From: Candidatus Sulfotelmatobacter sp.
GTDB lineage: Bacteria; Acidobacteriota; Terriglobia; Terriglobales; Acidobacteriaceae
DNA: 64,000 nt
Assembly: GCA_049513475.1 (NCBI GenBank)
Contig: JBEKWC010000011.1
Span: 45,664 to 109,663, forward strand
Direction: 5' to 3'
In this document: piece after piece, positions 1 through 64,000 of the stretch
How positions within the stretch are numbered: position 1 is the stretch's first letter
How the letters are laid out: each line of letters starts with the position of its first letter
Notes under the pieces: generated by a model
The model's database searches: none
The model's input: only the letters and a program-made list of their open reading frames with translations
What the model was told of the DNA's origin: nothing
Translations under genes and position numbers: made by a program

Positions 1-57
1 AGGCTAACAGCAAGGCCAACCCCAGTACCAGGCTCTTTGAAACTGTCGCGAATTTCA
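1..57 (-). CDS. 5' end of a secreted-protein gene running off the left edge (partial)
   Basis: ATG at 57 on the minus strand, preceded by AAGGAG. The reverse translation MKFATVSKSLVLGLALLLA looks like a signal peptide. Only 19 codons are visible. Confidence 0.4.
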
Positions 58-633
58 TGATGCTCCTTTTTCTTCTCCGAATTGCGTCGGAGAACGGTTG
101 GGGCGGCTCAGGATCGCGACTGACGCGAGAAAACGATTGTGTTTCGCCGCGAATCGCCTACAATGCAAACGCTGGGGTTCGGCAGACGGGCAGCGAAGCC
201 CGTCTCGCTGTGCGCGGGGGTTTTCTCACCTGGCCGCCAAACCGATGGTGAGAGAATCCCCTAACCCCGCAATTCTGTTGGTATCAATCCGGCCAGCTCC
301 CACAGCGCTGGCTGCCTGCACTCACTACTACGGAGTCATTTGCGGGAAAGTTCCGTAGCTCGGTTTATTTTTCGGTCGCCTTACGATCGGCTTGTTCAAT
401 GGACGAAGCGGGGGCGGATCGGGTAGCAGAAGAGGGAAGCGAATTTAGGTTGAGGAAGAGATACATTCCCGAAAAGGATTTTCCTCTCAGAGATCATCAA
501 CAGGGTTGATGTGTTTTGTCTTGGTATGGCCGGCGCATTTGTGTGATCCATCACGGTGAGATCACGCTGGACGATTGGAAGCCTCCTAGCGCGCGTGAGA
601 GCAGGTGCCGTATCTAGTGGGACTCGCTCAGCT

Positions 634-690
634 TTGCCACTTCGACCCGGCACTGCCGTGCCGGGCTTTCACATTCCGCCTCTTCGGGGC
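634..690 (+). repeat. REP-like element, family C copy 1 (hairpin CCCGGCAC-TGCC-GTGCCGGG with conserved flanks)
   Basis: Perfect 8-bp GC-rich stem at 646-653/658-665. A second, similar copy including the flanks lies at 61446-61505. Confidence 0.6.
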
Positions 691-738
691 TGCGATGCCA
701 TCACCGGCTGAGTTGTTGGGCTTTCCAACTTCCACGCC

Positions 739-1542
739 TTAGTCGGCGTCGCCGTGCTGGCGGTCTACTGACCAGATGCTGGCCTGATCCTTTTCGAAGG
801 GGTAGAGGTGGACCATCCAGTTGAAGATGATGGGGTGGAAGGTGCCGCCGGCGGTGGTGCAGGCTTCTTCGGTGGAGATCGATCCGCGCAAGCCGAACTG
901 CGGATGCGGGATCAGATATTCATTTTTTCGGCCCGCGGGTGCGGCGCAGAAATTTACGTGCTCGTGCCATTGCGCGATGCTGAGCGGGATGCGCTCGTCG
1001 AGTTGATCTTCGTTCAGGCGCTTGGGCGCGGTGTACATCACGCCGATCAGTTTGTAATCTTCGCCATGCTTTTCGTAGAGCAGCGAGGTGGGGTGCTCGG
1101 GGTTGAAGGCGCGGGCGGCTTCGAAGGCGTATTCGTAGTTGGTGAAGTGATACATCTTCTGCGGAACTTCGGGATGGAAAATTCTGAAGCCATCGGCGAG
1201 GGCGACGCGATAGTCGAGATATTTTTCCGACGCCTTGCGCGCGGCTTCCGCTATTTGTTTTGCGCGCTCGGCGTCGCCGGGTTTGGCCGGGCGGAGCGCG
1301 GTCATCTTCATGTGCGGGCCCATATCCATGTGGCCTTCCATCGAGTGCATGGCGTGGGCGCCGGCGTCGCCTTCGCTGTCTTTATTATTGTCTCCACCCA
1401 TGGACATGCCCTTCATGTTCGACATGTCGTGGCCAGACATATCCATGCCCGGCATGGTTTGCTGCGGGGCGGCTGGCTGTTGGCCCCAAGTGATGGTGGC
1501 GAGTAGGGAAATTGAAACAAGGATGATGATGCGGTCGCGCAT
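739..1542 (-). CDS. Secreted hypothetical protein with an N-terminal Met/His-rich tract
   Basis: 267-aa ORF with ATG at 1542 and GAGGAA upstream. Signal-peptide-like N-terminus, then the tract MPGMDMSGHDMSNMKGMSMGG...HAMHSMEGHMDMGPHMKM. Confidence 0.7.
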   Translation of the reverse strand: MRDRIIILVSISLLATITWGQQPAAPQQTMPGMDMSGHDMSNMKGMSMGGDNNKDSEGDAGAHAMHSMEGHMDMGPHMKMTALRPAKPGDAERAKQIAEAARKASEKYLDYRVALADGFRIFHPEVPQKMYHFTNYEYAFEAARAFNPEHPTSLLYEKHGEDYKLIGVMYTAPKRLNEDQLDERIPLSIAQWHEHVNFCAAPAGRKNEYLIPHPQFGLRGSISTEEACTTAGGTFHPIIFNWMVHLYPFEKDQASIWSVDRQHGDAD

Positions 1543-1675
1543 GAAAGTTTCCTCGGGGCTTCAGAATATAGTAACCCCCGCGTGGCGGAGTTGTTTCTGC
1601 GAAGCGATGCTGCGCAGATGACGCAGGTAATCGACTTGATAGCAAACGTCGACGGTGTTTCAACGTTTTGCTTCT

Positions 1676-2143
1676 TTACGGTAGAGGTTCCGAGACGTGC
1701 TCGTGAACCGTCTTCCACTTGCCGTCCTGGTTTTCGAACACGGCGGTCCAGCGGAAGTTGCTCATCTCGACTTTGCCAGCGGCGGTCGTCATCTCGCTGT
1801 TCAGCGTGGCTGTAACCCAGACCAAGTCGCCATGGGGATGGATGGCGAGGTCGTCGGTCAAGGTGAACTGGGCGCTCTTGTAACCGGAGACGACACCCTT
1901 GACGCCCTTTTCGTATTCGTCCCAACTGCTGTATTTCAAGGGAGCGATGTCGAAGAAGGTGTGGGGGCCGGTGGCGTAGTATTGCGACACGTTAGCGGGA
2001 TCGAGGGTGGACCAGCCATCCCAGATTTTTTGCAGGTAGGCTTTGTCGGGAGCGGGCGGGGCTGTCGATTTCTTCGGCGGAATGGCCAAGCTGGCGGCGG
2101 CGAGAACGACAAGGCAGAGTAGAAAGACGGGAAGGCGTTTCAT
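1676..2143 (-). CDS. Secreted SnoaL-like/NTF2-fold (DUF4440-like) protein
   Basis: Internal ATG at 2143 with GGAGGAGCC just upstream gives MKRLPVFLLCLVVLAAASLA (signal peptide). The size and sequence pattern fit a small NTF2-like domain. The longer track ORF to 2317 has a non-protein-like N-terminus. Confidence 0.6.
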   Translation of the reverse strand: MKRLPVFLLCLVVLAAASLAIPPKKSTAPPAPDKAYLQKIWDGWSTLDPANVSQYYATGPHTFFDIAPLKYSSWDEYEKGVKGVVSGYKSAQFTLTDDLAIHPHGDLVWVTATLNSEMTTAAGKVEMSNFRWTAVFENQDGKWKTVHEHVSEPLP

Positions 2144-2389
2144 TGGGTGGCTCCTCCAAGAGTCCGCGGAATTTTCGCACATCGCTGGCTCGCGCGCAAA
2201 GAGGGCTGGCATGGTTGCCGCATAGGCTGCCCTGGCGTGCTTGGTTGAAGGTTTCGAGGGCGTCCTCGCTGTCGGCGCGGCGGGCGAGGACGTCCGCCGG
2301 GAAGGCGGCGCTACCATCGCTATCGCTGCGCGGGGCGCTGCTTTTGAGAATGTTTTGAGGATTGACGTTTAACGGGTGGGAAAAAATAA

Positions 2390-2690
2390 GAGTTCCGAGG
2401 TAGTGTTGGGTCCATTCGTCTCGGCCAGTAGCTCGCTTATGACCCTCGCTTGACCTGCTACGCGGCTCCCCTTGCGGGTTGCTACGTGCGATCTTTGCTT
2501 GGGCTCCGGGCTTACCGCCAACCGGAAAAACCTACCCAACGCCTCGGAACTCTGTCTTGCCTTCGACGTTTCTTCTTGTTCTCCTCGACCAGCGCTTTGC
2601 TATAGACCCTTGCTTGCCCTCCCTGTTCATTTGCATGAAGAGGGTGACTGCGCTTGAGTCCCGGACGCGGCACCAACCGGAAAAACTCTA
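2390..2690 (+). ncRNA. Candidate structured non-coding element made of two tandem homologous modules of about 150 nt (class unknown, strand tentative)
   Basis: Long-range helix: 2390-2400 pairs with 2542-2552 and 2405-2410 with 2535-2540. Module 2 repeats blocks of module 1 (GACCCTCGCTTGACC vs GACCCTTGCTTGCCC; both end in CCAACCGGAAAAAC). No convincing ORF. TTGACG-N17-AATAAG lies just upstream at 2362-2390. Confidence 0.3.
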
Positions 2691-3044
2691 GAAGATGTCA
2701 AAGAACGATTATGGTTTTACGCTTTTTATTTTTAGAGTCAACGAAAATTGTGGGTTTTTAACACGCGTATTTTCAGGCGAGTGCAGCGCGTCCACAGGCG
2801 GGTGACCGGAATTGGTGCAGCGCGGCGGCCAACGGAGCGCAGGGCACGCGCAGAGCGGAGTTTTGGGAGCTTGAATTTAGAGCGCTAAGGAGCCGACGGC
2901 TGCCGGCGTATTCTCCGCCATTGTGAAAAACGGGCGAAAGCGGCGTCCAGCGAAGGCTTCGTTTGCACCGGAATACTCAGGATAGTATGGCCGAGCATCA
3001 AGAAATATGTCGAAAGCTCCGGTGAAAGCTGGAGCGTTGCGAAG

Positions 3045-4022
3045 TTGGCCTCGGGGATTGGCCCTAACGCGATTGTACTAACCCACTTGCGGCCAGTTTT
3101 TCCTTTGACTCATCGATGCTGCGAAACTACACTCGCGGCTCGTGGTGGTTCCCAAGATAAATTCAGTTTTCTGAGGGAAGCAGAGAATACAAGGAGAAAA
3201 AAAGATGATCACAACAGTCGGTTGTTCGGCTTGGCAGCGATAGCTCTCGCCGCTTTCGTCATGGGGGTGAGCGCGAGTGCTTTCGCGGCCACGGATGGGA
3301 CATGCTCGGGCGGGTCCATCGCTTCTGGTGTGTACTCAAATTTAAATGTCTCGGGGCTCTGCACCGTCGACGCAGGACCCGTCTCGGTTCGGAATAATCT
3401 CACGGTGCAGGCCGGCGGAACGTTGATCGCCTCGTACGGCGGAACGGATAAAGGGCCGGCAGCGTCCAACTTAAACATCACCGGAAACCTCTATGTGCTG
3501 ACGGGCGGCATCCTCGTCCTCGGGTGCGAGCCGGTGAATTATGTTTGCGTCAACGATCCCGATCAGGCAGTCGGGACCTACTTTACCCGCGACAGGGTTG
3601 GTGGAAGCATTATCGCCGAAGATGCTCTCGTCGTCATCGTTCACCTCAGCATTGTCGATCAGGACGTCACCGTGACCGGAGGTGGCGGCGGAGTTTCCTG
3701 CGCCGGTTCGATCGGCGCACTAGGGGGATCTCCGCCCTACGGCGATTTCGAGGACGTGATTATTGGAGGCAACGTGTCAATCACCGGATGGCAATCTTGC
3801 TGGTTGGGCTTCTTCCGCGATACCGTCGCGCTCAACGTCGACTTCAACGACAACCTGACGGCGGATCCGGACGGCAACGAGATGGGAACAAACTCCATCC
3901 TGGGAAACTTGAAGTGTGCCGGAAACAGCCCGACGCCACAACTCGGCGACTCTGGCGGAAGTTTGAGCAATGTCTTTGGGAGAGCGCACGGTCAGTGCGC
4001 CAGTTCTGGCCTTGTACGCTGA
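3045..4022 (+). CDS. Secreted hypothetical protein, Gly/Asn-rich and possibly beta-helix-like; start uncertain
   Basis: The ORF contains a signal-like segment, LFGLAAIALAAFVMGVSASAFA. In-frame TTG codons at 3045 and 3222 are candidate starts. Repetitive G-x-L-x-V/N segments. Confidence 0.55.
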   Translation: MASGIGPNAIVLTHLRPVFPLTHRCCETTLAARGGSQDKFSFLREAENTRRKKDDHNSRLFGLAAIALAAFVMGVSASAFAATDGTCSGGSIASGVYSNLNVSGLCTVDAGPVSVRNNLTVQAGGTLIASYGGTDKGPAASNLNITGNLYVLTGGILVLGCEPVNYVCVNDPDQAVGTYFTRDRVGGSIIAEDALVVIVHLSIVDQDVTVTGGGGGVSCAGSIGALGGSPPYGDFEDVIIGGNVSITGWQSCWLGFFRDTVALNVDFNDNLTADPDGNEMGTNSILGNLKCAGNSPTPQLGDSGGSLSNVFGRAHGQCASSGLVR

Positions 4023-4030
4023 ACGAAGAG

Positions 4031-4064
4031 CCGGCCTTCGCCTGTTGTTCGGGCCGAAGGCCGG
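4031..4064 (+). terminator. Possible intrinsic terminator hairpin after the 3045-4022 gene
   Basis: CCGGCCTTCG (4031-4040) pairs with CGAAGGCCGG (4055-4064) around a 14-nt loop. The downstream T-tract is weak. Confidence 0.35.
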
Positions 4065-4095
4065 TCTAATTGCTTGGCCGAGTATGTGGAGCTAC

Positions 4096-4131
4096 GCTCG
4101 ACGGACAGCCGGGGGCGGCTGTCCTCACAAG
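4096..4131 (+). repeat. REP-like element, family B copy 1 (GGACAGCC-loop-GGCTGTCC-YCACA)
   Basis: 8-bp hairpin 4103-4110/4117-4124. Near-identical copy at 6987-7022 and a partial copy at 20474-20501. Confidence 0.65.
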
Positions 4132-4339
4132 ACAACAGTTCGAGCGAGTTGGTAGTCGCGGCCTCCCGTTCCTCCTTTTGTAATCACCCAGCAGCAGCCG
4201 AAGCAGTGGCCTTTGGGCCCTAAACGGGCCTCAGCCTGTCAGACCCAGACATGGCTATCGGGTTTGCGCCTGCGCCTACGGTGTGCTAACGTCCCATTAA
4301 TTTCGAGTTGAGACTTCGAAATTCCTCAAGGAGCCGCTC

Positions 4340-4888
4340 ATGTTCGGCATCATCTTTCTCGTAATCCTGGTGGTCATCGCCGTCGTGCTCGTCGGCATGT
4401 ACAACAGCCTGGTGCAGCTGCGGGTGCGCTGCGACTCAGCCTGGTCCGATATTGACGTGCAACTCAAGCGCCGCCATGATTTGATCCCGAACCTGGTTGA
4501 GACCGTCAAGGGTTACGCGACGCACGAAAAAGGGACCTTCGAAAACATCGCCAAGTTCCGCTCGCAGGCCATGCAGGCGACCACTCCAGAGGGCAAGGCG
4601 GCGGCCGAGAATCAACTGACCGGAGCGCTGAAAAGCCTGTTTGCCGTGGCGGAAAATTATCCGGAGCTAAAGGCTTCGGAAGAATTCACCCAACTGCAAG
4701 GCTCGCTCAGCCAGACGGAGGATTCGATTCAGAACGCGCGGCGCTACTACAACGCCGTGGTGCGCGACCTGAATACGAAGATTCAGTCCTTCCCGACGAA
4801 CATTCTCGCGGGCATGTTCAACTTCATTCCGCGCCAGTTCTTCGAAACCGCTGAACCGGACCGCGAGCCGGTCGCCGTGAAGTTCTGA
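4340..4888 (+). CDS. lemA: LemA family protein
   Basis: 182 aa, AAGGAG RBS, N-terminal TM helix, then the LemA-like pattern YNSLVQLRVRCDSAWSDIDVQLKRRHDLIPNLVETVKGYATHE. Confidence 0.85.
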   Translation: MFGIIFLVILVVIAVVLVGMYNSLVQLRVRCDSAWSDIDVQLKRRHDLIPNLVETVKGYATHEKGTFENIAKFRSQAMQATTPEGKAAAENQLTGALKSLFAVAENYPELKASEEFTQLQGSLSQTEDSIQNARRYYNAVVRDLNTKIQSFPTNILAGMFNFIPRQFFETAEPDREPVAVKF

Positions 4889-4892
4889 TCCT

Positions 4893-6653
4893 ATGATCAG
4901 AGCTATGAAAAATCCTGGCGTACGCGGTTTCGTGCTGTTCGCGATTACCGTTTTTCTCGCCACTCCGCTCGCCGCAAAATCCTGGCGGATCTCCAACTTT
5001 CAGGATGACATTACGGTCAGCACCGATGGCACCGCTGAAGTTCGCGAGACCATCACTTTGCTCTTCGACGGCCCGTGGCACGGCATTCACCGCACCATCC
5101 CGATCGAATATCCCGGGCCCGACGGGACTAACTATCAGCTTTTTCTCCAGGGGGTGAGCGTCACAGACGAGAGCGGCGCCAAGCTGAAATACGACTCTTC
5201 GACCTCGGGTGGGAATCGCGATCTGAAAATCTATATCCCCGACGCGGTCGATGCTACGCGCACAGTTGAAATTGCCTATCACGTGCGCAACGCGACGCGC
5301 TTCTTCGACCAATACGATGAGTTCTATTGGAACGTGAACGGCAACGACTGGCCGGTGCCCATCGAGCACGCGATGGCGACAGTGCACTTTCCGGACGGCG
5401 CCAGCGGAACGCTGCGCGCGCAAGCGTTTACCGGCGTATACCGCTCGACCGAGCGCAATGCGGCGGCGAAGGCTGAAGGCGCGACGGCTGAATTCGAGAC
5501 GAACAATCCTTTGCCCATGCGCGGGGGCTTGACGATCGATGTCTATGTTCCCAAGGGCATTCTCAGCCAGCCCCGTTCGCTGACGAAATTATTCTGGTTT
5601 ATCGGGAGCAATCCGGCCGTGTTCCTGCCGCCGGTGACGCTGGTTGTGATGTTTGTCCTGTGGTGGTACGCGGGACGCGATCCCGACCCCGGCATGTCGG
5701 TTGCGCCCATGTATGAGCCGCCGCCGGGCGTGACTCCGGCGGAGGCCGGAACTTTGCTCGACGATCGCATTCATCCTCGCGACATTACATCGACCATCGT
5801 CGATCTGGCGGTGCGCGGCTTCATCAAGATCGAAGAGGTGGACGACAAGGGTCTTGTGTTCCATCACAAAGATTACGTCTTTCATTTGCTCAAACCTGTG
5901 GCGGAGTGGACCGATAAGAGTCTTGCGCCGCACGAGCGCGTCATGCTGGAGAATCTCTTCCAGGGCGGACAGGAAACGCGCCTTTCCGCTCTGAAGAATC
6001 GTTTTTACACCGCCCTTCCGGTCATCCGGCAGGACATTATGGCGGCGCTGAAGCTGAAAGGCATCTACTCGCTCGATCCGGAATCGGCCAACGGCTACAG
6101 CATTGCAGCGGCCGTCTGCATCCTAATCCCATTCGCGATCATTCAATACTTGGGCTTGGCCGATTTCTTGAGTTCCGTGCCGGTGGTGGTTGTTTGCGTG
6201 ACGATCGGCGCCGCGATCTGGTGGCTTTTTGCGCGCGTGATGACGGCGAAGACGATCAAAGGAGCGCGCACGCACATCGCCGTGCTTGGCTTTCAGGAGT
6301 TCATGAATCGGGTGGATGCGGAGCGCCTTAAAGTGATGCCTCCGGATACATTCGAAAAATTCTTGCCTTATGCCATGGCGCTGGGCGTGGAGCATCATTG
6401 GGCGCAGGCGTTCGCCGGCATCGTGCAAAATCCACCGAGTTGGTATGCGGCTCCGGGGGGCTATGGATACGGTGCAGGATTCAACCCAATTCTGTTTTCT
6501 TCGAGCATGCACGGCATGGCTACGGATATGCATCAGGTGTTCGTATCTGCGCCGCGGGCGAGTTCTTCGGGATCGGGCTGGGGCGGCGGTGGTGGAGGCG
6601 GCGGAGGATTCTCCGGGGGCGGGTTTGGCGGCGGTGGCGGGAGTGCGTTCTAG
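4893..6653 (+). CDS. DUF2207-like membrane protein with a Gly-rich C-terminus
   Basis: 586 aa, starting 5 nt after the lemA stop. Signal peptide, large extracytoplasmic domain, TM helices and a GGGGGGGGFSGGGFGGGGG tail. A LemA + DUF2207 pair is a common arrangement. Confidence 0.75.
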   Translation: MIRAMKNPGVRGFVLFAITVFLATPLAAKSWRISNFQDDITVSTDGTAEVRETITLLFDGPWHGIHRTIPIEYPGPDGTNYQLFLQGVSVTDESGAKLKYDSSTSGGNRDLKIYIPDAVDATRTVEIAYHVRNATRFFDQYDEFYWNVNGNDWPVPIEHAMATVHFPDGASGTLRAQAFTGVYRSTERNAAAKAEGATAEFETNNPLPMRGGLTIDVYVPKGILSQPRSLTKLFWFIGSNPAVFLPPVTLVVMFVLWWYAGRDPDPGMSVAPMYEPPPGVTPAEAGTLLDDRIHPRDITSTIVDLAVRGFIKIEEVDDKGLVFHHKDYVFHLLKPVAEWTDKSLAPHERVMLENLFQGGQETRLSALKNRFYTALPVIRQDIMAALKLKGIYSLDPESANGYSIAAAVCILIPFAIIQYLGLADFLSSVPVVVVCVTIGAAIWWLFARVMTAKTIKGARTHIAVLGFQEFMNRVDAERLKVMPPDTFEKFLPYAMALGVEHHWAQAFAGIVQNPPSWYAAPGGYGYGAGFNPILFSSSMHGMATDMHQVFVSAPRASSSGSGWGGGGGGGGGFSGGGFGGGGGSAF

Positions 6654-6732
6654 TGTGGCGTCCCGAAAATTCGCAGAATCAGTACGGGGCCGGGCGCACG
6701 TAACAACGATCGTGCGGGTCGAATCAATGACA

Positions 6733-6769
6733 GGGGTCCTTCGCGCAAAAAGCGCAGCCAGGATGACAA
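6733..6769 (+). repeat. REP-like element, family A copy 1 (GGGGTCCTTCG...CAGGATGACAA)
   Basis: Shared termini with copies at 19546-19608, 23791-23818 and 28585-28614. The variable core here is the hairpin GCGC-AAAAA-GCGC. Confidence 0.7.
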
Positions 6770-6832
6770 CCGAAGTTTATGGAGCGAATTTTATCGACAG
6801 CACAATAAGCTAAACGCTTTTGACGAGGGATT

Positions 6833-6909
6833 TGGTGCGCCCGGAGAGACTCGAACTCCCAACCCTCTGCTCCGAAGGCAGATGCTCTATCCAGTTGAGC
6901 TACGGGCGC
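6833..6909 (-). tRNA. tRNA-Arg (anticodon TCG), CCA encoded
   Basis: Reverse complement folds as GCGCCCG/CGGGCGC (7-bp acceptor), D arm GCTC..GAGC, anticodon stem TCTGC/GCAGA with loop CTTCGGA, T arm GGGAG-TTCGAGT-CTCTC, then ACCA. Confidence 0.93.
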
Positions 6910-6986
6910 CCTGACAGCATTTTACGGCAAAGAAGAATGGGTACGAAGGCGAAGTTGTCGTGAGCCGAAATTTAGAGCCGAGCTGG

Positions 6987-7022
6987 GCTCGGCGGACAGC
7001 CCGGGGTGGCTGTCCCCACATG
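6987..7022 (+). repeat. REP-like element, family B copy 2
   Basis: GCTCGGCGGACAGCCCGGGGTGGCTGTCCCCACATG. Same hairpin and flanks as 4096-4131. Confidence 0.65.
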
Positions 7023-7090
7023 GTTTCATCGGCCGTCCCCACATTCTGGGATCCACTGTCCCCGCGTTTGTCTCCGCTCCAATGCTTGCC

Positions 7091-8581
7091 CTACTCCATT
7101 TCAAAACCTAGATACGTTAGGCCGTCACTGCGTTCTACTTGCAGTACCACGGGGTCGCCGGTTTTCAGGCTGACGACCGAGGCGCGCAAGGCGTCCATGG
7201 AGTTGATGGGCGCGGTGTTGAGGGCGTGGATGATGTCGCCGGTTTGCAGGCCGGTGTCGGGAGTGATGAGGTCGACGGCGCGACCGAGCACGACTACACC
7301 GGAGCCGATGCGCAGGGGACCGACTTGTTTGAGCACGTCGGGAGTGAGATCGGCGGCGAGAATGCCGAGGCGCGAGATGAGACTCTTCTCAGGATCGGCG
7401 GCGTCGAAGAGCTGATCCATCTGATCGCGGTGTTCGATGGCCGGGACATAGAGAGTCTGTTTTTGGTCGCCGCGAAGAACTTCGAGCTTGAGCACTTCAT
7501 CGAGGCGGTGAAGATAAAGTGCTGAAGTAAGGCCCGGAAGAGTTTCGACGCGGTGACCGTCCGCGGTTAGAACAATATCCTGAACCTGCAGGCCGGCGGC
7601 GGCGGCAGGCCCGTCGGGCTTGACGTCGGCGACGATGACACCCCAGCGTTGCGAGAGGTGGAGACCATCGGCCAGCGTGGGGGTGATCTCCTGGGCGACG
7701 GCCCCAATCTCGACGCGGTGTACGTGGCCGTACTTGCGCAGGCTGTGATAGACGAAATCGACGACGCGGGCGGGAATGGCGAAGCCTAGGCCTTCGCTGC
7801 CTCCGCCTTCGGAAAGAATAAAAGTGTTGATGCCGACCACGGAGCCGTTCATATCGACAAGCGGTCCGCCGCTGTTGCCGGGGTTGATGGGGGCGTCGGT
7901 CTGAATGTAAGTGAGCGGCTTGTCGGGGTCGGGCTGGCGCGCGACGGCGCTGACTACGCCCATGGTCACGGAGTTTTGCAGGCCCTCGGGGCTGCCGATG
8001 GCGAAGACCAATTGACCCACGCGCGCTCGCTGCTGTGAGAGCAGGGGCAGAGTGGGGAGATCTTTTTCTTCGATCTTGAGCAGCGCGAGATCGGTTTCTT
8101 TGTGAACGCCCACGAGGCGCGCTCCGAGGATGTGACGCTTGCCCACCGGGACGGGGCGGCCGGATTCACCAGGCAGGGGCAGCGCCACCCGGATGCGCTG
8201 CGCGCCTTCGACCACGTGCGCGTTGGTCATGATGTAGCCATCGGAATCGACGATCACGCCGGAGCCGACGGCGTGCTGGCGCACGATGAGAGCGGTTTGA
8301 GTGCGACTTTCTTCGTGCAGCGGGCCGTAGCCGGTCACGAGAATCTGAACCACCGCGGGCGAAACCTTGGAGGCGAGGGCTTCGAGGGCGTTGTTGAGTT
8401 GCACCAGGGGGCCGAGGGCTGCGGATTCCTCGGTCGTCGACGTTGCCGGCGGGAGTTTGGTGCCGGGATTGGGGTTGGCCTGCACTTGGGACCAGAGAGG
8501 AACGGTGGCCAAAAGCAGAATCGCGGCACTATAGAAGATGACGCGCGGGTCATGATTTGCGCGGGGGAATGAAGCGGGCAT
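7091..8581 (-). CDS. htrA: HtrA/DegP-family periplasmic serine protease with two PDZ domains
   Basis: ATG at 8581 with AGGAGA RBS. Catalytic motifs TNAHVV, DLALLK and GNSGGPLV. The C-terminal half is PDZ-like. The track ORF start at 8704 adds a non-protein-like extension. Confidence 0.9.
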   Translation of the reverse strand: MPASFPRANHDPRVIFYSAAILLLATVPLWSQVQANPNPGTKLPPATSTTEESAALGPLVQLNNALEALASKVSPAVVQILVTGYGPLHEESRTQTALIVRQHAVGSGVIVDSDGYIMTNAHVVEGAQRIRVALPLPGESGRPVPVGKRHILGARLVGVHKETDLALLKIEEKDLPTLPLLSQQRARVGQLVFAIGSPEGLQNSVTMGVVSAVARQPDPDKPLTYIQTDAPINPGNSGGPLVDMNGSVVGINTFILSEGGGSEGLGFAIPARVVDFVYHSLRKYGHVHRVEIGAVAQEITPTLADGLHLSQRWGVIVADVKPDGPAAAAGLQVQDIVLTADGHRVETLPGLTSALYLHRLDEVLKLEVLRGDQKQTLYVPAIEHRDQMDQLFDAADPEKSLISRLGILAADLTPDVLKQVGPLRIGSGVVVLGRAVDLITPDTGLQTGDIIHALNTAPINSMDALRASVVSLKTGDPVVLQVERSDGLTYLGFEME

Positions 8582-8764
8582 GAGTTCGCTCTCCTGGTTA
8601 CGGACGGAAACACCACTTATCAGACGGTACCACGCGGGGTTCGGTTGCAGTATAAGGTGGGTTAGCAAACGCGCGACCCTGGTAAATGTGAGATTCTTGG
8701 ACACTGGCCAGGGAGCGAGCGTTTAGTCTATGGTGTGCGGCTATTTTGAGTGGAAGGGCGAAAC

Positions 8765-8947
8765 ATGCGCGTACTGAGGTCGGAAACGCCGGAAACAAAT
8801 GCCGCACCCGCCAGGGATGCAAGCGACGCTCCGGCGAAGTATCCCGAGAATTTCTGTCCGAACTGTTCGACGGAGTTGAAGGGACAGCGCTGCAAATCGG
8901 TTTGCCCGCAGTGCGGATTCTACTTGAGCTGCTCCGATTTCTACTGA
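8765..8947 (+). CDS. Small zinc-ribbon protein (60 aa)
   Basis: ATG at 8765 with GGAAGGG upstream. Contains CPNC...CPQC (four Cys in two CxxC pairs). Confidence 0.5.
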
Positions 8948-9040
8948 GCTTCGGGATTCGATTACCACGCCTGACAGTCCGGGCGATCTCCGTCTACAAT
9001 GGCAGGGGTTCGTTTTGTCATCATTCATCAGGAGAAAGCT

Positions 9041-9463
9041 ATGGAACGTAAGGCGAGTGCCGTGTGGAAGGGCGGGCTGAAGGACGGAAAGGGATCGATT
9101 TCAGCGCCGGGCGGGGTGCTGAAAGATACCCAGTATTCGTTCACCTCGAGGTTTGAGAATGGGCCGGGGACGAACCCGGAGGAGTTGATCGCGGCAGCGC
9201 ACGCCGCGTGTTTTTCGATGGCGCTGTCGGCGCAGTTGGGCGGGGCGAATTTGACGGCGGAGAACATCAGCACGAGCGTCACGCTAACCATGGAGAAGCT
9301 GGAATCCGGTTGGACGATTACGGCGAGCCATCTCGATGTGGTGGGAAAAGTTCCGGGCGCGGATGCGGCCACGTTTCAGAAATATGCGGAGGCAGCGGAG
9401 AAGGGGTGTCCGGTGTCGAAGGTGCTGAACGCGAAGATTACGATGACGGCGAAACTGGGTTAG
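9041..9463 (+). CDS. osmC: OsmC family peroxiredoxin
   Basis: GGAGAAA RBS and ATG at 9041. 140 aa with an OsmC-like pattern (AAHAACFSMAL ... GCPVSKVL). Confidence 0.85.
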   Translation: MERKASAVWKGGLKDGKGSISAPGGVLKDTQYSFTSRFENGPGTNPEELIAAAHAACFSMALSAQLGGANLTAENISTSVTLTMEKLESGWTITASHLDVVGKVPGADAATFQKYAEAAEKGCPVSKVLNAKITMTAKLG

Positions 9464-9465
9464 AG

Positions 9466-9496
9466 CGGCTTCCGGCTTCCGGCGCTCGGCTTCCGG
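9466..9496 (+). repeat. Tandem heptamer array (CGGCTTC-like, 4 units)
   Basis: CGGCTTC CGGCTTC CGGCGCT CGGCTTC CGG, starting 3 nt after the osmC stop. The same heptamer array recurs at 20963-20993. Confidence 0.7.
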
Positions 9497-9510
9497 AGTT
9501 GCGGCGCGGT

Positions 9511-9538
9511 TTGACAGCTTGGCACTGCACTGTAAAAT
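9511..9538 (+). promoter_or_regulatory. Sigma-70-type promoter candidate upstream of tRNA-Leu
   Basis: TTGACA (9511-9516), 16-nt spacer, TAAAAT (9533-9538). About 105 nt upstream of the mature tRNA 5' end. Confidence 0.5.
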
Positions 9539-9651
9539 AGGAAGGTCGATCTTCCTGAGGTCGATCTTCTCACGTCGTTCTTCTTAGGTTGAGTTGAGTT
9601 GAGCTTCTGACGCGGCGGCCCTGGGGCCGCCGATGCATTGCAATACAAATT

Positions 9652-9738
9652 GCCATCGTGGCGGAATTGGCAGACGCGCATGGTTCAGGTCCATGTACTC
9701 GCAAGGGTGTGGGGGTTCGAGTCCCTTCGATGGCACCA
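9652..9738 (+). tRNA. tRNA-Leu (anticodon CAG), long variable arm, CCA encoded
   Basis: Acceptor GCCATCG/CGATGGC, anticodon stem CATGG/CCATG with loop TTCAGGT, long variable arm, T loop TTCGAGT, then ACCA. Confidence 0.9.
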
Positions 9739-9841
9739 GATTTCTTGCTGTAAATTTCTTCAGCATTAACTCAACAGCCCGCTTGCATTGAGTTGGTCCC
9801 TTCTCGCAACAGGTCCTTCCCGTATAATTCAGGCACTTGGT

Positions 9842-10690
9842 ATGCCTGTTTTTCTCGATCAGATTGTCGGCGCTACGCGGGCGAGGGTGGCTCAGAACAA
9901 GCTAGCGGCCGACTTGCGCGAACTGGAGCGGCGGGCGGAACGGCATGTTCCGCGCGGCTTTCGGAGCTGTCTGGAAGAAAAAAGCAAAGCAGGCGTGGCG
10001 GTGATTGCGGAGTTGAAGAAAGCGTCGCCGTCGAAGGGATTGATTCGGGCGGATTTTTTTGTGGAGGAGTTGGCGAAGGAGTTGGAGGCAGCGGGGGCGG
10101 CGGCGCTTTCGGTCTTGACGGATACGGAGTTCTTTCAGGGGTCACTGGAGAATTTGCGAATTGCGTCTGCTTCGGTTGGGCTGCCCTGCCTGCGCAAGGA
10201 TTTTATTGTCGATGAGTTTCAGCTGGTGGAGGCCCGGGCGAACTCGGCGGACGCGGTGTTGCTCATTGTGGCGATCTTGTCGCCGGCGGAGCTGAAGAGC
10301 CTGGCGCACGGTTCTCGCTCGCTCGGCTTGGATGTTTTGTGCGAAGTGCATGACGAATCCGAGTTGCGGCGGGCTTTGGACGAGGGTTGCGACTTGATCG
10401 GAGTGAACACGCGCGATCTGCGGACGTTCAAGGTGAATGCGGAGACGGCGTTTGCTTTGGCGGAAAAGTTTCCCGCGAATGCGGTGAAGGTGGCGGAGAG
10501 CGGGATTCGGTCGGGTGAAGATATTGCGCGGCTGCGAGAGTCAGGGTATCAGGCGTTTTTGATTGGGGAGACGCTGATGCGGTCGGAGCGGCCGGGAGAG
10601 GCTCTGCGGGCGCTGGTTGCCAGTTGCGAGTCGCGAGTTCAGAGCGGACGGCAAAGCCTTGTGACAATGCACAGGCAAATTTTTCCATGA
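9842..10690 (+). CDS. trpC: Indole-3-glycerol phosphate synthase
   Basis: ATG at 9842. Contains IAELKKASPSKG and other TrpC-like blocks. The stop overlaps the trpF start (ATGA). Confidence 0.9.
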   Translation: MPVFLDQIVGATRARVAQNKLAADLRELERRAERHVPRGFRSCLEEKSKAGVAVIAELKKASPSKGLIRADFFVEELAKELEAAGAAALSVLTDTEFFQGSLENLRIASASVGLPCLRKDFIVDEFQLVEARANSADAVLLIVAILSPAELKSLAHGSRSLGLDVLCEVHDESELRRALDEGCDLIGVNTRDLRTFKVNAETAFALAEKFPANAVKVAESGIRSGEDIARLRESGYQAFLIGETLMRSERPGEALRALVASCESRVQSGRQSLVTMHRQIFP

Positions 10691-11418
10691 CCTGGATCAA
10701 GATTTGCGGGATGACGAACTTGGAGGACGCGCTGGTGGCGGTTGAGGCCGGAGCGGATGCGGTGGGGTTTGTGTTTTATGAAAAGAGTCCGCGGAATATT
10801 TCAGTGGAGGGGGCGCGGGACATTGTGGAGAAGTTGCCGGAGCAGATCGAGAAGATCGGGGTTTTCGTCGGTCACAAGAATGCGAATCCGCTTAAGGTTT
10901 TCCTCGATGCTGCATTGAGTGGGATGCAAATTTACGATCAGCCGGAAGATGGGTTTTTACAGGTAGGTATGATCGGTCATCACGATCGTTTCATGCGTGC
11001 TCGATTCTTGAGGCCCTTAGCCATGAGCCTGATAGCCAAAAACCAAGGCGAGATTAAAGAGTTAGCTTCTAGCTTTGCGGGGTTGAGGAAGCATTGGAAA
11101 AATGGTGTGCGCCCAAGTGAGCAGGAGATGGCCACAGTCCTGCTGGACTCGGGCGATCTTCTACAGCCGGGCGGAACGGGAAAAACGTTTGATTGGAAGC
11201 AGGCTGTGCCCATCGCCGAAGGTATGTGTGAAGGTGGACTCAAACTCGTGGTGGCTGGTGGGTTGACGGCCGAGAACGTGACAGAGGCAATCGAGGTACT
11301 GAAGCCCTGGGGAGTGGATGTGGCCTCGGGAGTAGAGGCTCGCCCGGGAAAGAAGGATCCGGAAAAGGTGCGGGCGTTTGTGAAGGCAGTGCGAGACGCG
11401 GATCGGAAAGCAAGTTAG
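10687..11418 (+). CDS. trpF: Phosphoribosylanthranilate isomerase
   Basis: [15 protein letters not shown] ... GGTGKTFDW ... GVDVASGVE. Somewhat longer than typical, with a lower-GC central segment at about 10930-11110. Confidence 0.85.
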
Positions 11419-11420
11419 AA

Positions 11421-12713
11421 ATGGCTACGGTCGCACGAACGACGAAGGTCAAAATCCCCGCCCTCTTGCCCAGAACGCGAGAAGGACGGGGCACCCGGCG
11501 CGTTCTTGCTCCCACGCGGCACGCGCTTACTTCAACCCCGGAGCCTGGGCGGTTTGGGGTTTATGGCGGGCGGTATGTGCCGGAGACTTTGATGGCGGCG
11601 CTGGAGGAGTTGGAGCGGGAGTATGAGAGGGCGAAACGCGATCAGAAATTTCAGAAGCGGTTGGAATCCTTGCTGCGGAATTATGCGGGGCGTCCTACGG
11701 CTTTGAGTTTTGCGCGGCGGCTTACGGAGAAGTTGGGCGGGGCGAAGATTTATTTGAAGCGCGAAGACTTGCTGCACACCGGGGCGCACAAGATCAATAA
11801 CTGCCTGGGGCAGGCGCTGCTGGTGGAGCGCATGGGTAAGCGCCGGGTGATTGCGGAGACTGGGGCGGGGCAGCACGGAGTGGCTACGGCCACGGTTTGC
11901 GCGCTGCTCGGTTTCGAGTGCGTCGTGTACATGGGCACCGAGGATATGCGGCGGCAGGAGTTGAATGTGTTCCGCATGCGGCTGCTGGGTGCCGAGGTGC
12001 GCGGGGTGGAATCGGGGTCGCGGACGCTGAAAGATGCGATCAACGAAGCGATGCGCGATTGGGTTACGAACGTGCGCACTACGCATTACTTACTGGGGAG
12101 CGTGTTGGGGGCGCATCCGTATCCGACGATGGTGCGGGATTTTCATCGCGTGATTGGGCGCGAGGCGCGGGCGCAGATTCTGAAGGCCGAGGGGAAGTTG
12201 CCGGCGGCGGTGATTGCCTGCGTGGGCGGCGGGTCGAACGCAATCGGGATTTTTTACGAGTTCATAAAGGATAAGAAGGTTCGATTGATTGGAGTGGAGG
12301 CGGGCGGCCGCGGCGAGGCGCTGGGAGAACATGCGGCGCGCTTTCGCGGAGGGTTGCCGGGCGTTTTGCAGGGAACGTTTTCTTACGTGCTACAGGATGC
12401 GGCTGGGCAGATTGCGCTTACGCATTCGGTTTCGGCGGGGCTGGATTATCCCTCGATTGGGCCGGAGCACGCGGCTTTGCGGGATACGGGCCGGGCGGAG
12501 TACGTTCCGGCTTCGGATGCGGAAGCGTTGGAGGCTACTACTTTGCTGGCGCGGACGGAGGGGATTATTCCGGCGCTGGAGTCGGCGCATGCCGTGGCGG
12601 AAGTGATCAAACGCGCACCTGGGATGAAGAAGTCGGATGTCGTGCTCGTGAATGTTTCTGGGCGCGGGGATAAGGATATCGGGATCATGCGGGAGTCCCT
12701 GAACCTGGATTGA
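11421..12713 (+). CDS. trpB: Tryptophan synthase beta chain, with an N-terminal extension of about 35 aa
   Basis: HTGAHKINN (PLP lysine motif), [14 protein letters not shown]. The only plausible start is the ATG at 11421, 2 nt after the trpF stop. Confidence 0.9.
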
Positions 12714-12757
12714 ATGATTGAGAGATTGCGTCATTGAGTCAATCTCTCAAGGATGCA

Positions 12758-13558
12758 ATGCCTCGATCTTTTATGCCGTTATCTTTTTATAAAAAACCAG
12801 GGCTGGTGGTTTATGTGACTTGCGGGGATCCGGATCTCGCTACCACGCGGGATGTGGTGTTGGCCGCTATCGAGGCTGGCGCGGATGTGATCGAGTTGGG
12901 TGTGCCCTTCAGCGATCCGGTGGCGGATGGGCCGGTGATTCAGCGTGCCAGCGAGCGGGCGCTTGCGGCGGGAACTACTCTGGCACAGATTTTGACTTTA
13001 GCGGCGGAGCTGCGGCAGCAGGCGCAGTCCACGGGGCTAGTGGTGTTTTCGTATTTGAATCCCATCTTGCGCATGGGAATGGAGAAGTTTTGCCGGGTGG
13101 CGCGGCATGCGGGAGTGGACGGGGTGCTGGTGACGGACTTGCCGGTGGAAGAGGCCGGTGAATATCTTCTGGCTATGAAGGAAAATGATCTGGCGCCCGT
13201 GTTCTTGGCGGCGCCGACCAGTCCCGATGAGCGGTTGAAGCGGATTGCGGATGCTTCGAGAGGATTTGTGTACGCGGTGTCGCGGACCGGAGTCACGGGA
13301 GCGCGGCAGCAGTTGGCCGATGATGCGGAGAAACTGGTGCGGCGATTGCGGCGCGTGAGCAAGTCAGCGGTCGCGGTGGGATTTGGGATTTCGAATGCCG
13401 CGCAGTTTGCCGCAGTCGGCAAGTTTGCCGATGCGGTGGTGGTGGGTAGCGCGATTGTCGAGACCATTGAACAACATTGCGGGCGGGAGGCGGAGGCGGT
13501 GGGGGATTTTGTCAGGGCGTTGGTGGGTCCCCATCCTGGCCGCGAAACACGCGGCTAG
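12758..13558 (+). CDS. trpA: Tryptophan synthase alpha chain (alternative TTG start at 12734)
   Basis: YVTCGDPD, ELGVPFSDPVADGPVIQ and the glycine-rich C-terminal loop GFGIS. Confidence 0.88.
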   Translation: MPRSFMPLSFYKKPGLVVYVTCGDPDLATTRDVVLAAIEAGADVIELGVPFSDPVADGPVIQRASERALAAGTTLAQILTLAAELRQQAQSTGLVVFSYLNPILRMGMEKFCRVARHAGVDGVLVTDLPVEEAGEYLLAMKENDLAPVFLAAPTSPDERLKRIADASRGFVYAVSRTGVTGARQQLADDAEKLVRRLRRVSKSAVAVGFGISNAAQFAAVGKFADAVVVGSAIVETIEQHCGREAEAVGDFVRALVGPHPGRETRG

Positions 13559-13631
13559 GATGAGGCGCCCGCAGACATCAATGAAGTAGATATCCTTCAA
13601 TTGCTCGATGACAGATCGCTGCGAGAACTTC

Positions 13632-13946
13632 ATGGACATTGCGGATTGGCGAAAGAAAATCGATGACGTGGATCGAAAGTTGGTGGAACTGCTAAGTGAG
13701 CGGGCGCGGGCGGCGATCGAGATCGGTCGGTTGAAGCGGGCGACGAAATCTCCGATCTACGAGCCGGAGCGAGAGCGCATCGTGTTTGAGAATGCGCAGC
13801 AGGTGAATCGAGGTCCGCTGCCCGGGCGAGAATTGGTGAGAATTTTTGAGCGGATTATCGATGTGATGCGAAATCTGCAGAAGGATGGGAACGAAGTGGG
13901 CGGCGCAAAGGCCGAGACCGAATTGGAGTCGGAACTGGATGATTGA
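13632..13946 (+). CDS. Chorismate mutase (AroQ class)
   Basis: About 104 aa, helical. WRKKIDDVDRKLVELLSERARAAIEIGRLK and PEREREI-type motifs typical of AroQ. Confidence 0.75.
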   Translation: MDIADWRKKIDDVDRKLVELLSERARAAIEIGRLKRATKSPIYEPERERIVFENAQQVNRGPLPGRELVRIFERIIDVMRNLQKDGNEVGGAKAETELESELDD

Positions 13947-14043
13947 GGCGCTGAGCGCTTGAAAGGTTCTTGCTGGTGGACACAACACCAGGTTTCCTCG
14001 CTCCGCTCGAATGGCAAAACTTAACCGCGAGCTAACGGCTCAT

Positions 14044-14067
14044 GGCTAGAAGCTAGAAGCTAGAAGC
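14044..14067 (+). repeat. Tandem heptamer array (GCTAGAA x3.4)
   Basis: GGCTAGAAGCTAGAAGCTAGAAGC, 13 nt upstream of the DAHP synthase start. Confidence 0.7.
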
Positions 14068-14079
14068 AGAGACTTTCTT

Positions 14080-15099
14080 ATGATTGTGGCGATGCAGGAT
14101 GTTGCGGATGAGACCCAGATTCAGTCGGTAATCGAGCAGCTGGTGAAGATGGGGTTTGAGGTGCACCGGTCGACCGGGGCGCGGCAAACCGTGCTGGGCG
14201 CGGTGGGCGCGGGGATCGATTTCGACATCCGCATCTTGGAGTTGCTGCCGGGTGTGCAGGAAGTGCATCGCATCAGTTCGCCCTACAAGCTGGCGGGAAA
14301 GAGTTTTCGTCCCGAGGGAACCGTGGTCAAGCTGGCGAATGGGATCAGCATCGGCGGGAACGAAGTGGTGGTGATGGCGGGGCCGTGCTCGGTGGAATCG
14401 CGGGAGCAGATTTTTTCTACGGCAGAGTCAGTCGCGAAGGCCGGGGCCAGGGTTTTGCGGGGTGGGGCGTTCAAGCCGAGGAGTTCTCCTTATTCTTTTC
14501 AGGGGCACGGGGAAGATGCGCTGAAGCTGATGCGCGAAGCGGGGGAGAAATTTGAGCTGCTGGTGATCAGCGAAGTGATGGAGATTTCGCAGATCGCGAT
14601 GATGCTGCCTTATGTGGACATTCTGCAGGTGGGAGCGCGCAACATGCAGAACTTCAATCTGCTGCGCGAACTGGGGAAGGTGCGCAAGCCGGTGCTGCTG
14701 AAGCGCGGGATCGCGGCTACGCTCGAAGAGTTGCTGCTTTCGGCCGAATACATTATGGCGGGCGGAAATTATGAAGTGATTTTGTGCGAGCGCGGGATCC
14801 GAACGTTTGAAACTTACACGCGGAACACGATGGATATTTCGGCGATTCCGATTATTCACAAGCTGTCGCATCTGCCGATGACGGCCGATCCGTCGCATGG
14901 AACGGGGCGGCGCGACAAAGTTGCGCCGATGGCGCGAGCGTCGGTGGCGGCGGGCGCAGACGCGTTGTTGATTGAGGTGCACTGCGATCCGAACCAGGCG
15001 TGGTCGGATGGAGCCCAGTCGCTCTTTCCCGAGCAGTTCGCCAAGCTGATGGATGAGTTGCGGATGATTGCGCCGGCGGTGGGAAGGAAAATTGGGTAA
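14080..15099 (+). CDS. 3-deoxy-7-phosphoheptulonate (DAHP) synthase, type I-beta, with an N-terminal regulatory domain
   Basis: 339 aa. [19 protein letters not shown] and DPSHGTG motifs. About 70 aa of ferredoxin-like N-terminal extension. Confidence 0.88.
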
Positions 15100-15184
15100 T
15101 TTGGTAATTTAGCAATTTGGTAATTTGAACGCGGTGCACTTTTGGCCTTTAAATTACCCGATTACAAAATTTACTAAATTACCC
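15094..15184 (+). repeat. Imperfect long hairpin whose arms are tandem octamers (GGTAATTT-like)
   Basis: The left arm GGGTAATTTGGTAATTTAGCAATTTGGTAATTT starts inside the DAHP synthase stop codon. The right arm AAATTACCCGATTACAAAATTTACTAAATTACCC ends 10 nt before tyrA. Confidence 0.75.
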
Positions 15185-15194
15185 GATCATTTTG

Positions 15195-16058
15195 ATGCCG
15201 ATTCGGCAAATCACGATTGTTGGGACGGGGCTGATCGGCGGGTCGTTGGCGCTGGCGCTGCGGAAGCGGCGGTTTGGGGGACGCATTGTGGGTTGCGACC
15301 GCCAGGCGACGTTGAAGAAGGCTCAGACGCTGGGCGTGATTGACGAGGGACGATCGAATCCCGGAGACGCCATGATCGGCAGCCAGTTGGTGGTGTTGGC
15401 TACGCCGGTGCTGGCCATTGTAGATTTGATTGGACGACTGGGTCCGGCCTTGCCTGTGGGCACGTTGCTGACCGATGTGGGCAGCACCAAAGCGGCGGTG
15501 GCGCAGCAGGCTGTGAAGGTGTTTGGGAAGAATGCTGGCAAGCGATTTCTGGGCGGGCATCCGATGGCGGGCAAGGAGCAGAGTGGTGTGGAGTTCGCCG
15601 ACGCCGATTTGTTCCAGGATGCGGTTTGGTTTATGACGCCGCTGCCGGGGCAGAAATTGCAAGATGGATTGTTTGCAGAATTTCTGGAATGGATCGATCG
15701 CATGGGGGCGCGCATTGCGATGCTTCCACCAAAGGAGCATGACCGGCTGTGCGCCTGGATCAGCCATGTGCCGCAAATGCTTTCGACTGCGCTGGCCGCG
15801 GCCTTGGTGGAGGAGTTTGGGGAGGAGGCTCCGCTGCTGGCCGCGGGCGGTCCGGCGTTGCGGGAGATGACGCGGATATCGGCGAGTCCTTATTCGATGT
15901 GGCGGGATATTGCGATCAGCAACCAGAAAAATCTCGGGGATGCGCTGCTCAAGGTGGAGCAGCGGCTGGCGCATATACGGGAGAATCTGAGTACGCGGCA
16001 ATTGGCGGAGGAGTTTGAGTTGGCGCATGGGTTGAAAAAGAGCGCGGGGAAGAAATAG
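15195..16058 (+). CDS. tyrA: Prephenate dehydrogenase
   Basis: IVGTGLIGGS (NAD fold), GGHPMAG, and the downstream TyrA-like dimerisation domain. Confidence 0.85.
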   Translation: MPIRQITIVGTGLIGGSLALALRKRRFGGRIVGCDRQATLKKAQTLGVIDEGRSNPGDAMIGSQLVVLATPVLAIVDLIGRLGPALPVGTLLTDVGSTKAAVAQQAVKVFGKNAGKRFLGGHPMAGKEQSGVEFADADLFQDAVWFMTPLPGQKLQDGLFAEFLEWIDRMGARIAMLPPKEHDRLCAWISHVPQMLSTALAAALVEEFGEEAPLLAAGGPALREMTRISASPYSMWRDIAISNQKNLGDALLKVEQRLAHIRENLSTRQLAEEFELAHGLKKSAGKK

Positions 16059-16067
16059 GGGAGCAGG

Positions 16068-16170
16068 AAATTGAGCGATTGAGCGATCGGGTCATTTCGC
16101 GATCGAAGACCTCGCTGAGTGGTGCTCTTCAAAATCGCTCCATGACCCAATCGCCAAATCGCTCAATTTT
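16068..16170 (+). repeat. Imperfect long hairpin whose arms are tandem octamers (GAGCGATT-like)
   Basis: AAATTGAGCGATTGAGCGATCGGGTCAT (16068-16095) pairs with ATGACCCAATCGCCAAATCGCTCAATTTT (16142-16170); about 24 of 28 positions are complementary. Confidence 0.75.
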
Positions 16171-16189
16171 CTTTTACAATGCGGACGCT

Positions 16190-16897
16190 ATGAACAAGGT
16201 AGTGGCGGGCGCGGATGAGGCGATTCGGGATGTGGGGGATGGTTCGGTCATTATGGTCGGGGGGTTTGGGCTGTGCGGCATGCCGGAGAATTTGATTCGC
16301 GCGCTGGCCCGGAAAGGATCGAAGAATCTTACGACCATTAGCAATAACGCGGGCGTGGATGGATTTGGGGTTGGGCTTTTGCTGGCGGCGGGGCAGATTC
16401 GGCGGCATATTGGAACTTACGTGGGCGAGAACAAGCTGCTGGAATCGATGGTGCTGACCGGAAAAGTGGAACTCGACCTGGTGCCGCAGGGAACATTTTC
16501 CGAGCGCATTCGCGCCGGGGGGGCGGGCATTCCCGCGTTTTTTACTCCTACCGGAGTGGGCACGATCGTCGCCGAAGGAAAAGAGACGCGCGAGTTCGAG
16601 GGCCGGACATACGTGATGGAGCGATGGTTGAAGGCGGACTTCGCTTTTGTGAAGGCATGGAAGGGCGATCGCATCGGCAATCTGGTGTACCGGAAGACGG
16701 CGCGGAATTTTAATCCGATCATGGCGACGGCGGCGAAGGTGGCGATCGCCGAGGTTGAGCAGTTGGTGGAGGTGGGAGAGTTGGATGGAGATTCGATTCA
16801 TACGCCGTCGGTTTACGTGAAGCGGATTTTTCAAGGGGAGTCGTATGAGCGGCGGATTGAGAAGCGGACGGTGAGGAAAAGCGTCGTTAGTGGTTAG
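16190..16897 (+). CDS. scoA: 3-oxoacid CoA-transferase subunit A
   Basis: [35 protein letters not shown] is the typical subunit A N-terminus. The track ORF start at 16079 reads through the upstream repeat hairpin. Confidence 0.88.
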
Positions 16898-16954
16898 TCG
16901 TTGGTCGTTGGCCAGGCCTCCGCTAATGCGACCAACGACCAACGACCGACGACG
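16883..16954 (+). repeat. Hairpin whose arms are tandem heptamers (GGTCGTT / AACGACC)
   Basis: Perfect 15-bp stem: GTCGTTGGTCGTTGG (16897-16911) with CCAACGACCAACGAC (16932-16946). It spans the scoA stop to just before the scoB start. Confidence 0.8.
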
Positions 16955-16964
16955 AATGACAACC

Positions 16965-17639
16965 ATGAATAAGCCAGGGAAAGATGTCGAGAAGCGCGAG
17001 CGCATTGTTAAGCGCATCGCTCGGGAGTTGCGGGATGGGTTCTATGTGAACCTGGGCATTGGGATGCCCACTCTGATCGGCAATCATGTTCCGGCGGGGA
17101 TTGAGGTGGTGTTGCAATCCGAGAATGGGATGCTGGGGATTGGGCCTTATCCGGTGGAGGGGCAGGAGGACGCGGATCTGATCAACGCGGGCAAGGAGAC
17201 CGTGAGCGAGATGCCAGGGACGGCTTATTTTTCCAGCGCCGATTCGTTTGCCATGATTCGCGGAGCGCATGTGGATTTGAGCGTGCTGGGCGCGATGGAA
17301 GTGGACGAAAGCGGCAGCCTGGCGAATTGGATGATCCCGGGGAAAATGGTGAAGGGGATGGGCGGGGCTATGGACCTGGTTGCCGGAGCTCGGCGGGTGG
17401 TGGTGGCCATGGAGCACACCACTCGCGAAGGTGCGCCGAAGATTTTGAAGAAGTGCACGTTGCCTCTCACCGGAGTGAATGTGGTGGATACGATTGTTAC
17501 CGAGATGGCGTACATCCGAGTGACCGAGCGGGGGTTGGTGTTGGAGGAAGTGGCTCCCGGGTTGACCGCGGAGGATGTGCAGCGGGCTACCGAGGCGCGG
17601 TTGGTGGTTAGCGAGGGGCTGAGGGTGATGGAGAGCTAG
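16965..17639 (+). CDS. scoB: 3-oxoacid CoA-transferase subunit B (alternative ATG at 16956)
   Basis: [19 protein letters not shown] and SENGMLG (catalytic Glu motif). Confidence 0.88.
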
Positions 17640-17677
17640 GCAGGTCTACTCTTCGTATTTTTCATAGAACTTGCTAG

Positions 17678-19204
17678 TTAAGAGACCTTCTGGATCGTAT
17701 CGTTTTTTTCGGGATAGGCGCGGCGAAGCTGTCGGGACGAATAGTAGAGCTGATAGGGAAGATAGTAAGTGCCGTTCAGTGCGATTGCCAAGTCCACAAG
17801 ATCGACTGTGGTTCTGCGGAGGATCTCAGTTTGCTCTGCATTCAGTTTTTGATTGAAATACAGAACAAATGCGAACATATCCTGCTTGGCGTAAGGCAGT
17901 GCTGTGACGGTATCTTTTTGTACGCTCCGGATGGTGACGTTTAATAGGTTAGATCCGTCCCGCTGAACAACGGATCTGAGGCCATCGACGAACTCTGGCA
18001 TGCGATCTCGCGGGATAAAGTACTCCTGGAGAATGTCAGTATCCTGCAGTTGGTTGCGCAGGTATGCCATCGAGTCGTTCATTTCTTCGTTTCTTGAAAC
18101 CAGGCACGCATCTTTTTGAACCGTCGCTTGGTTGCGCGACATGCAGGCATGAAGCTTCGGGCCCAGGCGTTTCTCGAGTGTCCATCGAAGCCAGCGGCCG
18201 AAGGCACCGGTTTTGGAGAAGTTGATGACGAGCCGGTCAAGGCGGTCGTGAGTGGAAGGTTGGATGGGCGGGATTGGCCCGTCCAGGTCTGTCTTGCGAT
18301 AGATGTGAATCGCCGTTTCCCGAAGGTAGGACGTCGGGGAAATGGAGATACGCCCGTACATCAGGCCGACCGAGTCATCCTCGGCGACGTGGGTTCGATA
18401 GTAGGCGGGGAACTGGCGGAAATCCAGTTCGTGAGTTTCGAGGGAGTAGATTTCGTTATCCACCAGCTGAATGTCGGCATCGAGAATAACGCCGAACAAG
18501 CCGTAGCCGCCGAGAACCAGACGAAAAAGCTCCGAGTTCTCGGTTTGGCTGGCATTTCTGATTTCTCCATTCGTTAACATGATGCGCATGGACTGCACCG
18601 TAGATGCAACGGGGCCCGGCCGATGAGCGATGCCGTGGGCATTTACGCTCAACGAACCTCCAATCGTGAAGACGTTGATGGACTGCATCGCCTGGATCGA
18701 AAGGCCCTCTTTGTCGATCAGTTGTTGGATCTGAGCCCAGGTTGTGCCGGATTGGACGCGCACGACCTTGCGGCTGCGGTCGAGGGTGATCGCATTAAAA
18801 TCTCGCATGTCGAGAACCAGACCATCCTTAGAGAAAGCCTGGCCCCCCATACTGTGCCTCTGCCCAGCAACCGAGATTTTAAGGTGATTGGCGCGAGCGA
18901 ACTCCATTGACGCCCGCACGTCTTCGACGGTCCTGATTCGTGCGATTCCATAGACGCGCGTCTTGTTCAGGCAACTAGCGTCGTTAATGAAACCGTCCTG
19001 ATCCTCAAGAAAGGCCGGGAGATCTTCCGGCTTGATGAGGATGGTGGTGGGTTTGTTGTCGGTGGGATCGCCGGGAATGGCGAATTCGCAGCTTTTCGGC
19101 CCCTTCGGCGGAGCGGAGTAGTCGGAAATTTTTTTCCCGCTAAAAACCGCGACGCAGGTCAAGAGGAAGGACGCTACCAGCGCACGGCGTTTACTCCAAA
19201 CCAT
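17678..19204 (-). CDS. FAD-binding (PCMH-type) oxidoreductase, membrane-anchored or secreted
   Basis: About 508 aa from the ATG at 19204. N-terminal hydrophobic helix and an FAD-binding-4-like region (ISVAGQRHSMGGQ ... GGSLSVNAHG). Visibly lower GC than the flanks. Confidence 0.7.
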   Translation of the reverse strand: MVWSKRRALVASFLLTCVAVFSGKKISDYSAPPKGPKSCEFAIPGDPTDNKPTTILIKPEDLPAFLEDQDGFINDASCLNKTRVYGIARIRTVEDVRASMEFARANHLKISVAGQRHSMGGQAFSKDGLVLDMRDFNAITLDRSRKVVRVQSGTTWAQIQQLIDKEGLSIQAMQSINVFTIGGSLSVNAHGIAHRPGPVASTVQSMRIMLTNGEIRNASQTENSELFRLVLGGYGLFGVILDADIQLVDNEIYSLETHELDFRQFPAYYRTHVAEDDSVGLMYGRISISPTSYLRETAIHIYRKTDLDGPIPPIQPSTHDRLDRLVINFSKTGAFGRWLRWTLEKRLGPKLHACMSRNQATVQKDACLVSRNEEMNDSMAYLRNQLQDTDILQEYFIPRDRMPEFVDGLRSVVQRDGSNLLNVTIRSVQKDTVTALPYAKQDMFAFVLYFNQKLNAEQTEILRRTTVDLVDLAIALNGTYYLPYQLYYSSRQLRRAYPEKNDTIQKVS

Positions 19205-19233
19205 TCGAGGAGAAGCCCGCAAAGGATTCTACC

Positions 19234-19434
19234 TTAGATCCTGAACGGGGCGGCTAGCAGGCGGAATGGGAGCGTGATGGCCAGGTAAATGACCTCCAAG
19301 ACACCGTGGATGGCTATGCCCACGATTCGGAACGGCAAAAGCAATAGCCAGATGAACGGGTAGGCGATCAGCGCCAACAAAGCCAGCGGCCAGCAGAGTA
19401 CGAAGAGGATGCACCAGAGGAGCAGAGTGAACAA
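19234..19434 (-). CDS. Small two-TM membrane protein (66 aa)
   Basis: MFTLLLWCILFVLCWPLALLALIAYPFIWLLLLPFRIVGIAIHGVLEVIYLAITLPF. It ends 30 nt upstream of the oxidoreductase start on the same strand. Confidence 0.5.
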   Translation of the reverse strand: MFTLLLWCILFVLCWPLALLALIAYPFIWLLLLPFRIVGIAIHGVLEVIYLAITLPFRLLAAPFRI

Positions 19435-19545
19435 GGCAGGACCTCCTTCTTTTTCTATTTTAATCTACGTGACGGGAAACGAAAAAGTTCCGCCGGAAGG
19501 CTTTATAAAATGCTTTATCGGGGCATTCGTAGGGTCGGCAGGATA

Positions 19546-19608
19546 GGGGTCCTTCGACTGCGGTTTCGCTTCGCTATCGCGAAGCAAAATCCTCGCTCAG
19601 GATGACAA
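19546..19608 (+). repeat. REP-like element, family A copy 2 (long form with a nested hairpin)
   Basis: GGGGTCCTTCGACTGCG-[GTTTCGCTTCGCTATCGCGAAGCAAAATCCTC]-GCTCAGGATGACAA. Confidence 0.7.
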
Positions 19609-19619
19609 ATATAAGATTG

Positions 19620-20954
19620 CTACTCGTAGCGGAGGGCTTCTGCCGGCAGCGTTCTGCCTGCGGACCATGATGGGTAGAGTGTGGCTATGAACGATACGCC
19701 GATCGCCACGCTCGCTACCAGTACTCCATCCGTCAGGCGCGGGGCGAAGGGGACGTAGTCGATCGAGTAGACCTCGGGCGAGAGCGAGATGATGTGGTAG
19801 TGGCCGCCGGCGTAGGAGATGGCATAGCCTAGCAGCAAGCCGATCGCGGTGCCGATTACTCCGATCAGGACTCCCTGAGCGATGAAGATGTTGCGCACTT
19901 GCGATTTACGGGTGCCCATCGACATCAGGACGGCAATGTCTTTGGTTTTTTCCATGACCATCATGATCAGCGAAATCAGGATGTTCAGGGCGGCTACGAA
20001 GACGATGAGGCCGATGGTGATGAAGGTGACTAGGCGCTCGAGGCGCAGGGCGTGGAAGAGAGCCTGATTCTGCTCCATCCAGTTGGTGGTCATGAAGCCT
20101 TTGCCTGCGGCGGCTTCGAGTTCGCGGGAGACCTCGCCGGCTTGGTAGATGTCGTCCACTTTGAATTCGATGACCGAGATGAGATCGCCCAGGCCGAAGA
20201 GGCGTTGCGCGTCGGAGAGGCGGGTGAAGGCCCAGGAGGAATCGTAATCGTAGAAGCCGGAGTTGAAAATTCCAACGACGCGGAAGCGGCTGTATTTGGG
20301 GACCATGCCGAAGGGAGTGAGTTCGCCTTGGGGGCTGGTGACGAGCACGACCGAGCCCGCCGTGGCTCCTAGATTGTCGGCCATGTCTTTACCGAGGATG
20401 ATCGGGGGCATGGCGGCCAGTCGGTTGTGGAGTGCTTCGAGCGAGTCTGGAGAGTCGGTCGCTGACCCTCCCTGGACAGAGGAGGCGGCTGTCCCCACAT
20501 GATTCCCCGGATCCCTGTCTTTTTCTGTTGCGTCGAGGGCTTCGGCGGAGCCTTCTTTCATGCTATTCAATAGGTCGCCGATTTTTCTTTCGTCGGCGGG
20601 GATCATGCCTTTGAGGACAGCGCCACGGGCTCGGGGACCGCGGGAAATTAATACTTGCTCGAAAATTGCCGGGGCCGCCGCTACTACGTGCGGCTCTTTG
20701 GACAAACGGGCTAGAAGCGGCGGCCAGTCTTTGATGCCGTCGTCGGCTATGCGGAGGAGGCTGATGTGAGAGGTTGATCCGATGAGGCGCTCCTGCAAAT
20801 CCTGGCGAAAGCCGTTGTTGATGGCTAAGGCGACGATCAGCGAGGCTACGCCAGCGGCTACTCCGACGATGGAGATGCCCGTGATGATGCCGATGAACGC
20901 CTGGCGGCGCTTGGCGCGCAGGTAACGGGTTGCTATGAAGAGTTCGAAGCGCAT
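19620..20954 (-). CDS. lolE: LolC/LolE-family lipoprotein-releasing ABC transporter permease
   Basis: 444 aa. FtsX-like C-terminal 4-TM domain and MacB-like periplasmic domain. Contains an extra segment of about 30-40 aa that coincides with a REP-B copy. Confidence 0.85.
   Translation of the reverse strand: MRFELFIATRYLRAKRRQAFIGIITGISIVGVAAGVASLIVALAINNGFRQDLQERLIGSTSHISLLRIADDGIKDWPPLLARLSKEPHVVAAAPAIFEQVLISRGPRARGAVLKGMIPADERKIGDLLNSMKEGSAEALDATEKDRDPGNHVGTAASSVQGGSATDSPDSLEALHNRLAAMPPIILGKDMADNLGATAGSVVLVTSPQGELTPFGMVPKYSRFRVVGIFNSGFYDYDSSWAFTRLSDAQRLFGLGDLISVIEFKVDDIYQAGEVSRELEAAAGKGFMTTNWMEQNQALFHALRLERLVTFITIGLIVFVAALNILISLIMMVMEKTKDIAVLMSMGTRKSQVRNIFIAQGVLIGVIGTAIGLLLGYAISYAGGHYHIISLSPEVYSIDYVPFAPRLTDGVLVASVAIGVSFIATLYPSWSAGRTLPAEALRYE
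20474..20501 (+). repeat. REP-like element, family B copy 3, in frame inside lolE
   Basis: GGACAGAGGAGGCGGCTGTCCCCACATG. The GGCTGTCCCCACATG part is identical to copy 2. On the lolE strand it encodes part of ...PGNHVGTAASSVQGG... Confidence 0.55.
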
Positions 20955-20962
20955 GCTTGGGT

Positions 20963-20993
20963 CGGCTTCCGGCTTCCGGCTTTCGTTTTCGGC
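20963..20993 (+). repeat. Tandem heptamer array (CGGCTTC-like, degenerating)
   Basis: CGGCTTC CGGCTTC CGGCTTT CGTTTTC GGC, immediately upstream of the lolE start. Same word as at 9466-9496. Confidence 0.65.
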
Positions 20994-21047
20994 TCAGTCG
21001 GATTATAGCTAGCTCTTTCGGTTCTCGTAGGATCGAACGAAAAGCCT

Positions 21048-21689
21048 TTAGCGCGGAGGGCGCGGAGGATGTGCGCGGAGATTGGGGAGCAGGGCCGGGA
21101 CCGTTGCTCGGTACTTTCGAAATTCGTCTTGGAAGCGCTTTTCTAATTCTTTGTCTTCGATCTCGATCATGAGCGCGCCGGTCAGGGTCGCTACGATGGT
21201 TAGCCCCCAACAGACGGTCAAGCCTGTGCCCATGCTCCAGGCTAGCATTTCGCAGAGATGGCCCAGATAGACCGGGTGGCGCACTCGGGCACGGATGCCG
21301 GCGGTGGCCAGACGCTGCTGGCTGTGGTTGGGGCGAATCTCTGGCAGTCCGGCGAACTGCGACAAGGTGAAGTGGCGACGTGACAGTTGATAGAGAATGA
21401 TGCCGGCGCTGAATAAGAGCGCGGCGGGAATCCACGTCCATCGAACTTCATAAAGCGCGAGGCTCCGCCACGGTGCGCTGATCGCGGCGACAGTGGCCCA
21501 CATTCCGATCCACAGGGGCAGAAGCATTTTGTAGGGGGATCGCAGGCACGATCGCCAATACTCGGCGCGGGGATGAATCAGGAGCCAGAATGCCGGGATC
21601 GTCGAGTAGATCACGCAGGCGATCCAGGCAGCGGTATGAATGAGTCTCACGATATAGACATTATGCTGTGCTACGAATGTTGCTCGCAT
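21048..21689 (-). CDS. Isoprenylcysteine carboxyl methyltransferase (ICMT)/PEMT-family membrane methyltransferase
   Basis: 213 aa, multi-TM. C-terminal motif RHPVYLGHLCEMLAW ... E.ED.ELE.RFG-type. Confidence 0.7.
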   Translation of the reverse strand: MRATFVAQHNVYIVRLIHTAAWIACVIYSTIPAFWLLIHPRAEYWRSCLRSPYKMLLPLWIGMWATVAAISAPWRSLALYEVRWTWIPAALLFSAGIILYQLSRRHFTLSQFAGLPEIRPNHSQQRLATAGIRARVRHPVYLGHLCEMLAWSMGTGLTVCWGLTIVATLTGALMIEIEDKELEKRFQDEFRKYRATVPALLPNLRAHPPRPPR

Positions 21690-21699
21690 ATCTTAGATG

Positions 21700-22095
21700 C
21701 TAAGAGAGGCGGGCGATTCCGGGAAAACCGTCGAAGCCGGTATCGAAGGTCAGAATGCGCTCGATGCCATGTTGTTCCATCACGGCGAGGTGGACGGAGT
21801 CGCGCGCGGAAAGGCGCGGGTAGCTGAGTACGATCTGTTGGGCGCGCTCGACGACAGCGCGGTCAATCGGGAGCACCTCGTCCACCACCGTGAGCAGTGC
21901 GTCGAAGGCGGGCGGGATGTCGTACGGGCGATTGATGGCGGAATAGCGGTACAGAATTTCCTGGAGCACTTCCGCGTCGGTCACCAGACGCTGGCGTTCG
22001 CTCACCAACCTTTCCAGCCAGTGTTGCGTATCGGTTTTGCGGGTGCCCGGCGCCCCCGCCAAATACACGGGGATATTGGAGTCGATCAGAATCAC
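21700..22095 (-). CDS. vapC: PIN-domain toxin VapC
   Basis: 131 aa. N-terminal ILIDSNI (acidic Asp), central E, C-terminal D (RDSVHLAVM ... TFD) layout. 4-nt overlap with the upstream antitoxin gene. Confidence 0.85.
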   Translation of the reverse strand: MILIDSNIPVYLAGAPGTRKTDTQHWLERLVSERQRLVTDAEVLQEILYRYSAINRPYDIPPAFDALLTVVDEVLPIDRAVVERAQQIVLSYPRLSARDSVHLAVMEQHGIERILTFDTGFDGFPGIARLS

Positions 22096-22349
22096 GGCTG
22101 CGGACCGGATAAGTATCCGCTCTCGATTTCCGCCAGCATGGTGTCGATGTCCGCGGTCGGCGATTCATGGCGAGCGGCGGCTCGGATGGCCTCGAGTTTT
22201 TTCTCCACGCCGCCCCAAGGTTGTTGACTGCGCGCGTGCTGCAAAGCCTGGCGAACCCACTCGGCCAGCGACATGTGGCGGGCGCGCGCCATGCGTTTGA
22301 TTTCGCGGTATTCAGGGTCCTGCAGGATGACCTGCAGCCGTTTAGCCAT
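22092..22349 (-). CDS. vapB: Ribbon-helix-helix antitoxin VapB
   Basis: 85 aa. MAKRLQVILQDPEYREIKRMARARHMSLAEWVRQAL is a typical RHH/CopG N-terminus. Confidence 0.8.
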   Translation of the reverse strand: MAKRLQVILQDPEYREIKRMARARHMSLAEWVRQALQHARSQQPWGGVEKKLEAIRAAARHESPTADIDTMLAEIESGYLSGPQP

Positions 22350-22352
22350 AGG

Positions 22353-22383
22353 ATGAGTCTATTTGACTCATCATCATGAGTCA
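22353..22383 (-). promoter_or_regulatory. Candidate VapB operator (ATGAGTC half-sites)
   Basis: Perfect inverted repeat GATGAGTC-TATTT-GACTCATC (22353-22373) plus a third ATGAGTC at 22377-22383, directly upstream of the vapB ATG. Confidence 0.5.
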
Positions 22384-22465
22384 GTGCTGTTTTGCGGCGG
22401 GCTGCGCGTGCGCATGCGCTTTGCTCCGTTCTGTGGCACATTAGAGGATCGAAATTGCTTGAACC

Positions 22466-23746
22466 ATGCCCACTCCCGATTCCAGAGCTGGACGCATCGC
22501 TTTCACGAATCCGGATTTCGTGCGGTTTCAGATTGCGCGTTTTCTGATCGTGGGGGCGACTGAGATGCAGGCGGTCGCCGTGGGCTGGCAGGTTTACGGC
22601 ATCACGCGGCGGGCGCTTGATTTGGGGCTGGTGGGGTTGGCCCAATTTCTGCCGGGGATTTTGCTTTTTCTGGTGAGCGGACACGCCTCGGATCGATTCG
22701 AGCGGCGCAAAGTATTGGGGGCGTGCTACGCCGGGTATGCGTTGTGCTCCGGGCTTTTGTTGTGGATCGCCGAGCGCGGCACGCAGTCGGTGCGGCCGAT
22801 CTATGTCGTGCTGGTTCTGCTGGGGGTGGTGCGTTCGTTCAATGGGACGGCGAGCCGATCGATTTTGCCGCAGTTGGTTCCCGATGAGCACTTCGCCAAC
22901 GCGGTCGCCTGGAACGCCACCACTTTTCAGGCGGCGACGATTCTCGGGCCTTCGCTCGGTGGAATTCTTTACGCCGTGGCGAACGGGCCATCGGTGGTTT
23001 ATGGGGTTGCGGTGCTGGTGGCGGTGGCCGCGCTGGCTTCAATTTTTCGTATTAAGATCCGGCCACAGGCCCGGCGCCGTGAACCCACAACGCTCAAAAC
23101 TGTGTTTGCCGGATTGCACTTCATCTGGCGGCAGAAGCTCATCCTAGGGGCGATCTCACTCGACTTGTTTGCGGTGCTGCTGGGCGGAGCGGTAGCGCTG
23201 CTTCCGGTTTATGCTCGGGAGATTCTGCATACCGGACCGTGGGGATTGGGATTGTTGCGTACCGCGCCCGGAGTGGGCGCGGCGGTGATGGCGATGGCAT
23301 TGGCGCATCGTCCGCTACGGGGGCGGGCCGGGCCTGCGCTGCTTTGGTCTGTGGCCGGATTTGGTGTGTGCACGATATGGTTTGGAGTTTCCACCAGCCT
23401 GGTGCTCTCGCTGTTCTCGCTGATTTTTTTGGGAGCGGCCGACATGATCAGCGTGATCATTCGCGCCACGCTGGTGCAGTTGCGCACTCCGGATGAAATG
23501 CGCGGGCGGGTGATGGCGGTCGATATGGTTTTTATTGGAACTTCGAATGAACTGGGGCAGTTTGAGTCGGGGCTTACGGCGCAGTGGTTCGGCACCGTGC
23601 CCGCGGTGGTGCTGGGAGGCGTGGGGACTTTGGTGGTGATGGGGTTGTGGGCCTGGTGGTTTCCGGAGTTACGTCGCGCAGGAGCGCTGGGAGCCATGAA
23701 GAGCATCTCGGAGGAGGCCTCAGAGGCGGCGGAGAGCGCGCATTAG
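22466..23746 (+). CDS. MFS transporter (EntS/DUF894-like)
   Basis: 426 aa, about 12 predicted TM segments. N-terminal FxRFxxARFLxxxG and D-R-x-x-R-R loop motifs. Confidence 0.8.
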   Translation: MPTPDSRAGRIAFTNPDFVRFQIARFLIVGATEMQAVAVGWQVYGITRRALDLGLVGLAQFLPGILLFLVSGHASDRFERRKVLGACYAGYALCSGLLLWIAERGTQSVRPIYVVLVLLGVVRSFNGTASRSILPQLVPDEHFANAVAWNATTFQAATILGPSLGGILYAVANGPSVVYGVAVLVAVAALASIFRIKIRPQARRREPTTLKTVFAGLHFIWRQKLILGAISLDLFAVLLGGAVALLPVYAREILHTGPWGLGLLRTAPGVGAAVMAMALAHRPLRGRAGPALLWSVAGFGVCTIWFGVSTSLVLSLFSLIFLGAADMISVIIRATLVQLRTPDEMRGRVMAVDMVFIGTSNELGQFESGLTAQWFGTVPAVVLGGVGTLVVMGLWAWWFPELRRAGALGAMKSISEEASEAAESAH

Positions 23747-23790
23747 CGTCGTTGTTCGAAGTGGACAACGAGGTGTGCCAGCGAGTGCAG

Positions 23791-23818
23791 AGGTCCTTCG
23801 CTTGGCTCAGGATGACAA
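23791..23818 (+). repeat. REP-like element, family A copy 3 (short form)
   Basis: AGGTCCTTCGCTTGGCTCAGGATGACAA, between convergent genes. Confidence 0.6.
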
Positions 23819-23839
23819 CGTTTCAGCGAAGCAATTGGT

Positions 23840-25117
23840 TCATTTGACGTTGACCGTAACGGTTGCTGTGGTGCGGCCGTATTGGTTGGTGGAATAGAGC
23901 GTGTAGGTGGTGGTTGTCATGGGATTCACGGTCACCGTGGCGCCGCGAACTGCGCCGGCTTCGGGCGATACGATTTCATAATTGGAGTTGGTTGTGGACC
24001 AGGACAGGGTGACGCTTGCTCCCGAGGAAACGCTTGAGGGGCTTGCGGTGAAACTGCTGATGGTGGGAGCGGCACCGGTGGGTGCGGTGGAGTTGGTGTA
24101 GATGGGATTCATCTGCACCACTTCGAAGGCGGAGGCGGGAACGGTCTTTAGCGATTCGAGATCGGACCCCCAGCGGCTGTCGGATGCGCCGGTGACGAAG
24201 AGCGGGCTGCCATTATCGGCCAGGATCAGGCCGTAGCGTTGCATCGCGCTGAGAATTGCTTGCATGCTCGGGTCGAAGCCGGAGAGGTCGTAGCTGGATT
24301 TCAGGCGCAGGCGCATGCCCATGGGCGGAGCGGTGGGATCGCTGGAAGTCGCGGCGTCATGCGAAGCGGGCGGAATGAAGGCCGCGCTGGTTTGCGGCAG
24401 CGTGAAGCGGAAAGCGTGTTGGATCTTTCCCGCCGCAACTTCGTCGTAGCGAATTAATCCTGGGAATATCGGTAGGCCGGCGGCGTCGGCGGAGGTCCAG
24501 GTGTAGGGGCGCTGCGCATTTCCATCTCCCAATAGATCCCAAACTGCAGTGGAATCGGCGCTCCAGCTTCCGTCTGGGTTGGGAGAGGAATTGTAAAGCT
24601 CATAGAGAAAGCAGTTGCTATTGTCGAGCACGAGCACGTGGCGGTCGCCGGTGCTGGAGGAGCCTCCTTCGACGGGCGCGGTGGCGGGCACGGGCATGGG
24701 GCCTGGATCGCTTTCGCTGGCGTAGGCGTTGAGATCGATATTCACCAGCAGCTGACTTCCGTTTACCACCACGTAGGGAATGCCGTAGGTTGGGTCGGCG
24801 CCGAAGTCAGGGTGAACGTTCACTGCGCCGACGAAGTTGTCGATGATGGTGTTGGAGTTGGGATCGACGGGGGCAGAGGAGATGTCGGTGTTCCACGGGC
24901 TGATGCTGGTGAAGGGGAGGAATCCGTTGAGGGCTGCGCCTTGGCCGGTGCCGATGACATTGCAGGCTAGATTAGGACTTGAGCCGCCGGTGGTGCCGCC
25001 GGTGCCGACGTTACTGAGAGTGGTGGTATGGGCTGCGCCTCCGCAGGCGGTTAGGGCTAGAGAGAATATTAGTAAGGAGAGGAGAAATGGCGATGGGCGG
25101 GGCGCGTGTTTTCTCAC
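23840..25117 (-). CDS. Lipoprotein of unknown function with a C-terminal Ig-like domain
   Basis: GTG at 25117 gives MRKHAPRPSPFLLSLLIFSLALTAC (lipobox LTAC). 425 aa with a C-terminal beta-sandwich-like segment. The longer track ORF has a proline-rich, non-protein-like N-terminus. Confidence 0.65.
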   Translation of the reverse strand: MRKHAPRPSPFLLSLLIFSLALTACGGAAHTTTLSNVGTGGTTGGSSPNLACNVIGTGQGAALNGFLPFTSISPWNTDISSAPVDPNSNTIIDNFVGAVNVHPDFGADPTYGIPYVVVNGSQLLVNIDLNAYASESDPGPMPVPATAPVEGGSSSTGDRHVLVLDNSNCFLYELYNSSPNPDGSWSADSTAVWDLLGDGNAQRPYTWTSADAAGLPIFPGLIRYDEVAAGKIQHAFRFTLPQTSAAFIPPASHDAATSSDPTAPPMGMRLRLKSSYDLSGFDPSMQAILSAMQRYGLILADNGSPLFVTGASDSRWGSDLESLKTVPASAFEVVQMNPIYTNSTAPTGAAPTISSFTASPSSVSSGASVTLSWSTTNSNYEIVSPEAGAVRGATVTVNPMTTTTYTLYSTNQYGRTTATVTVNVK

Positions 25118-25351
25118 ACTTGCGATTTTTGCTGGCTTGACGATGGAGTGGAAGGGGCCGTTTGGGCGGTTGGGGCTGCGCTTGTGGACATGTACGGGTG
25201 GGCCTAGGGGAGGTGGAGAAGGCCGGTGGGGTCGGCAGTTGAGGGGGTGTGCCTCGCTGCGCTCGGCGGCACGGTCGAAGGCGCCCGTTCCCACGTGTGC
25301 TTGTTCCACACTAGCCCGTTGCCATACTCGCCATTCCCATTCCGCACTTGG

Positions 25352-27667
25352 CTACTTTGCGTGTACCAGGGTTTTGGCGGCGCCCATGTTGTCGTAGCGG
25401 TCGTAGACTCGGACCACTACCACGTGCTCGGTCGCGGCTGCGGCGTCTTTGGCGGATTCAGGCTTCGCTTCGAAGTCGTAGCTTTCGGTTTTGGCGTCGG
25501 AGAGTTGACCGACTGGTTCTACGTACTGCCAGTCACCGGCGTCGATGGAATACTCTGCGCGTTTGATGGGCGAGAAGCCATCGGCGGCGGTGAAGGTCAC
25601 GCGGATTTGAGCGCCGTCTACCGTGCCCGAGAGATTTTCGATGCGCGGCGGGGAGGTGTCGACTTCGAAGCGACGGCTTTCCTTTGAAGCGGTTAAAGCT
25701 TCGCCGGGCGAGTGCGACGGAGCGTCCGAGGCGATCAGCTTGACGGTGTAGCCGCCATCGGGAAGAAGGCCGGCATCGAAGGAATAGGCCTTGTCGGTGA
25801 GATTGTCTTTTAATAATAACCAACGCTTTTCGCCATCGCCGCGGTAGTAGAGCGAGTAGACCAACTGATCGTCGTTCTCATCGTGAGCGTTCCAGCGCAC
25901 CCCGATGGATTCGCGATCGTGGGAACTGGACGGGGGCGCGTCGAAGTGCGTTGCTGCCGATAGAGTTGAGTCGAATCCTGTGCTGCTGCCCGAAGGTTTC
26001 TGTGCGGGCTGATACTTTACGCCCACCTGAACCGAGAGGTCTTCGATCTCGGGAGCGGCATTCTTGGGCAGGTAGTTAAGCAGAACGCTATCGACCGCCG
26101 GGGGCGTCGAACCAGTGTGCAGAACGGCTTTCCATTGGGCATAGCGCGCGGCGGGAATTCCAGTCGCTCCGTTCTCGTTTTTCTTCAGGTCGACCTGGTG
26201 CCACGGGCTCCAGTTGCGGTCGGGGTTGTCGACGTTCCCGCTGCGGGCGAAAAGCTCGACGTTGCCGGCGCCACGGAATTCGGCTCGACCCCAGCTCGAA
26301 AAACTGCGGGCGTCGAAGACATCGCTTTGGTAGGTTCCTTCGGCTTCAGGACCTGGCCCCAAGACAAACAGTTTTCCGAGATTGCTGGTGGCGGCGTAGA
26401 GGCCTCCGTGGGGAGCTTTGGCGAAGGCGGTGATTTGCGAGGCCGGAGCTTTCAGCAGGTCGGAGAAATCGTCGAGGCCGATGATAGCGAAGATGTGGCC
26501 GCGATTGCCGGTGCCGGCGAGAAGGCGTCCCTGGGAGTCGAAAGCCAAGGCGTACACGATGTCATCGTGCGAAGACCACAGCTTGGCCGGAGAGCCGTCG
26601 GGAGCGATGCGGTAGACATCCGATCCGTTGCCGGGAGCTGCGCCGGGAAATGGAAACGGGCCGGCAGCGGGGGAGGGGCTGGGTGAGGGAGTAATGGTCA
26701 TGCCGGGAACTTGCGGAGCGCCCGCACCCAGAGGCGCGCTGCTACCGAGGTTCAGCACGGCGGAAGCGGCGGAGGCGCCGAAAGCGCCACGCTTCTCGCC
26801 GACGGCTGCGGCGTAGATGTTGCCCGAACGATCAAGCGCGAGCGCGGTGATTTCTTTTTTGGGCGCGCTGTAGAGCACAAAGCCTTCGCCAGCGGGAGAG
26901 ATACGGTAGATGAGGCCGCTGCCGTCGGAGCCGGCGATGAGATTGCTCTGGGCATCGAAGGCCAGCACGCGGATGTGAGTTTCGTCGCTCTTGAAAAAGA
27001 CCGAGTGCTCGCCTTTCGCGGTCACTTTGAAAATTTCGCCGTGATCGCCGGTCGCAACGTAGAGATTGCCCGCGTGGTCGAGCGCGAGGTCCCAGATATA
27101 CTTCGTGGCGGGCTCGAAGGAGACGGAGGAAGTCCAAGCTGGGTCGAGGGCGGGTTTGGAATCTTTCTCCGGGGTGGTTGCGGAATCGGATTCTGATTTC
27201 GTTGCCTTGGACTTGCCCGAAGACCTGTGCTCCAGCTTGTACACTTTGCCGTCGGGGGCGGTGGCTGCGTAGATCACGCCTCCGGGTGCGGTTTGGAGAG
27301 CCTGGACTTGCAACTCTTTGGGTTCGAAGATGATGGTTGCAGCGCCTTCGGGGGTTACGCGATAGACGCGGGCCGGAGCTCCTGCGGCCATATAGATGTT
27401 GCCCGCATCGTCGGCGGCAATGGCCCAGATGTAGGTAGAAGGAGCGGCGTACAGACTCTTGAAGGTGGGCGCCAGTTCGAGGCCGCCGATGCTGCGAATC
27501 GCGATGCCGGTCGCCGTTCCTTTCACCAGTTCTTCGAACTTCGATTGCTCCCAGGTGTGCGTGCCCTCGGCGAAGGCTTTGGAGAGGAATTCTGAATGAT
27601 AGAAGTTGGGGAAGATCAAGGCCGCAAGAAGAAGGAAGAAAAGCTTTCGCACGCTCTGCAATTTCAT
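25352..27667 (-). CDS. Secreted beta-propeller repeat protein with C-terminal Ig-like domains
   Basis: ATG at 27667 with GAGGT upstream. Signal peptide MKLQSVRKLFFLLLAALIF. Repeated G-N-(I/L)-Y-(V/A)-A blades. Confidence 0.7.
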   Translation of the reverse strand: MKLQSVRKLFFLLLAALIFPNFYHSEFLSKAFAEGTHTWEQSKFEELVKGTATGIAIRSIGGLELAPTFKSLYAAPSTYIWAIAADDAGNIYMAAGAPARVYRVTPEGAATIIFEPKELQVQALQTAPGGVIYAATAPDGKVYKLEHRSSGKSKATKSESDSATTPEKDSKPALDPAWTSSVSFEPATKYIWDLALDHAGNLYVATGDHGEIFKVTAKGEHSVFFKSDETHIRVLAFDAQSNLIAGSDGSGLIYRISPAGEGFVLYSAPKKEITALALDRSGNIYAAAVGEKRGAFGASAASAVLNLGSSAPLGAGAPQVPGMTITPSPSPSPAAGPFPFPGAAPGNGSDVYRIAPDGSPAKLWSSHDDIVYALAFDSQGRLLAGTGNRGHIFAIIGLDDFSDLLKAPASQITAFAKAPHGGLYAATSNLGKLFVLGPGPEAEGTYQSDVFDARSFSSWGRAEFRGAGNVELFARSGNVDNPDRNWSPWHQVDLKKNENGATGIPAARYAQWKAVLHTGSTPPAVDSVLLNYLPKNAAPEIEDLSVQVGVKYQPAQKPSGSSTGFDSTLSAATHFDAPPSSSHDRESIGVRWNAHDENDDQLVYSLYYRGDGEKRWLLLKDNLTDKAYSFDAGLLPDGGYTVKLIASDAPSHSPGEALTASKESRRFEVDTSPPRIENLSGTVDGAQIRVTFTAADGFSPIKRAEYSIDAGDWQYVEPVGQLSDAKTESYDFEAKPESAKDAAAATEHVVVVRVYDRYDNMGAAKTLVHAK

Positions 27668-27846
27668 ACCTCGTAGATTCCAGGGGGGTAGCTTCAGGTT
27701 AACATGCTTGGCCGCTCTACAACTGCGTCCGAAAGGCGGGGCCGTGGTGCACTCTGAGGCTTGAAAAAAGAAAAGCACGCACTCCAAAAGGGCACGAAGG
27801 GTCACGCAGGATTTCATTTCTGGCTGGCGTGGTATCGTAGGATTTC

Positions 27847-28512
27847 ATGAAGTCCTCGCGCCAGGATTTGCTGCGCCTGCTCGCCTCAAAGTCTTTCCGG
27901 CTGGGCGAGTTCAAGTTGTCTTCCGGGGGCAAAAGCGATTACTACATCGACTGCCGCACCACGACTCTGGATGCGATCGGGGCGCGGCTCACGGGCGAAG
28001 TATTCTGGGATGAAATTCGGAAACAGGAATGGGCGCCGAAGGCCGTCGGCGGGCTCACGATGGGGGCTGATCCGATTGTGGTGGCCGTGGCCGTGGTTAG
28101 CGGTCGCCTGCATGGCTTTCTGGTGCGCAAGGCGGAGAAGCAGCACGGGACGGGGCGGCGCATCGAGGGCTTTCAGGGGAAAAGGGCGCGGGTCGTGATT
28201 GTCGACGATGTTTGCACGACCGGGGCGTCCACGGTGCAGGCGATTGAGGTGGCGCGCGAATTTGGATTCGAAGTTGTCGGCGTAATGTGCCTGGTGGAGC
28301 GCGAAGAGGCTCGGGGCAGAGTGAACGTGGAGAAGGCGGCGGCTCCGGCGGCTTTGGTTTCGATTTTTACCGCCAGCGAAGTGCGGGCGGAGCATATTTT
28401 GCAGAATGAGGAGACTTCGCCGGGGATCTTGGCGGTTTCGGCTTGCGAAGTTTGTGGGCGACCGGCGGTGACGGATGTGCCGGGGAATCGGTGCGCGGTG
28501 CATCGGAACTGA
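27847..28512 (+). CDS. pyrE: Orotate phosphoribosyltransferase (with a Cys-containing C-terminal tail)
   Basis: PRPP-binding motif [14 protein letters not shown]-terminal [21 protein letters not shown]. Confidence 0.88.
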
Positions 28513-28584
28513 GGGGCGAGGTCACGCAAGCGGAGGCGCCATGGAAATGCCCTGCGAGGGCAAGCGTCGAGCACGCGAAAGTAA

Positions 28585-28614
28585 GGGGTCCTTCGACTGC
28601 GCTCAGGATGACAA
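28585..28614 (+). repeat. REP-like element, family A copy 4 (minimal form)
   Basis: GGGGTCCTTCGACTGCGCTCAGGATGACAA, ending 8 nt before the mtnA ATG. Confidence 0.7.
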
Positions 28615-28621
28615 AACTAAA

Positions 28622-29677
28622 ATGATACAGACTCTAGAATGGACCGAGGGTGGGGTACGGTTTATCGATCAGACTAAGCTGCCCGGGGAAGAGACTTATC
28701 TTACGTGCGCGACTTACTTGCAGGTTGCGGATGCGATACGCACCATGGTCGTGCGGGGAGCGCCTGCGATCGGCGTAGCGGCGGCGATGGGCATTGCGCT
28801 GGGGGTGAAGCACTCCAAGGCCGGGAGCGCGGGAGAGCTTAAGCGCGAACTGGACGAGATTTGCGATGTCATCGGCAAGACTCGTCCTACTGCGGTGAAT
28901 CTGTTTTGGGCGATCCAGCGTATGCAGGAGAAGTTTGAGCGCATTCGCATCCGCCCCATGGCGCAGATCAAGCGGAAGCTGATCGAAGAAGCTCAGCGCA
29001 TGCACGCCGAAGATATTGCCGCCAATCAGGCGATGGGACGTCATGGGGCCACGCTGATGCCGAGTTCGGGCGGGGTGCTCACGCACTGCAACGCCGGCGC
29101 GCTGGCTACGGCTGGGTATGGAACTGCGCTGGGGGTGATTCGCGCGGCCGTGGAGGCGGGGAAGAAGATTCACGTGTATGCCGATGAAACCCGGCCTTTT
29201 CTGCAAGGCTCGCGGCTGACTGCCTGGGAGTTAATGAAGGATGGGATTCCGACCACGGTGATCTCCGACAACATGGCGGGCGCGATGATGAAGCAGGGCA
29301 AGATCGGCGCGATCGTGGTGGGAGCCGATCGCATTGCGGCTAACGGCGATGTCGCCAACAAGATCGGCACCTATACGGTGGCGATTCTGGCCAAGGAGCA
29401 CGGCCTTCCGTTTTATGTGGCTGCGCCGCTTTCTACCATTGATTTCGCCTGCGCGGACGGGAGCGGGATTCCGATTGAGCAGCGCAATGCGCGGGAAATC
29501 ACTCACTTCGCGGGACGGCAAATGGTGCCCGAGGGAGTATCGGTTGAAAATCCTGCGTTCGATGTGACTCCGGCGGAGTATGTGTCCGCCATCATTACGG
29601 AGCGCGGCGTGGCGCGAGCGCCCTATGGCGATTCCTTGCTCAAGCTTTCGAACCTGGAAGCTCCGGTCGAGGTGTAG
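28622..29677 (+). CDS. mtnA: S-methyl-5-thioribose-1-phosphate isomerase
   Basis: [47 protein letters not shown] (eIF-2B family). Confidence 0.88.
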
Positions 29678-29908
29678 GTTCTCCGGCGAGATATGGGTCA
29701 CATCGCCGAGACGAAATTCTCTATATCTTTTGTAAGGCGCGTCACGAAAGCTCCTGGCTGCAACTCGTGCCACAATCACAGTGGCTGGGAGTTAGCAACG
29801 GGAAGCTGATTTCCTAATATGGTTCGAAGGTGCCATGTGGTACAGGCAATAATGTGAGAATATGGGCCTTCTACAGTCCGGCCGCAAATCGCCTACGGGC
29901 GGGGCAGG

Positions 29909-30655
29909 ATGTACCTAAGCCGAGGCGGCGTGCATCTAAGGAAACAGGTGGTGGAGCAAGACACGCTGCTGCGGGTTGAGGGATTGAAGAAAGTTTTCCG
30001 GTCCGGCGAATCGGATCTGGTGCTCTTTGAAAATTTATCGTTTGAGGTGAAGCGGGGCGAGATGCTGGCCATTGTCGGGGAGTCGGGAGCGGGCAAGAGC
30101 ACCTTGTTGCACATAGTCAGCGCTCTTGATCGGGCTTCGGCGGGTGACGTATACTGCGCGCAATTGCAACTAAATGCTTTGTCGGCGGATGAAGCGGCGG
30201 AGTTTCGCAATCGCGAGGCGGGCTTCGTCTGGCAATTTCACTATCTGCTGCCGGAGTTTACCGCGGCCGAGAACGTGGCCATGCCGCTGATGCTGCGTGG
30301 GCAGGGATGGGCGCAGGCAGAGCCGGACGCTTTACGCTGGCTCCGGGAAGTGGGCTTGGAAGCGCGGGCGCATCATCGGTCGGGCGAGCTTTCGGGCGGC
30401 GAACAGCAGCGGGTGGCTTTGGCGCGGGCGCTGATTACCGGCCCAAAATTGTTGTTGGCGGATGAGCCTACCGGCGATCTCGATGGACATACGGCGGAAG
30501 CGGTCTTCGAATTGATTGCGCGCTTACATCGCGAGCACCGGCTCACCTCTTTGATTGCCACACACAATCTGGCGTTTGCGCGGCGCTGCCACCGCGTGCT
30601 GCGGCTGCAGCGGGGGCGGGCGGAGGAGGTCAGGCCAGAGTCGTTGCAAGCTTGA
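29909..30655 (+). CDS. lolD: Lipoprotein-releasing ABC transporter ATP-binding protein
   Basis: Walker A GESGAGKST, signature LSGGEQQRVALARAL, Walker B LLLADEPTGDLD. The exact start is uncertain. Confidence 0.8.
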   Translation: MYLSRGGVHLRKQVVEQDTLLRVEGLKKVFRSGESDLVLFENLSFEVKRGEMLAIVGESGAGKSTLLHIVSALDRASAGDVYCAQLQLNALSADEAAEFRNREAGFVWQFHYLLPEFTAAENVAMPLMLRGQGWAQAEPDALRWLREVGLEARAHHRSGELSGGEQQRVALARALITGPKLLLADEPTGDLDGHTAEAVFELIARLHREHRLTSLIATHNLAFARRCHRVLRLQRGRAEEVRPESLQA

Positions 30656-30925
30656 GGTGATTTAAATCGAGGTAAAGAAAGCGAAAGATTAGTTCGTCAA
30701 AGTGCAAGAATTTTGGATTGTTCCGTAGCCGGAGGATAGGGCAAGAGGTTCCTTCGGTAACATTAGCGCAGCGTTTCGGTGCTTGGGTTTGGTGGCCGTT
30801 TGATTGCATAATAAAGAGTGACGGGAAACCAGATGCTAGGCGGGAGCATGCCGGGTTCGGGATTTCGGTAGGGTCGAGCGGGGCAGGCGCCTTCTCGGCC
30901 GGAAGGGTTCAGGGGGAAGGGCAAT

Positions 30926-33373
30926 ATGTTTGAACGTTATACGGAGAAAGCCAGGCGCGTCATTTTTTTTGCGCGCTACGAAGCCAGCCAATTCGGGTCT
31001 CCTTATATAGAGACGGAGCACCTGCTGCTGGGGCTGCTGCGCGAAGACAAAGCCCTGACCAATCGATTCCTGCGTTCGCACGCCTCGGTGGAATCGATTC
31101 GCAAGCAGATCGAGGGGCACACCACCATCCGGGAAAAAGTTTCCACTTCGGTGGATCTTCCTTTAAGCAATGAGTGCAAGCGAGTGTTGGCCTATGCTGC
31201 CGAAGAAGCGGAGCGCCTTTCGCACCGGCACATTGGGACGGAACATCTTCTCTTGGGTTTACTGAGAGAAGAAAAGTGCTTCGCGGCGGAAATTCTGCAT
31301 GAGCGCGGGTTGCGGCTTTCGGCGATTCGCGAAGAACTGGCGCGCACCAGCCAGGAAAAAGCGCAGCCGCAGCGGCAGCGTGAGTCATCTCTGCTCAGCG
31401 AGTTCTCGCGCGATTTAACGCAGGCTGCGATGGATAGCCAGCTTGATCCGCTGGTGGGACGCGACGGCGAACTGGAACGGGTGATTCAGATTCTTTGCCG
31501 GCGCACGAAGAACAATCCGGTTTTGATCGGCGAGCCGGGCGTGGGCAAGACCGCAATCGTCGAAGGCCTGGCGCAACGCATTGCCGATGGCGAGGTTCCT
31601 TCGTTCCTGGCCGATAAGAGGATTCTGGCCCTCGATCTTTCTTTGATCGTCGCCGGAACCAAGTACCGCGGGCAGTTTGAAGAGCGGCTGAAGACCATCA
31701 TGAAAGAGTTGATGGAGTCGCAGAACTCCGTGATCTTTATTGATGAGCTGCATACGCTAGTGGGCGCGGGTTCGGCGGAAGGGTCTTTGGATGCCGCGAA
31801 TATCTTGAAGCCAGCTTTGTCGCGCGGCGAGATTCAATGCATTGGAGCGACCACTCCGGGCGAGTACCGCAAGTCGATTGAGAAAGACCGCTCGCTCGAG
31901 CGGCGCTTTCAGGCGGTAAAAGTTCCGCCGCCGAATGAGGCCGATGCCGTTAAGGTTCTGTTCGGCATCAAGGATCGGTACGAAAAATTTCACGCCGTCA
32001 CTTATACCGACGACGCCATCAACTTCGCGGTGTCGCATTCCAACCGTTATATTCCCGATCGATTCCTGCCCGATAAGGCGATCGATCTCGTCGATGAAGC
32101 CGGCGCTCGCGTAAAGCTGCGCCAGACTTCGCAGCCGGAAGAAATCACCGAGGTGCAGAAGCGGATCAAGTTCATCGTGCACCGCATGGAGAATGCGATC
32201 GCCAACCACGAGTTCGAGAAGGCGCGCTTCTACTCGGATGAAGAACGCAAGGAGCGCGAGAATCTGCGGGCGCTGCGCGAGAAATATCATCTGGATGAAT
32301 CTTCCACCGGCGTGGTTGGGCGGGAAGACATCGAGGATGTGGTTTCGCGCTGGACCGGCGTTCCTATCACTTCGATCAAAGAAGAAGAGACGCAGAAGCT
32401 GCTGCGCATCGAAGAAGAGCTCCATAAACGGATCATCTCGCAGGATAAATCGATCAGCGCGCTGGCCCGGGCGATCCGGCGTTCGCGCGCGGGGTTGAAA
32501 AGTCCGAACCGGCCGATCGGTTCATTCTTGTTCCTTGGCCCAACCGGCGTCGGCAAAACTGAGGTCGCACGTACTTTGGCCCAGTTCATGTTCGGCACCG
32601 AAAAAGCTTTGGTGCGCTTCGACATGTCGGAGTTCATGGAGAAGCACTCGGTCTCGAAGTTGATCGGCTCGCCTCCGGGATATGTGGGTTACGAGGAAGG
32701 CGGCCAGCTGACTGAGCGCGTGAAGCGGGCTCCCTATTCAGTCGTGCTGCTCGACGAAATCGAGAAGGCGCATCCGGATGTGTTTAACATCCTGCTGCAG
32801 GTTTTTGAAGACGGCCAACTCACGGACGGCCTGGGCAACACGGTCGACTTCAAGAACACGATTCTCATCATGACCTCGAATATCGGCGCGCGGCACCTGC
32901 AGAAGCGCGAAGGCTTCGGCTTCCAATCGACAAAAGATGAAATGGTTTCGACCAAGGTCGAGGAACTGGTGAAGGGCGAGGTGAAGCGCACCTTCAACCC
33001 TGAGTTCCTGAACCGGCTGGACGAGATTATTCTCTTCCTGGCGTTGAGCGAAGCGGATCTGATCCAGATTCTGGAGTTGATGATCACACAACTCAATCAG
33101 AACCTGGCCCAGAAGGCGATCACGGTATCGGTGGCCGACGAGGCCAAGAAGTGGATACTCAATCAGACGCTTACCGACCGCACCTACGGAGCGCGGCCGC
33201 TGCGCCGGGCGCTGCAGAAGTATATTGAAGACCCGCTGTCGGAGGCGCTAATTCAGGGCACGATCACCACGCGTCCGGCGTTTATTGAGGTTTTCTTGGA
33301 GGACAACAAGCTGTTCTACCGTCCAGTCGACGCGGAGAAAACTGAGGGTGTGTTGTTGTACGAGAACAGTTAA
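30926..33373 (+). CDS. clpC: ATP-dependent Clp protease ATP-binding subunit ClpC
   Basis: 815 aa. Double Clp-N repeat, two AAA+ modules ([18 protein letters not shown]), UVR-like linker. Confidence 0.93.
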
Positions 33374-33391
33374 AGGCAGCCGTCAGCTATC

Positions 33392-33429
33392 AGCCGTCAG
33401 CGAAAACAAAGCTGGCGGCTTTTGTTTTT
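33392..33429 (+). terminator. Intrinsic terminator after clpC
   Basis: AGCCGTCAGC (33392-33401) pairs with GCTGGCGGCT (33411-33420) with one G-U pair, loop GAAAACAAA, followed by TTTGTTTTT. The left arm belongs to a CAGCCGT-type heptamer array (33377-33404). Confidence 0.75.
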
Positions 33430-33455
33430 AAGGGATTGAATCTTAACATTCGCCC

Positions 33456-33858
33456 ATGGCTAAACCGCCCTCTCTTCGGATCGAAGCCCACTTCGAGATC
33501 TCGCATCTCAGCCACGAGCTTCTGGTCGAGTGCCCGAGTTGCAGGCTTTGTGCCCGCCGAAGCAGACCGAGCTATGATCGTCCCAAGCGTAAGTTTGGGA
33601 CCCACATCAGTTGTCTGCACTGCGCGGCGCAACACGACATGGCCACCGATCGCGATGATTGGAATCAACTCCCGCTCTGGTCCAAGACCAATTGTTGCGG
33701 GGGAGGTTTTGTGGGCGCTGAACGCCAGGCACCCGGAGGCTTTGGAACCATTTTTGGCGGCGGGGCGGCGCGAGAATAAGCTCGGTCACTACAGCAACCG
33801 GCATTGGCGCTCACACTCTGACGAAGGCCATGGATCGGCTTGGAGAATGATTTTCTAG
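33456..33858 (+). pseudogene. Zinc-ribbon-like hypothetical gene interrupted by a frameshift at a G5 run
   Basis: Frame A (33456-) reads MAKPPSLRIEAHFEISHLSHELLVECPSC...CLHC...LWSKTNCCG. After GGGGG at 33699-33703 the protein-like reading (EVLWALNARHPEALEPFLAAGRRENK...) continues in the frame of ORF 33436-33858. Confidence 0.5.
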
Positions 33859-34240
33859 GCTTTCGTCCAGTCCTCGATCTTCCGTCCCTTCACGCTGCGA
33901 AAGACGCGATCATGGGTCACCAGGATCGCTTCGACGGCGAGGCCTTGCGCCGCGATCATCCTATCGAGGTTGCCCATCGGTTCGGCCCTGTTTTTCCAGC
34001 GTGGCGCGAAGGCGGGCATAGTGGCGCGCCGCCTCTGAGTTCCAGGCCAGCACTTCGACGCGCAGGAGAAACTCTGCAACCACGACTGCCAGCCTTGTTG
34101 CCGGCTCCAACTTGGCTAGGCCGAAGCGCAGTTCCGCTTCCGTGGTACCGAGATCCCGACTTCGCTCATCGGTACTTTGAGCAGGCGCACACGCACCTGG
34201 GGCATTCCCTTGATAATGTACTTGAGGGGTTGTCAATATC
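33855..34240 (-). pseudogene. Degraded vapC (PIN-domain toxin) with multiple frameshifts
   Basis: Three frames carry consecutive VapC-like pieces: LKYIIKGMPQVRVRLLKVPMSEVGISV / TEAELRFGLAKLEPATRLAVVVAEFLLRVEVLAWNSEAARHYARLRATLEKQG / MGNLDRMIAAQGLAVEAILVTHDRVFRSVKG.KIEDW. Confidence 0.7.
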
Positions 34241-34271
34241 TGGTCTCGTCGACAGATCTGGTCTCGTCGAC
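34238..34271 (+). repeat. Direct tandem duplication (18-nt period)
   Basis: ATCTGGTCTCGTCGAC at 34238-34253 and again at 34256-34271, at the junction of the vapC remnant and its presumed antitoxin remnant. Confidence 0.7.
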
Positions 34272-34406
34272 CGGGTCGACCAAGGTCAAAAGCCTTGACG
34301 CGGAGGTCGCGGAGAAAATCTTCGCGGAGGCCAGGGAGAGATTCTTTTGCGACCTTTTTGCGCCGCGAATGCTCGATATACTGCCTACGTATCTGCCGGA
34401 GCCGCT

Positions 34407-34766
34407 ATGGAGAAGGTCAATATCGCCGACAAGTTCGCCAAGATTTCAGAGTACTGGAAACCTTACATTGCCGCCGAGCTGAACGGGCAATATGTGAAGC
34501 TCGACAAGTTGAAAGGCGAATTTGTTTTTCATCATCACGAGAGTGAAGACGAGATGTTTCTGGTGGTGAAGGGTCGCTTCCGCATGGAATTTCTTGACCG
34601 CCAGGACTGGATTGAGGAGGGCGAGTTTCTTGTGGTTCCGCGCGGGGTGGAGCATCGCCCAGTAGCTGAGGAAGAATGCTGGATTCTGCTGTTTGAGCCG
34701 GCTTCAACGTTAAATACCGGTAATGTTGTGAATGAGCGCACGCTAGCTGAGTTGGAGCGCGTGTAG
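34407..34766 (+). CDS. Cupin domain protein
   Basis: 119 aa from the ATG at 34407. G-x5-H-x-H...E and P-x-G-x2-H-like cupin motifs (FVFHHHESEDEMFLVVKG ... VVPRGVEHRP). Confidence 0.7.
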   Translation: MEKVNIADKFAKISEYWKPYIAAELNGQYVKLDKLKGEFVFHHHESEDEMFLVVKGRFRMEFLDRQDWIEEGEFLVVPRGVEHRPVAEEECWILLFEPASTLNTGNVVNERTLAELERV

Positions 34767-34818
34767 AATGAGACGCAGCCGGCTGCGTCTTTGGAAAATC
34801 TATTTGTAAATAGGAGCT

Positions 34819-35070
34819 ATGGAACTCACGGTTTATTCCGCCCCCTGGTGTCCCGATTGCCGCGAGGCTAAGCGCTTTCTGGCTCAGCACAACATTCCGT
34901 TTCAAGAAATTGACATTGAAACGCCCGGCGCGGTGGAGGAGATCGTCAAGCGCACGGGCAAACGAGCCATCCCGCAATTTGTGATCGATGGCGAGTGGGT
35001 GCAGCCTTACGTGCCGGGTAAGGGATTTCTCTATGAGCAGATGTCTAAGCGCCTGGGAGTCAAGTCTTAG
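34819..35070 (+). CDS. Glutaredoxin-family small redox protein
   Basis: 83 aa, AGGAG RBS. Active-site-like WCPDC followed by a thioredoxin-fold pattern (IPQFVIDGEWV). Confidence 0.75.
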   Translation: MELTVYSAPWCPDCREAKRFLAQHNIPFQEIDIETPGAVEEIVKRTGKRAIPQFVIDGEWVQPYVPGKGFLYEQMSKRLGVKS

Positions 35071-35350
35071 GGCTGCATCGCTACCGCGGAGCTGAAGCCC
35101 GTCATGCGCTCTCTCATCCGCGGCGCTCGCAGCGCTGCTCCTCCCTGATTTCAGGAGGTACGCCCTCTCGCGTTACTCAACTGCATGGTTCTGCTTGCGG
35201 CGAACGGCCATACTCCTCTGCACTTTCGATACCTCTGGACATCATCTTCCGTACCGTGGAAAAGCCTTGCCGGACGCGGGAAGATGACCCTTCCCCCAGC
35301 TTTCAGAGTTAGCGCTTTCGCTTTGAGTAAAGCTCAGCGACAGGGATATC

Positions 35351-36313
35351 ATGTCCGGACCGGAAGCTTCACGGGGATCGAACGAGGTCAGCGAGAGTTG
35401 GCAGCAGTTGATACAGGCTGTGCTCGCGACCGCGGTGTTGATCGGTGCTGTGGCCATGTTTCGTTACTACGCACCGGCGACCGCCAAGGAGCGGCAACCC
35501 GATGAACTGCGCCTACAGGTGCACCAGCTCACGCAGCAGGTCGCCGAGCTCGAGAAAGAGCAGGCGATGCCGGCCTTGGTGCTTGCCCGCTATCGTAACT
35601 CTATTGGCTACATCTACGGCGTGTTTCAGGTAGGCTTTCCGAACCAGCCGGCGGCGATTCGCGCACGCGTGTCGGGTACGGGATTTCTGGTGGGCGACGG
35701 ACTTCTGGCGACCAATCGTCACGTAGCCGAACCGTGGTATGGCGATAGCGAGGCCGAAGGATTAATCCATCGCGGAGCCATGGCCCGATTGGAAAGTCTC
35801 GTAGTGTTTTTTCCGGGTTCGCCGATGCCTGTGAGGTTGACGCCGGGTACGGTTTCTGCGACCGACGATCTGGCCGTGTTGATGATCGAAGATAAAGATG
35901 CGGTGCGTGGACTTGCGGTGCTGCCGCTGGCAAAATCCATCGCGGCACCGGGAGAACTGGTGACCGTGATCGGCTATCCGATGGGCATTGCGGGGATGGT
36001 GGCCAAGTCTCCCAGCGGAATTTACCAGCGGCTGGCCTACCGCCATAACGACATTACAGCGGCCAGCGAACTGGCGGCGCTCTCGCTGATTCGCCCTTCA
36101 ACCACGTGCGGACACTTAGGCGATGTGGTGGGCGCGAAACTCATCTACGATGCGCCCACGGCGCACGGCGGCAGCGGCGGGCCGGTGTTCAACTCCAACG
36201 CAGAAGTAATCGGAGTGAATTCGGCCTACATCGACGGCTTCTCGGGCGGCACGCTGGGAGTTTCGGCGGAGGCGCTGCGGCCGCTGCTGGTGGAGGCGGA
36301 AAAGAAACCATAA
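35351..36313 (+). CDS. Membrane-anchored trypsin-like (S1C) serine protease
   Basis: N-terminal TM helix and coiled-coil segment. Catalytic triad contexts TNRHV, DLAVL and GGSGGPVF. Confidence 0.75.
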   Translation: MSGPEASRGSNEVSESWQQLIQAVLATAVLIGAVAMFRYYAPATAKERQPDELRLQVHQLTQQVAELEKEQAMPALVLARYRNSIGYIYGVFQVGFPNQPAAIRARVSGTGFLVGDGLLATNRHVAEPWYGDSEAEGLIHRGAMARLESLVVFFPGSPMPVRLTPGTVSATDDLAVLMIEDKDAVRGLAVLPLAKSIAAPGELVTVIGYPMGIAGMVAKSPSGIYQRLAYRHNDITAASELAALSLIRPSTTCGHLGDVVGAKLIYDAPTAHGGSGGPVFNSNAEVIGVNSAYIDGFSGGTLGVSAEALRPLLVEAEKKP

Positions 36314-36329
36314 CAGATCTGAGCCTATG

Positions 36330-36830
36330 ACTGTCGCAGCTTTGCGCCTTCGGTAAAGACGTTGATCGCCGGACGCGGAGGCATCTCCGGAGACCGCGTA
36401 AGCCACAGCGGCTGCGATGAGAGCGATAAAGGCATGTCCACCCGTTGCTTCGGCTACGAACACAACGACGGCGAGCGGCGTTTGTAGCCTGCGGAGAGAA
36501 ACGACGCCATACCAACCGCTGCGTAGAGCTCAGGAACCGGGTTGCTGACGATCCTTTGCGCGCAGGCGGTTCCAAGCTTCCTCCCACCAGAAATAACGGC
36601 ACGAACAGCGCGCTTCCTCATTCGGCAGCCAGAGTAACAAGCGTGGCGGCGAGCTTCAGGACGCTACCGGGGGCCACAACTTGCCCAGAATGATGACGAC
36701 GACTCCCGTGATTACCAGGCCAGGAATCAGGCCGATGATTGGAGCGATGATGAGCCACTCGCGCAGATGGCGAGCGTAGACCTGAGCCAGATCTTCGCGA
36801 ATTAGGAAGCTTATTTTCGGAGCGGATGTG
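36330..36830 (-). pseudogene. Remnant of a ClC-family chloride channel gene (internal deletions, stops and frameshifts)
   Basis: Minus-strand fragments in different frames: HLREWLIIAPIIGLIPGLVITGVVVIILGKLWP*, VLKLAATLVTLAAE*, ALFVPLFLVGGSLGTACAQ...AAVGMASFLSAGYK and PLAVVVFVAEATGGHAFIALIAAAVAYAVSG. Only about 150 of the expected 430+ codons remain. Confidence 0.6.
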
Positions 36831-36902
36831 CGACGAGTCGATGGACCTTTCGTTCTGTTTTTCCGGAGATTCGATCCGTAGATTTTTCGCGGCTTTTGCG
36901 GT

Positions 36903-37364
36903 TTATGGTTGTTTGTTCGAGGGTAAGGCAGGATGGGAAGAGGAGACCTCAGTGCCTTCGCGCATGATGCGGCGCAGGGTGGCCACGAGCTCGGGTCCGG
37001 CGGAGCGCAGTTCCTCGTGGTGGTGAAGAGCGAGTTGACCGAGAATTTTCTCGCCTTTCGGGGTCAGCGCGAGCAGGACTTCGCGGCGATCGCCTTGGGC
37101 ACGAGTGCGGTGAACGAAACCTCCGGCTTCGAGGCGGTTCACCAACTCCACCGCGCTGTTGTGGCGGATTTGCATGCGGTGGGCCAATTCGCCGATCCGT
37201 GGCCGAACTCCGGGCGGGAGGCCCTTGATGGCCAGCATCAGCTGATACTGGCCGCGCTCGAGCCCCGCCTGCTTGACCACCTGCTCGCTGAAGTGGAGAA
37301 AGCGGCGAATACAGTAGCGGAACTCCGCCAGCGCCTGGTAGTCCGACAAGGTCAGTTTTTTCAT
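36903..37364 (-). CDS. MarR family transcriptional regulator
   Basis: 153 aa from the ATG at 37364. Winged-helix pattern (QYQLMLAIKG...IGELAHRMQIRHNSAVELVNRLE..GFV.R..DRREVLL.LT.KG). Confidence 0.8.
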   Translation of the reverse strand: MKKLTLSDYQALAEFRYCIRRFLHFSEQVVKQAGLERGQYQLMLAIKGLPPGVRPRIGELAHRMQIRHNSAVELVNRLEAGGFVHRTRAQGDRREVLLALTPKGEKILGQLALHHHEELRSAGPELVATLRRIMREGTEVSSSHPALPSNKQP

Positions 37365-37406
37365 GCGGGTGATTGTGTCGTGCTGCGATCCCCTGCCAGG
37401 GGATAG

Positions 37407-37425
37407 TATATCGTAAGACGATATA
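37407..37425. promoter_or_regulatory. Candidate MarR operator palindrome
   Basis: TATATCGT-AAG-ACGATATA (perfect 8-bp arms) in the marR/purB divergent spacer. An adjacent CCCCTG-C-CAGGGG palindrome lies at 37390-37402. Confidence 0.45.
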
Positions 37426-37523
37426 TGACAGGCAGCCCGGTGGCGTGCGCTCTGGCCTCTTCTTCGTCCTCCATTTAGAATCCTCTGTCCTAGTTCATTC
37501 CCGCCGACAGGAGCGACTTCACT

Positions 37524-38885
37524 TTGATCCCGCGCTATACCCGCCCGGAGATGGGCCGTATTTGGAGCGACGAAAACCGGTTTCGCACCTGGCTGGCGGT
37601 GGAGGTCGCGGCCAGCGAGACCTTGGCCGAAGCGGGCATGGTGCCCAAAGAGGCAGCCCGTGCCATCCGCGAGCGCGCGGATTTTCGCGTGGAGCGCATC
37701 CATGAGATCGAAGCGGAAGTTCGCCACGATGTGATCGCCTTTACGACCGCGGTGGCCGAAATCGTGGGGCCGCATGCGCGCTGGTTTCATTATGGATTGA
37801 CTTCCAACGATGTAGTGGACACGGCGCAAGCCTTGTTGATCAAGCAAGCGTCGGCGCTGATCGCGGAAGATCTGCAACGCTTAGCGGACGTCTTCGAGCG
37901 CCGCGCCTGGGAGTTCAAAGACACGCCGATGGTGGGACGCACGCACGGCATTCACGCCGAGCCCATCACCTTCGGGTTTAAGTTGGCCAACTGGTATTCG
38001 GAGACGCAACGCAATATCGCGCGCTTTGCCACCGCGGCTGAGGACATGCGGGTGGGAAAGTTTTCGGGCGCGGTCGGCATCTTTGCGCATCTGACGCCGG
38101 AGATTGAAGAGAAGATTTGCGCCCGGCTGGGGTTGAAGGCGGCGGCGATTTCGTCCCAGGTGATTCAGCGGGACCGCCACGCAAACTATCTGGCGACGCT
38201 GGCGGTGATCGCCTCAACCCTGGACAAGATTGCAACCGAGATTCGGCACTTGCAGCGCACTGAAGTGCGCGAGGCTGAAGAGTTCTTCAGCGAAAAGCAG
38301 AAGGGATCCTCCGCCATGCCGCACAAGCGGAATCCAGTGACCGCAGAACAGATCAGCGGACTGGCTCGCGTGGTGCGCGGCAATGCCCAGGCGGGATTTG
38401 AAAATGTTGCGCTGTGGCATGAGCGCGATATTTCGCATTCTTCGGCGGAGCGGATCATTTTGCCGGACTCGACCACGCTGGTTGACTACTTGCTCAATAA
38501 GGCAGCGAGTTTAGTCGAGACGATGTTTGTCTATCCCAAACGCATGCGCGCCAATCTGGAGAGCACGGGGGGGCTGATTTTCAGCGGGCAGTTGCTGCTC
38601 GATCTGGTCGAGCACGGGGTGTCACGCGAGGATGCATACCGCATCGTGCAAGGGCACGCCATGCGCGCCTGGAAGGAAGGATTGGACTTTCGGCAGTTAG
38701 TGCTGGCCGACAAGGAGATCACGGGCAAGGTTCCGCGCAAGCAGATTGAATTTGCTTTCGATCTCTCTCGCCAACTGAAAAATGTGGACAGGATTTTTGC
38801 CCGAGTCTTTCAAGGCGATGGCGAGCGCCAGGCAAAGTCCGGAGAGAGGCCAAAAAAAGTGCAAGCCGGAAAGCGGCGCGGCTGA
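37524..38885 (+). CDS. purB: Adenylosuccinate lyase
   Basis: TTG start. MIPRYTRPEM..IWSDE, and the fumarate-lyase signature SSAMPHKRNP. Confidence 0.92.
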   Translation: MIPRYTRPEMGRIWSDENRFRTWLAVEVAASETLAEAGMVPKEAARAIRERADFRVERIHEIEAEVRHDVIAFTTAVAEIVGPHARWFHYGLTSNDVVDTAQALLIKQASALIAEDLQRLADVFERRAWEFKDTPMVGRTHGIHAEPITFGFKLANWYSETQRNIARFATAAEDMRVGKFSGAVGIFAHLTPEIEEKICARLGLKAAAISSQVIQRDRHANYLATLAVIASTLDKIATEIRHLQRTEVREAEEFFSEKQKGSSAMPHKRNPVTAEQISGLARVVRGNAQAGFENVALWHERDISHSSAERIILPDSTTLVDYLLNKAASLVETMFVYPKRMRANLESTGGLIFSGQLLLDLVEHGVSREDAYRIVQGHAMRAWKEGLDFRQLVLADKEITGKVPRKQIEFAFDLSRQLKNVDRIFARVFQGDGERQAKSGERPKKVQAGKRRG

Positions 38886-38906
38886 GCCGGTCCTGGGCGG
38901 GCTCGC

Positions 38907-39917
38907 CTACTTCTTTTTCTGGGGCAGATATTTTTTCTCGATCGAGGCCACCACCACGTAGTTGGGATCGACCATTTCGTTGAGATGAATCTTCGCCACC
39001 TTCGACAGCAGTTCATACGCATCCAGCTCCGACAATCCGTAGTCTTTGTGAATCCAGTGCACGAGTTCCGTGAAGGCGATGCGGAGGGCGTCATCCAGCG
39101 GGCGATAGGCGCCGACGGTCATGATGGCGTCGTCGTTTTCGAATTGGGGCCAGGCTATGGTGCGGCCTTTGATAACGCTAAGCTGGACGCGCGCTTTGAG
39201 CGGGACTTCAATGGCCGTGCCGGCGATTTCGCCGTCTCCCATAGCGGCGTGACCGTCGCCCACGTAGAACAATCCTCCCGTAACATTCACTGGAAAATAA
39301 ACGGTGTTGCCGACGCTGGCTTCGGGCGAGTCCATGTTGCCGCCGAACTCCGCCGGGACCACGGAACTGCGGGCCTCACCCTTGGCCGGCGCGACGCCGA
39401 TGCAGCCGAAGAAGGGATGCAGGGGAATCTTCACCGAGAAATCGGAATCGAGCGCCTGGAACAGAGCCGTGTTGGCAGAGTGATCGATGCGATAAAACCA
39501 GATGCGCTCCGGTAGCGGAGGATGCAGCATGGGCGTGTAGCTAGTTTCGTTGAGAGCTCCGAAGCCGGGGGCGAAGGCGCCAACGCCGGTGTCGCCGTCG
39601 ACCTGCAGATCGAGGATCTTGACGGCGAGCGTGTCCCCGGGTTCTGCGCCTTCCACGAAGAAGGGGCCGGCCAGGGGATTGTCGCCCTTCGACATACTCA
39701 GAGTGTCGCCGGGTTTCTTTAGCGCGTTGCCGAAACAGTCGAGCGTGTTGGTGTCGAGGATGTCGCCTGCCTTGAGGCGCACCACCGGCTCCGCGGTCGC
39801 GAACAGATATTTGACGTTGTCAATGGTTGTGCGGTAATGGACGACGTTTCCCATTTGACCGTGCAGCATGACCGAAAGCGACAGCACAAAGCCCAGCAGA
39901 GTTAATTTTGTGTTCAT
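38907..39917 (-). CDS. Acetamidase/formamidase family protein, secreted
   Basis: ATG at 39917 gives a signal peptide, MNTKLTLLGFVLSLSVMLHG. FmdA/AmdA-like blocks (NPLAGPFFVEGAEPGD, GGNMD). Confidence 0.75.
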   Translation of the reverse strand: MNTKLTLLGFVLSLSVMLHGQMGNVVHYRTTIDNVKYLFATAEPVVRLKAGDILDTNTLDCFGNALKKPGDTLSMSKGDNPLAGPFFVEGAEPGDTLAVKILDLQVDGDTGVGAFAPGFGALNETSYTPMLHPPLPERIWFYRIDHSANTALFQALDSDFSVKIPLHPFFGCIGVAPAKGEARSSVVPAEFGGNMDSPEASVGNTVYFPVNVTGGLFYVGDGHAAMGDGEIAGTAIEVPLKARVQLSVIKGRTIAWPQFENDDAIMTVGAYRPLDDALRIAFTELVHWIHKDYGLSELDAYELLSKVAKIHLNEMVDPNYVVVASIEKKYLPQKKK

Positions 39918-40045
39918 TGTGTTTGCCGTCCTGGAATCCGGATCGCGACGGCAGCGACCGGCATGATCATTCTGAAAGATATCAGAATCATCGATGCAAA
40001 GGAGAGCCGGACGACTGGGGTTTCGCAGTCGCGGATCGAATGTCA

Positions 40046-40633
40046 CTAGGGCACGGTAACCACGAGAGCGGTGCAGGGTTGGCTGCCTTCGCGCTGATAG
40101 CTGTGATGCTGGCTGGAATCGAAGTAAATGGAATCGCCGCTTTCCAGTTGATATTCTTCCATGCCGATCTTCAGGTTGAGCGTGCCCTTCAGCAAGCAGA
40201 GAAATTCTACGCCGGGATGGCTGTGGGTTTTCAACTTCTCCTTGGCGATGGGCTGAAAATCGGCCTGGTAGGCGCTGAGCTTTTTCTCGGTCGCGGGGTA
40301 ATCGAGGCTTTCGAAGAAATAGGAAACGTCGGAGGTGCCGGGACGCTCCGGAAATCGTCGCCGGTCTTTTTTGCGTACGATGGCGACCACGTGGCGTTTG
40401 CGTTCGTCGGTGAAAAAGTATTCCAGGCCGACTCCGAAGACCATCGCAATCCGCAACAGCGTGGGCAGAGTCGGATAGAGCTTGCTGCGTTCGAGCTTGG
40501 ACAACAAGGCTGCCGATAGTCCGGTGTGCTTTCCCAATTCCACCAACCCCATGCTCTTCTTCAGCCGGAGGGCGCGGAGTTTTTCTCCGATCGAGTAGGG
40601 TTTTAATGCGCTAACAATATTGTCGGATAACAA
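40046..40633 (-). CDS. XRE-family HTH regulator with a C-terminal cupin domain
   Basis: IGEKLRALRLKKSMGLVELGKHTGLSAALLSKLER (HTH_3) followed by a cupin region (HSHPGVEFLCLLKG...GDSIYFDS..HH). Confidence 0.8.
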   Translation of the reverse strand: MLSDNIVSALKPYSIGEKLRALRLKKSMGLVELGKHTGLSAALLSKLERSKLYPTLPTLLRIAMVFGVGLEYFFTDERKRHVVAIVRKKDRRRFPERPGTSDVSYFFESLDYPATEKKLSAYQADFQPIAKEKLKTHSHPGVEFLCLLKGTLNLKIGMEEYQLESGDSIYFDSSQHHSYQREGSQPCTALVVTVP

Positions 40634-40687
40634 GCGATGCTCCCCTCATTTTTGCGTAACAGTAGTGAGTCTTTTGACTTCTTTTTT

Positions 40688-41737
40688 CTAAACAGCTAGT
40701 GCCCGGCGGGGCATTAGACAGCAATCTGCCGGACAAACGTCCGGGCGCGCTGCCAGGCCGCCAAGAGCGAGTCTTGGGCTACTCTCGTCCAGACGCTCAC
40801 CGATCAACTCGCGGACCATGCGAACGAAGCGGGGGTGCGTCCCCACGGTCTCGGCGCGTACCATGTTCAACCCCAACTCGGAACAGAGTTCGCGCGCCTG
40901 TGTATCCAGGTCGAAGAGGATTTCCATGTGATCGGAAACGAAGCCAATCGGCGCGATTACAACATCGGACGTTTTTCCGCGAGTGTTGAAATCGCGCAGG
41001 TAGTCAACGATGTCCGGCTCCAGCCAGGGCTCTGAGGCGGGCCCACTCCGGCTCTGATAGACGAGTTTCCAGTCCCGATGTCCCAATGCGTGCGCGACCA
41101 GGCGACCGGTCTCCTGGAGCTGAACTTCGTAGTCGCAGCCTTGCGCCATGCCGAGAGGAATGCTGTGCGCGGTGTAGATCAGATGAGCCGCCTCGCGCCG
41201 ATCCGATGGAAGCCGGTCGAGCGCTTGCCGCACGCGATCGGCGAGGGCCGCAATAAATCCGGGATGATTGTGGAATACGCGGATCTTGTCGATGACCGGC
41301 GCGCCCTCGCCGGCAGCGGCCTGCGCGTGCGCGATATTCTCGCGGTATTGGCGGCAACTGGAGTACGAGCTGTAGGCGGAAGTGACGAAGGCCAGCGCGC
41401 GGCTCACGCCATCGGCTTTCATCTGGCGCAGAGTGTCGGCGAGCAGGGGATGCCAGTTCCGGTTTCCCCAATAGATGGGCAGGCGGGGCCCGTACTGGAT
41501 GAGTTCGGCGTTCAGCGCCGCGATGAACTGCCGGTTCTGGCCGTTGATCGGACTCTTCCCGCCGAAGTGGTAGTAGTGCTCCGCAACTTTGAGCAGGCGC
41601 TCGCGAGGCACATTTTTTCCACGCAGCACGTTCTCGAGGAACGGCATCACGTCCGCGGGCTTTTCGGGTCCGCCAAAAGAGATCACCAGAATTGCGTCGT
41701 AGTTCATGCCGTTTTCAAAGTGGTTCGACTCATTCAT
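40688..41737 (-). CDS. hemH: Ferrochelatase
   Basis: 349 aa. ILVISFGGPE, YTAHSIP and the conserved C-terminal acidic/His region. The start overlaps the bcp stop by 4 nt (ATGA). Confidence 0.88.
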   Translation of the reverse strand: MNESNHFENGMNYDAILVISFGGPEKPADVMPFLENVLRGKNVPRERLLKVAEHYYHFGGKSPINGQNRQFIAALNAELIQYGPRLPIYWGNRNWHPLLADTLRQMKADGVSRALAFVTSAYSSYSSCRQYRENIAHAQAAAGEGAPVIDKIRVFHNHPGFIAALADRVRQALDRLPSDRREAAHLIYTAHSIPLGMAQGCDYEVQLQETGRLVAHALGHRDWKLVYQSRSGPASEPWLEPDIVDYLRDFNTRGKTSDVVIAPIGFVSDHMEILFDLDTQARELCSELGLNMVRAETVGTHPRFVRMVRELIGERLDESSPRLALGGLAARPDVCPADCCLMPRRALAV

Positions 41738-42294
41738 TGCGGGGCTGGGATTTGCTTCTGCAAGTCGGTCAAGGCGGACAACACTTCCGCGCTGTGCTGA
41801 CTGGGATTGACCTCCGTGAATACCTTTACGATCTTGCCGTCCGGATCGACGATGAAGGTATGCCGGGCGGCGAATTTCACCAAACCCAGATTCGTCAGAG
41901 AACCGTATGCGCTGGAAACTTTATGATCGGTGTCGGCGAGCAGTTTGAAGTTCAATCCTTCTTTGGTGCAGAACTGCTGGTGAGAAGCGGCGCTGTCGAC
42001 GCTGACGCCCAGAACGACCACATTCCTCTGCTGATATTGCGCCTGGTCGCGCTGAAAGTTGTGCGCCTCGATGGTGCAGCCGCTGGTGAAGTCTCTGGGG
42101 TAGAAGTATAGGACCACCCATTTGCCGCGATAATCCTTGAGGCTGACCGGCGCACCTTCCTGCGAGGTGAGCGTGAATTCGGGCGCGGTCGCGCCCACTT
42201 GCGGCGTAGACGCTGCCAACAACGTAACCGGCAAGGCTGCGATCGCAAGCAGCGAACCAAGCAATAGCCGACGAACCGCGCCTGGTCGCGTCAT
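41734..42294 (-). CDS. bcp: Secreted Bcp/PrxQ-type thiol peroxidase
   Basis: ATG at 42294 gives a signal peptide. Active site YFYPRDFTSGCTIEA. The start overlaps the upstream methyltransferase stop by 4 nt. Confidence 0.85.
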   Translation of the reverse strand: MTRPGAVRRLLLGSLLAIAALPVTLLAASTPQVGATAPEFTLTSQEGAPVSLKDYRGKWVVLYFYPRDFTSGCTIEAHNFQRDQAQYQQRNVVVLGVSVDSAASHQQFCTKEGLNFKLLADTDHKVSSAYGSLTNLGLVKFAARHTFIVDPDGKIVKVFTEVNPSQHSAEVLSALTDLQKQIPAPQ

Positions 42295-43556
42295 CGAGAT
42301 TCCTGCTGCCATGGGGTCTCCGTTTCCGGCTCGTGGATTGCCATCCATCTGTTGCCGGCGGTCGCTTTGCCGAGCACGAGCTGGACATCGCCGATATAGC
42401 GCTCGCGGAATGCACCCTCGCAGTAGGCCAGGTAGTAATCCCACATGCGCATGAAGCGTTCGTCGAAGCCCAGGGGACGCACGTCACCGAGGTGGGCCAG
42501 AAAGCGGCGCCGCCATTCGTTCAAGGTGAGCGCGTAATGCATGCCGATATCTTCCAGGTGGAACAGTTGCATGCCGGTGGCGCGGGCCAGCGAGCGTTGA
42601 ATCTCGACCACGGAAGCCAGTTCTGCGCCGGGGAATATGTATTTCTTGATCCAGTCGCTCTGTTTTTTATATTGCTGAAACTTCGCTTCCCGAATGGTGA
42701 TGGTTTGCAGCAACATGTTGCCATCCGGTTTCAGTAGGCGATCGCAGGCTTCGAAGTAATCGTCGTAGTGTTCGTGGCCTATGGCTTCGAACATTTCGAT
42801 GCTCACGATCTTGTCGTACTGGCCGGTGAGGTTGCGGTAGTCATCGAAGAGCAATTCGATCCGTTCGCCAGCGCGGCTGCGCGCGAATACTTCCCGGGCA
42901 TAATCGTGCTGCTGCCGGCTGATCGTGGTGGTGGCGATACGGCAGCCGTAGGCTTCGGCAGCATAGGCGGCGAAGCCTCCCCAGCCGGTGCCGATTTCGA
43001 GAACGTGGTCGTTGGGAGCTAACTCAAGTTTGCGGCAGATGCGATCAAACTTGCGAAGTTGGGCGCGCTCGAGCGTATCGTCCGCGCTCTCGTAGTAGGC
43101 GCAGGAGTAGGCGAGATTGCGATCCAGGAAAAGGCGATAGAAGTCGTTGCCCAGATCGTAGTGATACGCGATGTTGCGCCGACTGCCGGAGTGAGTGTTG
43201 CGGTGGCGGCGATGCTGCAGGAAATCGAGGAATCTACGCAACGCGGTGAAGAGGCGGTTGCCGTTTTCCAGTTGGTTGAGGTTTCGTACGGCGAGGCGAA
43301 CCACGGCGACCAAGTCGGGAGTGGACCATTCGCCTTCCATGTAGGCCTCGCCGACTCCGATGTCGCCAGCGAACAAGGCGCGCTGGAAGAAACGGTCGTC
43401 GTGCACGGCTACGATCGCGTGCAAGGAGTCCTTCGGTTCCGGCTGGCCTAACTCGCCAAAGCTGTACGTCGCTTCCGGACAAACGATGTCGAGGCAGCCC
43501 ACGTGCAAGCCTGACAGACTCCTCAGGAAGATTTTCTTGGCCAGAGTCGTAGTCAT
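42291..43556 (-). CDS. cfa: Cyclopropane-fatty-acyl-phospholipid synthase-family SAM methyltransferase
   Basis: SAM motif VLEIGTGWGGFA and CFA-synthase-like flanking blocks. ATG at 43556, 2 nt after the DUF1365 stop. Confidence 0.85.
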   Translation of the reverse strand: MTTTLAKKIFLRSLSGLHVGCLDIVCPEATYSFGELGQPEPKDSLHAIVAVHDDRFFQRALFAGDIGVGEAYMEGEWSTPDLVAVVRLAVRNLNQLENGNRLFTALRRFLDFLQHRRHRNTHSGSRRNIAYHYDLGNDFYRLFLDRNLAYSCAYYESADDTLERAQLRKFDRICRKLELAPNDHVLEIGTGWGGFAAYAAEAYGCRIATTTISRQQHDYAREVFARSRAGERIELLFDDYRNLTGQYDKIVSIEMFEAIGHEHYDDYFEACDRLLKPDGNMLLQTITIREAKFQQYKKQSDWIKKYIFPGAELASVVEIQRSLARATGMQLFHLEDIGMHYALTLNEWRRRFLAHLGDVRPLGFDERFMRMWDYYLAYCEGAFRERYIGDVQLVLGKATAGNRWMAIHEPETETPWQQESR

Positions 43557-43558
43557 CT

Positions 43559-44356
43559 TTATTCCGCTCGCCATGAGGCCCCCCAATGCTGCGCAGTGGC
43601 GCGTTCAAAATGGCCCTTTCCCGGATGCGGTACGACCGGGACTTTCTTCAGGAACAGCCGCAACGCTTGCCAGTGAATGGCGGCGATCACTTTTGCCGTC
43701 ACCCAAGGGAAGCGCAGCAGCGCGGTGTGCAGGTCACGCGGCGTCCATTCGCGGCGTTCCAGTTTGAGCGTGGAATCGAAAATCTCGCGTCCGCCTTCAT
43801 AGCTCACGCTCTCGGTAATCAGGCGCTCGCGGGGCGAAGTAAAGGTCCAATCGTATTCGTGACCAAGCTTCATGAAGGGCGATACGTGGAACGTCTTGGC
43901 GAAACGGTAGTGCTTGTTCTCACTCCTAGGGTGGTCGGCCGTATGCGTCAGCCAGTAGTTCTCGGTTTCTCCGAAGGTGTTGTTCACCTCGGCCACGATC
44001 GCTTGCAGCTTGTCTGCCAGGTCGTAACAGTAATAGAACGAGACCGGGTTGAAGTTATAGCCAAGGTAGCGGAGATGCGTGAGCAGGAAGATTTGTCCTC
44101 GGGGAAGTTCAGCGTTGTGCTGCTGGGCATCGCGGAGCAGTCTTTCGCGCAAACCCTTTTGCGGATCTCCGAAGTGATCGCGATCATGGTATGAAACCCA
44201 GTTCCAACGGTTGTAAGCAGCGAGCGGCGAGACCTTCATCAGCTCGGGCAAGCGATCGATGTCGAGAAAGGCCATGAACAGCGGATATGTAAACTCATGG
44301 CGAGCAGGGAAGAACCTGCGATGACGCAAGGTTCCGGAATAGATTGCGGATTCCAT
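43559..44356 (-). CDS. DUF1365 family protein
   Basis: MESAIYSGTLRHRRFFPARHEFTYPLFMAFLDIDRL is the characteristic DUF1365 N-terminus. The start overlaps the upstream stop (TGATG). Confidence 0.8.
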   Translation of the reverse strand: MESAIYSGTLRHRRFFPARHEFTYPLFMAFLDIDRLPELMKVSPLAAYNRWNWVSYHDRDHFGDPQKGLRERLLRDAQQHNAELPRGQIFLLTHLRYLGYNFNPVSFYYCYDLADKLQAIVAEVNNTFGETENYWLTHTADHPRSENKHYRFAKTFHVSPFMKLGHEYDWTFTSPRERLITESVSYEGGREIFDSTLKLERREWTPRDLHTALLRFPWVTAKVIAAIHWQALRLFLKKVPVVPHPGKGHFERATAQHWGASWRAE

Positions 44357-45630
44357 CAGGCCTCCGCCACTTTCGCCACCACTTGCCACGACGCGCCTAG
44401 CCGATCGGCGACGCGGATCGCGGAATTCAATCCATCTTCGTGAAAGCCGTAGAACCAGTATGCACCACAAAAGTGCGCGCGATTGCGGCCGCTGATCTCC
44501 TGCCAGCGCGCCTGCGAGCGCACCGCCTCCAGCGTGTAAAGAGGGTGAAAGTAAGCCATCTCCCGCAGAATCTTTTTTTCTTCGAGGGATGGAGTGTCGT
44601 TGAGAGTGACGCAGTAATCTTCGGCGGTGGGCAGGCTCTGCAGGCGGTTCATGTGATACGTGAGCGTCGCCCGGTGGCGCCTGGCGCCGAGGTGATAATT
44701 CCACGAGGCGCGCGCCCGCGGCCGGCGGGGCAACAGGCGCGAATCCGTATGAAGCACGGTTTCGTTGCGGCTGGTGCGGAAGCCGGAGAGGACCTGTTTC
44801 TCGAGCGGCGACGCGTCTTTTAGCAGTTGTAAAGTTTGCGGCGCGTGACAGGCGAACACGACTTCATCGAAGTGTTCGGGGGCACGGTCTTGGAAAGAAA
44901 TTTCCACTCCTGACGGTGTGCGGATCACTCCGTCCACCTTTGCCGCCAAGCGAATTCGTTTCTGGTACGGCGCGGTAAGAGGTGGAATATAAGTCCGGCT
45001 GCCGCCTTGCAGCACGTACCACGGCGGGGCCGAAGTGAGGCCAAGCAATCCGTGATTCTCAAGAAAACGAATCAGGGTAAAGGCGGGGAAGTCTTCGATC
45101 TCCTCCGGCGAAGTGGACCACACCGCCGCGGCCATGGGATGCAGGTAGTAGCGCGCGAAGTCGCCGCGAAATTGATGCGCTTGTAGATAGTCCCGCAAGG
45201 TGAGGCCGGCGCCGGCTGGATCGTGCAGCAGTTGGCGAGCTTCGCGATGAAAGCGCACGATCTCGGCAAAGAAGCGATAGTGCGCGGGACGAAACCAGTT
45301 GCGATTGCCGGCGAAAAATCCGGCGATCCCGCGGCTGCTGTATTCAAATCCGGTTTCGCGGCAGCAAACTCCGAACGACATGTCGCTCGGTTGCCGGGCC
45401 ACGCCCAACGTCCGAAAGAGCCGCACCAGATTCGGATAAGTACGATCGTTGTGCACCATGAAACCGGTATCGATGGGCAGCACGCCGCGGCTGGTTTCAA
45501 TTTCGTGGGTGTGCGTGTGGCCACCGAGACGTTCGTCTTTTTCGAACAGCCACACTTCGTGTTTCTGGCTAAGCAAGTAAGCGGCCGCCATTCCCGAGAT
45601 GCCCGAGCCAATCACGGCGATGCGACTCAT
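44356..45630 (-). CDS. NAD(P)/FAD-dependent oxidoreductase (amine-oxidase-like, COG2907 type)
   Basis: IAVIGSGISGMAAAYLL...LFEKDERLGGHT dinucleotide-binding fold. 424 aa. ATGA overlap with the desaturase stop. Confidence 0.85.
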   Translation of the reverse strand: MSRIAVIGSGISGMAAAYLLSQKHEVWLFEKDERLGGHTHTHEIETSRGVLPIDTGFMVHNDRTYPNLVRLFRTLGVARQPSDMSFGVCCRETGFEYSSRGIAGFFAGNRNWFRPAHYRFFAEIVRFHREARQLLHDPAGAGLTLRDYLQAHQFRGDFARYYLHPMAAAVWSTSPEEIEDFPAFTLIRFLENHGLLGLTSAPPWYVLQGGSRTYIPPLTAPYQKRIRLAAKVDGVIRTPSGVEISFQDRAPEHFDEVVFACHAPQTLQLLKDASPLEKQVLSGFRTSRNETVLHTDSRLLPRRPRARASWNYHLGARRHRATLTYHMNRLQSLPTAEDYCVTLNDTPSLEEKKILREMAYFHPLYTLEAVRSQARWQEISGRNRAHFCGAYWFYGFHEDGLNSAIRVADRLGASWQVVAKVAEA

Positions 45631-46451
45631 GCGGCGCTTCCCTCGGCTAGGTCCGACAGGCGGATGCCGCGCAGATCGCGAGCGATGCCAACCTTACTCA
45701 GGAAACACAGCATGTAATACGTGAGATCCACTTCCCACCAGCGAATCCCCTGCTGGCAGGCATACATAAATTTGTGGTGATTGTTGTGCCAGCCCTCTCC
45801 CAGGGTGATCAGCGCCAGAACAAAATTGTTGCGGCTGTCGTCGGGAGTGTCGAAGCGCCGCGAGCCCCAGAGATGCGCCACCGAATTGATGGTGAAGGTG
45901 CCGTGAAAAAGAAGCACCGTCGAAGTCACGAATCCCCAGACGAACGCGCCCGGCCCGCCAATCAGCAGCAGCGCGCTCCCCAGAACTAGCGGCGGCACGA
46001 GATAATGCCGGTCGAGCCAGCGGAGTTCGGGAAACTTGCCAAAATCCTGGATTAGCGCAGGATCGTACCTGTCATATTGATTCGACAGAACCCAGCCGAC
46101 ATGCGCCCACCAGAAGCCGCGCGTCAAGGGAGAGTGGATATCCGGATCGTGGTCGGCATGGCGGTGATGAACGCGATGGTGTGCGGCCCACCACAGCACA
46201 CCTTTTTGCCCCGAGGTCTCGGCCAGAAAGGCCATCAGAAATTGCCAGCCGCGGCCCAGCTTGTAAGCGCGATGGCTGAAGTAACGGTGGTAGCCGGCGG
46301 TGATGCCAAACATGCGCACCGCATACATCGCCACCATGAGGCCAACCCAGTACCACCGAAACGGAACGAACAAAATGGCGCAACAGGCCGCGTGCAACAG
46401 CACGAAAGGGATGACCGTCCCGAAACTGTAGTGGTGAAGTCGATGGATCAC
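45627..46451 (-). CDS. Membrane acyl-lipid/acyl-CoA desaturase (delta-9-like)
   Basis: Three His boxes: HRYFSH, HRVHHRHAD and HNNHH. GTG start at 46451. Confidence 0.85.
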   Translation of the reverse strand: MIHRLHHYSFGTVIPFVLLHAACCAILFVPFRWYWVGLMVAMYAVRMFGITAGYHRYFSHRAYKLGRGWQFLMAFLAETSGQKGVLWWAAHHRVHHRHADHDPDIHSPLTRGFWWAHVGWVLSNQYDRYDPALIQDFGKFPELRWLDRHYLVPPLVLGSALLLIGGPGAFVWGFVTSTVLLFHGTFTINSVAHLWGSRRFDTPDDSRNNFVLALITLGEGWHNNHHKFMYACQQGIRWWEVDLTYYMLCFLSKVGIARDLRGIRLSDLAEGSAA

Positions 46452-46564
46452 AAGATTTCCTGGCCTCTTGGGCTGCGGACTCAGAATTGAGAATCTCTCT
46501 TCGCTAGTACGCTGCGAATCCGGGCGCCGGATTGCCTCTGATACGTTGTATCAATCCGTTGCCT

Positions 46565-46600
46565 ATTTGTCAAGGCTTTGTCCATGACAAATATTTGACA
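46565..46600. promoter_or_regulatory. Candidate CarH/LitR operator in the divergent promoter region
   Basis: ATTTGTCA (46565-72), TTTGTCCA (46577-84), TGACAAAT (46585-92) and ATTTGACA (46593-600). ACA triplets recur at 11-bp phasing on both strands. Overlaps TTGACA-N17-TACCAT (plus strand) and TTGACA-N17-TACAAC (minus strand). Confidence 0.5.
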
Positions 46601-46629
46601 CATTAGAATGCGGCTGCTACCATGCCCGG

Positions 46630-47547
46630 GTGCCTGCCTCCTATCCGATCAGCGCAGTGGCCAAGCTCACCGGCCTTCCGCTCGACACCCTGCGAGCATG
46701 GGAGCGGCGCTACCAGACGGTGGTTCCAAAGCGCGTGGCGCGCGGGCGACTGTATTCCGAAGCCCAGATCAAGCGGCTCGTTCTTTTGCGGCGAGCGGTG
46801 GAACACGGCCACGCCATTGGACAGATCGCCAGCTTAGGAGATCGGCAACTGCGCGAACTTCTTGAACGAAGTTCGTCGATCCGGGAGGAAGCGCCGACTG
46901 CGAAAGCGGCTTACTCGCAAGCCGCCCTCGCCCCGGTGCTGCGTGCTCTGGAGCGCTTCGACTACGCCGCGACCGACCGCGAGATCAACCGCCTGGCGGC
47001 GACCATGGCGAGTCCTAGAAATTTTGTTCACCAGGCCGCTCTGCCTTTGATGCGGATCGTCGGCGAGCGCTGGCACGAGGGCAAGTGCAGCATTGCGCAG
47101 GAGCACATGCTGACCAATCTGCTCAGCGGCCTGCTTTCTTCGCTGGTGAGAACCTACTCGCCCTCGAACCCGCCGGTGCGGGTATTGCTGGCCACGCCGC
47201 GCAATGAGCGTCATGCATTTCCTACGCTGGCCGCGGCCATGCTGACGGCCGTGGGGGGGCTGGGCGTCATTTATTTGGGCACGGAGCTGCCAGCGGCGGA
47301 TATCGTACTCGCGGCGCGAAAGAGTGAAGCCGATGTGGTTTTGCTCAGCTTGAGCGCCACACCGGTTGGGGATGTTCTGGAAGATCTCAATCAGGTTGAG
47401 CGCAAGACTCCACGTTCCACCGGCCTTTGGCTGGGCGGGGCGCCGGAACTGAAACTCGCCGAGGCGGTGCAAGGCTCCCGCTGGGTGGTGCTGGATGATT
47501 TCTCCGCCTTGGAGCATCAATTGGCTGCGCTGGGAGCGAGGTTCTAA
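46630..47547 (+). CDS. MerR-family regulator with a C-terminal B12-binding domain (CarH/LitR-like photoreceptor candidate)
   Basis: MerR HTH (ISAVAKLTGLPLDTLRAWERRY). W-x9-EH motif (WHEGKCSIAQEH) and, 36 residues later, E-x-H (NERHAF), followed by a Rossmann-like segment LLATP...VVLLSLS. GTG start. Confidence 0.75.
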   Translation: MPASYPISAVAKLTGLPLDTLRAWERRYQTVVPKRVARGRLYSEAQIKRLVLLRRAVEHGHAIGQIASLGDRQLRELLERSSSIREEAPTAKAAYSQAALAPVLRALERFDYAATDREINRLAATMASPRNFVHQAALPLMRIVGERWHEGKCSIAQEHMLTNLLSGLLSSLVRTYSPSNPPVRVLLATPRNERHAFPTLAAAMLTAVGGLGVIYLGTELPAADIVLAARKSEADVVLLSLSATPVGDVLEDLNQVERKTPRSTGLWLGGAPELKLAEAVQGSRWVVLDDFSALEHQLAALGARF

Positions 47548-47607
47548 CGGAAGGGTCGGAGCAATCCGCAGGCGTGTTATAGACGTACTTAAGTGTGGGC
47601 GCGAGGG

Positions 47608-47955
47608 ATGGAGATTATGAGAGTGTTCCTAAAGTTGATCTTCGCCGGTATTTTTATTTGGATGGTGGGCATGACCACTTATGTGAGCCTGCACAAACCG
47701 GTCTGGCTGGCGGGTTCGGAATTCAGTTGGGCGGGTAGTCCTTGGGCGGTGGCGACACTCTTTGACGCTTACTTCGGCTTCGTGACATTTTTCGTGTGGG
47801 TGTGCTTCAAAGAGCGAAGCCTTTGGGCCAAGATAATTTGGTTCCTGCTGATCATGGGGTTGGGAAACATCGCGATGTCCGGTTACGTTCTGCTTCAGCT
47901 TTTCAAAGTGAAACAAGATGAGCCGCTTTCAAGCGTGCTGTACAAAACCGCATGA
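47608..47955 (+). CDS. DUF1475-like small membrane protein (start may be 47617)
   Basis: Four hydrophobic helices. WAVATLFDAYFGFVTFFVWV pattern. Confidence 0.6.
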   Translation: MEIMRVFLKLIFAGIFIWMVGMTTYVSLHKPVWLAGSEFSWAGSPWAVATLFDAYFGFVTFFVWVCFKERSLWAKIIWFLLIMGLGNIAMSGYVLLQLFKVKQDEPLSSVLYKTA

Positions 47956-48448
47956 GGAGTGGATTTTTTTGTATCGCAAGGTAATCGCGCCGGTGGTTAC
48001 TCTGCTTACGCAGGGAATCACGCCGGAGAAGATTGCCCTGAGCCTCGCGTTTGGGATTGTGCTGGGAGTCTTTCCGGTGCTGGGTTCGACGAGCATTCTC
48101 TGCGCGCTGGCGGCTGTGACTTTTCAATTGAACCTGCCGGCCATCCAGTTGGTGAATTATCTGGCGTATCCCCTGCAATTGATCTTGCTGATACCTTTCA
48201 TGCGGCTGGGCGAGATGTTGTTTCACGCCGCGCCGCTGCAGCTTTCGCTGGCGCAGATGTTGGCCATGGCCCACGCTAACTTGCCGCAAGCCATGGCAAA
48301 GCTTTGGCTGGCGGCGGTGCATGCCATGTCCGCATGGCTGTTGATCGGTCCCCCGATAATTGTTCTGCTTTATTTTTCTCTGGCGGTTGCGCTACGCCGT
48401 CTGGCGGCGTCCACGGTCCTGCGCCACAAGACCAGCGAGGTGGTCTGA
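47918..48448 (+). CDS. DUF2062-like membrane protein
   Basis: GITPEKIALSLAFGIVLGVFPVLGSTSILCALAAVTFQLNLPAIQLVNYL. Overlaps the preceding gene by 38 nt. Confidence 0.6.
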   Translation: MSRFQACCTKPHEEWIFLYRKVIAPVVTLLTQGITPEKIALSLAFGIVLGVFPVLGSTSILCALAAVTFQLNLPAIQLVNYLAYPLQLILLIPFMRLGEMLFHAAPLQLSLAQMLAMAHANLPQAMAKLWLAAVHAMSAWLLIGPPIIVLLYFSLAVALRRLAASTVLRHKTSEVV

Positions 48449-48454
48449 TCGGGC

Positions 48455-49255
48455 ATGCTGGCTGAGGTTCTCCATCTCGTTCTGCTGGGCGCGGCCTTGG
48501 TGCTCGCGATGATGTTTTTGTTGTGGCTCCTTCATCTGCGTACCGGCAACGCCAGCATCGTCGATCCCGGCTGGGCGTTTGGCCTGCCGCTTCTGGCCGT
48601 GACCTACGCCGTGCTGGGTTCCGGTTATTCGTGGCGGAGATGGCTGCTGGCGGCAATGGCCTTGGCATGGGGAGTAAGGCTCGGGACCCACCTGCTGCTG
48701 CGCATTGCCGGCAAGCCGGAAGAAGGCCGTTATCAGGAACTACGCCGGCAGTGGAAGAATCATTTGGCGCTGAAATTCCTGGCGTTTTTCGAATTCCAGG
48801 CGTTGCTGGATTTATTTCTTTCGCTGCCTTTCCTGCTGGCCGGGGTCAATCGAGCGCCGGCATTGTCGCCATTGGAATATGGGGGATTTGCCCTTTGGCT
48901 GCTGGCGCTGGCAGGGGAGGCGACGGCCGACGCGCAGTTGGCCGCCTTCAAACGCGATTCCTCCACGCACGGGCAAGTGTGCCAGCGCGGCTTGTGGAAT
49001 TATTCCCGGCATCCGAATTATTTTTTTGAGTGGCTGGTCTGGCTGGCGTGGGCTTTATTCGCGCTGGCTTCGCCTTACGGCTGGGTCGCGCTTCTGTGCC
49101 CGGCGCTGATGTTTTATTTTCTTTTCCGAGTGACCGGCATTCCCGCGACCGAAGCCCAGGCCCTGCGCAGCAAGGGCGACGCCTATCGCCGTTACCAGCA
49201 GACGACAAGCGCTTTCCTACCCTGGTTTCGGAAGCAGGGTTACACTTTTTTCTGA
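48455..49255 (+). CDS. DUF1295 / steroid-5-alpha-reductase-like membrane protein
   Basis: Multi-TM. C-terminal [21 protein letters not shown] motif. Confidence 0.75.
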
Positions 49256-49278
49256 TTCGCGCATTTTGGCTAAAGAAG

Positions 49279-50403
49279 ATGACAACCGCCGCACAACTCG
49301 AGCGTCAACCCGTTGCCAGTTCGACTTCGTGGTCGCTAAATTTGTTGGAGCGGGATTGTTTGCCGGACTGGCTCATTCGATGGGGCATCCGGCGACTCTT
49401 GCTGCGGCGTTTGCGGGAGGAAGATAAAGGGTCGCCGGAGCTGCAGCAAGCTCACCGGATGCAGTGGATCGGACGGTTGAAGAGCGGGCCGGTAGCGCTC
49501 GAGACCGCGGCAGCGAACGCTCAGCACTACGAGGTTGCCGCGCGTTTTTTTGAGTTGGTATTGGGCAGGCGGATGAAATACAGTTGCGCACTCTGGCGCG
49601 AGGGCACGCGCTCGTTAGATGAAGCCGAAGAAGCCATGCTGGCGCTTACAGTGGAGCGTGCCGAGGTCGCCGACGGCCAAAGGATCTTAGAATTAGGCTG
49701 CGGCTGGGGATCGTTGTCGCTTTATCTCGCGGAGCGTTTTCGGAATTGCCAGGTGGTCAGCGTATCCAATTCAGCCTCTCAAAAACAATTTATCGACGCG
49801 CAAGCCGCGAGCCGCAGGCTGAACAATCTGGAAGTGATCACCGCGGACATGAACGTCTTTGGGGCTCCCGGCAAGTTTGACCGCGTGATTTCGGTAGAGA
49901 TGTTCGAACACATGCGCAACTACGAAGTGTTGCTGGCGCGTATCGCCACTTGGATGAAGCCCGAAGCCAAGCTCTTCGTTCATATTTTCAGTCACTCGCG
50001 ATTCGCTTATCCCTTCGAGGTGCGGACTCAAGCGCCGGATACGCTTGTGGAAGACGACGGGGACTGGATGGCGCGGCATTTCTTTACCGGCGGCATTATG
50101 CCAAGCGACGATTTGCTGTTGTATTTCCAGCGCGATTTGCGCGTGCTGCGGCATTGGCGGGTCGACGGCATTCATTATCGCAATACATCGGAGGCGTGGC
50201 TGCGCAACCTCGATTTGCATCGCGAAGAGGTTCTCGATCTTTTCGCGCGAACCTACGCGGCCGAGCTTTCGGGCAAGCAAAGGCAGTCCGAAGCTTTGCG
50301 CTGGCTGATGCGCTGGCGCGTATTTTTCCTGGCCTGCGCTGGGCTTTGGGGGTACAGACGCGGCAGCGAGTGGATTGTCTCTCACTATCTCTTCGCGAAG
50401 TGA
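49279..50403 (+). CDS. Second CFA-synthase-like SAM-dependent methyltransferase
   Basis: ATG at 49279. [22 protein letters not shown] and SAM motif [12 protein letters not shown]. Confidence 0.8.
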
Positions 50404-50555
50404 GAGCTGCTTTTTCTGATCATGCACGACCCGAGCCTTGAGTTTTCCGCACAGGCAAACAAGCTGACGAATCACCGCGGTTACCGGTGACTCCGCTACT
50501 CCCCGAGCTTCTAACTAAGAGACGTAACGTAGATTCCGCGAAGTAAGGAGATTCA

Positions 50556-50972
50556 ATGAAAAGCTTAGTGTTGGTTTGCTTTGCCATGATCGCCGCTGCG
50601 CCAGGCGCCTGTGCCCAGCAAGCCGCGAATGACAATCGGCCGGAGACGGTGCATCAGGATACGGGTCTGCGAACGGTGGAGGGTTGCCTCTCGAAGACGG
50701 CTGGAACCTACGTGATCACCGGCGGCGCGCCGGGCGGAAAGCAGTTCCGCATTACTTCGGGCGACGTTTCAACGCTTAAGGGCAAGATTGGCTACACCGT
50801 CAAAGTTGTGGGTGTCGTAAATAGGAATGATGCCTTGGCCAACCAGAACGAAATCTACAACGAAGGAACGACTACCGGCGTCGGGTATCTTACCATCGAT
50901 GCCCAGAAGGTCAAGATCGTCCACGGAAATTGCAGCGAGGCCGGCAAAGAATGGGCCGGCGATCACGAGTAA
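50556..50972 (+). CDS. Small secreted hypothetical protein
   Basis: AAGGAG RBS. Signal peptide MKSLVLVCFAMIAAAPGACA. 138 aa. Confidence 0.6.
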   Translation: MKSLVLVCFAMIAAAPGACAQQAANDNRPETVHQDTGLRTVEGCLSKTAGTYVITGGAPGGKQFRITSGDVSTLKGKIGYTVKVVGVVNRNDALANQNEIYNEGTTTGVGYLTIDAQKVKIVHGNCSEAGKEWAGDHE

Positions 50973-51041
50973 GTCCAAATAGGTCGGGACTCGTTTGCGA
51001 AGAGCGCGGCGGTAAACATTGGCAAGTCGTCTTTCGAAGAA

Positions 51042-52706
51042 TTACTGCGCCGCGCTCTTGAACCGAATGTGAAAAGCGTAAGCGTTCTTACCTGGGGCCT
51101 GCGCCGGAAGGTGAATGTGCAAGCCGTCGGCCTGCTGTTCGAACTGAAGTCTGGCATCGCCCCCGAGTAAGTCGACGGACTCGATCCTCTGGCCGCCTAC
51201 AGAGGCTCCTAAAGCATGGATGACCGCTTCTCCATTCGCTGGCCAAGCTAGTTCAATGGCATAAAGAGTGCCGTCTTTGGTCGTGAAGCGGAAGTCTTGA
51301 TCGGTATAAGTTGCCGTATCGGTGTCGTGAAAAGACCCGGCAGTCACATGAGTAGGTCCTTCACCGTAGACCCTCCAAGGGCGGGTTCCGTAGATTGCCT
51401 CGCCATTCGCCTTCAGCCACGAACCCACATCGCGAAGCACCTGCTGTACCTCGTCAGGAATCGTGCCATCAGAACGCGGACCTATGTTGAGTAACAGGTT
51501 GCCATTCTTGCTGACGATGTCGATGAGTTGGTGAATTACAAAGTCCGGCGACTTGAAGGTATCGTTCTTTATATATCCCCAGGACTTGTCGCTTACCGAA
51601 GTATCGGTCTGCCAGTGTTGCGGGCGGATATCAGCCAACTGGCCGCGCTCCACGTCGAGAACAGCGGAGTGCTCCTGCATGGCGAAGTCTTTATAGTTAA
51701 TAACTCCGACATGGTCGCCATACTGCAGCGACGCGTTGTAGTAGAAAGCGGCGAAGCGCGTGAGGTTGGCGCGAATCGAAGGCTGGCCGACCCACCAATC
51801 GAAATACATAACGTCGGGATGATATTTTTCGACGATCTCGGAGGCGCGGGCGAGCCAGTCGTCCGCCCACGCCGAAGAGACAGAAGTGAAATCGTTGGAA
51901 ACTGGAGTGCTGTTCCCGGCTTCGAGCCAGACATGAGCCGGGCCGTAGAACGCAGCGTAGTGGGGATCGTTGATGTCGGAAGAAATGTCGCGGCCCACAC
52001 CCAGAAAGAAATCGTGCTCCACGCGGTGGGAAGAGGCGCCGAAGTGAAGCCCCTCGGCCCGCACCGCCTTGGCCAGGTCGCCTACGATATCGCGCTGCGG
52101 GCCCATCTTGGCGGCGGTCCAGTCGCTTAAACCGCTGTCATACATCGCGAAACCGTCGTGGTGTTCGGCGACCGGCACGACGTACTTGATACCCGCTTCT
52201 TTGAAGAGTCGTGCCCAGGCCGCGGGATCGAAGCGCTCGGCCTTGAACATGGGAATGAAGTCTTTATAGCCGAACTTATCCGGCGGGCCGTACGTCGCGA
52301 TGTGGTGCTTGTGCTCTTCGCTAGTCGGGCGATACATGTTTCTGGGATACCATTCATCGCCAAACGCCGGAACGGAATAAATTCCCCAGTGAATGAAGAC
52401 GCCAAACTTGGCGTCTTGATACCACGCGGGAGCTTCGTACTTCTGCAGCGATTGCCAATCGGGACGAAATGGACCCTGACGACCGACGCGATCCACGTCG
52501 TTAAGTATGGCAGTACGCGGGCCATCGTACTTAGAACTCGCCTTCTGCCAGATTTGATCGATGGCCGCGGGGTCTTCCGATGCGGTAGGAGCGGTGGGCG
52601 AAGCGGGAACCTGCGCCTGCAGGCCCAAGGTCAGAGCCGCCAAAAAGAACGCCAAGCCTGCCATCCGGACTCGTTCGGTACATATTGCTGCGTTCAGCGA
52701 AAACAT
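51042..52706 (-). CDS. Alpha-L-fucosidase (GH29), secreted
   Basis: WYQDAKFGVFIHWGIYSVPAFGDEWY and following GH29 blocks. Signal peptide. Confidence 0.85.
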   Translation of the reverse strand: MFSLNAAICTERVRMAGLAFFLAALTLGLQAQVPASPTAPTASEDPAAIDQIWQKASSKYDGPRTAILNDVDRVGRQGPFRPDWQSLQKYEAPAWYQDAKFGVFIHWGIYSVPAFGDEWYPRNMYRPTSEEHKHHIATYGPPDKFGYKDFIPMFKAERFDPAAWARLFKEAGIKYVVPVAEHHDGFAMYDSGLSDWTAAKMGPQRDIVGDLAKAVRAEGLHFGASSHRVEHDFFLGVGRDISSDINDPHYAAFYGPAHVWLEAGNSTPVSNDFTSVSSAWADDWLARASEIVEKYHPDVMYFDWWVGQPSIRANLTRFAAFYYNASLQYGDHVGVINYKDFAMQEHSAVLDVERGQLADIRPQHWQTDTSVSDKSWGYIKNDTFKSPDFVIHQLIDIVSKNGNLLLNIGPRSDGTIPDEVQQVLRDVGSWLKANGEAIYGTRPWRVYGEGPTHVTAGSFHDTDTATYTDQDFRFTTKDGTLYAIELAWPANGEAVIHALGASVGGQRIESVDLLGGDARLQFEQQADGLHIHLPAQAPGKNAYAFHIRFKSAAQ

Positions 52707-52940
52707 AGGATCGGAATCCTTTATTGTGTGCGGCAGTTCTCAGCCGACATACGCATGCCAACCAGCAACTGCGCGGGAGATATTTGGCGGGTCAATAATA
52801 CATGTCCTGCTGGGTCCGGTCTAACGGAGTCACGGGCGCGTCTCGAAAACAATAGGATCGGTTTACAATGGCGGGGTTCGAAGCGGCTTGCGCATGCTAA
52901 TCGCAAAGCCCGAAGTGGAGAGCAAAGAAAGATAGCGAAC

Positions 52941-54332
52941 ATGCTGATTCATCGCGATTATCTTTTTCCTGCCGAGCCCACCGTGCGAAAGATCGCCCGT
53001 TCGTTGTATGAGCGAGTGCGGGGGTTGCCCATTGTCAGTCCGCACGGTCATACGCAGGCCTCCTGGTTTGCGAGGAACGAACCCTTCCCCGATCCGGCAA
53101 AGCTATTCGTGCAGCCCGATCATTACATTTATCGCATGCTGTACAGCCAGGGGATTTCGATGGAGGAGCTCGAGATCGGGCAGCCTGAGCTGAAGAATCC
53201 GCGAAGAGTGTGGTACATTTTTGCGCGCAATTACTATTTGTTCCGCGGAACGCCGACGCGCCTGTGGCTGGATTTTGCCTTCGAGGAACTATTCGGGCTG
53301 GAGCGCCGACTTTCAGAAGAGACTGCCGATCTGTACTTCGATACGATTTCCGACAAATTGCGCACGCCGGAGTTTCTGCCGCGCGCACTCTACGAACGCT
53401 TTCGTTTGGAAGTGCTGGCCACGACCGATTCGCCGCTCGATTCGCTGGCTGATCACAAGGCGATTCGAGAGTCGAAGTGGAAGGCAAGAATTTTACCGAC
53501 GTTCCGGCCTGATTCGGTGGTCGATCCGGAGTTCTTCGGATTCGCTTCGAATCTCGCAAAACTTGGGCGGAACACCGGGGAAGATACTTACACTTGGACG
53601 GGCTATTTGAACGCGCTGCGGAAAACGCGCGCCCGCTTCGGCGAATTGGGATGCACTGCAACCGATCACGGTCATCCAACGGCGCAAACCGCAAGTCTTT
53701 CTTCAGCGGAAGCTGCCGATTTGTTCCGCAAGGTGCTCGAGGGCACGGCGGACACGCCGCAGCAAGAACTCTTCCGTGCGCAGATGCTGACCGAGATGGC
53801 GCGCATGAGTGTGGAAGATGGCTTGGTCATGCAGATTCATCCCGGGAGCGCGCGCAATCACAATCGGAAGATTTATGGAAAGTATGGGCGCGATGTCGGC
53901 GCCGACATTCCGAGGCCCACGAATTACGTGGACGCGCTGCGTCCGCTGCTGGATAAGTTTGGCAATGAGCCCGGGCTCACGATCATACTTTTCACGCTGG
54001 ACGAATCGACTTACAGCCGCGAACTGGCGCCGCTTGCCGGACATTACCCGTGCTTGCGTTTGGGGCCGCCGTGGTGGTTTCACGATAGTCCAGAGGGCAT
54101 GATGCGCTTCCGCCAACTGGTAACGGAGACTGCCGGGTTTTACAACACCGTGGGATTTAATGATGACACGCGGGCATTCCTTTCGATCCCGGCGAGGCAC
54201 GATGTGGCGCGGCGGGTGGATTGCGCATTCCTCGCGCGACTGGTCGCCGAGCATCGACTGGAGGAGGAAGAAGCTTCGGAAGTGGCGCACGACCTGGCTT
54301 ACCGGTTAGTAAAACAAAGCTACAAGCTGTAA
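52941..54332 (+). CDS. uxaC: Glucuronate isomerase
   Basis: ATG at 52941. LPIVSPHGHT, and a length of 463 aa typical of UxaC. The track ORF start at 52158 is antisense to the fucosidase gene. Confidence 0.88.
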   Translation: MLIHRDYLFPAEPTVRKIARSLYERVRGLPIVSPHGHTQASWFARNEPFPDPAKLFVQPDHYIYRMLYSQGISMEELEIGQPELKNPRRVWYIFARNYYLFRGTPTRLWLDFAFEELFGLERRLSEETADLYFDTISDKLRTPEFLPRALYERFRLEVLATTDSPLDSLADHKAIRESKWKARILPTFRPDSVVDPEFFGFASNLAKLGRNTGEDTYTWTGYLNALRKTRARFGELGCTATDHGHPTAQTASLSSAEAADLFRKVLEGTADTPQQELFRAQMLTEMARMSVEDGLVMQIHPGSARNHNRKIYGKYGRDVGADIPRPTNYVDALRPLLDKFGNEPGLTIILFTLDESTYSRELAPLAGHYPCLRLGPPWWFHDSPEGMMRFRQLVTETAGFYNTVGFNDDTRAFLSIPARHDVARRVDCAFLARLVAEHRLEEEEASEVAHDLAYRLVKQSYKL

Positions 54333-54355
54333 CCTCCGCAAATTGGCGAACTGAC

Positions 54356-55708
54356 ATGGCCTTGGACGACGGTACGGAGCGCGACGCCGCGCCGGCGGCA
54401 GATTCCAAATCATCGCCAGATTCATTTTCCAATTCGCTCCCGGCTTCTTCCCCAACGCAGCTAGGGCGGGTGCGCTGGACGATTTGCGCCATGTTGTTCG
54501 TCGCCACCTCGATCAACTACATGGACCGGCAGGTGATCGCGATCCTTAAGCCAACGCTGCAGCACAGCATTGGCTTGACCGAGGTGAATTACGGTTACAT
54601 CGTCGATGCGTTTCAGATCGCCTATGCGTTTGGCCTGCTGGCGGCCGGGCGGCTGATCGACAGGCTGGGCACGCGCATCGGCTACATGCTGGTGATGGTT
54701 GTATGGAGCGTTTCGGCGATGGGCCATGCGCTGGCCAGCACGGCGCTGGAGTTCGGCTGCGCGCGTTTTTTTCTTGGCCTGGGGGAGTCGGGAAATTTTC
54801 CCGCCGCCATTAAAACCGTTGCGGAGTGGTTTCCGCAGAATGAACGATCACTGGCTACGGGGATGTTTAACTCGGGAGCGAACGTGGGGGCGATTCTGGC
54901 TCCCCTGCTGGTGCCCTGGGTGACGCTGCGCTACGGCTGGCACGCGGCTTTTCTCAGCACGGGCGCTTTCAGCACGCTTTGGATTTTGTGGTGGCTGCGA
55001 AATTTCCGTAGGCCGGGAGAGCACCCTACTATAACCAGCGCGGAGCTGCGGCACATTTATCGGGAAGCTGCGGCGGAGATGGGGCCGTCCGTTCCCTGGC
55101 GACGATTGTTGAGTTGCCGGCAGACCTGGGGATTTTCGATTGCGAAATTTCTCACCGATCCGATCTGGTGGTTTTATCTCTACTGGCTGCCTTCTTATTT
55201 CAGTTCGAAATTCAGCTTGAATCTTTCGCATCTGGGTCTACCGCTGATCGTTATTTACAACGTGTCGGCGGTCGGAAGTATCGGCGGCGGCTGGCTGCCT
55301 GCACCTTTTCGGCGCATGGGCTTTTCACCGACTTCCGCGCGGCTTGCGGCCATGTTGTTCTGCGCTTGCCTGGTTGTGCCTATTTTCTCTGCGAGCCGGC
55401 TCACTTCGGAGTGGGCCGCCATCGCCCTGCTGAGCGTGGCGGCAGGAGCGCATCAAGGGTGGTCGGCGAATCTGTTTACCACTTCCTCCGACATGTTTCC
55501 GCAGCGCGCGGTGGGAGCGGTGGTGGGCATTGGAGGCATGGCGGGATCGATCGGGGGCGCGATCTTTGCTTTCTTCGCTGGACATGTGTTGGAGTTAACG
55601 CATAGCTATGCAGTTTTATTCGGGGTGGCATCGAGCGCATATCTTCTGGCTCTGCTGGTTCTCTATCTTTTCGCGCCGGGGTTGAAGCGAGTCGACTTCA
55701 CAACGTAA
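54356..55708 (+). CDS. MFS sugar-acid (hexuronate-type) transporter
   Basis: ATG at 54356. 12-TM layout with SINYMDRQVIAILKP and G-R-L-x-D-R-x-G-x-R motifs. Confidence 0.8.
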   Translation: MALDDGTERDAAPAADSKSSPDSFSNSLPASSPTQLGRVRWTICAMLFVATSINYMDRQVIAILKPTLQHSIGLTEVNYGYIVDAFQIAYAFGLLAAGRLIDRLGTRIGYMLVMVVWSVSAMGHALASTALEFGCARFFLGLGESGNFPAAIKTVAEWFPQNERSLATGMFNSGANVGAILAPLLVPWVTLRYGWHAAFLSTGAFSTLWILWWLRNFRRPGEHPTITSAELRHIYREAAAEMGPSVPWRRLLSCRQTWGFSIAKFLTDPIWWFYLYWLPSYFSSKFSLNLSHLGLPLIVIYNVSAVGSIGGGWLPAPFRRMGFSPTSARLAAMLFCACLVVPIFSASRLTSEWAAIALLSVAAGAHQGWSANLFTTSSDMFPQRAVGAVVGIGGMAGSIGGAIFAFFAGHVLELTHSYAVLFGVASSAYLLALLVLYLFAPGLKRVDFTT

Positions 55709-55825
55709 GCGGATGTGATCGAGTTCCCCTCATGCCCCTCATGGGTACGGATTGACAGCAGTGTCGGATGCAACTATAAGGGTTACGGTTCAGCGTTCCT
55801 ATTGAGTCCATTCAGAGGGAAGCTC

Positions 55826-57436
55826 GTGTTTGATCGCAGGCAATTGCTGAACATGGCAGCGCAGAGTGCTCTTCTGGCCGGGGTTGCGAAAGGCACTGAG
55901 GCGGCGACGCAGAAACCTTCCGGCGGCGCGCCGGATCAGGATGCTGTTTTCAGCGTGAAACGGTTCGGCGCGAAGGGCGATGGTGAGACGATCGACAGCC
56001 CTGCGATCAACCGTACGATCGATGCGGCCGCGGCTGCAGGTGGGGGCACGGTTTATTTTCCTGCGGGGGTTTACGCTAGTTACTCGATTCGTCTCAAGAG
56101 CAAGATTTGTATTTATCTGGATCAGGGCGCGACGATTCTTGCCGCGTCCACGGCATTGGATGGGACCACGAGCGCCGGTTACGACGCTGCCGAGCCGCAG
56201 AACCCGGAGTGGAATGATTTTCAGGATTACGGGCACAATCATTGGCACAACAGTTTGATGTGGGGCGAGGGTGTTCACGACGTTTCGATTCTTGGTCCCG
56301 GCTTGATTTGGGGCAGGGGCCTGAGCCGCGGCCACTCCGACGATACGGATTTGCCCGACACGAAGAAGCCGGGAGTGGGCAACAAAGCGATCGCGCTCAA
56401 GAACTGCCATAACGTTATCCTGCGCGATTTCTCGATTCTGCAAGGCGGATGGTTTGGAATTCTTGCGACCGGAGTCGACAACTTTACCGTCGACGATCTG
56501 AAGATCGATACCAACCGCGATGGCATCGACATCGATTGCTGCCGCAATGTGCGGGTGTCGAATTGCACGGTGAATTCGCCGGTCGACGATGCGATTTGCC
56601 CCAAGAGTTCGTATGCGCTCGGTTGTGCGCGGCCCACGGAAAATGTCACTATCACGAATTGTTTCGTGACTGGCGGGTATGAGATCGGATCGTTGCTGGA
56701 TGGCACATGGAAGAGATTGCCGGAAAGCTCTCGCGCGAAGTTTACCGGGCGCATCAAGCTGGGAACGGAATCGAACGGGGGCTTTAAGAACATCGCGATT
56801 TCCAATTGCGTGTTTGAGAATTCGCGTGGTTTTGCTTTGGAGACAGTTGACGGTGCCGTCTGTGAAGACATTACATTGGTCGGCATTACGATGCGAGGGT
56901 GTGTGAACTCTCCAATTTTTCTGAGGCTCGGGGCGCGCATGCGCGGGCCTAAGGACAGCGCGCTTGGCCAGATCCGGCGCGTGCTGATCGGCAATGTCAC
57001 CAGTTCCGGCGCGGCGCAGTTGCCGTCGATCATTAGTGGTGTGCCGGGACGCATGGTCGAAGATATAAAGATCAGCGATGTTTATATGCATCAGGTGGGA
57101 GGGGGCGACTCTGTGATGGCTTCGATCCTGCCGCCTGAGAAGGAGAGGGAATATCCCGAGCCTACGATGTTTGGGGTGCTTCCGGCTTGCGGATTTTTTG
57201 TGCGGCACGTGAAGAATTTGGAGATGAGCAATATCGAGATCGCGACGCAGAATCCCGATCGAAGGCCGGCGTTCGCGATGGTGGACGTGGCGGGAGCGGA
57301 TCTGTTTCGGGTGCGCGTGCCTCGGCCGGCTGCGGGGCCAGCTTTCTCTCTACGGCAGGTTTCGGATTTTCGCCTCTTCGGCAGCCCGTTTGTACCCGAC
57401 CAGAGTTTTCCGCAAGTCGATGAGAGGCTTCTATGA
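55826..57436 (+). CDS. Glycoside hydrolase family 28 (polygalacturonase-like), Tat-type signal
   Basis: GTG at 55826 with GAGGGA upstream. FDRRQLL twin-arginine signal. Parallel beta-helix motifs (NRDGIDID, GTESNGG, RIK). Confidence 0.8.
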   Translation: MFDRRQLLNMAAQSALLAGVAKGTEAATQKPSGGAPDQDAVFSVKRFGAKGDGETIDSPAINRTIDAAAAAGGGTVYFPAGVYASYSIRLKSKICIYLDQGATILAASTALDGTTSAGYDAAEPQNPEWNDFQDYGHNHWHNSLMWGEGVHDVSILGPGLIWGRGLSRGHSDDTDLPDTKKPGVGNKAIALKNCHNVILRDFSILQGGWFGILATGVDNFTVDDLKIDTNRDGIDIDCCRNVRVSNCTVNSPVDDAICPKSSYALGCARPTENVTITNCFVTGGYEIGSLLDGTWKRLPESSRAKFTGRIKLGTESNGGFKNIAISNCVFENSRGFALETVDGAVCEDITLVGITMRGCVNSPIFLRLGARMRGPKDSALGQIRRVLIGNVTSSGAAQLPSIISGVPGRMVEDIKISDVYMHQVGGGDSVMASILPPEKEREYPEPTMFGVLPACGFFVRHVKNLEMSNIEIATQNPDRRPAFAMVDVAGADLFRVRVPRPAAGPAFSLRQVSDFRLFGSPFVPDQSFPQVDERLL

Positions 57437-57635
57437 GGCCGCGCTTCCGTGCCTTGCCCCAAGAGCCTTCGACCCCGCGCGCACGTGGCTATGAAAATGT
57501 GAGATGCAGCAACCGGAAACCTTTAAACACGGGGACACGGGGTTTCACCGGGTACGGCTCTGGGCTTTTGGATGACCTTCGATCCCAGCCAGTCCGGCAT
57601 TTTCGGGATCGGGCAAGGGGGTTCCCAGAAGTTGA

Positions 57636-58502
57636 TTATTCGGTTTTGAAGTTGCCCGGGTCCAGGCCAATGGTATCGGCGATCTTATCCGCGGTCATCT
57701 CCCAATCGTAGAGGCGAGTGTTGCCGCTCTGCAGTTCCTCGGTGTATTGCAAGTCGTAGTGGCGGGGAAGAGTGATGCCGTTTTCGGTTTTGAAGTCACT
57801 GAAGCGCTCTTCGATGGTGTAGCGAATCTCATGTTGCTGGGCGCTGGTGAGGATACCGCGGCTGACGCCGCTTTCAACCGTCCTCACCGAATAGACCGTC
57901 ATCACGTGCCGGTAAGTTTCGGGGTCGAAGTACAGTTTCACGTTCATGTCCGACGTATCTTTGGACCAATATTCAAGGCAGCGGAGTTCGTGGCCGTCGA
58001 TTTTCTTGGGGCCGGCATCTTCGAGCTTCACCCGGGTGGGATCGAGGTTCGCGAGAGCCCACGCGGTGGAAAGCTCTCCGCCCAGCAATCCCTCCTTCAC
58101 GATGAAGTCATGGCCGTTGACGAATTTTGCGAAGTTGCTGCGCAGATGAGAAGCGGTAGCGGCTGCGAAGGAAGTCTTTTCGCCGTCGAAGATAAATTGT
58201 TCGCCGCGCCAGTCGCCGCCACCGAAGCGCATCACAAAACGCGATTTGCGTCCCTCCGAGACTCGCCCCCAACTGCCTACGGATTCTCCCGCCCCGCCGA
58301 CTAATATTTTGAAGCGGAGATTGCCTTGCACGGCTCGCGACTTCACGGCCCCGCGGGCTTCGGCAGTGCCGATGGAATCCAGGTGTTTAGCGACGATCTC
58401 TTCCGGCTTGGCGTCGCCGGCGTGAACTGGCGCGGCGCACGCAGCCAGCGAAAGAGCTAGGGTGAAGGATGCCCAGGTGCTGGCTTTTCCGCCGAACATC
58501 AT
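57636..58502 (-). CDS. Putative lipoprotein of unknown function
   Basis: ATG at 58502 gives MMFGGKASTWASFTLALSLAAC (lipobox LAAC). 288 aa. Confidence 0.6.
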   Translation of the reverse strand: MMFGGKASTWASFTLALSLAACAAPVHAGDAKPEEIVAKHLDSIGTAEARGAVKSRAVQGNLRFKILVGGAGESVGSWGRVSEGRKSRFVMRFGGGDWRGEQFIFDGEKTSFAAATASHLRSNFAKFVNGHDFIVKEGLLGGELSTAWALANLDPTRVKLEDAGPKKIDGHELRCLEYWSKDTSDMNVKLYFDPETYRHVMTVYSVRTVESGVSRGILTSAQQHEIRYTIEERFSDFKTENGITLPRHYDLQYTEELQSGNTRLYDWEMTADKIADTIGLDPGNFKTE

Positions 58503-58668
58503 TGCGGCTGACCTCGAGGCCAATTCCGGCCTCGGCGATGATATTAACGCAAGGTTTTTTCCGCAAGTTCGAATCAGTGAAACAGGGTTGCCGGCCACTG
58601 CTTCTCGGCACCGTTCGACTTGAAAGGGAAGGGCAAGGTTCAGCTATGATCGCGGCAGATGCAAGTAG

Positions 58669-59403
58669 TTACGCTCCTGCGCCGGCAGCCTTTGCCAGAG
58701 CAACGGTGCGCGGAGCCTCGCCGCTAATCTGTGCCGCCAAGCCAAAGCAGACGCGGTAACTGCGGTAGATCCCATACATCACCAAGAATACCGATAACGG
58801 CGCTTGCCATCCGAAGCGATGGGCTGCGTGCAAGACCATCGAGGTCACGCCCGCGCTCAATACATAGTAGGGAAATGACAGGTGGAGGATGCTGAGCCAT
58901 ACGGTGTGGAACGCGGCACCTTCCGCCAGCTTGATGATGCCGGCCACCGGAAGTGTCTGTCCCAGCAAGAACGCGGCAGTCGCCAAGGTCAGCAGGAGCG
59001 GTTGCGACGCCCAACTCTCCCCCGCGCTCCCCGCATGCCAGGCCAGGTTGGCGAGGCTGGTGGCAAAGGCCATCATGCTTACGTTGAATATCATTCGCTC
59101 CGGCTTGAACTTCCTTGGAGAGGCCGGCCAGCATTGCACCAGGGTCGAGGTGCAGGCGATCGAAACCGCTTCGAGCGCGCTGAGATTTACCACCGCCAGC
59201 AGGAGAAAGGGCAGGTTGACCGACATGTTGCCGTTGATGCCGGGCAACCTGACTTTCATTCGCGAAGTCGCCGCCGCCAGGGCTAAGACAGCCAGTGCGT
59301 AAGAGCCATGAAAGGCGTGGCTGGTGTGGCTAGCGTAACCCGCGAGGCCAACTGCGGCCAGCACCATGCCCCCGATGAAGAGTGGAATTCGCTGTGTGTT
59401 CAT
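58669..59403 (-). CDS. Polytopic membrane protein of unknown function (about 7 TM)
   Basis: ATG at 59403, 36 nt downstream of the protease stop. 244 aa, almost entirely hydrophobic helices. Confidence 0.6.
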   Translation of the reverse strand: MNTQRIPLFIGGMVLAAVGLAGYASHTSHAFHGSYALAVLALAAATSRMKVRLPGINGNMSVNLPFLLLAVVNLSALEAVSIACTSTLVQCWPASPRKFKPERMIFNVSMMAFATSLANLAWHAGSAGESWASQPLLLTLATAAFLLGQTLPVAGIIKLAEGAAFHTVWLSILHLSFPYYVLSAGVTSMVLHAAHRFGWQAPLSVFLVMYGIYRSYRVCFGLAAQISGEAPRTVALAKAAGAGA

Positions 59404-59439
59404 TGTCTTTCCCCGTAGCTTCCGACGCACACGACGAGT

Positions 59440-61227
59440 TTACTTTTGGTCTCCGTAGACCAATGTCATAGCCGCATCCGAACTGGTCAGCGCCGTGCCC
59501 CAAAGGACGCTATCGGCGGCATCTGTGGTTGAGCCCCAGACCACGCTAAAGCCTTGCAGCGTGCTGGTTCCCCACACCACCGAACTGCCCCAGAGTACCG
59601 AGCTGCCGGAGACGTTCGTGCCCCACACCACGGAAGTGCCCCACAGAACCGAGGTTCCCCAGAGCACCGAACTCCCGGCTACTGCCGAGTTGCCGTTGAC
59701 CAACGATACCTTCTTGGTGGAGGAGTTGTAGGAAACGCTGGGCGATAATGCCGCCCCAACATTCGAAGGAGCGGTATCGGTGTTCGCCAGGGCGGCGGCC
59801 AGGTCCAGATAGCCGGCGCCGATGGTGAATATGTCGTAGTAAGACGTATAGGTCTGTCCTGTCGTAGGATCTACGGCCACGCTCGAGGTGGGGAAGGTCT
59901 TGTAGGCGGTCTTCATCAGCCGCGCTTTGACCTGGTCCGGGGTGAGCGAGGGATGAGCCTGAAGCAACAGGGCCGCAGCGCCGGAGGCCGCCGGAGTCGC
60001 CATGCTGGTGCCGCTCAGCATGAAGTAGTCGTTGGAGAAGCCCGGAATCATATTTCCGGGATAGGCGGTGGACAGACTGCTATCGTGGGCGACCAGGGAA
60101 ACCACCTGATTGCCAGGAGCGACGAGGTCAGGTTTGACCACGTGATCGTACATCGTGGGACCCTTCGAGCTGTAGCTGGTAATGGTGTCGTCGGTGCGGC
60201 TCAGAGTTCCTTGCGTGTTCATGGCGCCGACCGTGATCACGTAAGGATCGTTGCCAGGGGCGGTAATGGTACTGTAGCCGTTGCTGCCGTCTACACTGAT
60301 GCGGCCATAATTACCGGCGGCGACCACTACCACGATGCCCGCCTTCCAGGCCGATTCTACTGCCTGGCAGAGCGGGTCCTGCGCGTAAGGGACGTAAACT
60401 CCGCGGCCCAGCGAGAGGTTGATGACCCTGATGTTGTACTGGTTCTTGAGGGCGATAGCTCGCTGAATGGCGGCAATCACTTCGCTGTCGGTGCCGCTGC
60501 CGTTGCCGTCGAGCACGCGCAGATCGATGAGGTTGGCGTTGTAGGCCACGCCGCCGTAAATTTGGCCGGAGACCCAGCCGCTACCCGCGATGATACCGCC
60601 GACGTGGGTGCCATGACCGTAGGTGTCATGGACCAGCATGCCCTGCGAGTTGTACTCGCTGGCGCCGGTGAAATCCTGGTGATAGAGGACGCGATCCCAA
60701 ATGTCGATGTGCTGGTCATCGATGCCGCTGTCAATCACGGCGATGCCCATGCCGGTGCCGATGTAGCCGGCGTTCCAGGCGGCGCTCACGTTCATGGCTG
60801 CGTCGGTGTATTCGTCCATCGCTCTCAACGGATGGTCGACGCCGATCGAGGCCACGTCGGGATCCGCTTCCAGAGCCGGCAAGGACTTGACCGGAACCGT
60901 GAAGGCAAGACCTTTCACCAAGCCCAGCCTGTGATTCAGATGGCCACCGAGGTTCAGCGCCCGGGCTTCATGCTCGGCTCGCGGGGTCTGGTTGTACTGC
61001 ACGATTACCCTTACGGTCTCGTTGGCAGCTGCGGTGCCTTGTTGCGCTCGCGCCACGGCGGGTGCGAGCTCCTGGGCAAACTTGCCTCGCGGCGACTGAG
61101 TTTGCCAGTCCTGGGCGGAGGCCCCGCCGGCCAATAGCACAACCAACAGCATGCTGAGCCGTTTTCCCCAAGTCGCACTGTGGCGCTGCTTGGGTGTCGA
61201 TTTTCGTGTGTTACGCGTGCACCGCAT
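59440..61227 (-). CDS. Secreted S8 (subtilisin-like) serine peptidase with C-terminal SV(L/V)WG hexapeptide repeats
   Basis: ATG at 61227 with GAGGGG upstream. Signal peptide. Catalytic contexts AVIDSGID, HGTHVGGI and GTSMATP. The longer track ORF to 61437 would cover the candidate promoter. Confidence 0.85.
   Translation of the reverse strand: MRCTRNTRKSTPKQRHSATWGKRLSMLLVVLLAGGASAQDWQTQSPRGKFAQELAPAVARAQQGTAAANETVRVIVQYNQTPRAEHEARALNLGGHLNHRLGLVKGLAFTVPVKSLPALEADPDVASIGVDHPLRAMDEYTDAAMNVSAAWNAGYIGTGMGIAVIDSGIDDQHIDIWDRVLYHQDFTGASEYNSQGMLVHDTYGHGTHVGGIIAGSGWVSGQIYGGVAYNANLIDLRVLDGNGSGTDSEVIAAIQRAIALKNQYNIRVINLSLGRGVYVPYAQDPLCQAVESAWKAGIVVVVAAGNYGRISVDGSNGYSTITAPGNDPYVITVGAMNTQGTLSRTDDTITSYSSKGPTMYDHVVKPDLVAPGNQVVSLVAHDSSLSTAYPGNMIPGFSNDYFMLSGTSMATPAASGAAALLLQAHPSLTPDQVKARLMKTAYKTFPTSSVAVDPTTGQTYTSYYDIFTIGAGYLDLAAALANTDTAPSNVGAALSPSVSYNSSTKKVSLVNGNSAVAGSSVLWGTSVLWGTSVVWGTNVSGSSVLWGSSVVWGTSTLQGFSVVWGSTTDAADSVLWGTALTSSDAAMTLVYGDQK
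59494..59673 (-). repeat. In-frame 18-nt tandem coding repeats (SVLWGT-type hexapeptides)
   Basis: SVLWGT SVLWGT SVVWGT ... SVLWGS SVVWGT ... SVVWGS ... SVLWGT in the last 77 residues of the peptidase. Confidence 0.8.
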
Positions 61228-61271
61228 TCGGTTTACCCCTCGTGACGCAGGATCAGATTCGCTTACTTCAT

Positions 61272-61287
61272 TGCACGGGCGAGGCCA
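61272..61287 (-). promoter_or_regulatory. Candidate sigma-54 (-24/-12) promoter for the S8 peptidase operon
   Basis: The minus strand reads TGGCCTCGCCCGTGCA. The GG and GC dinucleotides have the canonical spacing of TGGCACG-N4-TTGCW. It lies 44 nt upstream of the ATG at 61227, with a sigma-54 activator gene adjacent. Confidence 0.45.
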
Positions 61288-61445
61288 ACTTCGATTGCTT
61301 GTAAGTGATTGATGGCAATGGAGCGGGGAGAAATGCTGCGGTCTGAGGCGAGACAGCTTGTCCCAAACATGAAGGGCAGGAGACGTTTTGTCCCATCGCC
61401 CAGGAGGCTGTTGCGAAAACTCGTGCCGTCGGCGCAAATGGGCTT

Positions 61446-61505
61446 ATCCCACTTCCGGCTGCCCGGCACTGCCGTGCCCGGCTCTCTCCTGCCGCTTCTT
61501 CGCGG
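61446..61505 (+). repeat. REP-like element, family C copy 2
   Basis: CCCACTTCCGGCTGCCCGGCACTGCCGTGCCCGGCTCTCTCCTGCCGCTTCTTCGCGG aligns with 634-690. Confidence 0.55.
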
Positions 61506-61699
61506 CTGGGACCAGTTTTGGACCGCCGTCGTTGCCGACGCATCGAGTTTCGTGACAGCCTGCTGGAAAATGGGCTTTGGGGCTCAACCCGCTATTTGAG
61601 GCGGATGGGATTTCGAAAAAAGCAAGTGAATGACAGGTTGTGACTCGGGCCAAAACTGAAGACCCACTTCCTGGCAGATGGCGAAGGAGCGGGGCTCGT

Positions 61700-61861
61700 T
61701 CAGGCTGATGGTGACGAGTTGGCCGAGGTTTTCTCCGATTGGCTGACGAAGGCGGCGTCGCCCTTATCGAACCAGGTTCCCCAGACCACGCTGCTGGCCG
61801 AAGATGTGGTGGTGCTCCAGACCACGCTCAAGCCACGATCGTTCGAGGTTCCCGAGACCAC
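61700..61861 (-). CDS. Candidate 53-aa mini-protein homologous to the C-terminal repeat tail of the S8 peptidase
   Basis: GTG at 61861 preceded by GAGGGG (7-nt spacer). Reads MVSGTSNDRGLSVVWSTTTSSASSVVWGTWFDKGDAAFVSQSEK..., in the same hexad phase as the peptidase repeats. It falls below the ORF-track length cut-off and could instead be a gene remnant. Confidence 0.35.
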   Translation of the reverse strand: MVSGTSNDRGLSVVWSTTTSSASSVVWGTWFDKGDAAFVSQSEKTSANSSPSA

Positions 61862-61895
61862 CGACGGTCCCCTCGGTTAAGCGGGTTCTAACCAA

Positions 61896-63659
61896 TCACT
61901 GCATCAGTTCCCAGCCGTCTTGCTTCATCTTGCGGTTGACCCACTGCTGAAGTTTGGCCATGGTTGCTGGAGCTATGCCGGCTAATCGAATTCCCGCTAG
62001 TCCGCCGCCCTCCGACCAGGCAATGTAGCCTTGGGCTTCGATAGGAATATCTTCGTCGGGAAGAACGAAGCTTGCCTGCAGGACTCCCTCCCACTTCGCC
62101 GATGGGGCGAGTCCCTCCACGCCGATGCCGCTCGCGCTCAGGTTTACGGCATTCAGCCGGATCGCTTCGCCGCTGGAATTCTTCAGAGAGACAGGAAAGT
62201 GAACTTTTACCCGATAGGTTTTTTGCTGTTCCAACCCCAGCGCGCCCAAGCTTGGAGGCTTTTCGCCGGCGGGGCTGTTGATTTGATATTCGCGCAATTT
62301 GCGGCTTAGAGTGCGGCGCGAAATGCCCAGCTGTTCCGCCGCCAGGGCGCGATGGCCTCCGGTTCTCTCCAGAGCCTTGCGGATCATTTGTTCTTCCATG
62401 GCTTCGAGGTCGGTGCCGTTGTCGAGGGCAACGGCATATTCGGGAGGCGCGGCCGTGGTGGTTGGCGGAGGCGCTTGCTCCGCCTGTTGCGCGATTTCGA
62501 CGGCGACTTCTTCGACGCCGATTTTTTCCTCCGCCGATTCCACGCTGAGTTTCGCGATGACGTTGCGCAGTTCGCGGATGTTGCCCATCCAAGGATGAGC
62601 CTGCAACCTACGCAAAGCCTCCTCGCTGAAGTTTTTTCCCGGAGCCTTGAGGTTCAGAAAATATCGCGCCAGGACGGCGATATCGTCCGGGCGTTCGCGC
62701 AGAGGCGGAACGCGCAGGTGAAACTGGCTGATGCGATGAAACAAGTCTTTGCGGAAGCGGCCCTCTTTTACCGCGGCTTCGAGATTCTGATTGGTGGCCG
62801 CGACCACGCGTACATCGACTTTCACTTGGCGATTGCCGCCCAGGCGGAAGTAGGGCTTGCCATCGAGAACGCGCAGCAGCTTCACCTGAATATGCGCCGG
62901 TAGTTCGCCGATTTCGTCGAGGAAAAGCGTGCCTTTATCGGCCATTTCGAACAGGCCGGGCTTGCCCGAATCCGCGCCGCTGAATGCGCCTTTCTCATAA
63001 CCGAAGAGTTCGCTCTCGACGAGGTGTTCGGGAAGTGCGGCGCAGTTGACCTCGACAAACGGCAGCTTGCTGCGGAAGGAAGATTTGTGAATGGTGTGCG
63101 CCACCAACTCCTTACCGGTGCCAGTCTCTCCGGTGATGAGAACGGTTTCGTTGTGGGTGGCGATGCGATCGACCAGGCCCATGAACTTGTGCATGAGCAG
63201 GCTGGCGATAATAAAGCGAGTGCCGTCGAGATCGCGCTCCACCACCACGGCCCGGGCCGCTCCGGCGGCGGATTCCGGCGTCTGCGGGGAACTCATCGGC
63301 AGCGCCCGAGCATCCCGCTCCGCGGGATCGAATGACACGATGACGAAACCGGCCGGCTCTGAATCGTGGCCGCGCAGGAGCGAGATTGAAACCGGCAGAT
63401 CGATCATCGTCCCGGATTTGGTTCGCTGAACAACGCGGCCGTGGAAGCGTTGGTTGGCCCGCACTCGATTTAAGAGGCAATCCGGTTCATCGCCGAATTC
63501 CTTTCCGAGCAAAGCTACCATCCTGCCGATAAGTTCGTTAGCGCTGTAGCCGTAGACCCGCTGCGCCGAGAGGTTGCAGCTGGTGATTTCGCCTTCGAGG
63601 TCGGTGGTGATCACGCCGGCCGGAAGCTGATCGAGTATCGCCGCGGGCAAGAGCTGCAT
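61896..63659 (-). CDS. Sigma-54-dependent activator: PAS - AAA+ - Fis-type HTH - C-terminal PilZ-like domain
   Basis: PAS (LPAGVITTDLEGEITSCN..), Walker A GETGTGKE, GAFSGA (GAFTGA variant), Walker B LFLDEIGE, HTH LGISRRTLSRKLRE. A further ~120 aa contains NLSASGIGV, matching the (D/N)xSxxG PilZ motif. An alternative upstream GTG start lies at 63884. Confidence 0.8.
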   Translation of the reverse strand: MQLLPAAILDQLPAGVITTDLEGEITSCNLSAQRVYGYSANELIGRMVALLGKEFGDEPDCLLNRVRANQRFHGRVVQRTKSGTMIDLPVSISLLRGHDSEPAGFVIVSFDPAERDARALPMSSPQTPESAAGAARAVVVERDLDGTRFIIASLLMHKFMGLVDRIATHNETVLITGETGTGKELVAHTIHKSSFRSKLPFVEVNCAALPEHLVESELFGYEKGAFSGADSGKPGLFEMADKGTLFLDEIGELPAHIQVKLLRVLDGKPYFRLGGNRQVKVDVRVVAATNQNLEAAVKEGRFRKDLFHRISQFHLRVPPLRERPDDIAVLARYFLNLKAPGKNFSEEALRRLQAHPWMGNIRELRNVIAKLSVESAEEKIGVEEVAVEIAQQAEQAPPPTTTAAPPEYAVALDNGTDLEAMEEQMIRKALERTGGHRALAAEQLGISRRTLSRKLREYQINSPAGEKPPSLGALGLEQQKTYRVKVHFPVSLKNSSGEAIRLNAVNLSASGIGVEGLAPSAKWEGVLQASFVLPDEDIPIEAQGYIAWSEGGGLAGIRLAGIAPATMAKLQQWVNRKMKQDGWELMQ

Positions 63660-64000
63660 GTCCGCACCCAGGTGGGATGAGCTCGGTTCCGCGGGGCCGG
63701 CCAAAACCTGAACGCCGGATTTGTATGAATCGGTCGCCTTTGCCACGCGTTCGTCGGCCCTCGCAACCTGCCATCCTTGCGGCTCGTAAGGTCGGATGGA
63801 TCCGGCAGATGCAGTCTCCCGCGATCGCGATCCGCAGAAGCTGACCTGATATTGTCGCTTGGGAGCGTCGCGTGCAGCCAGCACTCTCTCGCAAATTTGG
63901 AACGAAGGTAACTTCCCTCAAAGATCAAATTTCCGGCCTGCCATGCGGGCCACACCACGGGCGCTGACACCAACGTAACTGCAATCAATCCTTATGGTAA

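Follow-up and report, generated by a model that had tools for sequence, protein, structure and literature searches.

Hairpins of tandem 7-8-nt words in the spacers of an acidobacterial aroF-tyrA-scoA-scoB operon as candidate gene-less relatives of S23p cassettes

What kind of element fills the spacers of an aromatic amino-acid operon with strong hairpins, each made of different short words, and how did it come to lie between the stop of one gene and the start of the next? The question is raised by the aroF-tyrA-scoA-scoB genes of a peat-soil acidobacterium, which were analysed within a 64,000-nt stretch of Candidatus Sulfotelmatobacter DNA (here called the window). The aroF-tyrA, tyrA-scoA and scoA-scoB spacers contain one hairpin each, with arms of 29-39 nt composed of tandem 8- or 7-nt words, an arm complementarity of 78-83%, loops of 17-30 nt and fold z-scores between -6.2 and -7.0 (Table 1). 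A comparison of the window with Rfam matched two tRNAs and Acido-Lenti-1 only and returned nothing in the spacers.

Table 1. Word arrays and hairpin arms in and near the operon, with positions in the window.
Feature	Words	Position	Strand	Detected by; remarks
Small 8-mer-type hairpin, trpB-trpA spacer	ATTGAGAG...CAATCTCTCAA	12709..12759	+	TRF period 8, 4.1 copies; z -2.6
Direct array	(GCTAGAA)x3.3	14045..14067	+	TRF; 12 nt 5' of aroF ATG (14080)
aroF-tyrA 5' arm	8-nt words GGTAATTT/AGCAATTT	15089..15127	+	TRF, inverted-repeat search, fold
aroF-tyrA 3' arm	AAATTACC-type	15145..15187	+	inverted-repeat search, fold
tyrA-scoA 5' arm	8-nt words ATTGAGCG/ATCGGGTC/ATTTCGCG	16065..16103	+	inverted-repeat search, fold
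tyrA-scoA 3' arm		16134..16172	+	inverted-repeat search, fold
scoA-scoB 5' arm	7-nt words GTCGTTA/GTGGTTA/GTCGTTG	16883..16911	+	inverted-repeat search, fold
scoA-scoB 3' arm	CCAACGA-type	16932..16960	+	inverted-repeat search, fold

None of 200 shuffles folded as well as the aroF-tyrA hairpin (MFE -37.1 kcal/mol, z -6.2). The first word of its 5' arm includes the aroF TAA stop (15097-15099), and its 3' arm, identical across 10 strain-level contigs, ends 7 nt 5' of the tyrA ATG (15195). The tyrA-scoA arms measure 39 nt each, are 82% complementary and are separated by 30 nt (MFE -56.3, z -7.0). Those of the scoA-scoB hairpin are 29 nt long and 83% complementary (z -7.0) and include a perfect 15-bp stem, in which 16897-16911 pairs with 16932-16946; the 3' arm ends 4 nt 5' of the scoB ATG (16965). 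Because the 5' arm begins within scoA, the last four codons of this gene and its TAG stop (16895-16897) are encoded by the first two array words; ScoA alignments to most relatives end at residue 230-231 of 235. An earlier note on this DNA had described an aroF-tyrA arm starting inside the stop codon with its inverted partner, and the perfect scoA-scoB stem, all of which we recovered. The tyrA-scoA arms it reported are also present, at the length given above and not at the stated length of about 28 nt. The threefold GCTAGAA that it placed before the DAHP synthase gene was found as well; this array lacks an inverted partner and shows no sign of folding (z -0.14).

Genome-wide counts revealed that the operon is one instance of an abundant pattern. 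Non-coding DNA contains 276 exact period-7 repeats, compared with 59 in a Markov-3 simulation, and TRF detected 258 period-7 and 161 period-8 intergenic arrays (419 together). An inverted partner, defined by a distance of at most 150 nt and a score of at least 12, accompanies 68/258 period-7 and 34/161 period-8 arrays (102/419), whereas control searches in reversed flanks yielded 1-2 partners per period; for periods 6, 9 and 10 the partnered arrays numbered 0/54, 2/143 and 1/102. The genome-wide enrichment that the earlier note had made the touchstone of its reading is thus borne out. We obtained 84 non-redundant hairpins, and for 82 of them both neighbouring genes could be called. Their words belong to about ten recurrent families, each at many sites; single words of 7-8 nt are found at 8-24 sites and across several genera of the family, GAACTGA being the commonest (24 arrays). 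The remark that the word differs at every site holds within the operon and fails across the genome, and the accompanying argument that duplication of one REP sequence does not explain the pattern agrees with these multiple families. The loops span 17-137 nt and are unique at every copy; the hairpins are therefore a poor fit to simple copy-and-paste. At some hairpins a T-rich tract lies between the stem and the next ATG.

The placement of the hairpins relative to genes was determined with crude, purpose-made gene calls, by which 71/82 hairpins (87%) lie between co-directional genes (61% expected, p = 3e-7) and just 4/82 in convergent spacers (18% expected, p = 3e-4). Their 5' arms start at a median of 6 nt 3' of the stop codon and the hairpins end about 16 nt before the next start.

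Aligned ORFs, proximity to the upstream stop and convergent pairs of arrays are features of a described class of heptamer repeats. The Xanthomonas GGGAATC and Nostoc GGGGA(C/T)T heptamers often form two convergent arrays that pair (70-75 cases per genome), favour spacers of aligned ORFs, at up to about 50 bp from the stop, are rare between divergent ORFs, are mostly transcribed, and differ in length and sequence between related species (Rehm et al. 2015, PMC4692102). The repeats described here share with them the tandem 7-nt units, the inverted pairing and the position near stops in aligned-ORF spacers. However, that study treated one G-rich word as a quadruplex former, whereas we find about ten families, of which the 8-nt units cannot form G4, and, unlike the present work, it connected the repeats neither with S23p nor with insertion into tight junctions (PMC4692102). 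A second comparison concerns the TAACTGA repeats of Beggiatoaceae, Cyanobacteria and Bacteroidetes, which have one dominant word, occur in core operons near start codons lacking canonical ribosome-binding sites, and are nearly all direct, with one indirect repeat among 170 sets (MacGregor 2015, PMC4679880). Abundant intergenic tandem heptamers are common to STRR, TAACTGA and our genome, in which GAACTGA is one base from TAACTGA; in contrast to the TAACTGA sets, a quarter of the arrays here are paired in hairpins and many words coexist. The kinship with STRR-like heptamer repeats proposed in the earlier note is supported by the 7-nt intergenic excess, two of the three operon hairpins belonging to an 8-nt variant.

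Comparison of orthologous spacers shows that the hairpins were inserted between genes whose junctions are tight or overlapping in some relatives. In two species the aroF-tyrA junction is empty and reads TAATG or TAGTATG, in other relatives the tyrA-scoA and scoA-scoB spacers are as short as 28-55 nt and 2-27 nt, and empty junctions among the orthologues measure 5-31 nt. The position from stop codon to next gene, which had been taken for a conserved architecture, is real but is accounted for by insertion into junctions that were once tight. The same alignments show that occupancy and word family turn over between species. Across 80 species compared, long spacers with a strong hairpin amounted to 44/78 and 33/60 (shuffles, 0), and the aroF-tyrA spacer is filled in nearly all of them, by differing families. 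One orthologous spacer may contain, depending on the species, the 8-mer xxxxxATT family, the CACAGAGR family, GTTGATT, CAGTGGY or other repeats. Contents already differ between two relatives with 90% TyrA identity, where the whole spacer has been replaced. At the one filled/empty locus compared (G000 C37 versus L064/66/67/68) no target-site duplication was visible at that divergence and no transposition signature was found; the whole 22-nt spacer is replaced. Three relatives carry large inserts at the same spacers, with ORFs of 338, 128 and 167 aa that by eye are unlike S23p. Between strains, perfect arrays change copy number by slippage: (GCTAGAA)n is present in 3, 5 or 6 copies in contigs of near-identical strains, whose seven proteins share 98-100% identity apart from trpB in two contigs, and the hairpins are unchanged.

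The arrays are associated with one gene family. S23p/IVP (PF05635) is a four-helix-bundle protein, and the structures PDB 2GSC and 2RLD contain five chains each. Inverted arrays enclose all six PF05635 loci in this genome and 24/29 in the genus, compared with 16/527 control small genes (Fisher test, 9e-27). The bracketing words include the GGTAATTT-type (L076) and the GGTCGTT-type (L079) and, in relatives, GCTAGAA-type words (L052, L054, L055, L078). The site occupied by S23p in L076 is filled in this genome by an 8-mer hairpin without the gene, and that of L064/66/67/68 is the empty 22-nt spacer. Counted with codon scoring, S23p has the same orientation as both neighbours at 18 loci and is opposed to both at none. 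At one orthologous S23p site the word variants drift (AGCTGCT/AGCTCTT/AGCTATT/AGCTCTC). The operon hairpins, with their short loops, contain no PF05635 ORF, and this genome's six S23p copies are all broken remnants; an active partner is therefore lacking here. An intact S23p occurs in a relative, at L064:1483-1881.

We lean towards assigning the three hairpins, together with the lone GCTAGAA array, to a class of foldback insertions with inverted 7-8-nt word arrays as arms, of which they would be members lacking the gene. A complete element would consist of a 5' array, an S23p/IVP gene and a 3' inverted array, a design that would correspond to that of the 23S rRNA intervening sequences (IVS) excised by RNase III. 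Such elements may be selfish or near-neutral DNA that needs read-through transcription of the host operon to spread or persist; hairpins without the gene could result from ORF loss or from mobilisation in trans. That different families refill the same spacer could alternatively reflect selection for a hairpin at this place.

The best described IVS for comparison is that of Coxiella burnetii, which has a 28-bp terminal stem cut by RNase III in mid-stem, tandem GACAGAT heptamers in its arm, in strain-variable number, and a decaying PF05635 ORF in its loop, and is transcribed within the host transcript (PMC4990558). S23p-bearing 23S IVS also occur in Leptospira, according to work cited there (PMC4990558). 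The likeness lies in the array-S23p-array cassettes counted above and in the stems, the operon arms being comparable to terminal inverted repeats of about 28 bp with heptamers in the arms. Unlike the 23S IVS, the operon hairpins lie in mRNA spacers and are ORF-less, and every copy seen is located between protein-coding genes and not in a 23S rRNA helix, in an assembly from which the 23S gene is missing; RNase III cutting has been shown for the IVS only. Processing of the hairpins like these RNase III-cut sequences is possible by analogy: stems of 25-39 bp in a polycistronic mRNA would be RNase III substrates, the genome contains an RNase III gene, at G000 C6:117875-118282, and the main effect at the RNA level might be that the operon transcript is cleaved in every spacer rather than terminated.

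A broader version would unite STRR, TAACTGA, the Xanthomonas heptamers, the acidobacterial 7/8-mer hairpins and the S23p rRNA IVS in one mobile class, in which an Avd-like S23p would recognise the repeats, elements would home into hairpin loops of transcribed DNA (operon spacers, rRNA helices) and RNase III excision from the transcript would make them harmless. We regard this version as speculative and rather improbable; if true, the element would in effect be a protein-independent 'intervening sequence' of bacterial mRNAs.

Another explanation would be that the hairpins are selected intercistronic RNA elements, which set expression ratios through processing or stability or couple translation from stop to start without a Shine-Dalgarno sequence. 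Their span from stop to start would suit such a role, but follows trivially from insertion into short spacers. Genes downstream of hairpins have an SD-like motif less often than controls (10/56 versus 34%, p = 0.015) and TT before the ATG more often, and the near-constant filling of the aroF-tyrA spacer, though by differing families, also speaks for selection. On the other hand, relatives function with empty junctions such as TAATG or a 28-nt tyrA-scoA spacer. Among the stem mismatches we found no excess of sense-strand G:U over A:C (69 versus 80), so that no selection on the fold of the mRNA can be discerned. Arm complementarity within hairpins is 0.83 compared with an arm identity between species of 0.75, in words that are of low complexity. 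In the 90% relative the stems decay without compensatory changes; of the two changes that the earlier note had proposed to look for in orthologous spacers, unit-number variation was seen, in the direct GCTAGAA array only, and compensation was not. Taken together, we consider selection for an RNA function unlikely.

Somewhat less likely still is growth in place, by which polymerase slippage and intrastrand template switching would build arrays and hairpins locally, with no mobile element involved and with S23p genes gathering the same by-product. The whole-unit copy-number changes between strains, the word drift at the orthologous S23p site and the unique loops would all be expected from it, and slippage has been proposed for heptamer excess in literature cited in PMC4692102. 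It does not readily account for the recurrence of the same words at many sites and in several genera, for whole-spacer replacement between 90% relatives, for the association with one gene family or for the orientation bias of S23p.

Mobilisation of REP/REPIN-type elements by a RAYT (Y1 transposase) appears highly improbable. Like REP, BIME and REPIN, the hairpins are extragenic, palindromic, multi-family and often placed just past stop codons within operons, and the genome has three matches to PF01797; these are, however, weak (22-38 bits) or truncated, none of the three is flanked by word hairpins, and we rejected a RAYT link for these reasons. The arms also differ from REPs in being internally tandem-periodic, variable word strings without a conserved REP core. 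Escherichia coli REPs are not known to be depleted in convergent spacers, unlike the word hairpins. Equally remote is a role as intrinsic terminators or as transcriptional insulators between separate transcription units, the latter suggested in the earlier note: strong stems, some with a T-rich tract, and a promoter-like site (TCGCCA-18-TACAAT, 16151-16180) whose -35-like half is overlapped by the tyrA-scoA 3' arm would fit, but convergent spacers are depleted, loops reach 137 nt, GGTAATTT-type stems are AT-rich, a terminator scan made no calls at the hairpins, and stem-filled spacers of 70-130 nt are mostly too short to accommodate a promoter as well. The distribution and anatomy thus led us to reject the intrinsic terminator, with its short GC-rich stem, 3-8-nt loop, U-tract and location at operon ends. 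Further ideas considered were that cold-shock proteins might bind G/T-rich heptamers, that ribosomes might be shunted past the stem, and that repeats might be added to breaks in a telomerase-like manner.

Tandem heptamers have been recorded for decades in cyanobacteria, Xanthomonas, Beggiatoaceae and Bacteroidetes without explanation, and the S23p gene is equally unexplained. On the sequence evidence, the best reading is that the arrays between operon genes in this genus are S23p cassette arms, so that heptamer repeats and S23p would be one object. Filled, empty and replaced states of the same spacer can be compared across 80 species, which opens the questions of RNase III segmentation of operon mRNAs, of S23p-repeat binding and of the route of entry into tight junctions. 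The insertions take the place of native ribosome-binding regions, and host genes receive from them stop codons and even C-terminal codons, which is of consequence for annotation and operon models in Acidobacteriota.

Public records closest to the genome G000 (5.8 Mb, 58.8% G+C) are MAGs from peat and bog that carry the label Acidobacteriaceae or Candidatus Sulfotelmatobacter; the window is C11:45664-109663 of this genome. The four items listed by the earlier note, a direct GCTAGAA array before aroF and hairpins of tandem words in the three spacers of aroF-tyrA-scoA-scoB, were all found in place. The aroF-tyrA arms consist of 8-nt words, the first of which contains the TAA stop of aroF. The tyrA-scoA arms (39 nt each, 30 nt between them) show 82% complementarity, and in scoA-scoB 29-nt arms enclose a perfect 15-bp core, the 5' arm starting within scoA. 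Single-strand folding of these spacers gave -37.1 (z -6.2), -56.3 (z -7.0) and -43.9 kcal/mol (z -7.0), respectively, with 0/200 shuffles folding as well as the native sequence. The GCTAGAA region upstream of aroF showed no fold signal (z -0.14). The trpB-trpA spacer has a smaller hairpin of this kind. At the hairpins, a terminator scan gave no call.

Positions of genes, repeats and related features (bare coordinates, window; C, contigs of G000)
Feature	Position	Remark
Acido-Lenti-1 RNA match	646-691	45 bits, over gathering score
Second repeat family	6737-6767	
Unpaired CGGCTTC x4.4 array	9466-9496	starts ~3 nt past called ORF's end
trpB	11421-12713	
trpA	12734-13558	
Chorismate mutase	13608-13946	
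Direct array GCTAGAA x3.3	14045-14067	12 nt upstream of aroF ATG
DAHP synthase (aroF)	14080-15099	
Prephenate dehydrogenase (tyrA)	15195-16058	
Motif 5' of scoA	16171-16192	TTTTACAATGCGGACGCTATG
CoA-transferase subunit scoA	16190-16897	
First two words of scoA-scoB hairpin	16883-16897	last four scoA codons (VVSG) and TAG stop
CoA-transferase subunit scoB	16965-17639	
Second repeat family	19550-19606	
Unpaired CGGCTTC x2.9 array	20963-20982	just upstream of start of minus-strand gene 19620-20954
Second repeat family	23794-23816	
Second repeat family	28589-28612	within called ORF
Unpaired CAGCCGT x3.6 array	33377-33401	~3 nt past called ORF's end; terminator-like hairpin AAAACAAAGC...GCTTTTGTTTTT next
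Broken PF05635 copy	C1:114767-115093	
Broken PF05635 copy	C2:35745-36053	
Broken PF05635 copy	C16:83304-83620	
Broken PF05635 copy	C40:34800-35006	
Broken PF05635 copy	C62:18264-18589	
Broken PF05635 copy	C69:10945-11103	
RNase III gene	C6:117875-118282	
Hairpin, GCACTCA-type heptamer arms	C15:72293-72460	123-nt loop a hexamer array (ATCAAT), ~15 repeats
Small-gene run	C15:89600-101900	word hairpins in several successive spacers (90044, 91017, 92601, 99679); some genes look 'bracketed' by one-family arrays

The reported operon hairpins, confirmed as an observation, are the local instance of a class found throughout the genome. Non-coding DNA of G000 held 276 exact period-7 repeats versus 59 in a Markov-3 simulation, and 69 versus 0 with at least 2.5 copies; genes were called crudely by codon usage, and boundary-dependent counts are approximate. 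The genome-wide scan for tandem 7-8-mers with inverted partners that the earlier note had proposed revealed enrichment: among intergenic arrays detected by Tandem Repeats Finder, 68/258 of period 7 and 34/161 of period 8 had a partner (within 150 nt, alignment score at least 12), against 1-2 with reversed, not complemented, flanks. Near-zero counts at periods 6 (0/54), 9 (2/143) and 10 (1/102) indicate that the paired-array architecture is specific to 7- and 8-nt units. Merging yielded 84 hairpins with median arm, loop and span of 23, 36 and 86 nt. Within the operon the word is different at each site; genome-wide, words are not site-specific and recur as families, each at many loci, including GGTAATTT, ATTGAGCG, GGTCGTT, CGGGCTT/CGGCTTC, CAGTTCT, AGCTCTT, CAGTACC, AGCAATT, CAGTTGC and others. 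Of 81 informative hairpins, 67 have a G+T-rich 5' arm. A GGTAATTK dimer was found in 5/16 genomes of the window's family, one with 44 matches, and was absent from 185 other genomes of the phylum.

Both neighbours are co-directional at 71 of the 82 hairpins with both called, versus 61% expected from spacers 60 nt or longer (p = 3e-7); convergent (4/82) and divergent (7/82) spacers hold fewer than expected. The 5' arm starts a median 6 nt (IQR 3-13) after the upstream stop codon, and the next usable start codon, crudely assigned, lies a median 16 nt beyond the 3' arm. SD-like tetramers precede 10/56 hairpin-downstream genes versus 34% in short co-directional spacers without hairpin (p = 0.015), and TT immediately 5' of the start codon is commoner in the hairpin-downstream genes.

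Gene order aroF-tyrA-scoA-scoB is retained in 21 same-genus genomes; the spacer contents vary. Their aroF-tyrA spacers carry the 8-mer family in ten species and, in nine, a CACAGAGR family whose TTCACCAC termini are conserved. The two downstream spacers hold, depending on species, 8-mer, CACAGAGR, CAGTGGY, CAGTACC or GGTCGTT families or an unrelated REP, and in some species are short and empty (tyrA-scoA 31-55 nt, scoA-scoB 2-27 nt). Nesting was detected in two relatives, with a second hairpin (L002) or a REP (L005) within a hairpin loop. Across a wider set of 80 species, aroF and tyrA meet as TAATG or TAGTATG in two, and 44/78 long spacers contain a strong hairpin (0 after shuffling), with a best arm period of 8 in 35/44; tyrA-scoA has a minimum of 28 nt and strong hairpins in 33/60 long spacers. 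Differences from the window are present even in two relatives with 90% TyrA identity: in one, aroF-tyrA contains ATTGAGTG-type words, which supply TGA instead of TAA as stop, and in the other, tyrA-scoA contains a different repeat. These comparisons argue that the operon hairpins are insertions that turn over between species. ScoA alignments with most relatives stop at residue 230-231 of 235; as arm words encode the C-terminal codons and stop of scoA, the insertion has rewritten the C-terminus of its host protein.

In three relatives these spacers contain inserted ORFs in place of hairpins, namely of 338 aa in L009 aroF-tyrA (1021 nt), 128 aa (membrane-like) in L019 tyrA-scoA (484 nt) and 167 aa in L002 scoA-scoB (510 nt); such junctions would seem to be hot spots for insertions in general. 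A second repeat family, (G)GTCCTTCG...loop...CTCAGGATGAC(A), is unrelated to the word hairpins and has four window copies versus 0 expected; in many relatives it lies in scoA-scoB or tyrA-scoA spacers, sometimes within a word-hairpin loop. Immediately 5' of scoA, a TTTAGAAT/TACAAT-N9-ATG motif is kept in most species (L002-L022, L081-L160), even with a 28-nt spacer. Its TACAAT fits a -10 box (promoter-like TCGCCA-18-TACAAT, located in the 3' arm); at this spacing from the ATG, the scoA mRNA would have no leader or almost none.

Strain-level variation was followed in ten metagenome contigs with DAHP synthase, TyrA, ScoA and ScoB at 100% identity; the remaining proteins compared were mostly 98-100% identical (trpB 94% and 65% in two contigs). 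Changes in the three hairpins were limited to a single SNP, a 1-nt deletion and an altered loop; the direct array before aroF had 3, 5 or 6 units. Imperfect hairpin arms are thus stable at this time scale, and the confinement of unit-number change to the perfect GCTAGAA array indicates that slippage acts on perfect arrays. Of the changes sought in related spacers, unit-number variation was therefore present in this array only, and compensatory changes were not seen: the substitutions in the one clearly orthologous hairpin, L081 tyrA-scoA, are uncompensated. Sense-strand stem mismatches in the 71 co-directional hairpins, aligned with Watson-Crick matches alone scored, comprised 69 G:U versus 80 A:C (p = 0.41). 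Without a G:U excess, no selection for the stem in sense RNA can be detected; since such long stems tolerate single mismatches, this is no proof that selection is absent. Complementarity within hairpins was 0.83 and arm identity between species 0.75, the words being of low complexity.

Inverted heptamer arrays bracket all six loci of the PF05635 (S23p) family, known from 23S rRNA intervening sequences (IVS), in G000, each of which has stops or frameshifts. Many relatives retain intact copies of 120-150 aa, and several G000 loci have orthologous counterparts in other members of the genus; seven species share the C1 site. The family occurred in 26/26 genus genomes searched. Inverted arrays that outscore the 99th percentile for random windows flank 24/29 fetched loci, compared with 16/527 small genes with spacers on both sides (Fisher 9e-27). 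The bracketing words include the operon's own: GCTAGAA type, GGTCGTT type (locus L079) and GGTAATTT 8-mer type (L076). The corresponding G000 sites hold an 8-mer hairpin without gene (L076), a CAGTTCT hairpin without gene (L079) or an empty 22-nt spacer with SD-like AAGGATGG (L064/66/67/68). Where this last spacer is filled, the 5' array abuts the upstream stop, the S23p stop lies inside the 3' array and the next ATG comes 2-8 nt later. Relative to S23p, the two neighbouring genes run in the same direction at 18 loci, which represent nine or more independent sites, and both run oppositely at 0. Searches with an intact copy gave TIGR02436 'four helix bundle protein', PDB 2GSC (Xanthomonas XCC0516) and 2RLD, plus a weak match to the DGR protein Avd.

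Mobilisation by a Y1 transposase was rejected: G000 has only weak matches, which show no relation to the hairpins. The hairpins are best explained as a gene-less foldback element with heptamer or octamer arms, related to S23p intervening sequences and inserted into operon junctions that were once tight. At the DNA level, both slippage and replacement take place. The Coxiella IVS is a 428-nt 23S rRNA element with a 28-bp terminal stem cut mid-stem by RNase III, an S23p ORF in decay and tandem GACAGAT heptamers, two or three according to strain (PMC4990558). Xanthomonas GGGAATC arrays, often convergent pairs and mostly transcribed, lie between aligned ORFs, ~50 bp or less from the stop codon (PMC4692102). 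In Beggiatoaceae, cyanobacteria and Bacteroidetes, TAACTGA heptamers precede start codons that lack a canonical ribosome-binding site (PMC4679880), and a Nostoc preprint speculates on a heptamer-binding protein, unidentified there (10.1101/2022.06.06.494920). No paper linking gene-less operon hairpins with S23p cassettes was found in the searchable literature. By analogy, the likeliest RNA consequence would be RNase III cleavage of the hairpins. Heptamer repeats and IVS are already described as a class; what is new is a variant, the 7/8-mer hairpins of several families that acidobacterial operons carry, with their link to S23p.

Follow-up and report, generated by a model that had tools for sequence, protein, structure and literature searches.

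What does a regulator of the cobalamin type control when it stands between two divergent gene strings for lipid modification, peroxide defence and haem synthesis? The question is raised by positions 40688-50403 of a 64-kb stretch of DNA from Candidatus Sulfotelmatobacter sp. (the window, all 64,000 nucleotides of it). We read this region, with a probability of roughly 0.55, as a light-controlled photo-oxidative-stress locus in which a CarH-type repressor governs two divergent operons for furan-fatty-acid (FuFA) synthesis and the removal of peroxide and porphyrin. The operons probably serve to make furan fatty acids as scavengers of singlet oxygen, to destroy peroxide and to use up photosensitising porphyrin. 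Each part is of a known kind, and a photo-oxidative-stress role of the effector module has already been described under sigmaE-ChrR and under the non-B12 LitR classes; the combination, like its symmetric control site, is previously undescribed. An earlier note on this DNA had suggested a light-switched regulon for lipid remodelling and antioxidant defence. Those elements of the suggestion that sequence could test have held and been refined, and light control itself is something we infer.

The regulator (46630-47547, plus strand) is, by sequence and modelled fold, a CarH/LitR class I homologue, with a MerR winged helix-turn-helix, a four-helix bundle containing Wx9EH and a Rossmann B12 domain. 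Profile searches, the B12-domain check proposed earlier, gave MerR_1, B12-binding_2 and B12-binding, although the 27.5 bits for PF02310 lie below its gathering score of 32.1; with the CarH model NF052513 the protein scored 96 bits, the cutoff being 400. The best sequence and fold matches were to Thermus CarH, as the label CarH-like had anticipated: phmmer aligned the protein with the TtCarH/LitR structures 3whp/5c8d (E 6e-23), and TtCarH made up all of the top 50 Foldseek matches of its AF2 model (pLDDT 84), with a TM of 0.80-0.85 and an rmsd of 2.6-3.4 Å for the cobalamin-binding domain. Both motifs read earlier from the letters, W-x9-EH (W148...E158-H159) and E-x-H (E193-R-H195), are present and align in phmmer with W131/E141/H142/H177 of TtCarH; the SignatureFinder element GxxH appears as NERH. 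Among 120 homologues (61-96% identity, 305 columns) only 41 columns are invariant, G145, E158, H159, H195 and G269 among them, and W148 and H149 are kept in 115 and 119 homologues, respectively. Computation thus finds the AdoCbl-contact residues conserved and identifies the domain and the fold; the protein may well bind AdoCbl (B12), and it and its locus may respond to light.

With the class I proteins of Thermus thermophilus (TTHB100), Myxococcus xanthus and Bacillus megaterium the regulator has in common the three-domain architecture and fold, the Wx9EH cap, the neighbouring His (H132 equivalent), the lower axial His and the recognition helix (...LRxWERRY...), although identity is only about 28-31%. 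A further difference is that the Gly of ExHxxG in class I CarH, found in 135 of 137 wider-family representatives, is Pro198 here and Pro in 119/120 close homologues. This near-universal Gly replaced by Pro, together with the PF02310 match under its gathering score, lends some weight to a CarA-like, B12-independent repressor, or to a protein that senses cobalamin availability or redox state and not light, whose inducer would be singlet oxygen, an antirepressor or a nearby XRE-cupin protein; elsewhere the same effector module answers singlet oxygen via sigmaE-ChrR, and an XRE-cupin regulator is recurrent near the locus. We consider this decidedly unlikely: CarA lacks Wx9EH (PMC8156234), whereas strong purifying selection acts here on Wx9EH, His195 and GG, the Trp/Glu/His cap specifically contacts the photolabile adenosyl group, and operator and neighbours are unchanged in those deeper relatives that carry the canonical Gly.

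The control site itself speaks for a CarH-type repressor. The divergent spacer of 178 bp contains one 34-bp operator-like element, TTGTCAAggctTTGTCCaTGACAaatatTTGACA (46567-46600, centre 46584), made up of four TnnACA CarH-type repeats with 11-bp spacing, two per strand, so that two pairs stand head to head (a 2+2 dyad). They match the CarH repeat nnnnTnnACAn; in Thermus, one such repeat overlaps the -35 box (PMC9304148). The element coincides with the stretch singled out in the earlier note (46565-46600), is unique in the 64-kb window (0.00 expected by chance) and occurs in exactly one copy in each of 40 related acidobacterial loci whose flanks have diverged, including a Vicinamibacterales locus at 43% identity. 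As in class I systems, the 11-bp TnnACA repeats include the -35 box; the Thermus and Bacillus CarH tetramers, however, bind three to four repeats in the same direction, whereas here the 2+2 repeats lie over two -35 boxes.

Each of the two divergent promoters has an outer repeat as its TTGACA -35 box. The predicted right promoter (46595-46623, plus strand; TTGACA, 17 nt, TG-n-TACCAT) is the best sigma-70-like match in 40000-51100, with 10/12 positions and an extended TG, and in a 39-sequence profile its -10 (TAnGAT) is conserved, as is its close spacing to the start codon. Since it ends 6 nt from the GTG of the regulator, the regulator mRNA is probably leaderless, unlike those of class I CarH systems. 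The predicted left promoter (46545-46573, minus strand) has its -35 TTGACA at 46573 to 46568 and, after 17 nt, its -10 TACAAC at 46550 to 46545; both boxes are conserved in the same profile, with a variable last -10 position, and the -10 box (TACAAn) is weak. That poor box, in a promoter predicted by eye only, is what would favour an operator that autoregulates the regulator transcript alone, the left arm being merely adjacent and constitutive or controlled elsewhere. Such an arrangement is highly improbable, given that the left outer repeat is a perfect minus-strand TTGACA, followed after 17 nt by a conserved TACAA, and that the divergent arrangement is kept in 37/37 scorable loci, whose regulators are 43-96% identical to that of the window. 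We take repression of both arms through this element as the presumable mode of control.

The eleven open reading frames and their Pfam families (including DUF1365, DUF1295, DUF1475 and DUF2062) agree with those listed earlier. The description as two tightly coupled operons applies to the left arm, where the junctions from the desaturase to HemH (ATGA, TGATG, a 2-nt gap, ATGA, ATGA) reproduce the 4-nt and 1-nt overlaps and the gap exactly, and not to the right arm, with gaps of about 69, 13, 6 and 23 nt. No terminators marking the operon ends were found.

The left operon (minus strand) begins with a membrane FA_desaturase (45627-46451; PF00487), by sequence a delta-9 SCD/DesC-type enzyme, with the His boxes HRYFSH, HHRVHH and HNNHH in its translation and mouse/human acyl-CoA desaturase 1 as the best PDB match (4ymk, E 2e-30). 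It is followed by an FAD oxidoreductase of the amine-oxidase/phytoene-desaturase kind (44356-45630; PF01593 and PF13450), with 42% full-length identity to that of the Ralstonia cluster, a DUF1365 protein (43559-44356; PF07103, 263 bits) and a CFA-synthase-family SAM methyltransferase (42291-43556; PF02353, 304 bits). The last shares 40-42% identity with the CFA genes in the photo-oxidative clusters of Ralstonia and Rhizobium, and its best NCBIfam model is CFA synthase (312 bits, cutoff 400). A bcp/prxQ thiol peroxidase gene (41734-42294; AhpC-TSA, 143 bits) has an ATGA overlap at either side; its product scores about 122 bits with the PrxQ/Bcp NCBIfam models, below their cutoffs, and has a signal-peptide-like N-terminus (MTRPGAVRRLLLGSLLAIAALPVTLLAAS). 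The last gene is hemH (40688-41737), for a ferrochelatase (PF00762, 297 bits; NF000689, 449 bits against a cutoff of 408).

UfaD (the FAD enzyme RSP1091), UfaO (the DUF1365 protein RSP1090), UfaM (a CFA-like methylase) and FufM were assigned by experiment in Rhodobacter and Rhodopseudomonas, and the UfaD/UfaO/UfaM assignment given in the earlier note was correct (PMC7380195). By family and gene order, the FAD oxidoreductase, the DUF1365 protein and the left methylase are candidates for UfaD, UfaO (O2-dependent furan ring formation) and UfaM; their order equals that of RPA2571-2570-2569 in R. palustris, and a second, divergent methylase is present here too.

That second methylase closes the right arm (plus strand). 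Next to the regulator lies a small membrane protein (47617-47955; PF07343, 45 bits) whose match to DUF1475 covers profile positions 161-230, only the C-terminal third of the Pfam model; in related contigs the gene is called at 112 aa. Then come a DUF2062 membrane protein (47969-48448; PF09835, 40 bits) with a TTG start and a GAGGAG ribosome-binding site, and a DUF1295 membrane protein of the steroid-5-alpha-reductase/ICMT kind (48455-49255; PF06966, 225 bits), 44% identical to its Ralstonia and 36% to its Rhizobium counterpart, where the gene lies directly 5' of a CFA2-like gene. The methylase itself (49279-50403; CMAS-like, 131 bits) matches 6gkv best in the PDB (E 4e-73, 250 bits), against 91 bits for the E. 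coli-type CFA synthase 6bqc. FufM shares 38% identity with AT4G33110 (PMC10940516), annotated as a putative coclaurine N-methyltransferase (PMC3388832); judged by sequence, the second methylase, like FufM, resembles coclaurine N-methyltransferases, which makes it a FufM candidate.

A light switch whose left arm makes some other lipid (cyclopropane, mid-chain methyl or methylene, or conjugated-diene chains, or modified acidobacterial iso-diabolic or ether lipids) appears unlikely. In its favour, sequence scores cannot tell apart the cyclopropane, methyl-olefin and methoxy synthases that the CMAS family includes, the extra delta-9 desaturase implies a substrate other than cis-vaccenate, and FuFA synthesis can dispense with three genes of the Rhodobacter operon. 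Two further points count against furan fatty acids: a delta-9 monoene, if accepted as a substrate at all, would lead to another positional isomer than a delta-11 one, and our literature search turned up no furan fatty acids reported from Acidobacteria. Against some other lipid, the triad in the same order has been shown by experiment to suffice for FuFA synthesis in R. palustris, a methylase of the FufM type lies in the same locus, and we know of no function for DUF1365 besides the one in furan-fatty-acid synthesis.

For the preferred furan-fatty-acid reading, we infer the lipid products and the roles of Bcp and HemH as follows. In the dark, the AdoCbl-loaded regulator would oligomerise and bind the 34-bp operator, repressing both operons, its own leaderless gene included, because both promoters have their -35 boxes under the four TnnACA repeats; light (UV, blue or green) would cleave the Co-C bond, the oligomer would disassemble and both promoters would open. 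The left-operon enzymes would then work in series on phospholipid acyl chains: the desaturase would provide a cis-monoene, the UfaM-like methylase would convert it to a methyl-branched trans-olefin, the UfaD-like enzyme would introduce a second double bond, and the UfaO-like protein would insert O2 and close the furan ring. The product would be a monomethyl furan fatty acid, a membrane scavenger of singlet oxygen and radicals, while an exported Bcp/PrxQ would reduce peroxides and the ferrochelatase would turn photosensitising (proto/copro)porphyrin into haem. The FufM-like methylase probably adds the second ring methyl, giving a dimethyl furan fatty acid; DUF1295 would be its constant partner, and the two further small membrane proteins are left without an assigned role.

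Class I CarH targets are carotenoid genes, whereas here they would be lipid-modification, peroxiredoxin and haem genes; the 64-kb window contains neither a photolyase nor a carotenoid gene. The five effector genes recur in Ralstonia and Rhizobium, next to MerR-type or ChrR/sigmaE regulators and photolyases. The light regulons of class II/III LitR (PplR1 and PmlR1/2 of Pseudomonas; Burkholderiales) resemble the locus in that a MerR/LitR repressor, acting through -35 occlusion, adjoins FAD oxidoreductase, DUF1365, CFA (ufaM), DUF1295 and CFA2 genes (30-47% identity), as on the Ralstonia wenshanensis megaplasmid CP076412 (MerR, FolE, FAD oxidoreductase, DUF1365, CFA, DUF1295, CFA-like, photolyases). 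Those regulators, however, are without a functional B12 Rossmann domain, sense light via a LOV partner or an unknown mechanism, align with ours in the HTH alone (43% over 76 residues) and use TGTACA-N12-TGTACA; their loci carry the photolyase, FolE and SDR genes missing here and lack the desaturase, Bcp, HemH, DUF1475 and DUF2062.

The Rhodobacter (Cereibacter) sphaeroides and Rhodopseudomonas palustris pathway (UfaM, UfaD, UfaO, FufM) shares its enzyme families with this locus, and the sigmaE-ChrR regulon serves in photo-oxidative stress, as this locus probably does. Control there lies with an ECF sigma and an anti-sigma answering singlet oxygen, and here presumably with a photoreceptor-type repressor; the surrounding 10 kb or so contain neither a sigmaE nor a ChrR gene, and the prepended delta-9 desaturase is a further difference. 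The family set recurs in the SAK1-dependent singlet-oxygen acclimation genes of Chlamydomonas, where the same effector families are singlet-oxygen-induced (PMC4067076), and in the Arabidopsis lipid-droplet proteins UFAM/UFAD1, UFAO1 and LIME1/FUFM1. The set co-induced or co-localised there comprises CFA1, CNMT-like CFA2, DUF1365, DUF1295 and DUF2177; the genes are eukaryotic, dispersed and of unrelated regulation, with products that are putative, as here.

Synteny, like the operator with its conservation and the family assignments, was established by computation; it bears out the proposed gene-neighbourhood conservation in related acidobacterial genomes. A near-universal core sets the regulator opposite the desaturase (34/39 related loci), the FAD oxidoreductase (36/37), DUF1365 (37/37) and the left CFA-like methylase, CFA1 (33/33); of the genes downstream of the regulator, DUF2062 (33/37) is the most constant. 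Bcp (19/32), HemH (13/31) and the DUF1475/DUF1295/second-methylase string are accessory, DUF1475 being present in 12/38 loci and most of the right arm in 10/31. The locus of a homologue with 47% identity keeps the full 11-gene layout without Bcp and HemH and with a photolyase-related gene. An XRE-cupin regulator recurs in the vicinity, and DUF2177 occurs in a sister variant of the locus.

Eleven genes, arranged as two divergent strings, make up the locus at 40688-50403. This agrees with an earlier note on this DNA, and all the gene families named there were upheld by Pfam and NCBIfam. The left arm, on the minus strand, begins with a fatty-acid desaturase (45627-46451), followed by an FAD oxidoreductase of the amine-oxidase/phytoene-desaturase-like kind (FADox, 44356-45630; PF01593 and PF13450), a DUF1365 protein (43559-44356; PF07103, 263 bits over the full profile length), a CMAS-family methyltransferase (CFA1, 42291-43556; 304 bits), an AhpC/TSA peroxiredoxin (Bcp/PrxQ, 41734-42294) and the ferrochelatase HemH (40688-41737; NF000689, 449 bits, above the cutoff). 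The right arm, on the plus strand, is headed by the regulator (46630-47547), with MerR, B12-binding_2 and B12-binding domains, and continues with a small protein (47617-47955) whose match to DUF1475 is confined to the last third of the profile, a DUF2062 protein (47969-48448), a DUF1295 protein (48455-49255; 225 bits) and a second, CMAS-like methyltransferase (CFA2, 49279-50403; 131 bits). The tight coupling that had been claimed for both strings held for the left arm, whose junctions (ATGA, TGATG, a 2-nt gap, ATGA and ATGA; the FADox and DUF1365 genes overlap by 1 nt) are those expected of classic translational coupling, but not for the right arm, where gaps of about 69, 13, 6 and 23 nt separate the genes. 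Intrinsic terminators that could mark the operon limits gave fewer candidates than expected by chance. The Rfam search of the window found no cobalamin riboswitch or other relevant RNA, only two tRNAs and the sRNA Acido-Lenti-1 (646-691, plus strand; 45 bits for a gathering score of 37), which fits the acidobacterial origin of the window.

The regulator has a MerR-type winged-helix domain (PF13411, 53.5 bits for a GA of 21.6), and its residues 4-70 align to the DNA-binding domain of Thermus thermophilus CarH (TtCarH), including WERRY, with the recognition helix ...LRAWERRY... common to the two proteins. The alignment to the T. thermophilus CarH/LitR structures (3whp, 5c8d) spans 240 residues of the regulator (E about 6e-23) and pairs its W148, E158, H159 and H195 with W131, E141, H142 and H177 of TtCarH. 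The Wx9EH motif is therefore present as W148-x9-E158-H159, and PF02607 matches with 46.7 bits. When an AlphaFold (AF2) model of the regulator (pLDDT 84) was compared with the PDB using Foldseek, the top 50 matches were all TtCarH/LitR (E down to 2e-17), and the cobalamin-binding domain superposed on that of TtCarH with a TM score of 0.80-0.85 and 2.6-3.4 A. The predicted overall fold is that of TtCarH, including the Rossmann domain. Among 120 homologues with 61-96% identity, 41 of 305 columns are invariant, including G145, E158, H159, H195 and G269, while W148 is found in 115 and H149 in 119 of them. This conservation of the AdoCbl-contact residues indicates that the contacts are under selection. 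The locus belongs to a Terriglobales/Acidobacteriaceae genome, and identical regulators appeared on peat and soil metagenome contigs and in one MAG.

Other profiles and motifs match the regulator less completely. PF02310 falls short of its GA (27.5 bits for 32.1), and the NCBIfam CarH equivalog NF052513 (TransRegCarH) gives 95.8 bits for a cutoff of 400; it is the top-scoring family all the same, but at this score the regulator does not count as an equivalog of the curated CarH proteins. The classic B12 motif, ExHxxG-x41-SxV/T-x22-27-GG (PMC8156234), is represented by E193-R-H195, S240 and GG269-270 with correct spacings (x41 and x26), and the departures are Pro198 in the place of the Gly and Ser242 in that of V/T. 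As for the light-responsive CBD signature of SignatureFinder (GxxW, EH, GxxH and GxxxP; PMC11796333), GERW and EH are present, GxxH reads N-E-R-H, with Asn in the first place in 97 of the 120 homologues, and GxxxP has no confident placement. Of the 120 close homologues 119 have Pro198, as do 35 of the 40 related genome loci; these 40 loci are all Acidobacteriota MAGs. In the wider family, 135 of the 137 representatives have Gly at this position, and so do deeper acidobacterial branches (Acidiferrales, Vicinamibacterales). Since these Gly-bearing relatives share the operator and the neighbours, we read Pro198 as a presumably tolerated clade-specific variant.

The divergent spacer, 178 bp long, contains at 46567-46600 the sequence TTGTCAAggctTTGTCCaTGACAaatatTTGACA, an operator-like element in which two pairs of TnnACA repeats with 11-bp spacing stand head to head around 46584 (TGGACA-n5-TTGACA on the minus strand and AtGACA-n5-TTGACA on the plus strand). 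Three of the four repeats are exact TnnACA and the fourth is AtgACA; both outer repeats are perfect TTGACA hexamers and are the -35 boxes. The repeat consensus of CarH is nnnnTnnACAn with the same 11-bp spacing, and one Thermus repeat includes the -35 box (PMC9304148). On the plus strand, TG-n-TACCAT comes 17 nt after TTGACA. This promoter, which scores best among the promoter-like matches in 11 kb, ends 6 nt 5' of the GTG start, which implies a leaderless mRNA for the regulator. On the minus strand, 17 nt separate TTGACA from TACAAC. Both predicted promoters look sigma-70/sigmaA-like, and as the four repeats cover both -35 boxes, one bound complex would occlude both promoters. In Cystobacter, each CarH dimer needs two tandem repeats (PMC9304148), so that the simplest geometry here would be two outward-facing head-to-tail dimers.

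The full operator pattern has no second copy in the 64-kb window (0.00 expected by chance). A PWM scan of the 40 genome loci gave a single site per locus, also for the Vicinamibacterales locus at 43% identity, and no additional site elsewhere in the 20 kb of each, so that no further regulon members can be named. Alignment of 39 distinct upstream regions on the dyad centre gave near-maximal information at the four repeats, less at the pair of -10 boxes and hardly any at other positions. A conserved upstream box, TTGTAyCAA, was considered as a fifth CarH repeat and ruled out because of its 21-nt spacing and the missing T of TnnACA; we read it as the putative -10 of the left promoter.

The enzymes of the left arm can be compared with the furan fatty acid (FuFA) pathway that Lemke et al. 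demonstrated in Rhodobacter and Rhodopseudomonas, in which the CFA-like methylase UfaM converts cis-vaccenate into 11-methyl-12-trans-18:1, the FAD phytoene-desaturase-like UfaD (RSP1091/RPA2571) adds a second double bond, the furan ring is formed with O2 by the DUF1365 protein UfaO (RSP1090/RPA2570) and a second methyl group is added by the divergent methylase FufM (RPA0924) (PMC7380195). The order FADox-DUF1365-CFA is that of RPA2571-2570-2569. FADox, which matches at the family level only and lies beside the DUF1365 gene, is a candidate UfaD, and the DUF1365 protein would, as such, fall within the definition of UfaO. CFA1 is a CMAS-family candidate for UfaM, although family membership does not fix its product, which could be a methyl-branched trans-olefin or a cyclopropane. 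The first gene of the arm encodes an SCD1-type delta-9 desaturase (4ymk, E 2e-30) with visible His boxes that would supply the cis-monoene substrate, and the operon could thus run from a saturated chain to the furan acid.

In the right arm, CFA2 resembles plant coclaurine N-methyltransferase (CNMT; 6gkv, 250 bits) far more closely than it does CFA synthase (91 bits). AT4G33110/LIME1 of Arabidopsis, which shares 38% identity with FufM (PMC10940516), is itself annotated as a putative coclaurine N-methyltransferase (PMC3388832), and through this plant homologue CFA2 is, indirectly, a FufM-type candidate. A DUF1295 gene is located directly 5' of a CFA2 homologue with 47% identity in two clusters, one on a Ralstonia megaplasmid (MerR, FolE, FADox, DUF1365, CFA, DUF1295, CFA2 and photolyases) and one on a Rhizobium plasmid (DUF1295-CFA2 with ChrR/sigmaE, DUF2177, lipocalin, TspO and FolE); a sequence search of the PDB with DUF1295 gave no match. 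In Chlamydomonas, CFA1, a CNMT-like CFA2, DUF1365, DUF1295 and DUF2177 are SAK1-dependent genes induced by singlet oxygen (PMC4067076). These occurrences mark the effector set as a widespread and already recognised photo-oxidative lipid module.

The N terminus of Bcp is signal-peptide-like. Porphyrins act as photosensitisers, and from this and the operon context we infer the roles of Bcp and HemH in light defence. HemH ends in a Cys-rich tail (40688-40760, minus strand; ...RPDVCPADCCLMPRR). Some bacterial ferrochelatases carry a 2Fe-2S cluster, and by analogy the tail may be the site of one.

The proteins of the window were compared by tblastn with the 40 loci, counting for each gene the loci whose contig reaches far enough. 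DUF1365 (37/37) and CFA1 (33/33) were present throughout, followed by FADox (36/37), the desaturase (34/39) and DUF2062 (33/37). Lower counts were obtained for Bcp (19/32), HemH (13/31), DUF1475 (12/38), DUF1295 of the window type (10/35) and CFA2 (10/31), and many loci have an alternative right arm with DUF2062, DUF2177 and a paralogous DUF1295. By this count, the regulator with its operator, the four lipid genes and DUF2062 form the conserved unit, and the peroxiredoxin, the ferrochelatase and the FufM-type module are accessory to it. Locus L051, with a regulator of 47% identity that carries the canonical Gly, shows the layout of the window apart from Bcp and HemH, with the right arm extended through 4-nt overlaps by a photolyase-related gene (PF04244, DPRP; 11861-13561) that is independent support for a light context. 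Among the B12-type CarH homologues inspected outside Acidobacteriota, none was found beside the FuFA module: representatives at 33-42% identity lie on short contigs or in unrelated contexts, and the homologues on plasmids of Comamonas, Eleftheria and Thermus are flanked by other genes. Within this small sample, only Acidobacteriota showed a class I regulator associated with the module. Plasmid homologues of DUF2062 (Leptospira, Emticicia) provided no informative context.

In the mechanism that we propose, the AdoCbl-bound regulator would sit on the dyad operator in the dark and repress both promoters, and in the light photolysis would free the operator so that both arms are transcribed. Furan fatty acids would then be assembled in the membrane phospholipids, peroxides would be removed by the exported peroxiredoxin and the ferrochelatase would shrink the photosensitising porphyrin pool. 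We place this full statement, a B12 light switch over two lipid-defence arms, slightly above even odds (roughly 0.55), the main risks being whether cobalamin is bound when Pro198 is present and what the lipid product is. The light-switched lipid and antioxidant regulon of the earlier note is supported as far as sequence analysis reaches. More tentatively, and with odds somewhat against it, a Terriglobales Pro-for-Gly CarH variant on a dyad 2+2 operator, probably as two outward-facing head-to-tail dimers, would gate the two divergent promoters and switch on a complete pathway from saturated chain to dimethyl-FuFA (delta-9 desaturase, UfaM, UfaD, UfaO and FufM/DUF1295) together with porphyrin removal by HemH.

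Class I B12 CarH proteins have been described as carotenoid regulators (PMC9304148, PMC8156234), and their operators in Thermus and Bacillus differ in orientation from the 2+2 inverted repeats found here (PMC9304148). Control of a ufaM/FAD-oxidoreductase cluster by a class II LitR has been published for Pseudomonas (PMC9758184), and LitR-family control of such a cluster is also evident in Burkholderiales annotation. The C-terminal region of LitR class II/III lacks the B12 Rossmann domain and the axial His, whereas the window regulator has the Rossmann domain and His195, and the LitR-type protein of Ralstonia can be aligned to it in the HTH only. The LitR class II/III operator, TGTACA-N12-TGTACA, is also different. 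As for control of the sigmaE-ChrR type, no sigma-70_r2/r4 or ChrR gene was present among the genes called from -10 kb to +10 kb. We found no paper tying Acidobacteria to CarH/LitR or to furan fatty acids, nor a described light response for them. What is new here is that a class I regulator is paired with the FuFA effector module, that the desaturase, Bcp, HemH, DUF1475 and DUF2062 are added to that module, that the operator is a 2+2 dyad spanning two -35 boxes and that the regulator is a Pro198 variant.

If the more tentative reading is true, this would be the first B12-photoreceptor regulon for membrane singlet-oxygen scavengers rather than carotenoids and, for Acidobacteriota, the first light response to be described; a route to the functions of DUF1295, DUF2062 and DUF1475 would open as well. 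The CarH class I regulon would be extended beyond carotenoids to a module hitherto linked only to sigmaE-ChrR and to non-B12 LitR, and the locus gathers into a single unit a candidate for the complete pathway that leads from saturated acyl chain to dimethyl furan fatty acid. It also places these three DUF families and DUF1365 in functional contexts that can be tested. Acidobacteria of peat and soil are abundant and poorly characterised, and with a B12-dependent switch their membrane chemistry would depend on light exposure and on the supply of corrinoids. The 34-bp dyad operator over two promoters is a compact natural bidirectional design that could serve optogenetic tools, and the change from Gly to Pro in the B12 loop, shared across the clade, amounts to a natural experiment on how cobalamin is bound.

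Several other genes were observed in or near these loci. Downstream of CFA2, the gene at 50556-50972 (plus strand) encodes a 138-aa protein that carries a signal peptide and matches no Pfam family; it has homologues (69-70% identity) also 3' of CFA2 in two related loci (L032, near 7513, and L033, near 14400) and may belong to the right arm. Farther to the right (51042-57436), an alpha-L-fucosidase, a glucuronate isomerase, an MFS sugar transporter and a GH28 protein represent ordinary plant-polysaccharide utilisation, with no relation to the locus. At the other end, 54 nt downstream of hemH and on the same strand, there is an XRE-HTH and cupin regulator (40046-40633, minus strand). Its homologues (68-89% identity) recur near the locus at varying positions (L015 near 13091, L019 near 2756, L030/L048 at 12424-13077 and L038 near 2303), and part of the module may be under this protein as a second regulator. 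The L048 homologue stands divergent to a DUF2177-DUF1295 pair, a sister variant of the right arm (L047 11619-12781, L048 13235-14397) in which the DUF2177 gene overlaps that of a paralogous DUF1295, 33-36% identical to the one in the window; such a pair is also reported beside heliorhodopsins (bioRxiv 10.1101/2021.02.16.431466). Finally, fasciclin-domain genes adjoin more distant B12-MerR homologues (L053 8103-10019, L056 8415-8873), in one case on a metagenome contig and in the other on a plasmid of Eleftheria terrae, and a fasciclin-like gene is induced by singlet oxygen in Chlamydomonas (PMC4067076).

Follow-up and report, generated by a model that had tools for sequence, protein, structure and literature searches.

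Most characterized PilZ effectors act post-translationally, and to our knowledge no characterized c-di-GMP-responsive regulator of the bEBP type relies on a PilZ domain for nucleotide binding. FleQ, VpsR and EpsI/Nla24, which are of the AAA+/Fis-HTH activator type, have a c-di-GMP-dependent output (PMC6158489, PMC8316039). In Myxococcus xanthus, MXAN_2902 is an EBP carrying a PilZ domain that is reported to lack the binding motifs and is rated a non-binder by the authors of the cited work; as a fusion it is uncharacterized, its binding was never tested and the deletion mutant showed no phenotype in the study concerned (PMC8316039, PMC8844925). Nucleotide-independent contacts of PilZ proteins with c-di-GMP-type domains have also been described (10.1101/814665, PMC3749722). 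Here we analyze a bEBP gene of Candidatus Sulfotelmatobacter sp. whose predicted product carries a PilZ domain directly behind its DNA-binding domain.

The gene lies within a window of 64,000 nucleotides (the whole stretch of DNA analyzed; window coordinates equal 73747 minus the L001 coordinate). It is one unbroken ORF on the minus strand, spanning 61896-63659 (587 aa) when counted from its ATG, with the stop codon at 61896-61898; upstream the frame is open as far as a GTG at 63884, and plus-strand translation of the 61896-63659 region gives many stops. An earlier note on this DNA had identified the ORF correctly but omitted the strand and probably placed the start, at ATG 63659, 29 codons too far downstream. 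Since Met is missing at the ATG position in close homologues, which conserve the 29 residues ahead of it, the true start is probably GTG 63746, which yields a protein of 616 aa and a gene spanning 61896..63746, as judged from the ORF, Pfam matches and homologue N-termini. Residue numbers of domains and PilZ positions follow the ATG numbering throughout. A short antisense ORF (53 aa) lying downstream of the bEBP gene was taken as spurious because it has no homologue in any of 80 loci.

Pfam analysis returned the domain order PAS, sigma-54 AAA+, Fis-type HTH and C-terminal PilZ, all features lying on the minus strand. The PAS sensor domain (residues 6-108, 63336..63644) was matched by PF00989 (45 bits, 1.2e-11), PAS_9 (37 bits) and PAS_4 (35 bits). 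The sigma-54 interaction AAA+ domain (residues 153-315, 62715..63203; PF00158 Sigma54_activat, 225 bits, E 4.4e-67) contains Walker A (GETGTGKE, 63108-63131), a GAFSGA loop (62973-62990) and Walker B (LFLDEIGE, 62904-62927), and is followed by the AAA+ lid domain AAA_lid_14 (residues 321-399, 62463..62699; PF25601, 5.8e-17) and the DNA-binding domain HTH_8 (residues 418-458, 62286..62408; PF02954, 1.5e-15). This arrangement of PAS, AAA+, Fis-type HTH and an extra tail had been read from the letters in the earlier note, and the motifs named there, GETGTGKE, GAFSGA, LFLDEIGE, LGISRRTLSRKLRE, NLSASG and QQKTYR, were all found in the translation. Both Walker motifs are kept across the homologue family. 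In this protein and in 119 of 120 homologues, the sigma-54 contact loop has Ser for Thr (GAFSGA instead of GAFTGA), which makes it, by alignment, a conservative and family-wide variant; the sole indication that it is competent with sigma-54 is the conserved GG-N10-GC promoter described below. We also considered a nucleotide site on the AAA+ domain like that of FleQ. Such a site seems absent, as the protein by eye reads KELVAHTIH after Walker A, with His-Thr in place of the post-Walker-A Arg-Asn of FleQ.

Behind the HTH, a linker of ca. 19 residues with an invariant 'LG' (62229..62285, from the tail model and alignment) leads into the PilZ domain and its C-terminal helix (61899..62228; Pfam core 61935-62228). 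PF07238 matches residues 478-575 with 26.8 bits in the whole protein and with 29.7 bits (E 8e-7) in the isolated tail, both above the Pfam gathering score of 22.5 bits. An AlphaFold2 model of the tail (pLDDT 84.8, with the first 11 residues, 462-472, below 50) showed six strands (E23-32, 38-46, 50-54, 65-71, 78-88 and 93-99) and a C-terminal helix (H103-119). Foldseek matched this model at probability 1.0 to the solved PilZ structures of MapZ (5y4r, 5xly), MotI (5vx6), Alg44 (4rt1), BcsA and YcgR, with a best E-value of 3.5e-6. As a search of PDB sequences with the tail profile gave no matches, the tie to solved PilZ structures rests on Pfam and the fold comparison. The tail, called PilZ-like in the earlier note, is according to the model a real and canonically folded PilZ domain. 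The note had further recognized the (D/N)xSxxG half of the nucleotide motif and described the RxxxR half as not evident, and both observations hold: NLSASG (62127-62144) has N, S and G invariant in 33 of 33 sequences, while QQKTYR (62211-62228) replaces RRxxxR, with Gln479 where the first Arg is expected.

In 33 diverse tails, N506, S508, G511, R483 and Q479 are invariant, and 22 tail positions are invariant in the tail alignment; the C-terminal helix is conserved as 'LQxWxNxKMKxEGWE'. By alignment, one half of the nucleotide site persists in the tail: NxSxxG is intact, and so is the second Arg of RxxxR, which is retained throughout the family, while the first Arg has become Gln (QQKxxR). This first Arg is absent in 37 of 37 HTH-linked PilZ tails surveyed, and RxxxR is kept in 41 HTH-less relatives; over a wider evolutionary range the position is occupied by Q, K, S, H, P or E. 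Descent of the tail from canonical PilZ domains is strongly supported by same-profile relatives, in which E-R-R-R-x-x-R stands in register with E-Q-Q-K-x-x-R and the spacing to NxSxxG is 22-23 residues in both the RRRxxR and QQKxxR types. Judging from the alignments, loss of the first Arg is not random decay, because the Gln is invariant in the family and the Arg is missing from every HTH-linked tail surveyed. In characterized PilZ domains the first Arg of RxxxR is required for c-di-GMP binding, and the clade-wide change from Arg to Gln represents a natural experiment on the need for this motif.

The best 120 homologue clusters (54-100% identity), drawn from assemblies of JGI, NCBI, ENA and Logan, all preserve the junction between HTH and PilZ. 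The identical architecture is shared by more than 120 protein clusters, and it was found in about 360 stretches of GTDB species genomes, with carriers belonging almost exclusively to the Acidobacteriota (Terriglobales). A word-indexed search with the tail alone reached its sensitivity limit at one match, and an exhaustive profile search was used instead. The fusion, which the earlier note had regarded as unusual, is therefore real but no one-off, belonging to a large conserved acidobacterial family. That the gene product is a sigma-54-dependent activator of this family is strongly supported by these comparisons. In family members lacking PAS, the AAA+ domain begins at approximately residue 18, leaving PilZ as the sole domain outside the core, which suggests that PilZ may be a control point.

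A gene encoding a MASE9-HD-GYP-GAF-GGDEF enzyme is found beside the bEBP gene in 74 of 80 GTDB loci, nearly always directly adjacent and divergent, and an HD-GYP/GGDEF gene also adjoins the distant PAS-less relatives P0133 and P0252. At the present locus the enzyme gene (828 aa, plus strand) begins ca. 17 bp past the window end and is separated from the bEBP gene by a divergent intergenic region (63747..64000). Its domains were confirmed by Pfam, and intact HHExxDGxGYP, GGDEF and RxxD motifs could be read from the sequence. In Hypr cyclases, which make cGAMP, a Ser replaces the canonical residue in the GGDEF signature; the neighboring GGDEF domain carries the canonical GHxxGD, and a cGAMP/Hypr-GGDEF partner was dropped on this basis. 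The operon of the enzyme also codes for a peptide ABC importer. On the other side of the bEBP gene lie a gene for a secreted S8 subtilase (595 aa, 59440..61227, minus strand; PF00082, 2.8e-57) and, directly after it, a gene for a MASE9-only membrane protein (244 aa, 58669..59403, minus strand). This protein, which at 24.0 bits scores slightly below the MASE9 cut-off of 24.3, is paralogous to the membrane domain in the neighboring c-di-GMP enzyme. Gene-order comparison strongly supports a conserved cluster of bEBP, MASE9-HD-GYP-GAF-GGDEF enzyme, peptide ABC importer, secreted S8 subtilase and MASE9-only membrane protein.

Upstream of the S8 subtilase gene we identified two copies of a palindrome with the consensus GGGACA-N3-TGTCCC, predicted to be enhancers (UAS): a distal copy, GGGACAaaaCGTCTC (61380..61394, minus strand), and a proximal copy, GGGACAagcTGTCTC (61350..61364, minus strand), forming a tandem pair conserved in 34 loci. 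Sequence comparison further predicts a sigma-54 promoter of the GG-N10-GC type, TGGCCTCGCCCGTGCA (61272..61287, minus strand), located 62 nt past the proximal palindrome and beginning 60 nt ahead of the S8 ATG, with a -12 element of GTGCA instead of TTGCA. Both palindromes and the promoter were checked and are present in the window. The offset from palindrome to promoter (TGGC-N8-GTGCA) is 60-62 nt in 33 of 35 pairs. Upstream sequence was sufficient for 44 S8 gene starts: the palindrome precedes 42 of them, and in 34 it is combined with a TGG-N9-TGC[AT] promoter at a start-to-start offset of 75-77 nt. In total, 38 such combinations occur in 1.51 Mb, including these 34. The canonical consensus TGGCAC-N5-TTGCW is not enriched in the window at up to two mismatches (22 matches vs 31 expected), with no match intergenic upstream of a cluster gene. 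Likewise, no consistent sigma-54 promoter was found in the divergent bEBP/HD-GYP intergenic region across 67 loci, where a TGGxxGTGCAGxTGCA element is restricted to one subclade. The secreted S8 subtilase gene is thus probably a target of the bEBP, and the palindromes are predicted to be its binding sites by co-localization only. Our confidence is high for the domain architecture, for the existence of the family and for the arrangement of enhancers, promoter and subtilase gene.

Based on these results we propose a two-step model. In a first step, the bEBP would bind the GGGACA-N3-TGTCCC palindromes through its HTH and, as an ATP-driven ring, open the sigma-54 promoter, switching on the S8 protease and the MASE9 protein. 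In a second step, the PilZ tail would serve as a regulatory input coupling the bEBP to the neighboring c-di-GMP enzyme: it would bind c-di-GMP made or removed by this enzyme, non-canonically and probably weakly, and binding would move the adjacent HTH or change ring assembly. Protease expression would then follow the c-di-GMP state of the cell, with the PAS domain providing a second cue. A link to c-di-GMP is likely because of the conserved neighboring GGDEF/HD-GYP enzyme, whereas canonical binding by the tail is doubtful due to loss of the first Arg. Nucleotide sensing by the tail is put forward tentatively, with slightly more doubt than belief. Against this second step stand the replacement of the first Arg, which affects every family member and each of the 37 HTH-linked tails, and the rating of MXAN_2902 as a non-binder (PMC8316039, PMC8844925). 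Two departures from the canonical forms, GAFSGA for GAFTGA and GTGCA for TTGCA in the -12 element, count against the explanation as a whole.

A serious rival, possible although we lean against it, is that the tail binds no nucleotide and acts as a protein-protein adaptor docking on the MASE9-HD-GYP-GAF-GGDEF enzyme or on its own AAA+/HTH domains; the membrane enzyme would then act like a trigger enzyme, sequestering or releasing the activator. The earlier note, too, had offered as its alternative a degenerate PilZ that serves in protein contacts, and the clade-wide loss of the first Arg fits this view. The highly conserved helix and the linker with its invariant 'LG' are what an interface would look like, the HD-GYP/GGDEF gene is constantly adjacent, and precedents for such adaptors exist. 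What it explains less well is the invariance of NxSxxG and the second Arg, for which we know of no role other than nucleotide contact. Non-binding PilZ domains in general lose both motifs. In the tetramer-forming class, for example, NxSxxG is often not conserved (10.1101/814665).

Returning to nucleotide sensing, the HTH-linked tails might also constitute a distinct 'half-site' PilZ class (xxxR plus NxSxxG) that senses something other than canonical c-di-GMP and directly gates enhancer binding or ring assembly of the sigma-54 activator; ligands may be, for instance, pGpG/GMP from the adjacent HD-GYP or c-di-GMP sandwiched against HTH/DNA. We regard this as unlikely; if true, PilZ would be the sole ATPase control in PAS-less members. 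Slightly less probable still is that the QxxxR plus NxSxxG PilZ simply has an altered specificity, for another guanine nucleotide (pGpG, GMP) or another cyclic dinucleotide. The Gln at the first-Arg position is conserved and not decayed, the guanine-type motif is kept, and the HD-GYP encoded next door belongs to a class whose reaction proceeds via pGpG to GMP (PMC3749722). Our literature search found no precedent for a PilZ of QxxxR type, the adjacent GGDEF has GHxxGD and not the Hypr Ser, and the variation of the first-Arg position at wider range disfavors a precise new specificity. We found nothing in favor of the tail being an artefact of assembly or annotation, such as a missed stop or a frameshift, or a relic without function. 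Both are refuted, and carry next to no probability, given the continuous ORF, a junction and tail that recur in 360 genome stretches and in the best 120 clusters, for which the data came from four independent sources, 22 invariant tail positions and a confident fold prediction.

If nucleotide sensing by the tail applies, a second messenger would reach transcription by a new route, through a PilZ domain that follows right after the DNA-binding part of a sigma-54 activator. Receptor candidate, linked cyclase/phosphodiesterase, predicted enhancers, promoter and target gene come as an unusually complete package in this family. For the Acidobacteriota of soil and peat, which are abundant and mostly uncultured, it yields a first model of how secreted protease and peptide uptake may be regulated.

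Compared with known systems, MXAN_2902 is closest in kind, being a sigma-54 EBP with a PilZ domain judged short of the full c-di-GMP signature. It belongs to another phylum, was compared here by its published description, and is reported without the conserved motifs, of which NxSxxG and the second Arg persist in the present family. Neither a linked c-di-GMP enzyme nor a regulon is described for MXAN_2902, while the present family has an enzyme neighbor and a predicted regulon. FleQ, VpsR and EpsI/Nla24 differ from the present bEBP in having no PilZ domain; FleQ binds c-di-GMP on its AAA+ domain and VpsR works independently of sigma-54. In MrkH of Klebsiella pneumoniae, a structural match of the tail in Foldseek (5ejl, 5kgo), PilZ directly controls DNA binding or transcription, but this protein consists of tandem PilZ domains and has neither AAA+ nor HTH. 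The adaptor cases, Pseudomonas aeruginosa PilZ (PA2960), Xanthomonas PilZ-FimX and the Xanthomonas RpfG(HD-GYP)-GGDEF-PilZ(XC_2249) complex, act through nucleotide-independent contacts of PilZ with c-di-GMP-type domains (10.1101/814665, PMC3749722), and here HD-GYP and GGDEF are encoded beside the PilZ-bearing gene; those proteins are stand-alone and regulate pili, whereas the present PilZ is fused to an activator and has lost only one half of the binding motifs. PspF-type bEBPs have no N-terminal regulatory domain, and the PAS-less relatives (P0133, P0252 and others) have the same AAA+/HTH core, so control must come another way. PspF is restrained in trans by PspA, in place of which the PAS-less relatives carry a C-terminal PilZ. 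The EBP-PilZ fusion is thus already known from MXAN_2902; new here, from comparison of loci, are the conserved c-di-GMP enzyme neighbor and the predicted palindrome-promoter-subtilase arrangement.

Positions 61896-63659 form a single unbroken open reading frame on the minus strand (587 residues counted from the ATG, as numbered here), while stops occur throughout the plus strand. By Pfam analysis, the encoded sigma-54 enhancer-binding protein (bEBP), here called the activator, consists of PAS (residues 6-108, E 1.2e-11), Sigma54_activat (153-315, E 4.4e-67), AAA_lid_14 (321-399, E 5.8e-17), HTH_8 (418-458, E 1.5e-15) and PilZ (PF07238, 478-575) domains. NCBIfam returned generic bEBP similarity with no equivalog cut-off reached. 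All motifs cited in an earlier note made from the sequence were found in the activator, whereas homologue N-termini argue against the start codon chosen there, ATG 63659. The frame is open upstream as far as GTG 63884, the position of this ATG carries no Met in close homologues, which do conserve the 29 residues preceding it (including an AKSTESxKSG stretch), and two homologue representatives (P0005 and P0008) begin exactly at the position matching GTG 63746. Based on these comparisons, the true gene most likely spans 61896-63746 and encodes 616 residues from GTG 63746.

The PilZ-like domain that the note had placed behind the HTH was borne out by Pfam and structure prediction. PF07238 scored 26.8 bits in the whole protein and 29.7 bits (E 8e-7) in the isolated tail, the region following the HTH, compared with a cut-off of 22.5 bits. 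Residues 462-587 were modeled using 33 aligned, diverse tails as input. In this model (pLDDT 84.8), a disordered linker leads into a short helix over EQQKTY, after which come six strands and a long C-terminal helix. As modeled, this is the canonical PilZ topology set out by Galperin and Chou (10.1101/814665). The top Foldseek matches in the PDB were exclusively PilZ domains (probability 1.0, best E-value 3.5e-6), namely MapZ (5y4r, 5xly), MotI (5vx6), Alg44 (4rt0, 4rt1), BcsA, YcgR, PlzA and MrkH. The tail sequence profile had no match among PDB sequences and the link to PilZ therefore rests on Pfam and fold. An assembly artefact could be excluded: besides the unbroken frame, the HTH-to-tail junction and tail are present in all 120 best homologue clusters from JGI, NCBI, ENA and Logan assemblies (54-100% identical), nearly all with a precomputed PF07238 match, and two peptide patterns specific to the tail, when searched in GTDB species genomes, yielded 360 confirmed stretches with the tail. 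The best 80 of these are almost all from Acidobacteriota (Terriglobales, Acidobacteriaceae, Ca. Sulfotelmatobacter).

The (D/N)xSxxG half of the PilZ c-di-GMP motif, recognized in the note as NLSASG, is firmly conserved, with N506, S508 and G511 invariant in the 33-sequence tail alignment. The same holds for Q479 and R483, for several of the glycines and for the helix LQxWxNxKMKxEGWE at the C-terminus. The RxxxR half, described as not evident, is missing only in part. An exhaustive tail profile search of 1.84 billion representatives yielded 1305 proteins at E ≤ 0.001, whose canonical members carry E-R-R-R-Y-F-R in register with E-Q-Q-K-F-F-R of the activator family, followed in both by a gap of 22-23 residues to NxSxxG. 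By this register and spacing, Gln479 occupies the position of the first Arg and Arg483 that of the second. Among the best 150 of these representatives, a Fis-type HTH lies upstream of PilZ in 37, none of which has Arg at the first position (Gln in 22; K, S, H, P, E, A or D in the others), whereas 41 HTH-less relatives keep RxxxR. Judged by these sequences, loss of the first Arg with retention of the second and of NxSxxG is a trait of the entire bEBP-attached PilZ clade, and local decay can be ruled out. We found no description of a QxxxR-type PilZ in the literature.

Seven more distant representatives (440-466 residues) contain AAA+, lid, HTH_8 and PilZ; their AAA+ domain begins around residue 18, and no sensory domain precedes it. 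Two clusters of these PAS-less proteins have Acidobacteriota-named members (Candidatus Korobacteraceae; Acidobacteria/Acidobacteriota bacterium). Here, PilZ is the sole domain outside the catalytic and DNA-binding core, which speaks for a control function of the tail over mere decoration.

As the window reaches only 340 bp beyond ATG 63659 in the upstream direction (254 bp beyond GTG 63746), the neighborhood was read from the contig of origin (L001; L001 and window coordinates add up to 73747). The operon divergent from the activator opens with an 828-residue protein combining a weakly matched MASE9 membrane domain, HD-GYP (HD_5, 8.5e-40; HHEKWDGSGYP), GAF and GGDEF (9.7e-41; GGDEF and RxxD I-site intact, canonical GHxxGD), followed by two ABC permeases, a family-5 solute-binding protein and an ABC ATPase. 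The activator is followed downstream by an S8 subtilase (59440-61227, minus strand) with a signal-peptide-like N-terminus and, directly after it, a 244-residue MASE9-only membrane protein (58669-59403, minus strand). The latter shares ca. 40% identity with the membrane domain of the neighboring c-di-GMP enzyme and could pair with or compete against this sensor domain. The HD-GYP/GAF/GGDEF gene was found in 74 of the 80 GTDB loci, almost always as direct divergent neighbor of the activator, each of the four transporter genes in 67-71 and the S8 gene in 41, with many loci ending within that region. S8 and MASE9 genes differ in position by clade and remain inside the cluster. Together with the matching neighborhoods of the distant PAS-less relatives P0133 and P0252, this conservation marks the association of PilZ-tailed activators with the MASE9-HD-GYP-GAF-GGDEF enzyme as old and persistent. 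The subtilase C-terminus (59440-59750, minus strand, residues ca. 515-580) carries a run of ca. 8-residue S(S/T)V(L/V)WG(T/S) repeats without a Pfam match, which may form a surface-anchoring or beta-solenoid module. Beyond the cluster, a pectin/uronate utilization set on the opposite strand (ca. 52941-57436; L001 16311-20806; GH28 polygalacturonase, MFS transporter, UxaC isomerase) has a conserved counterpart in the closest relative (L004) alone.

Scanning the window for the canonical TGGCAC-N5-TTGCW yielded nothing remarkable, and the divergent region between activator and HD-GYP genes showed no consistent sigma-54 site across the compared loci. The S8 upstream regions of the three closest loci share TGGCCTCGCCCGTGCA (GG-N10-GC) and GGGACA-N3-TGTCCC palindromes. 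Tandem palindromes 29-30 bp apart occur in 34 loci, and a TGGC-N8-GTGCA element directed into the S8 gene lies 60-62 nt past the proximal palindrome in 33 of 35 pairs. Upstream sequence of 300 nt or more was available for 44 S8 starts. Among these, a palindrome was present in 42 and the promoter element in 39, and 34 combine the two with their starts 75-77 nt apart; only 38 such combinations exist in total in 1.51 Mb, both strands included. These sites track the S8 gene across at least three gene orders. The window copies were verified on the minus strand, with palindromes at 61394-61380 and 61364-61350, the GG-N10-GC promoter at 61287-61272 and the S8 ATG at 61227. Measured from the predicted start site, the palindrome centers are ca. 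93 and 123 nt upstream, as is usual for bEBP enhancers. The comparison strongly supports a sigma-54 promoter with tandem enhancer sites preceding the S8 gene, and from the constant co-localization we infer that the activator binds the palindromes. Conservation of the -24/-12 promoter further suggests that the sigma-54 contact loop variant GAFSGA, found in 119 of 120 homologues, is functional.

Additional elements were observed at several loci. In L005 (1559-1665), a second tandem-palindrome copy with a good GG-N10-GC element (TGGCATTCCCGGTGCA) follows the ABC ATPase gene, where the S8 gene sits in other genomes; no ORF of at least 100 residues follows, and the copy is probably a relic of ancestral gene order or the driver of a small unannotated product. 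A subclade (L013, L034, L035, L055, L061, L072 and others) carries TGG(A/C)xGTGCAGxTGCA with GG-N10-GC spacing ca. 45 nt upstream of the HD-GYP/GGDEF start. This element, absent from the window's own clade, may be a second sigma-54 promoter serving the c-di-GMP enzyme operon. In L083, where the activator lacks PAS, a perfect GGGACAaatTGTCCC palindrome (7828-7842) lies between its gene and the divergent HD-GYP/GGDEF operon, a hint of autoregulation, or of control over this operon, in some lineages. Further, an inverted repeat GGCAC-GGCA-GTGCC (61466-61479, minus strand; L001 12268-12281) lies in the ca. 670-bp spacer from the activator stop codon to the S8 gene.

Architecture, fold, family, half-motif, gene cluster and enhancer-promoter-target arrangement are thus directly seen or strongly supported. 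In the mechanism we propose, the activator would switch on the secreted protease and MASE9 protein, protease-derived peptides would be imported by the co-clustered ABC importer, and the PilZ tail would couple activator output to the neighboring c-di-GMP enzyme. We tentatively favor a tail that retains non-canonical c-di-GMP binding, since NxSxxG and the second Arg are invariant, the tail descends from RxxxR-type PilZ domains and the gene is linked to a cyclase/phosphodiesterase. Loss of the first Arg and conservation of helix and linker would also suit a nucleotide-free adaptor, a possible though somewhat doubtful reading with precedents in PA2960/Xanthomonas PilZ and the RpfG-GGDEF-PilZ complex, where nucleotide binding by PilZ is not required (10.1101/814665, PMC3749722). 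A changed ligand, e.g. pGpG or GMP from the HD-GYP reaction, seems improbable. The finding would be of greater interest if the tail were a working nucleotide sensor gating a sigma-54 activator.

New here are the half-site signature across the bEBP-attached PilZ clade, the conserved partnership with the MASE9-HD-GYP-GAF-GGDEF enzyme, the PAS-less members with PilZ as sole accessory domain and the predicted enhancer, promoter and subtilase target. Pfam domains of the activator family were already precomputed in public data, and two large PilZ diversity surveys include no discussion of a sigma-54 architecture. Of the earlier interpretation, the sigma-54 activator with PilZ behind the HTH stands, but the first-Arg loss is clade-wide and bEBP-PilZ fusions are already known: an enhancer-binding protein carrying PilZ is described in M. 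xanthus (MXAN_2902), where this PilZ is predicted to be a non-binder of c-di-GMP and the mutant had no phenotype (PMC8316039, PMC8844925). The c-di-GMP-responsive FleQ, VpsR and EpsI/Nla24 lack the PilZ domain that the activator possesses, while MrkH uses PilZ domains without the AAA+ and HTH domains that the activator combines with its tail.
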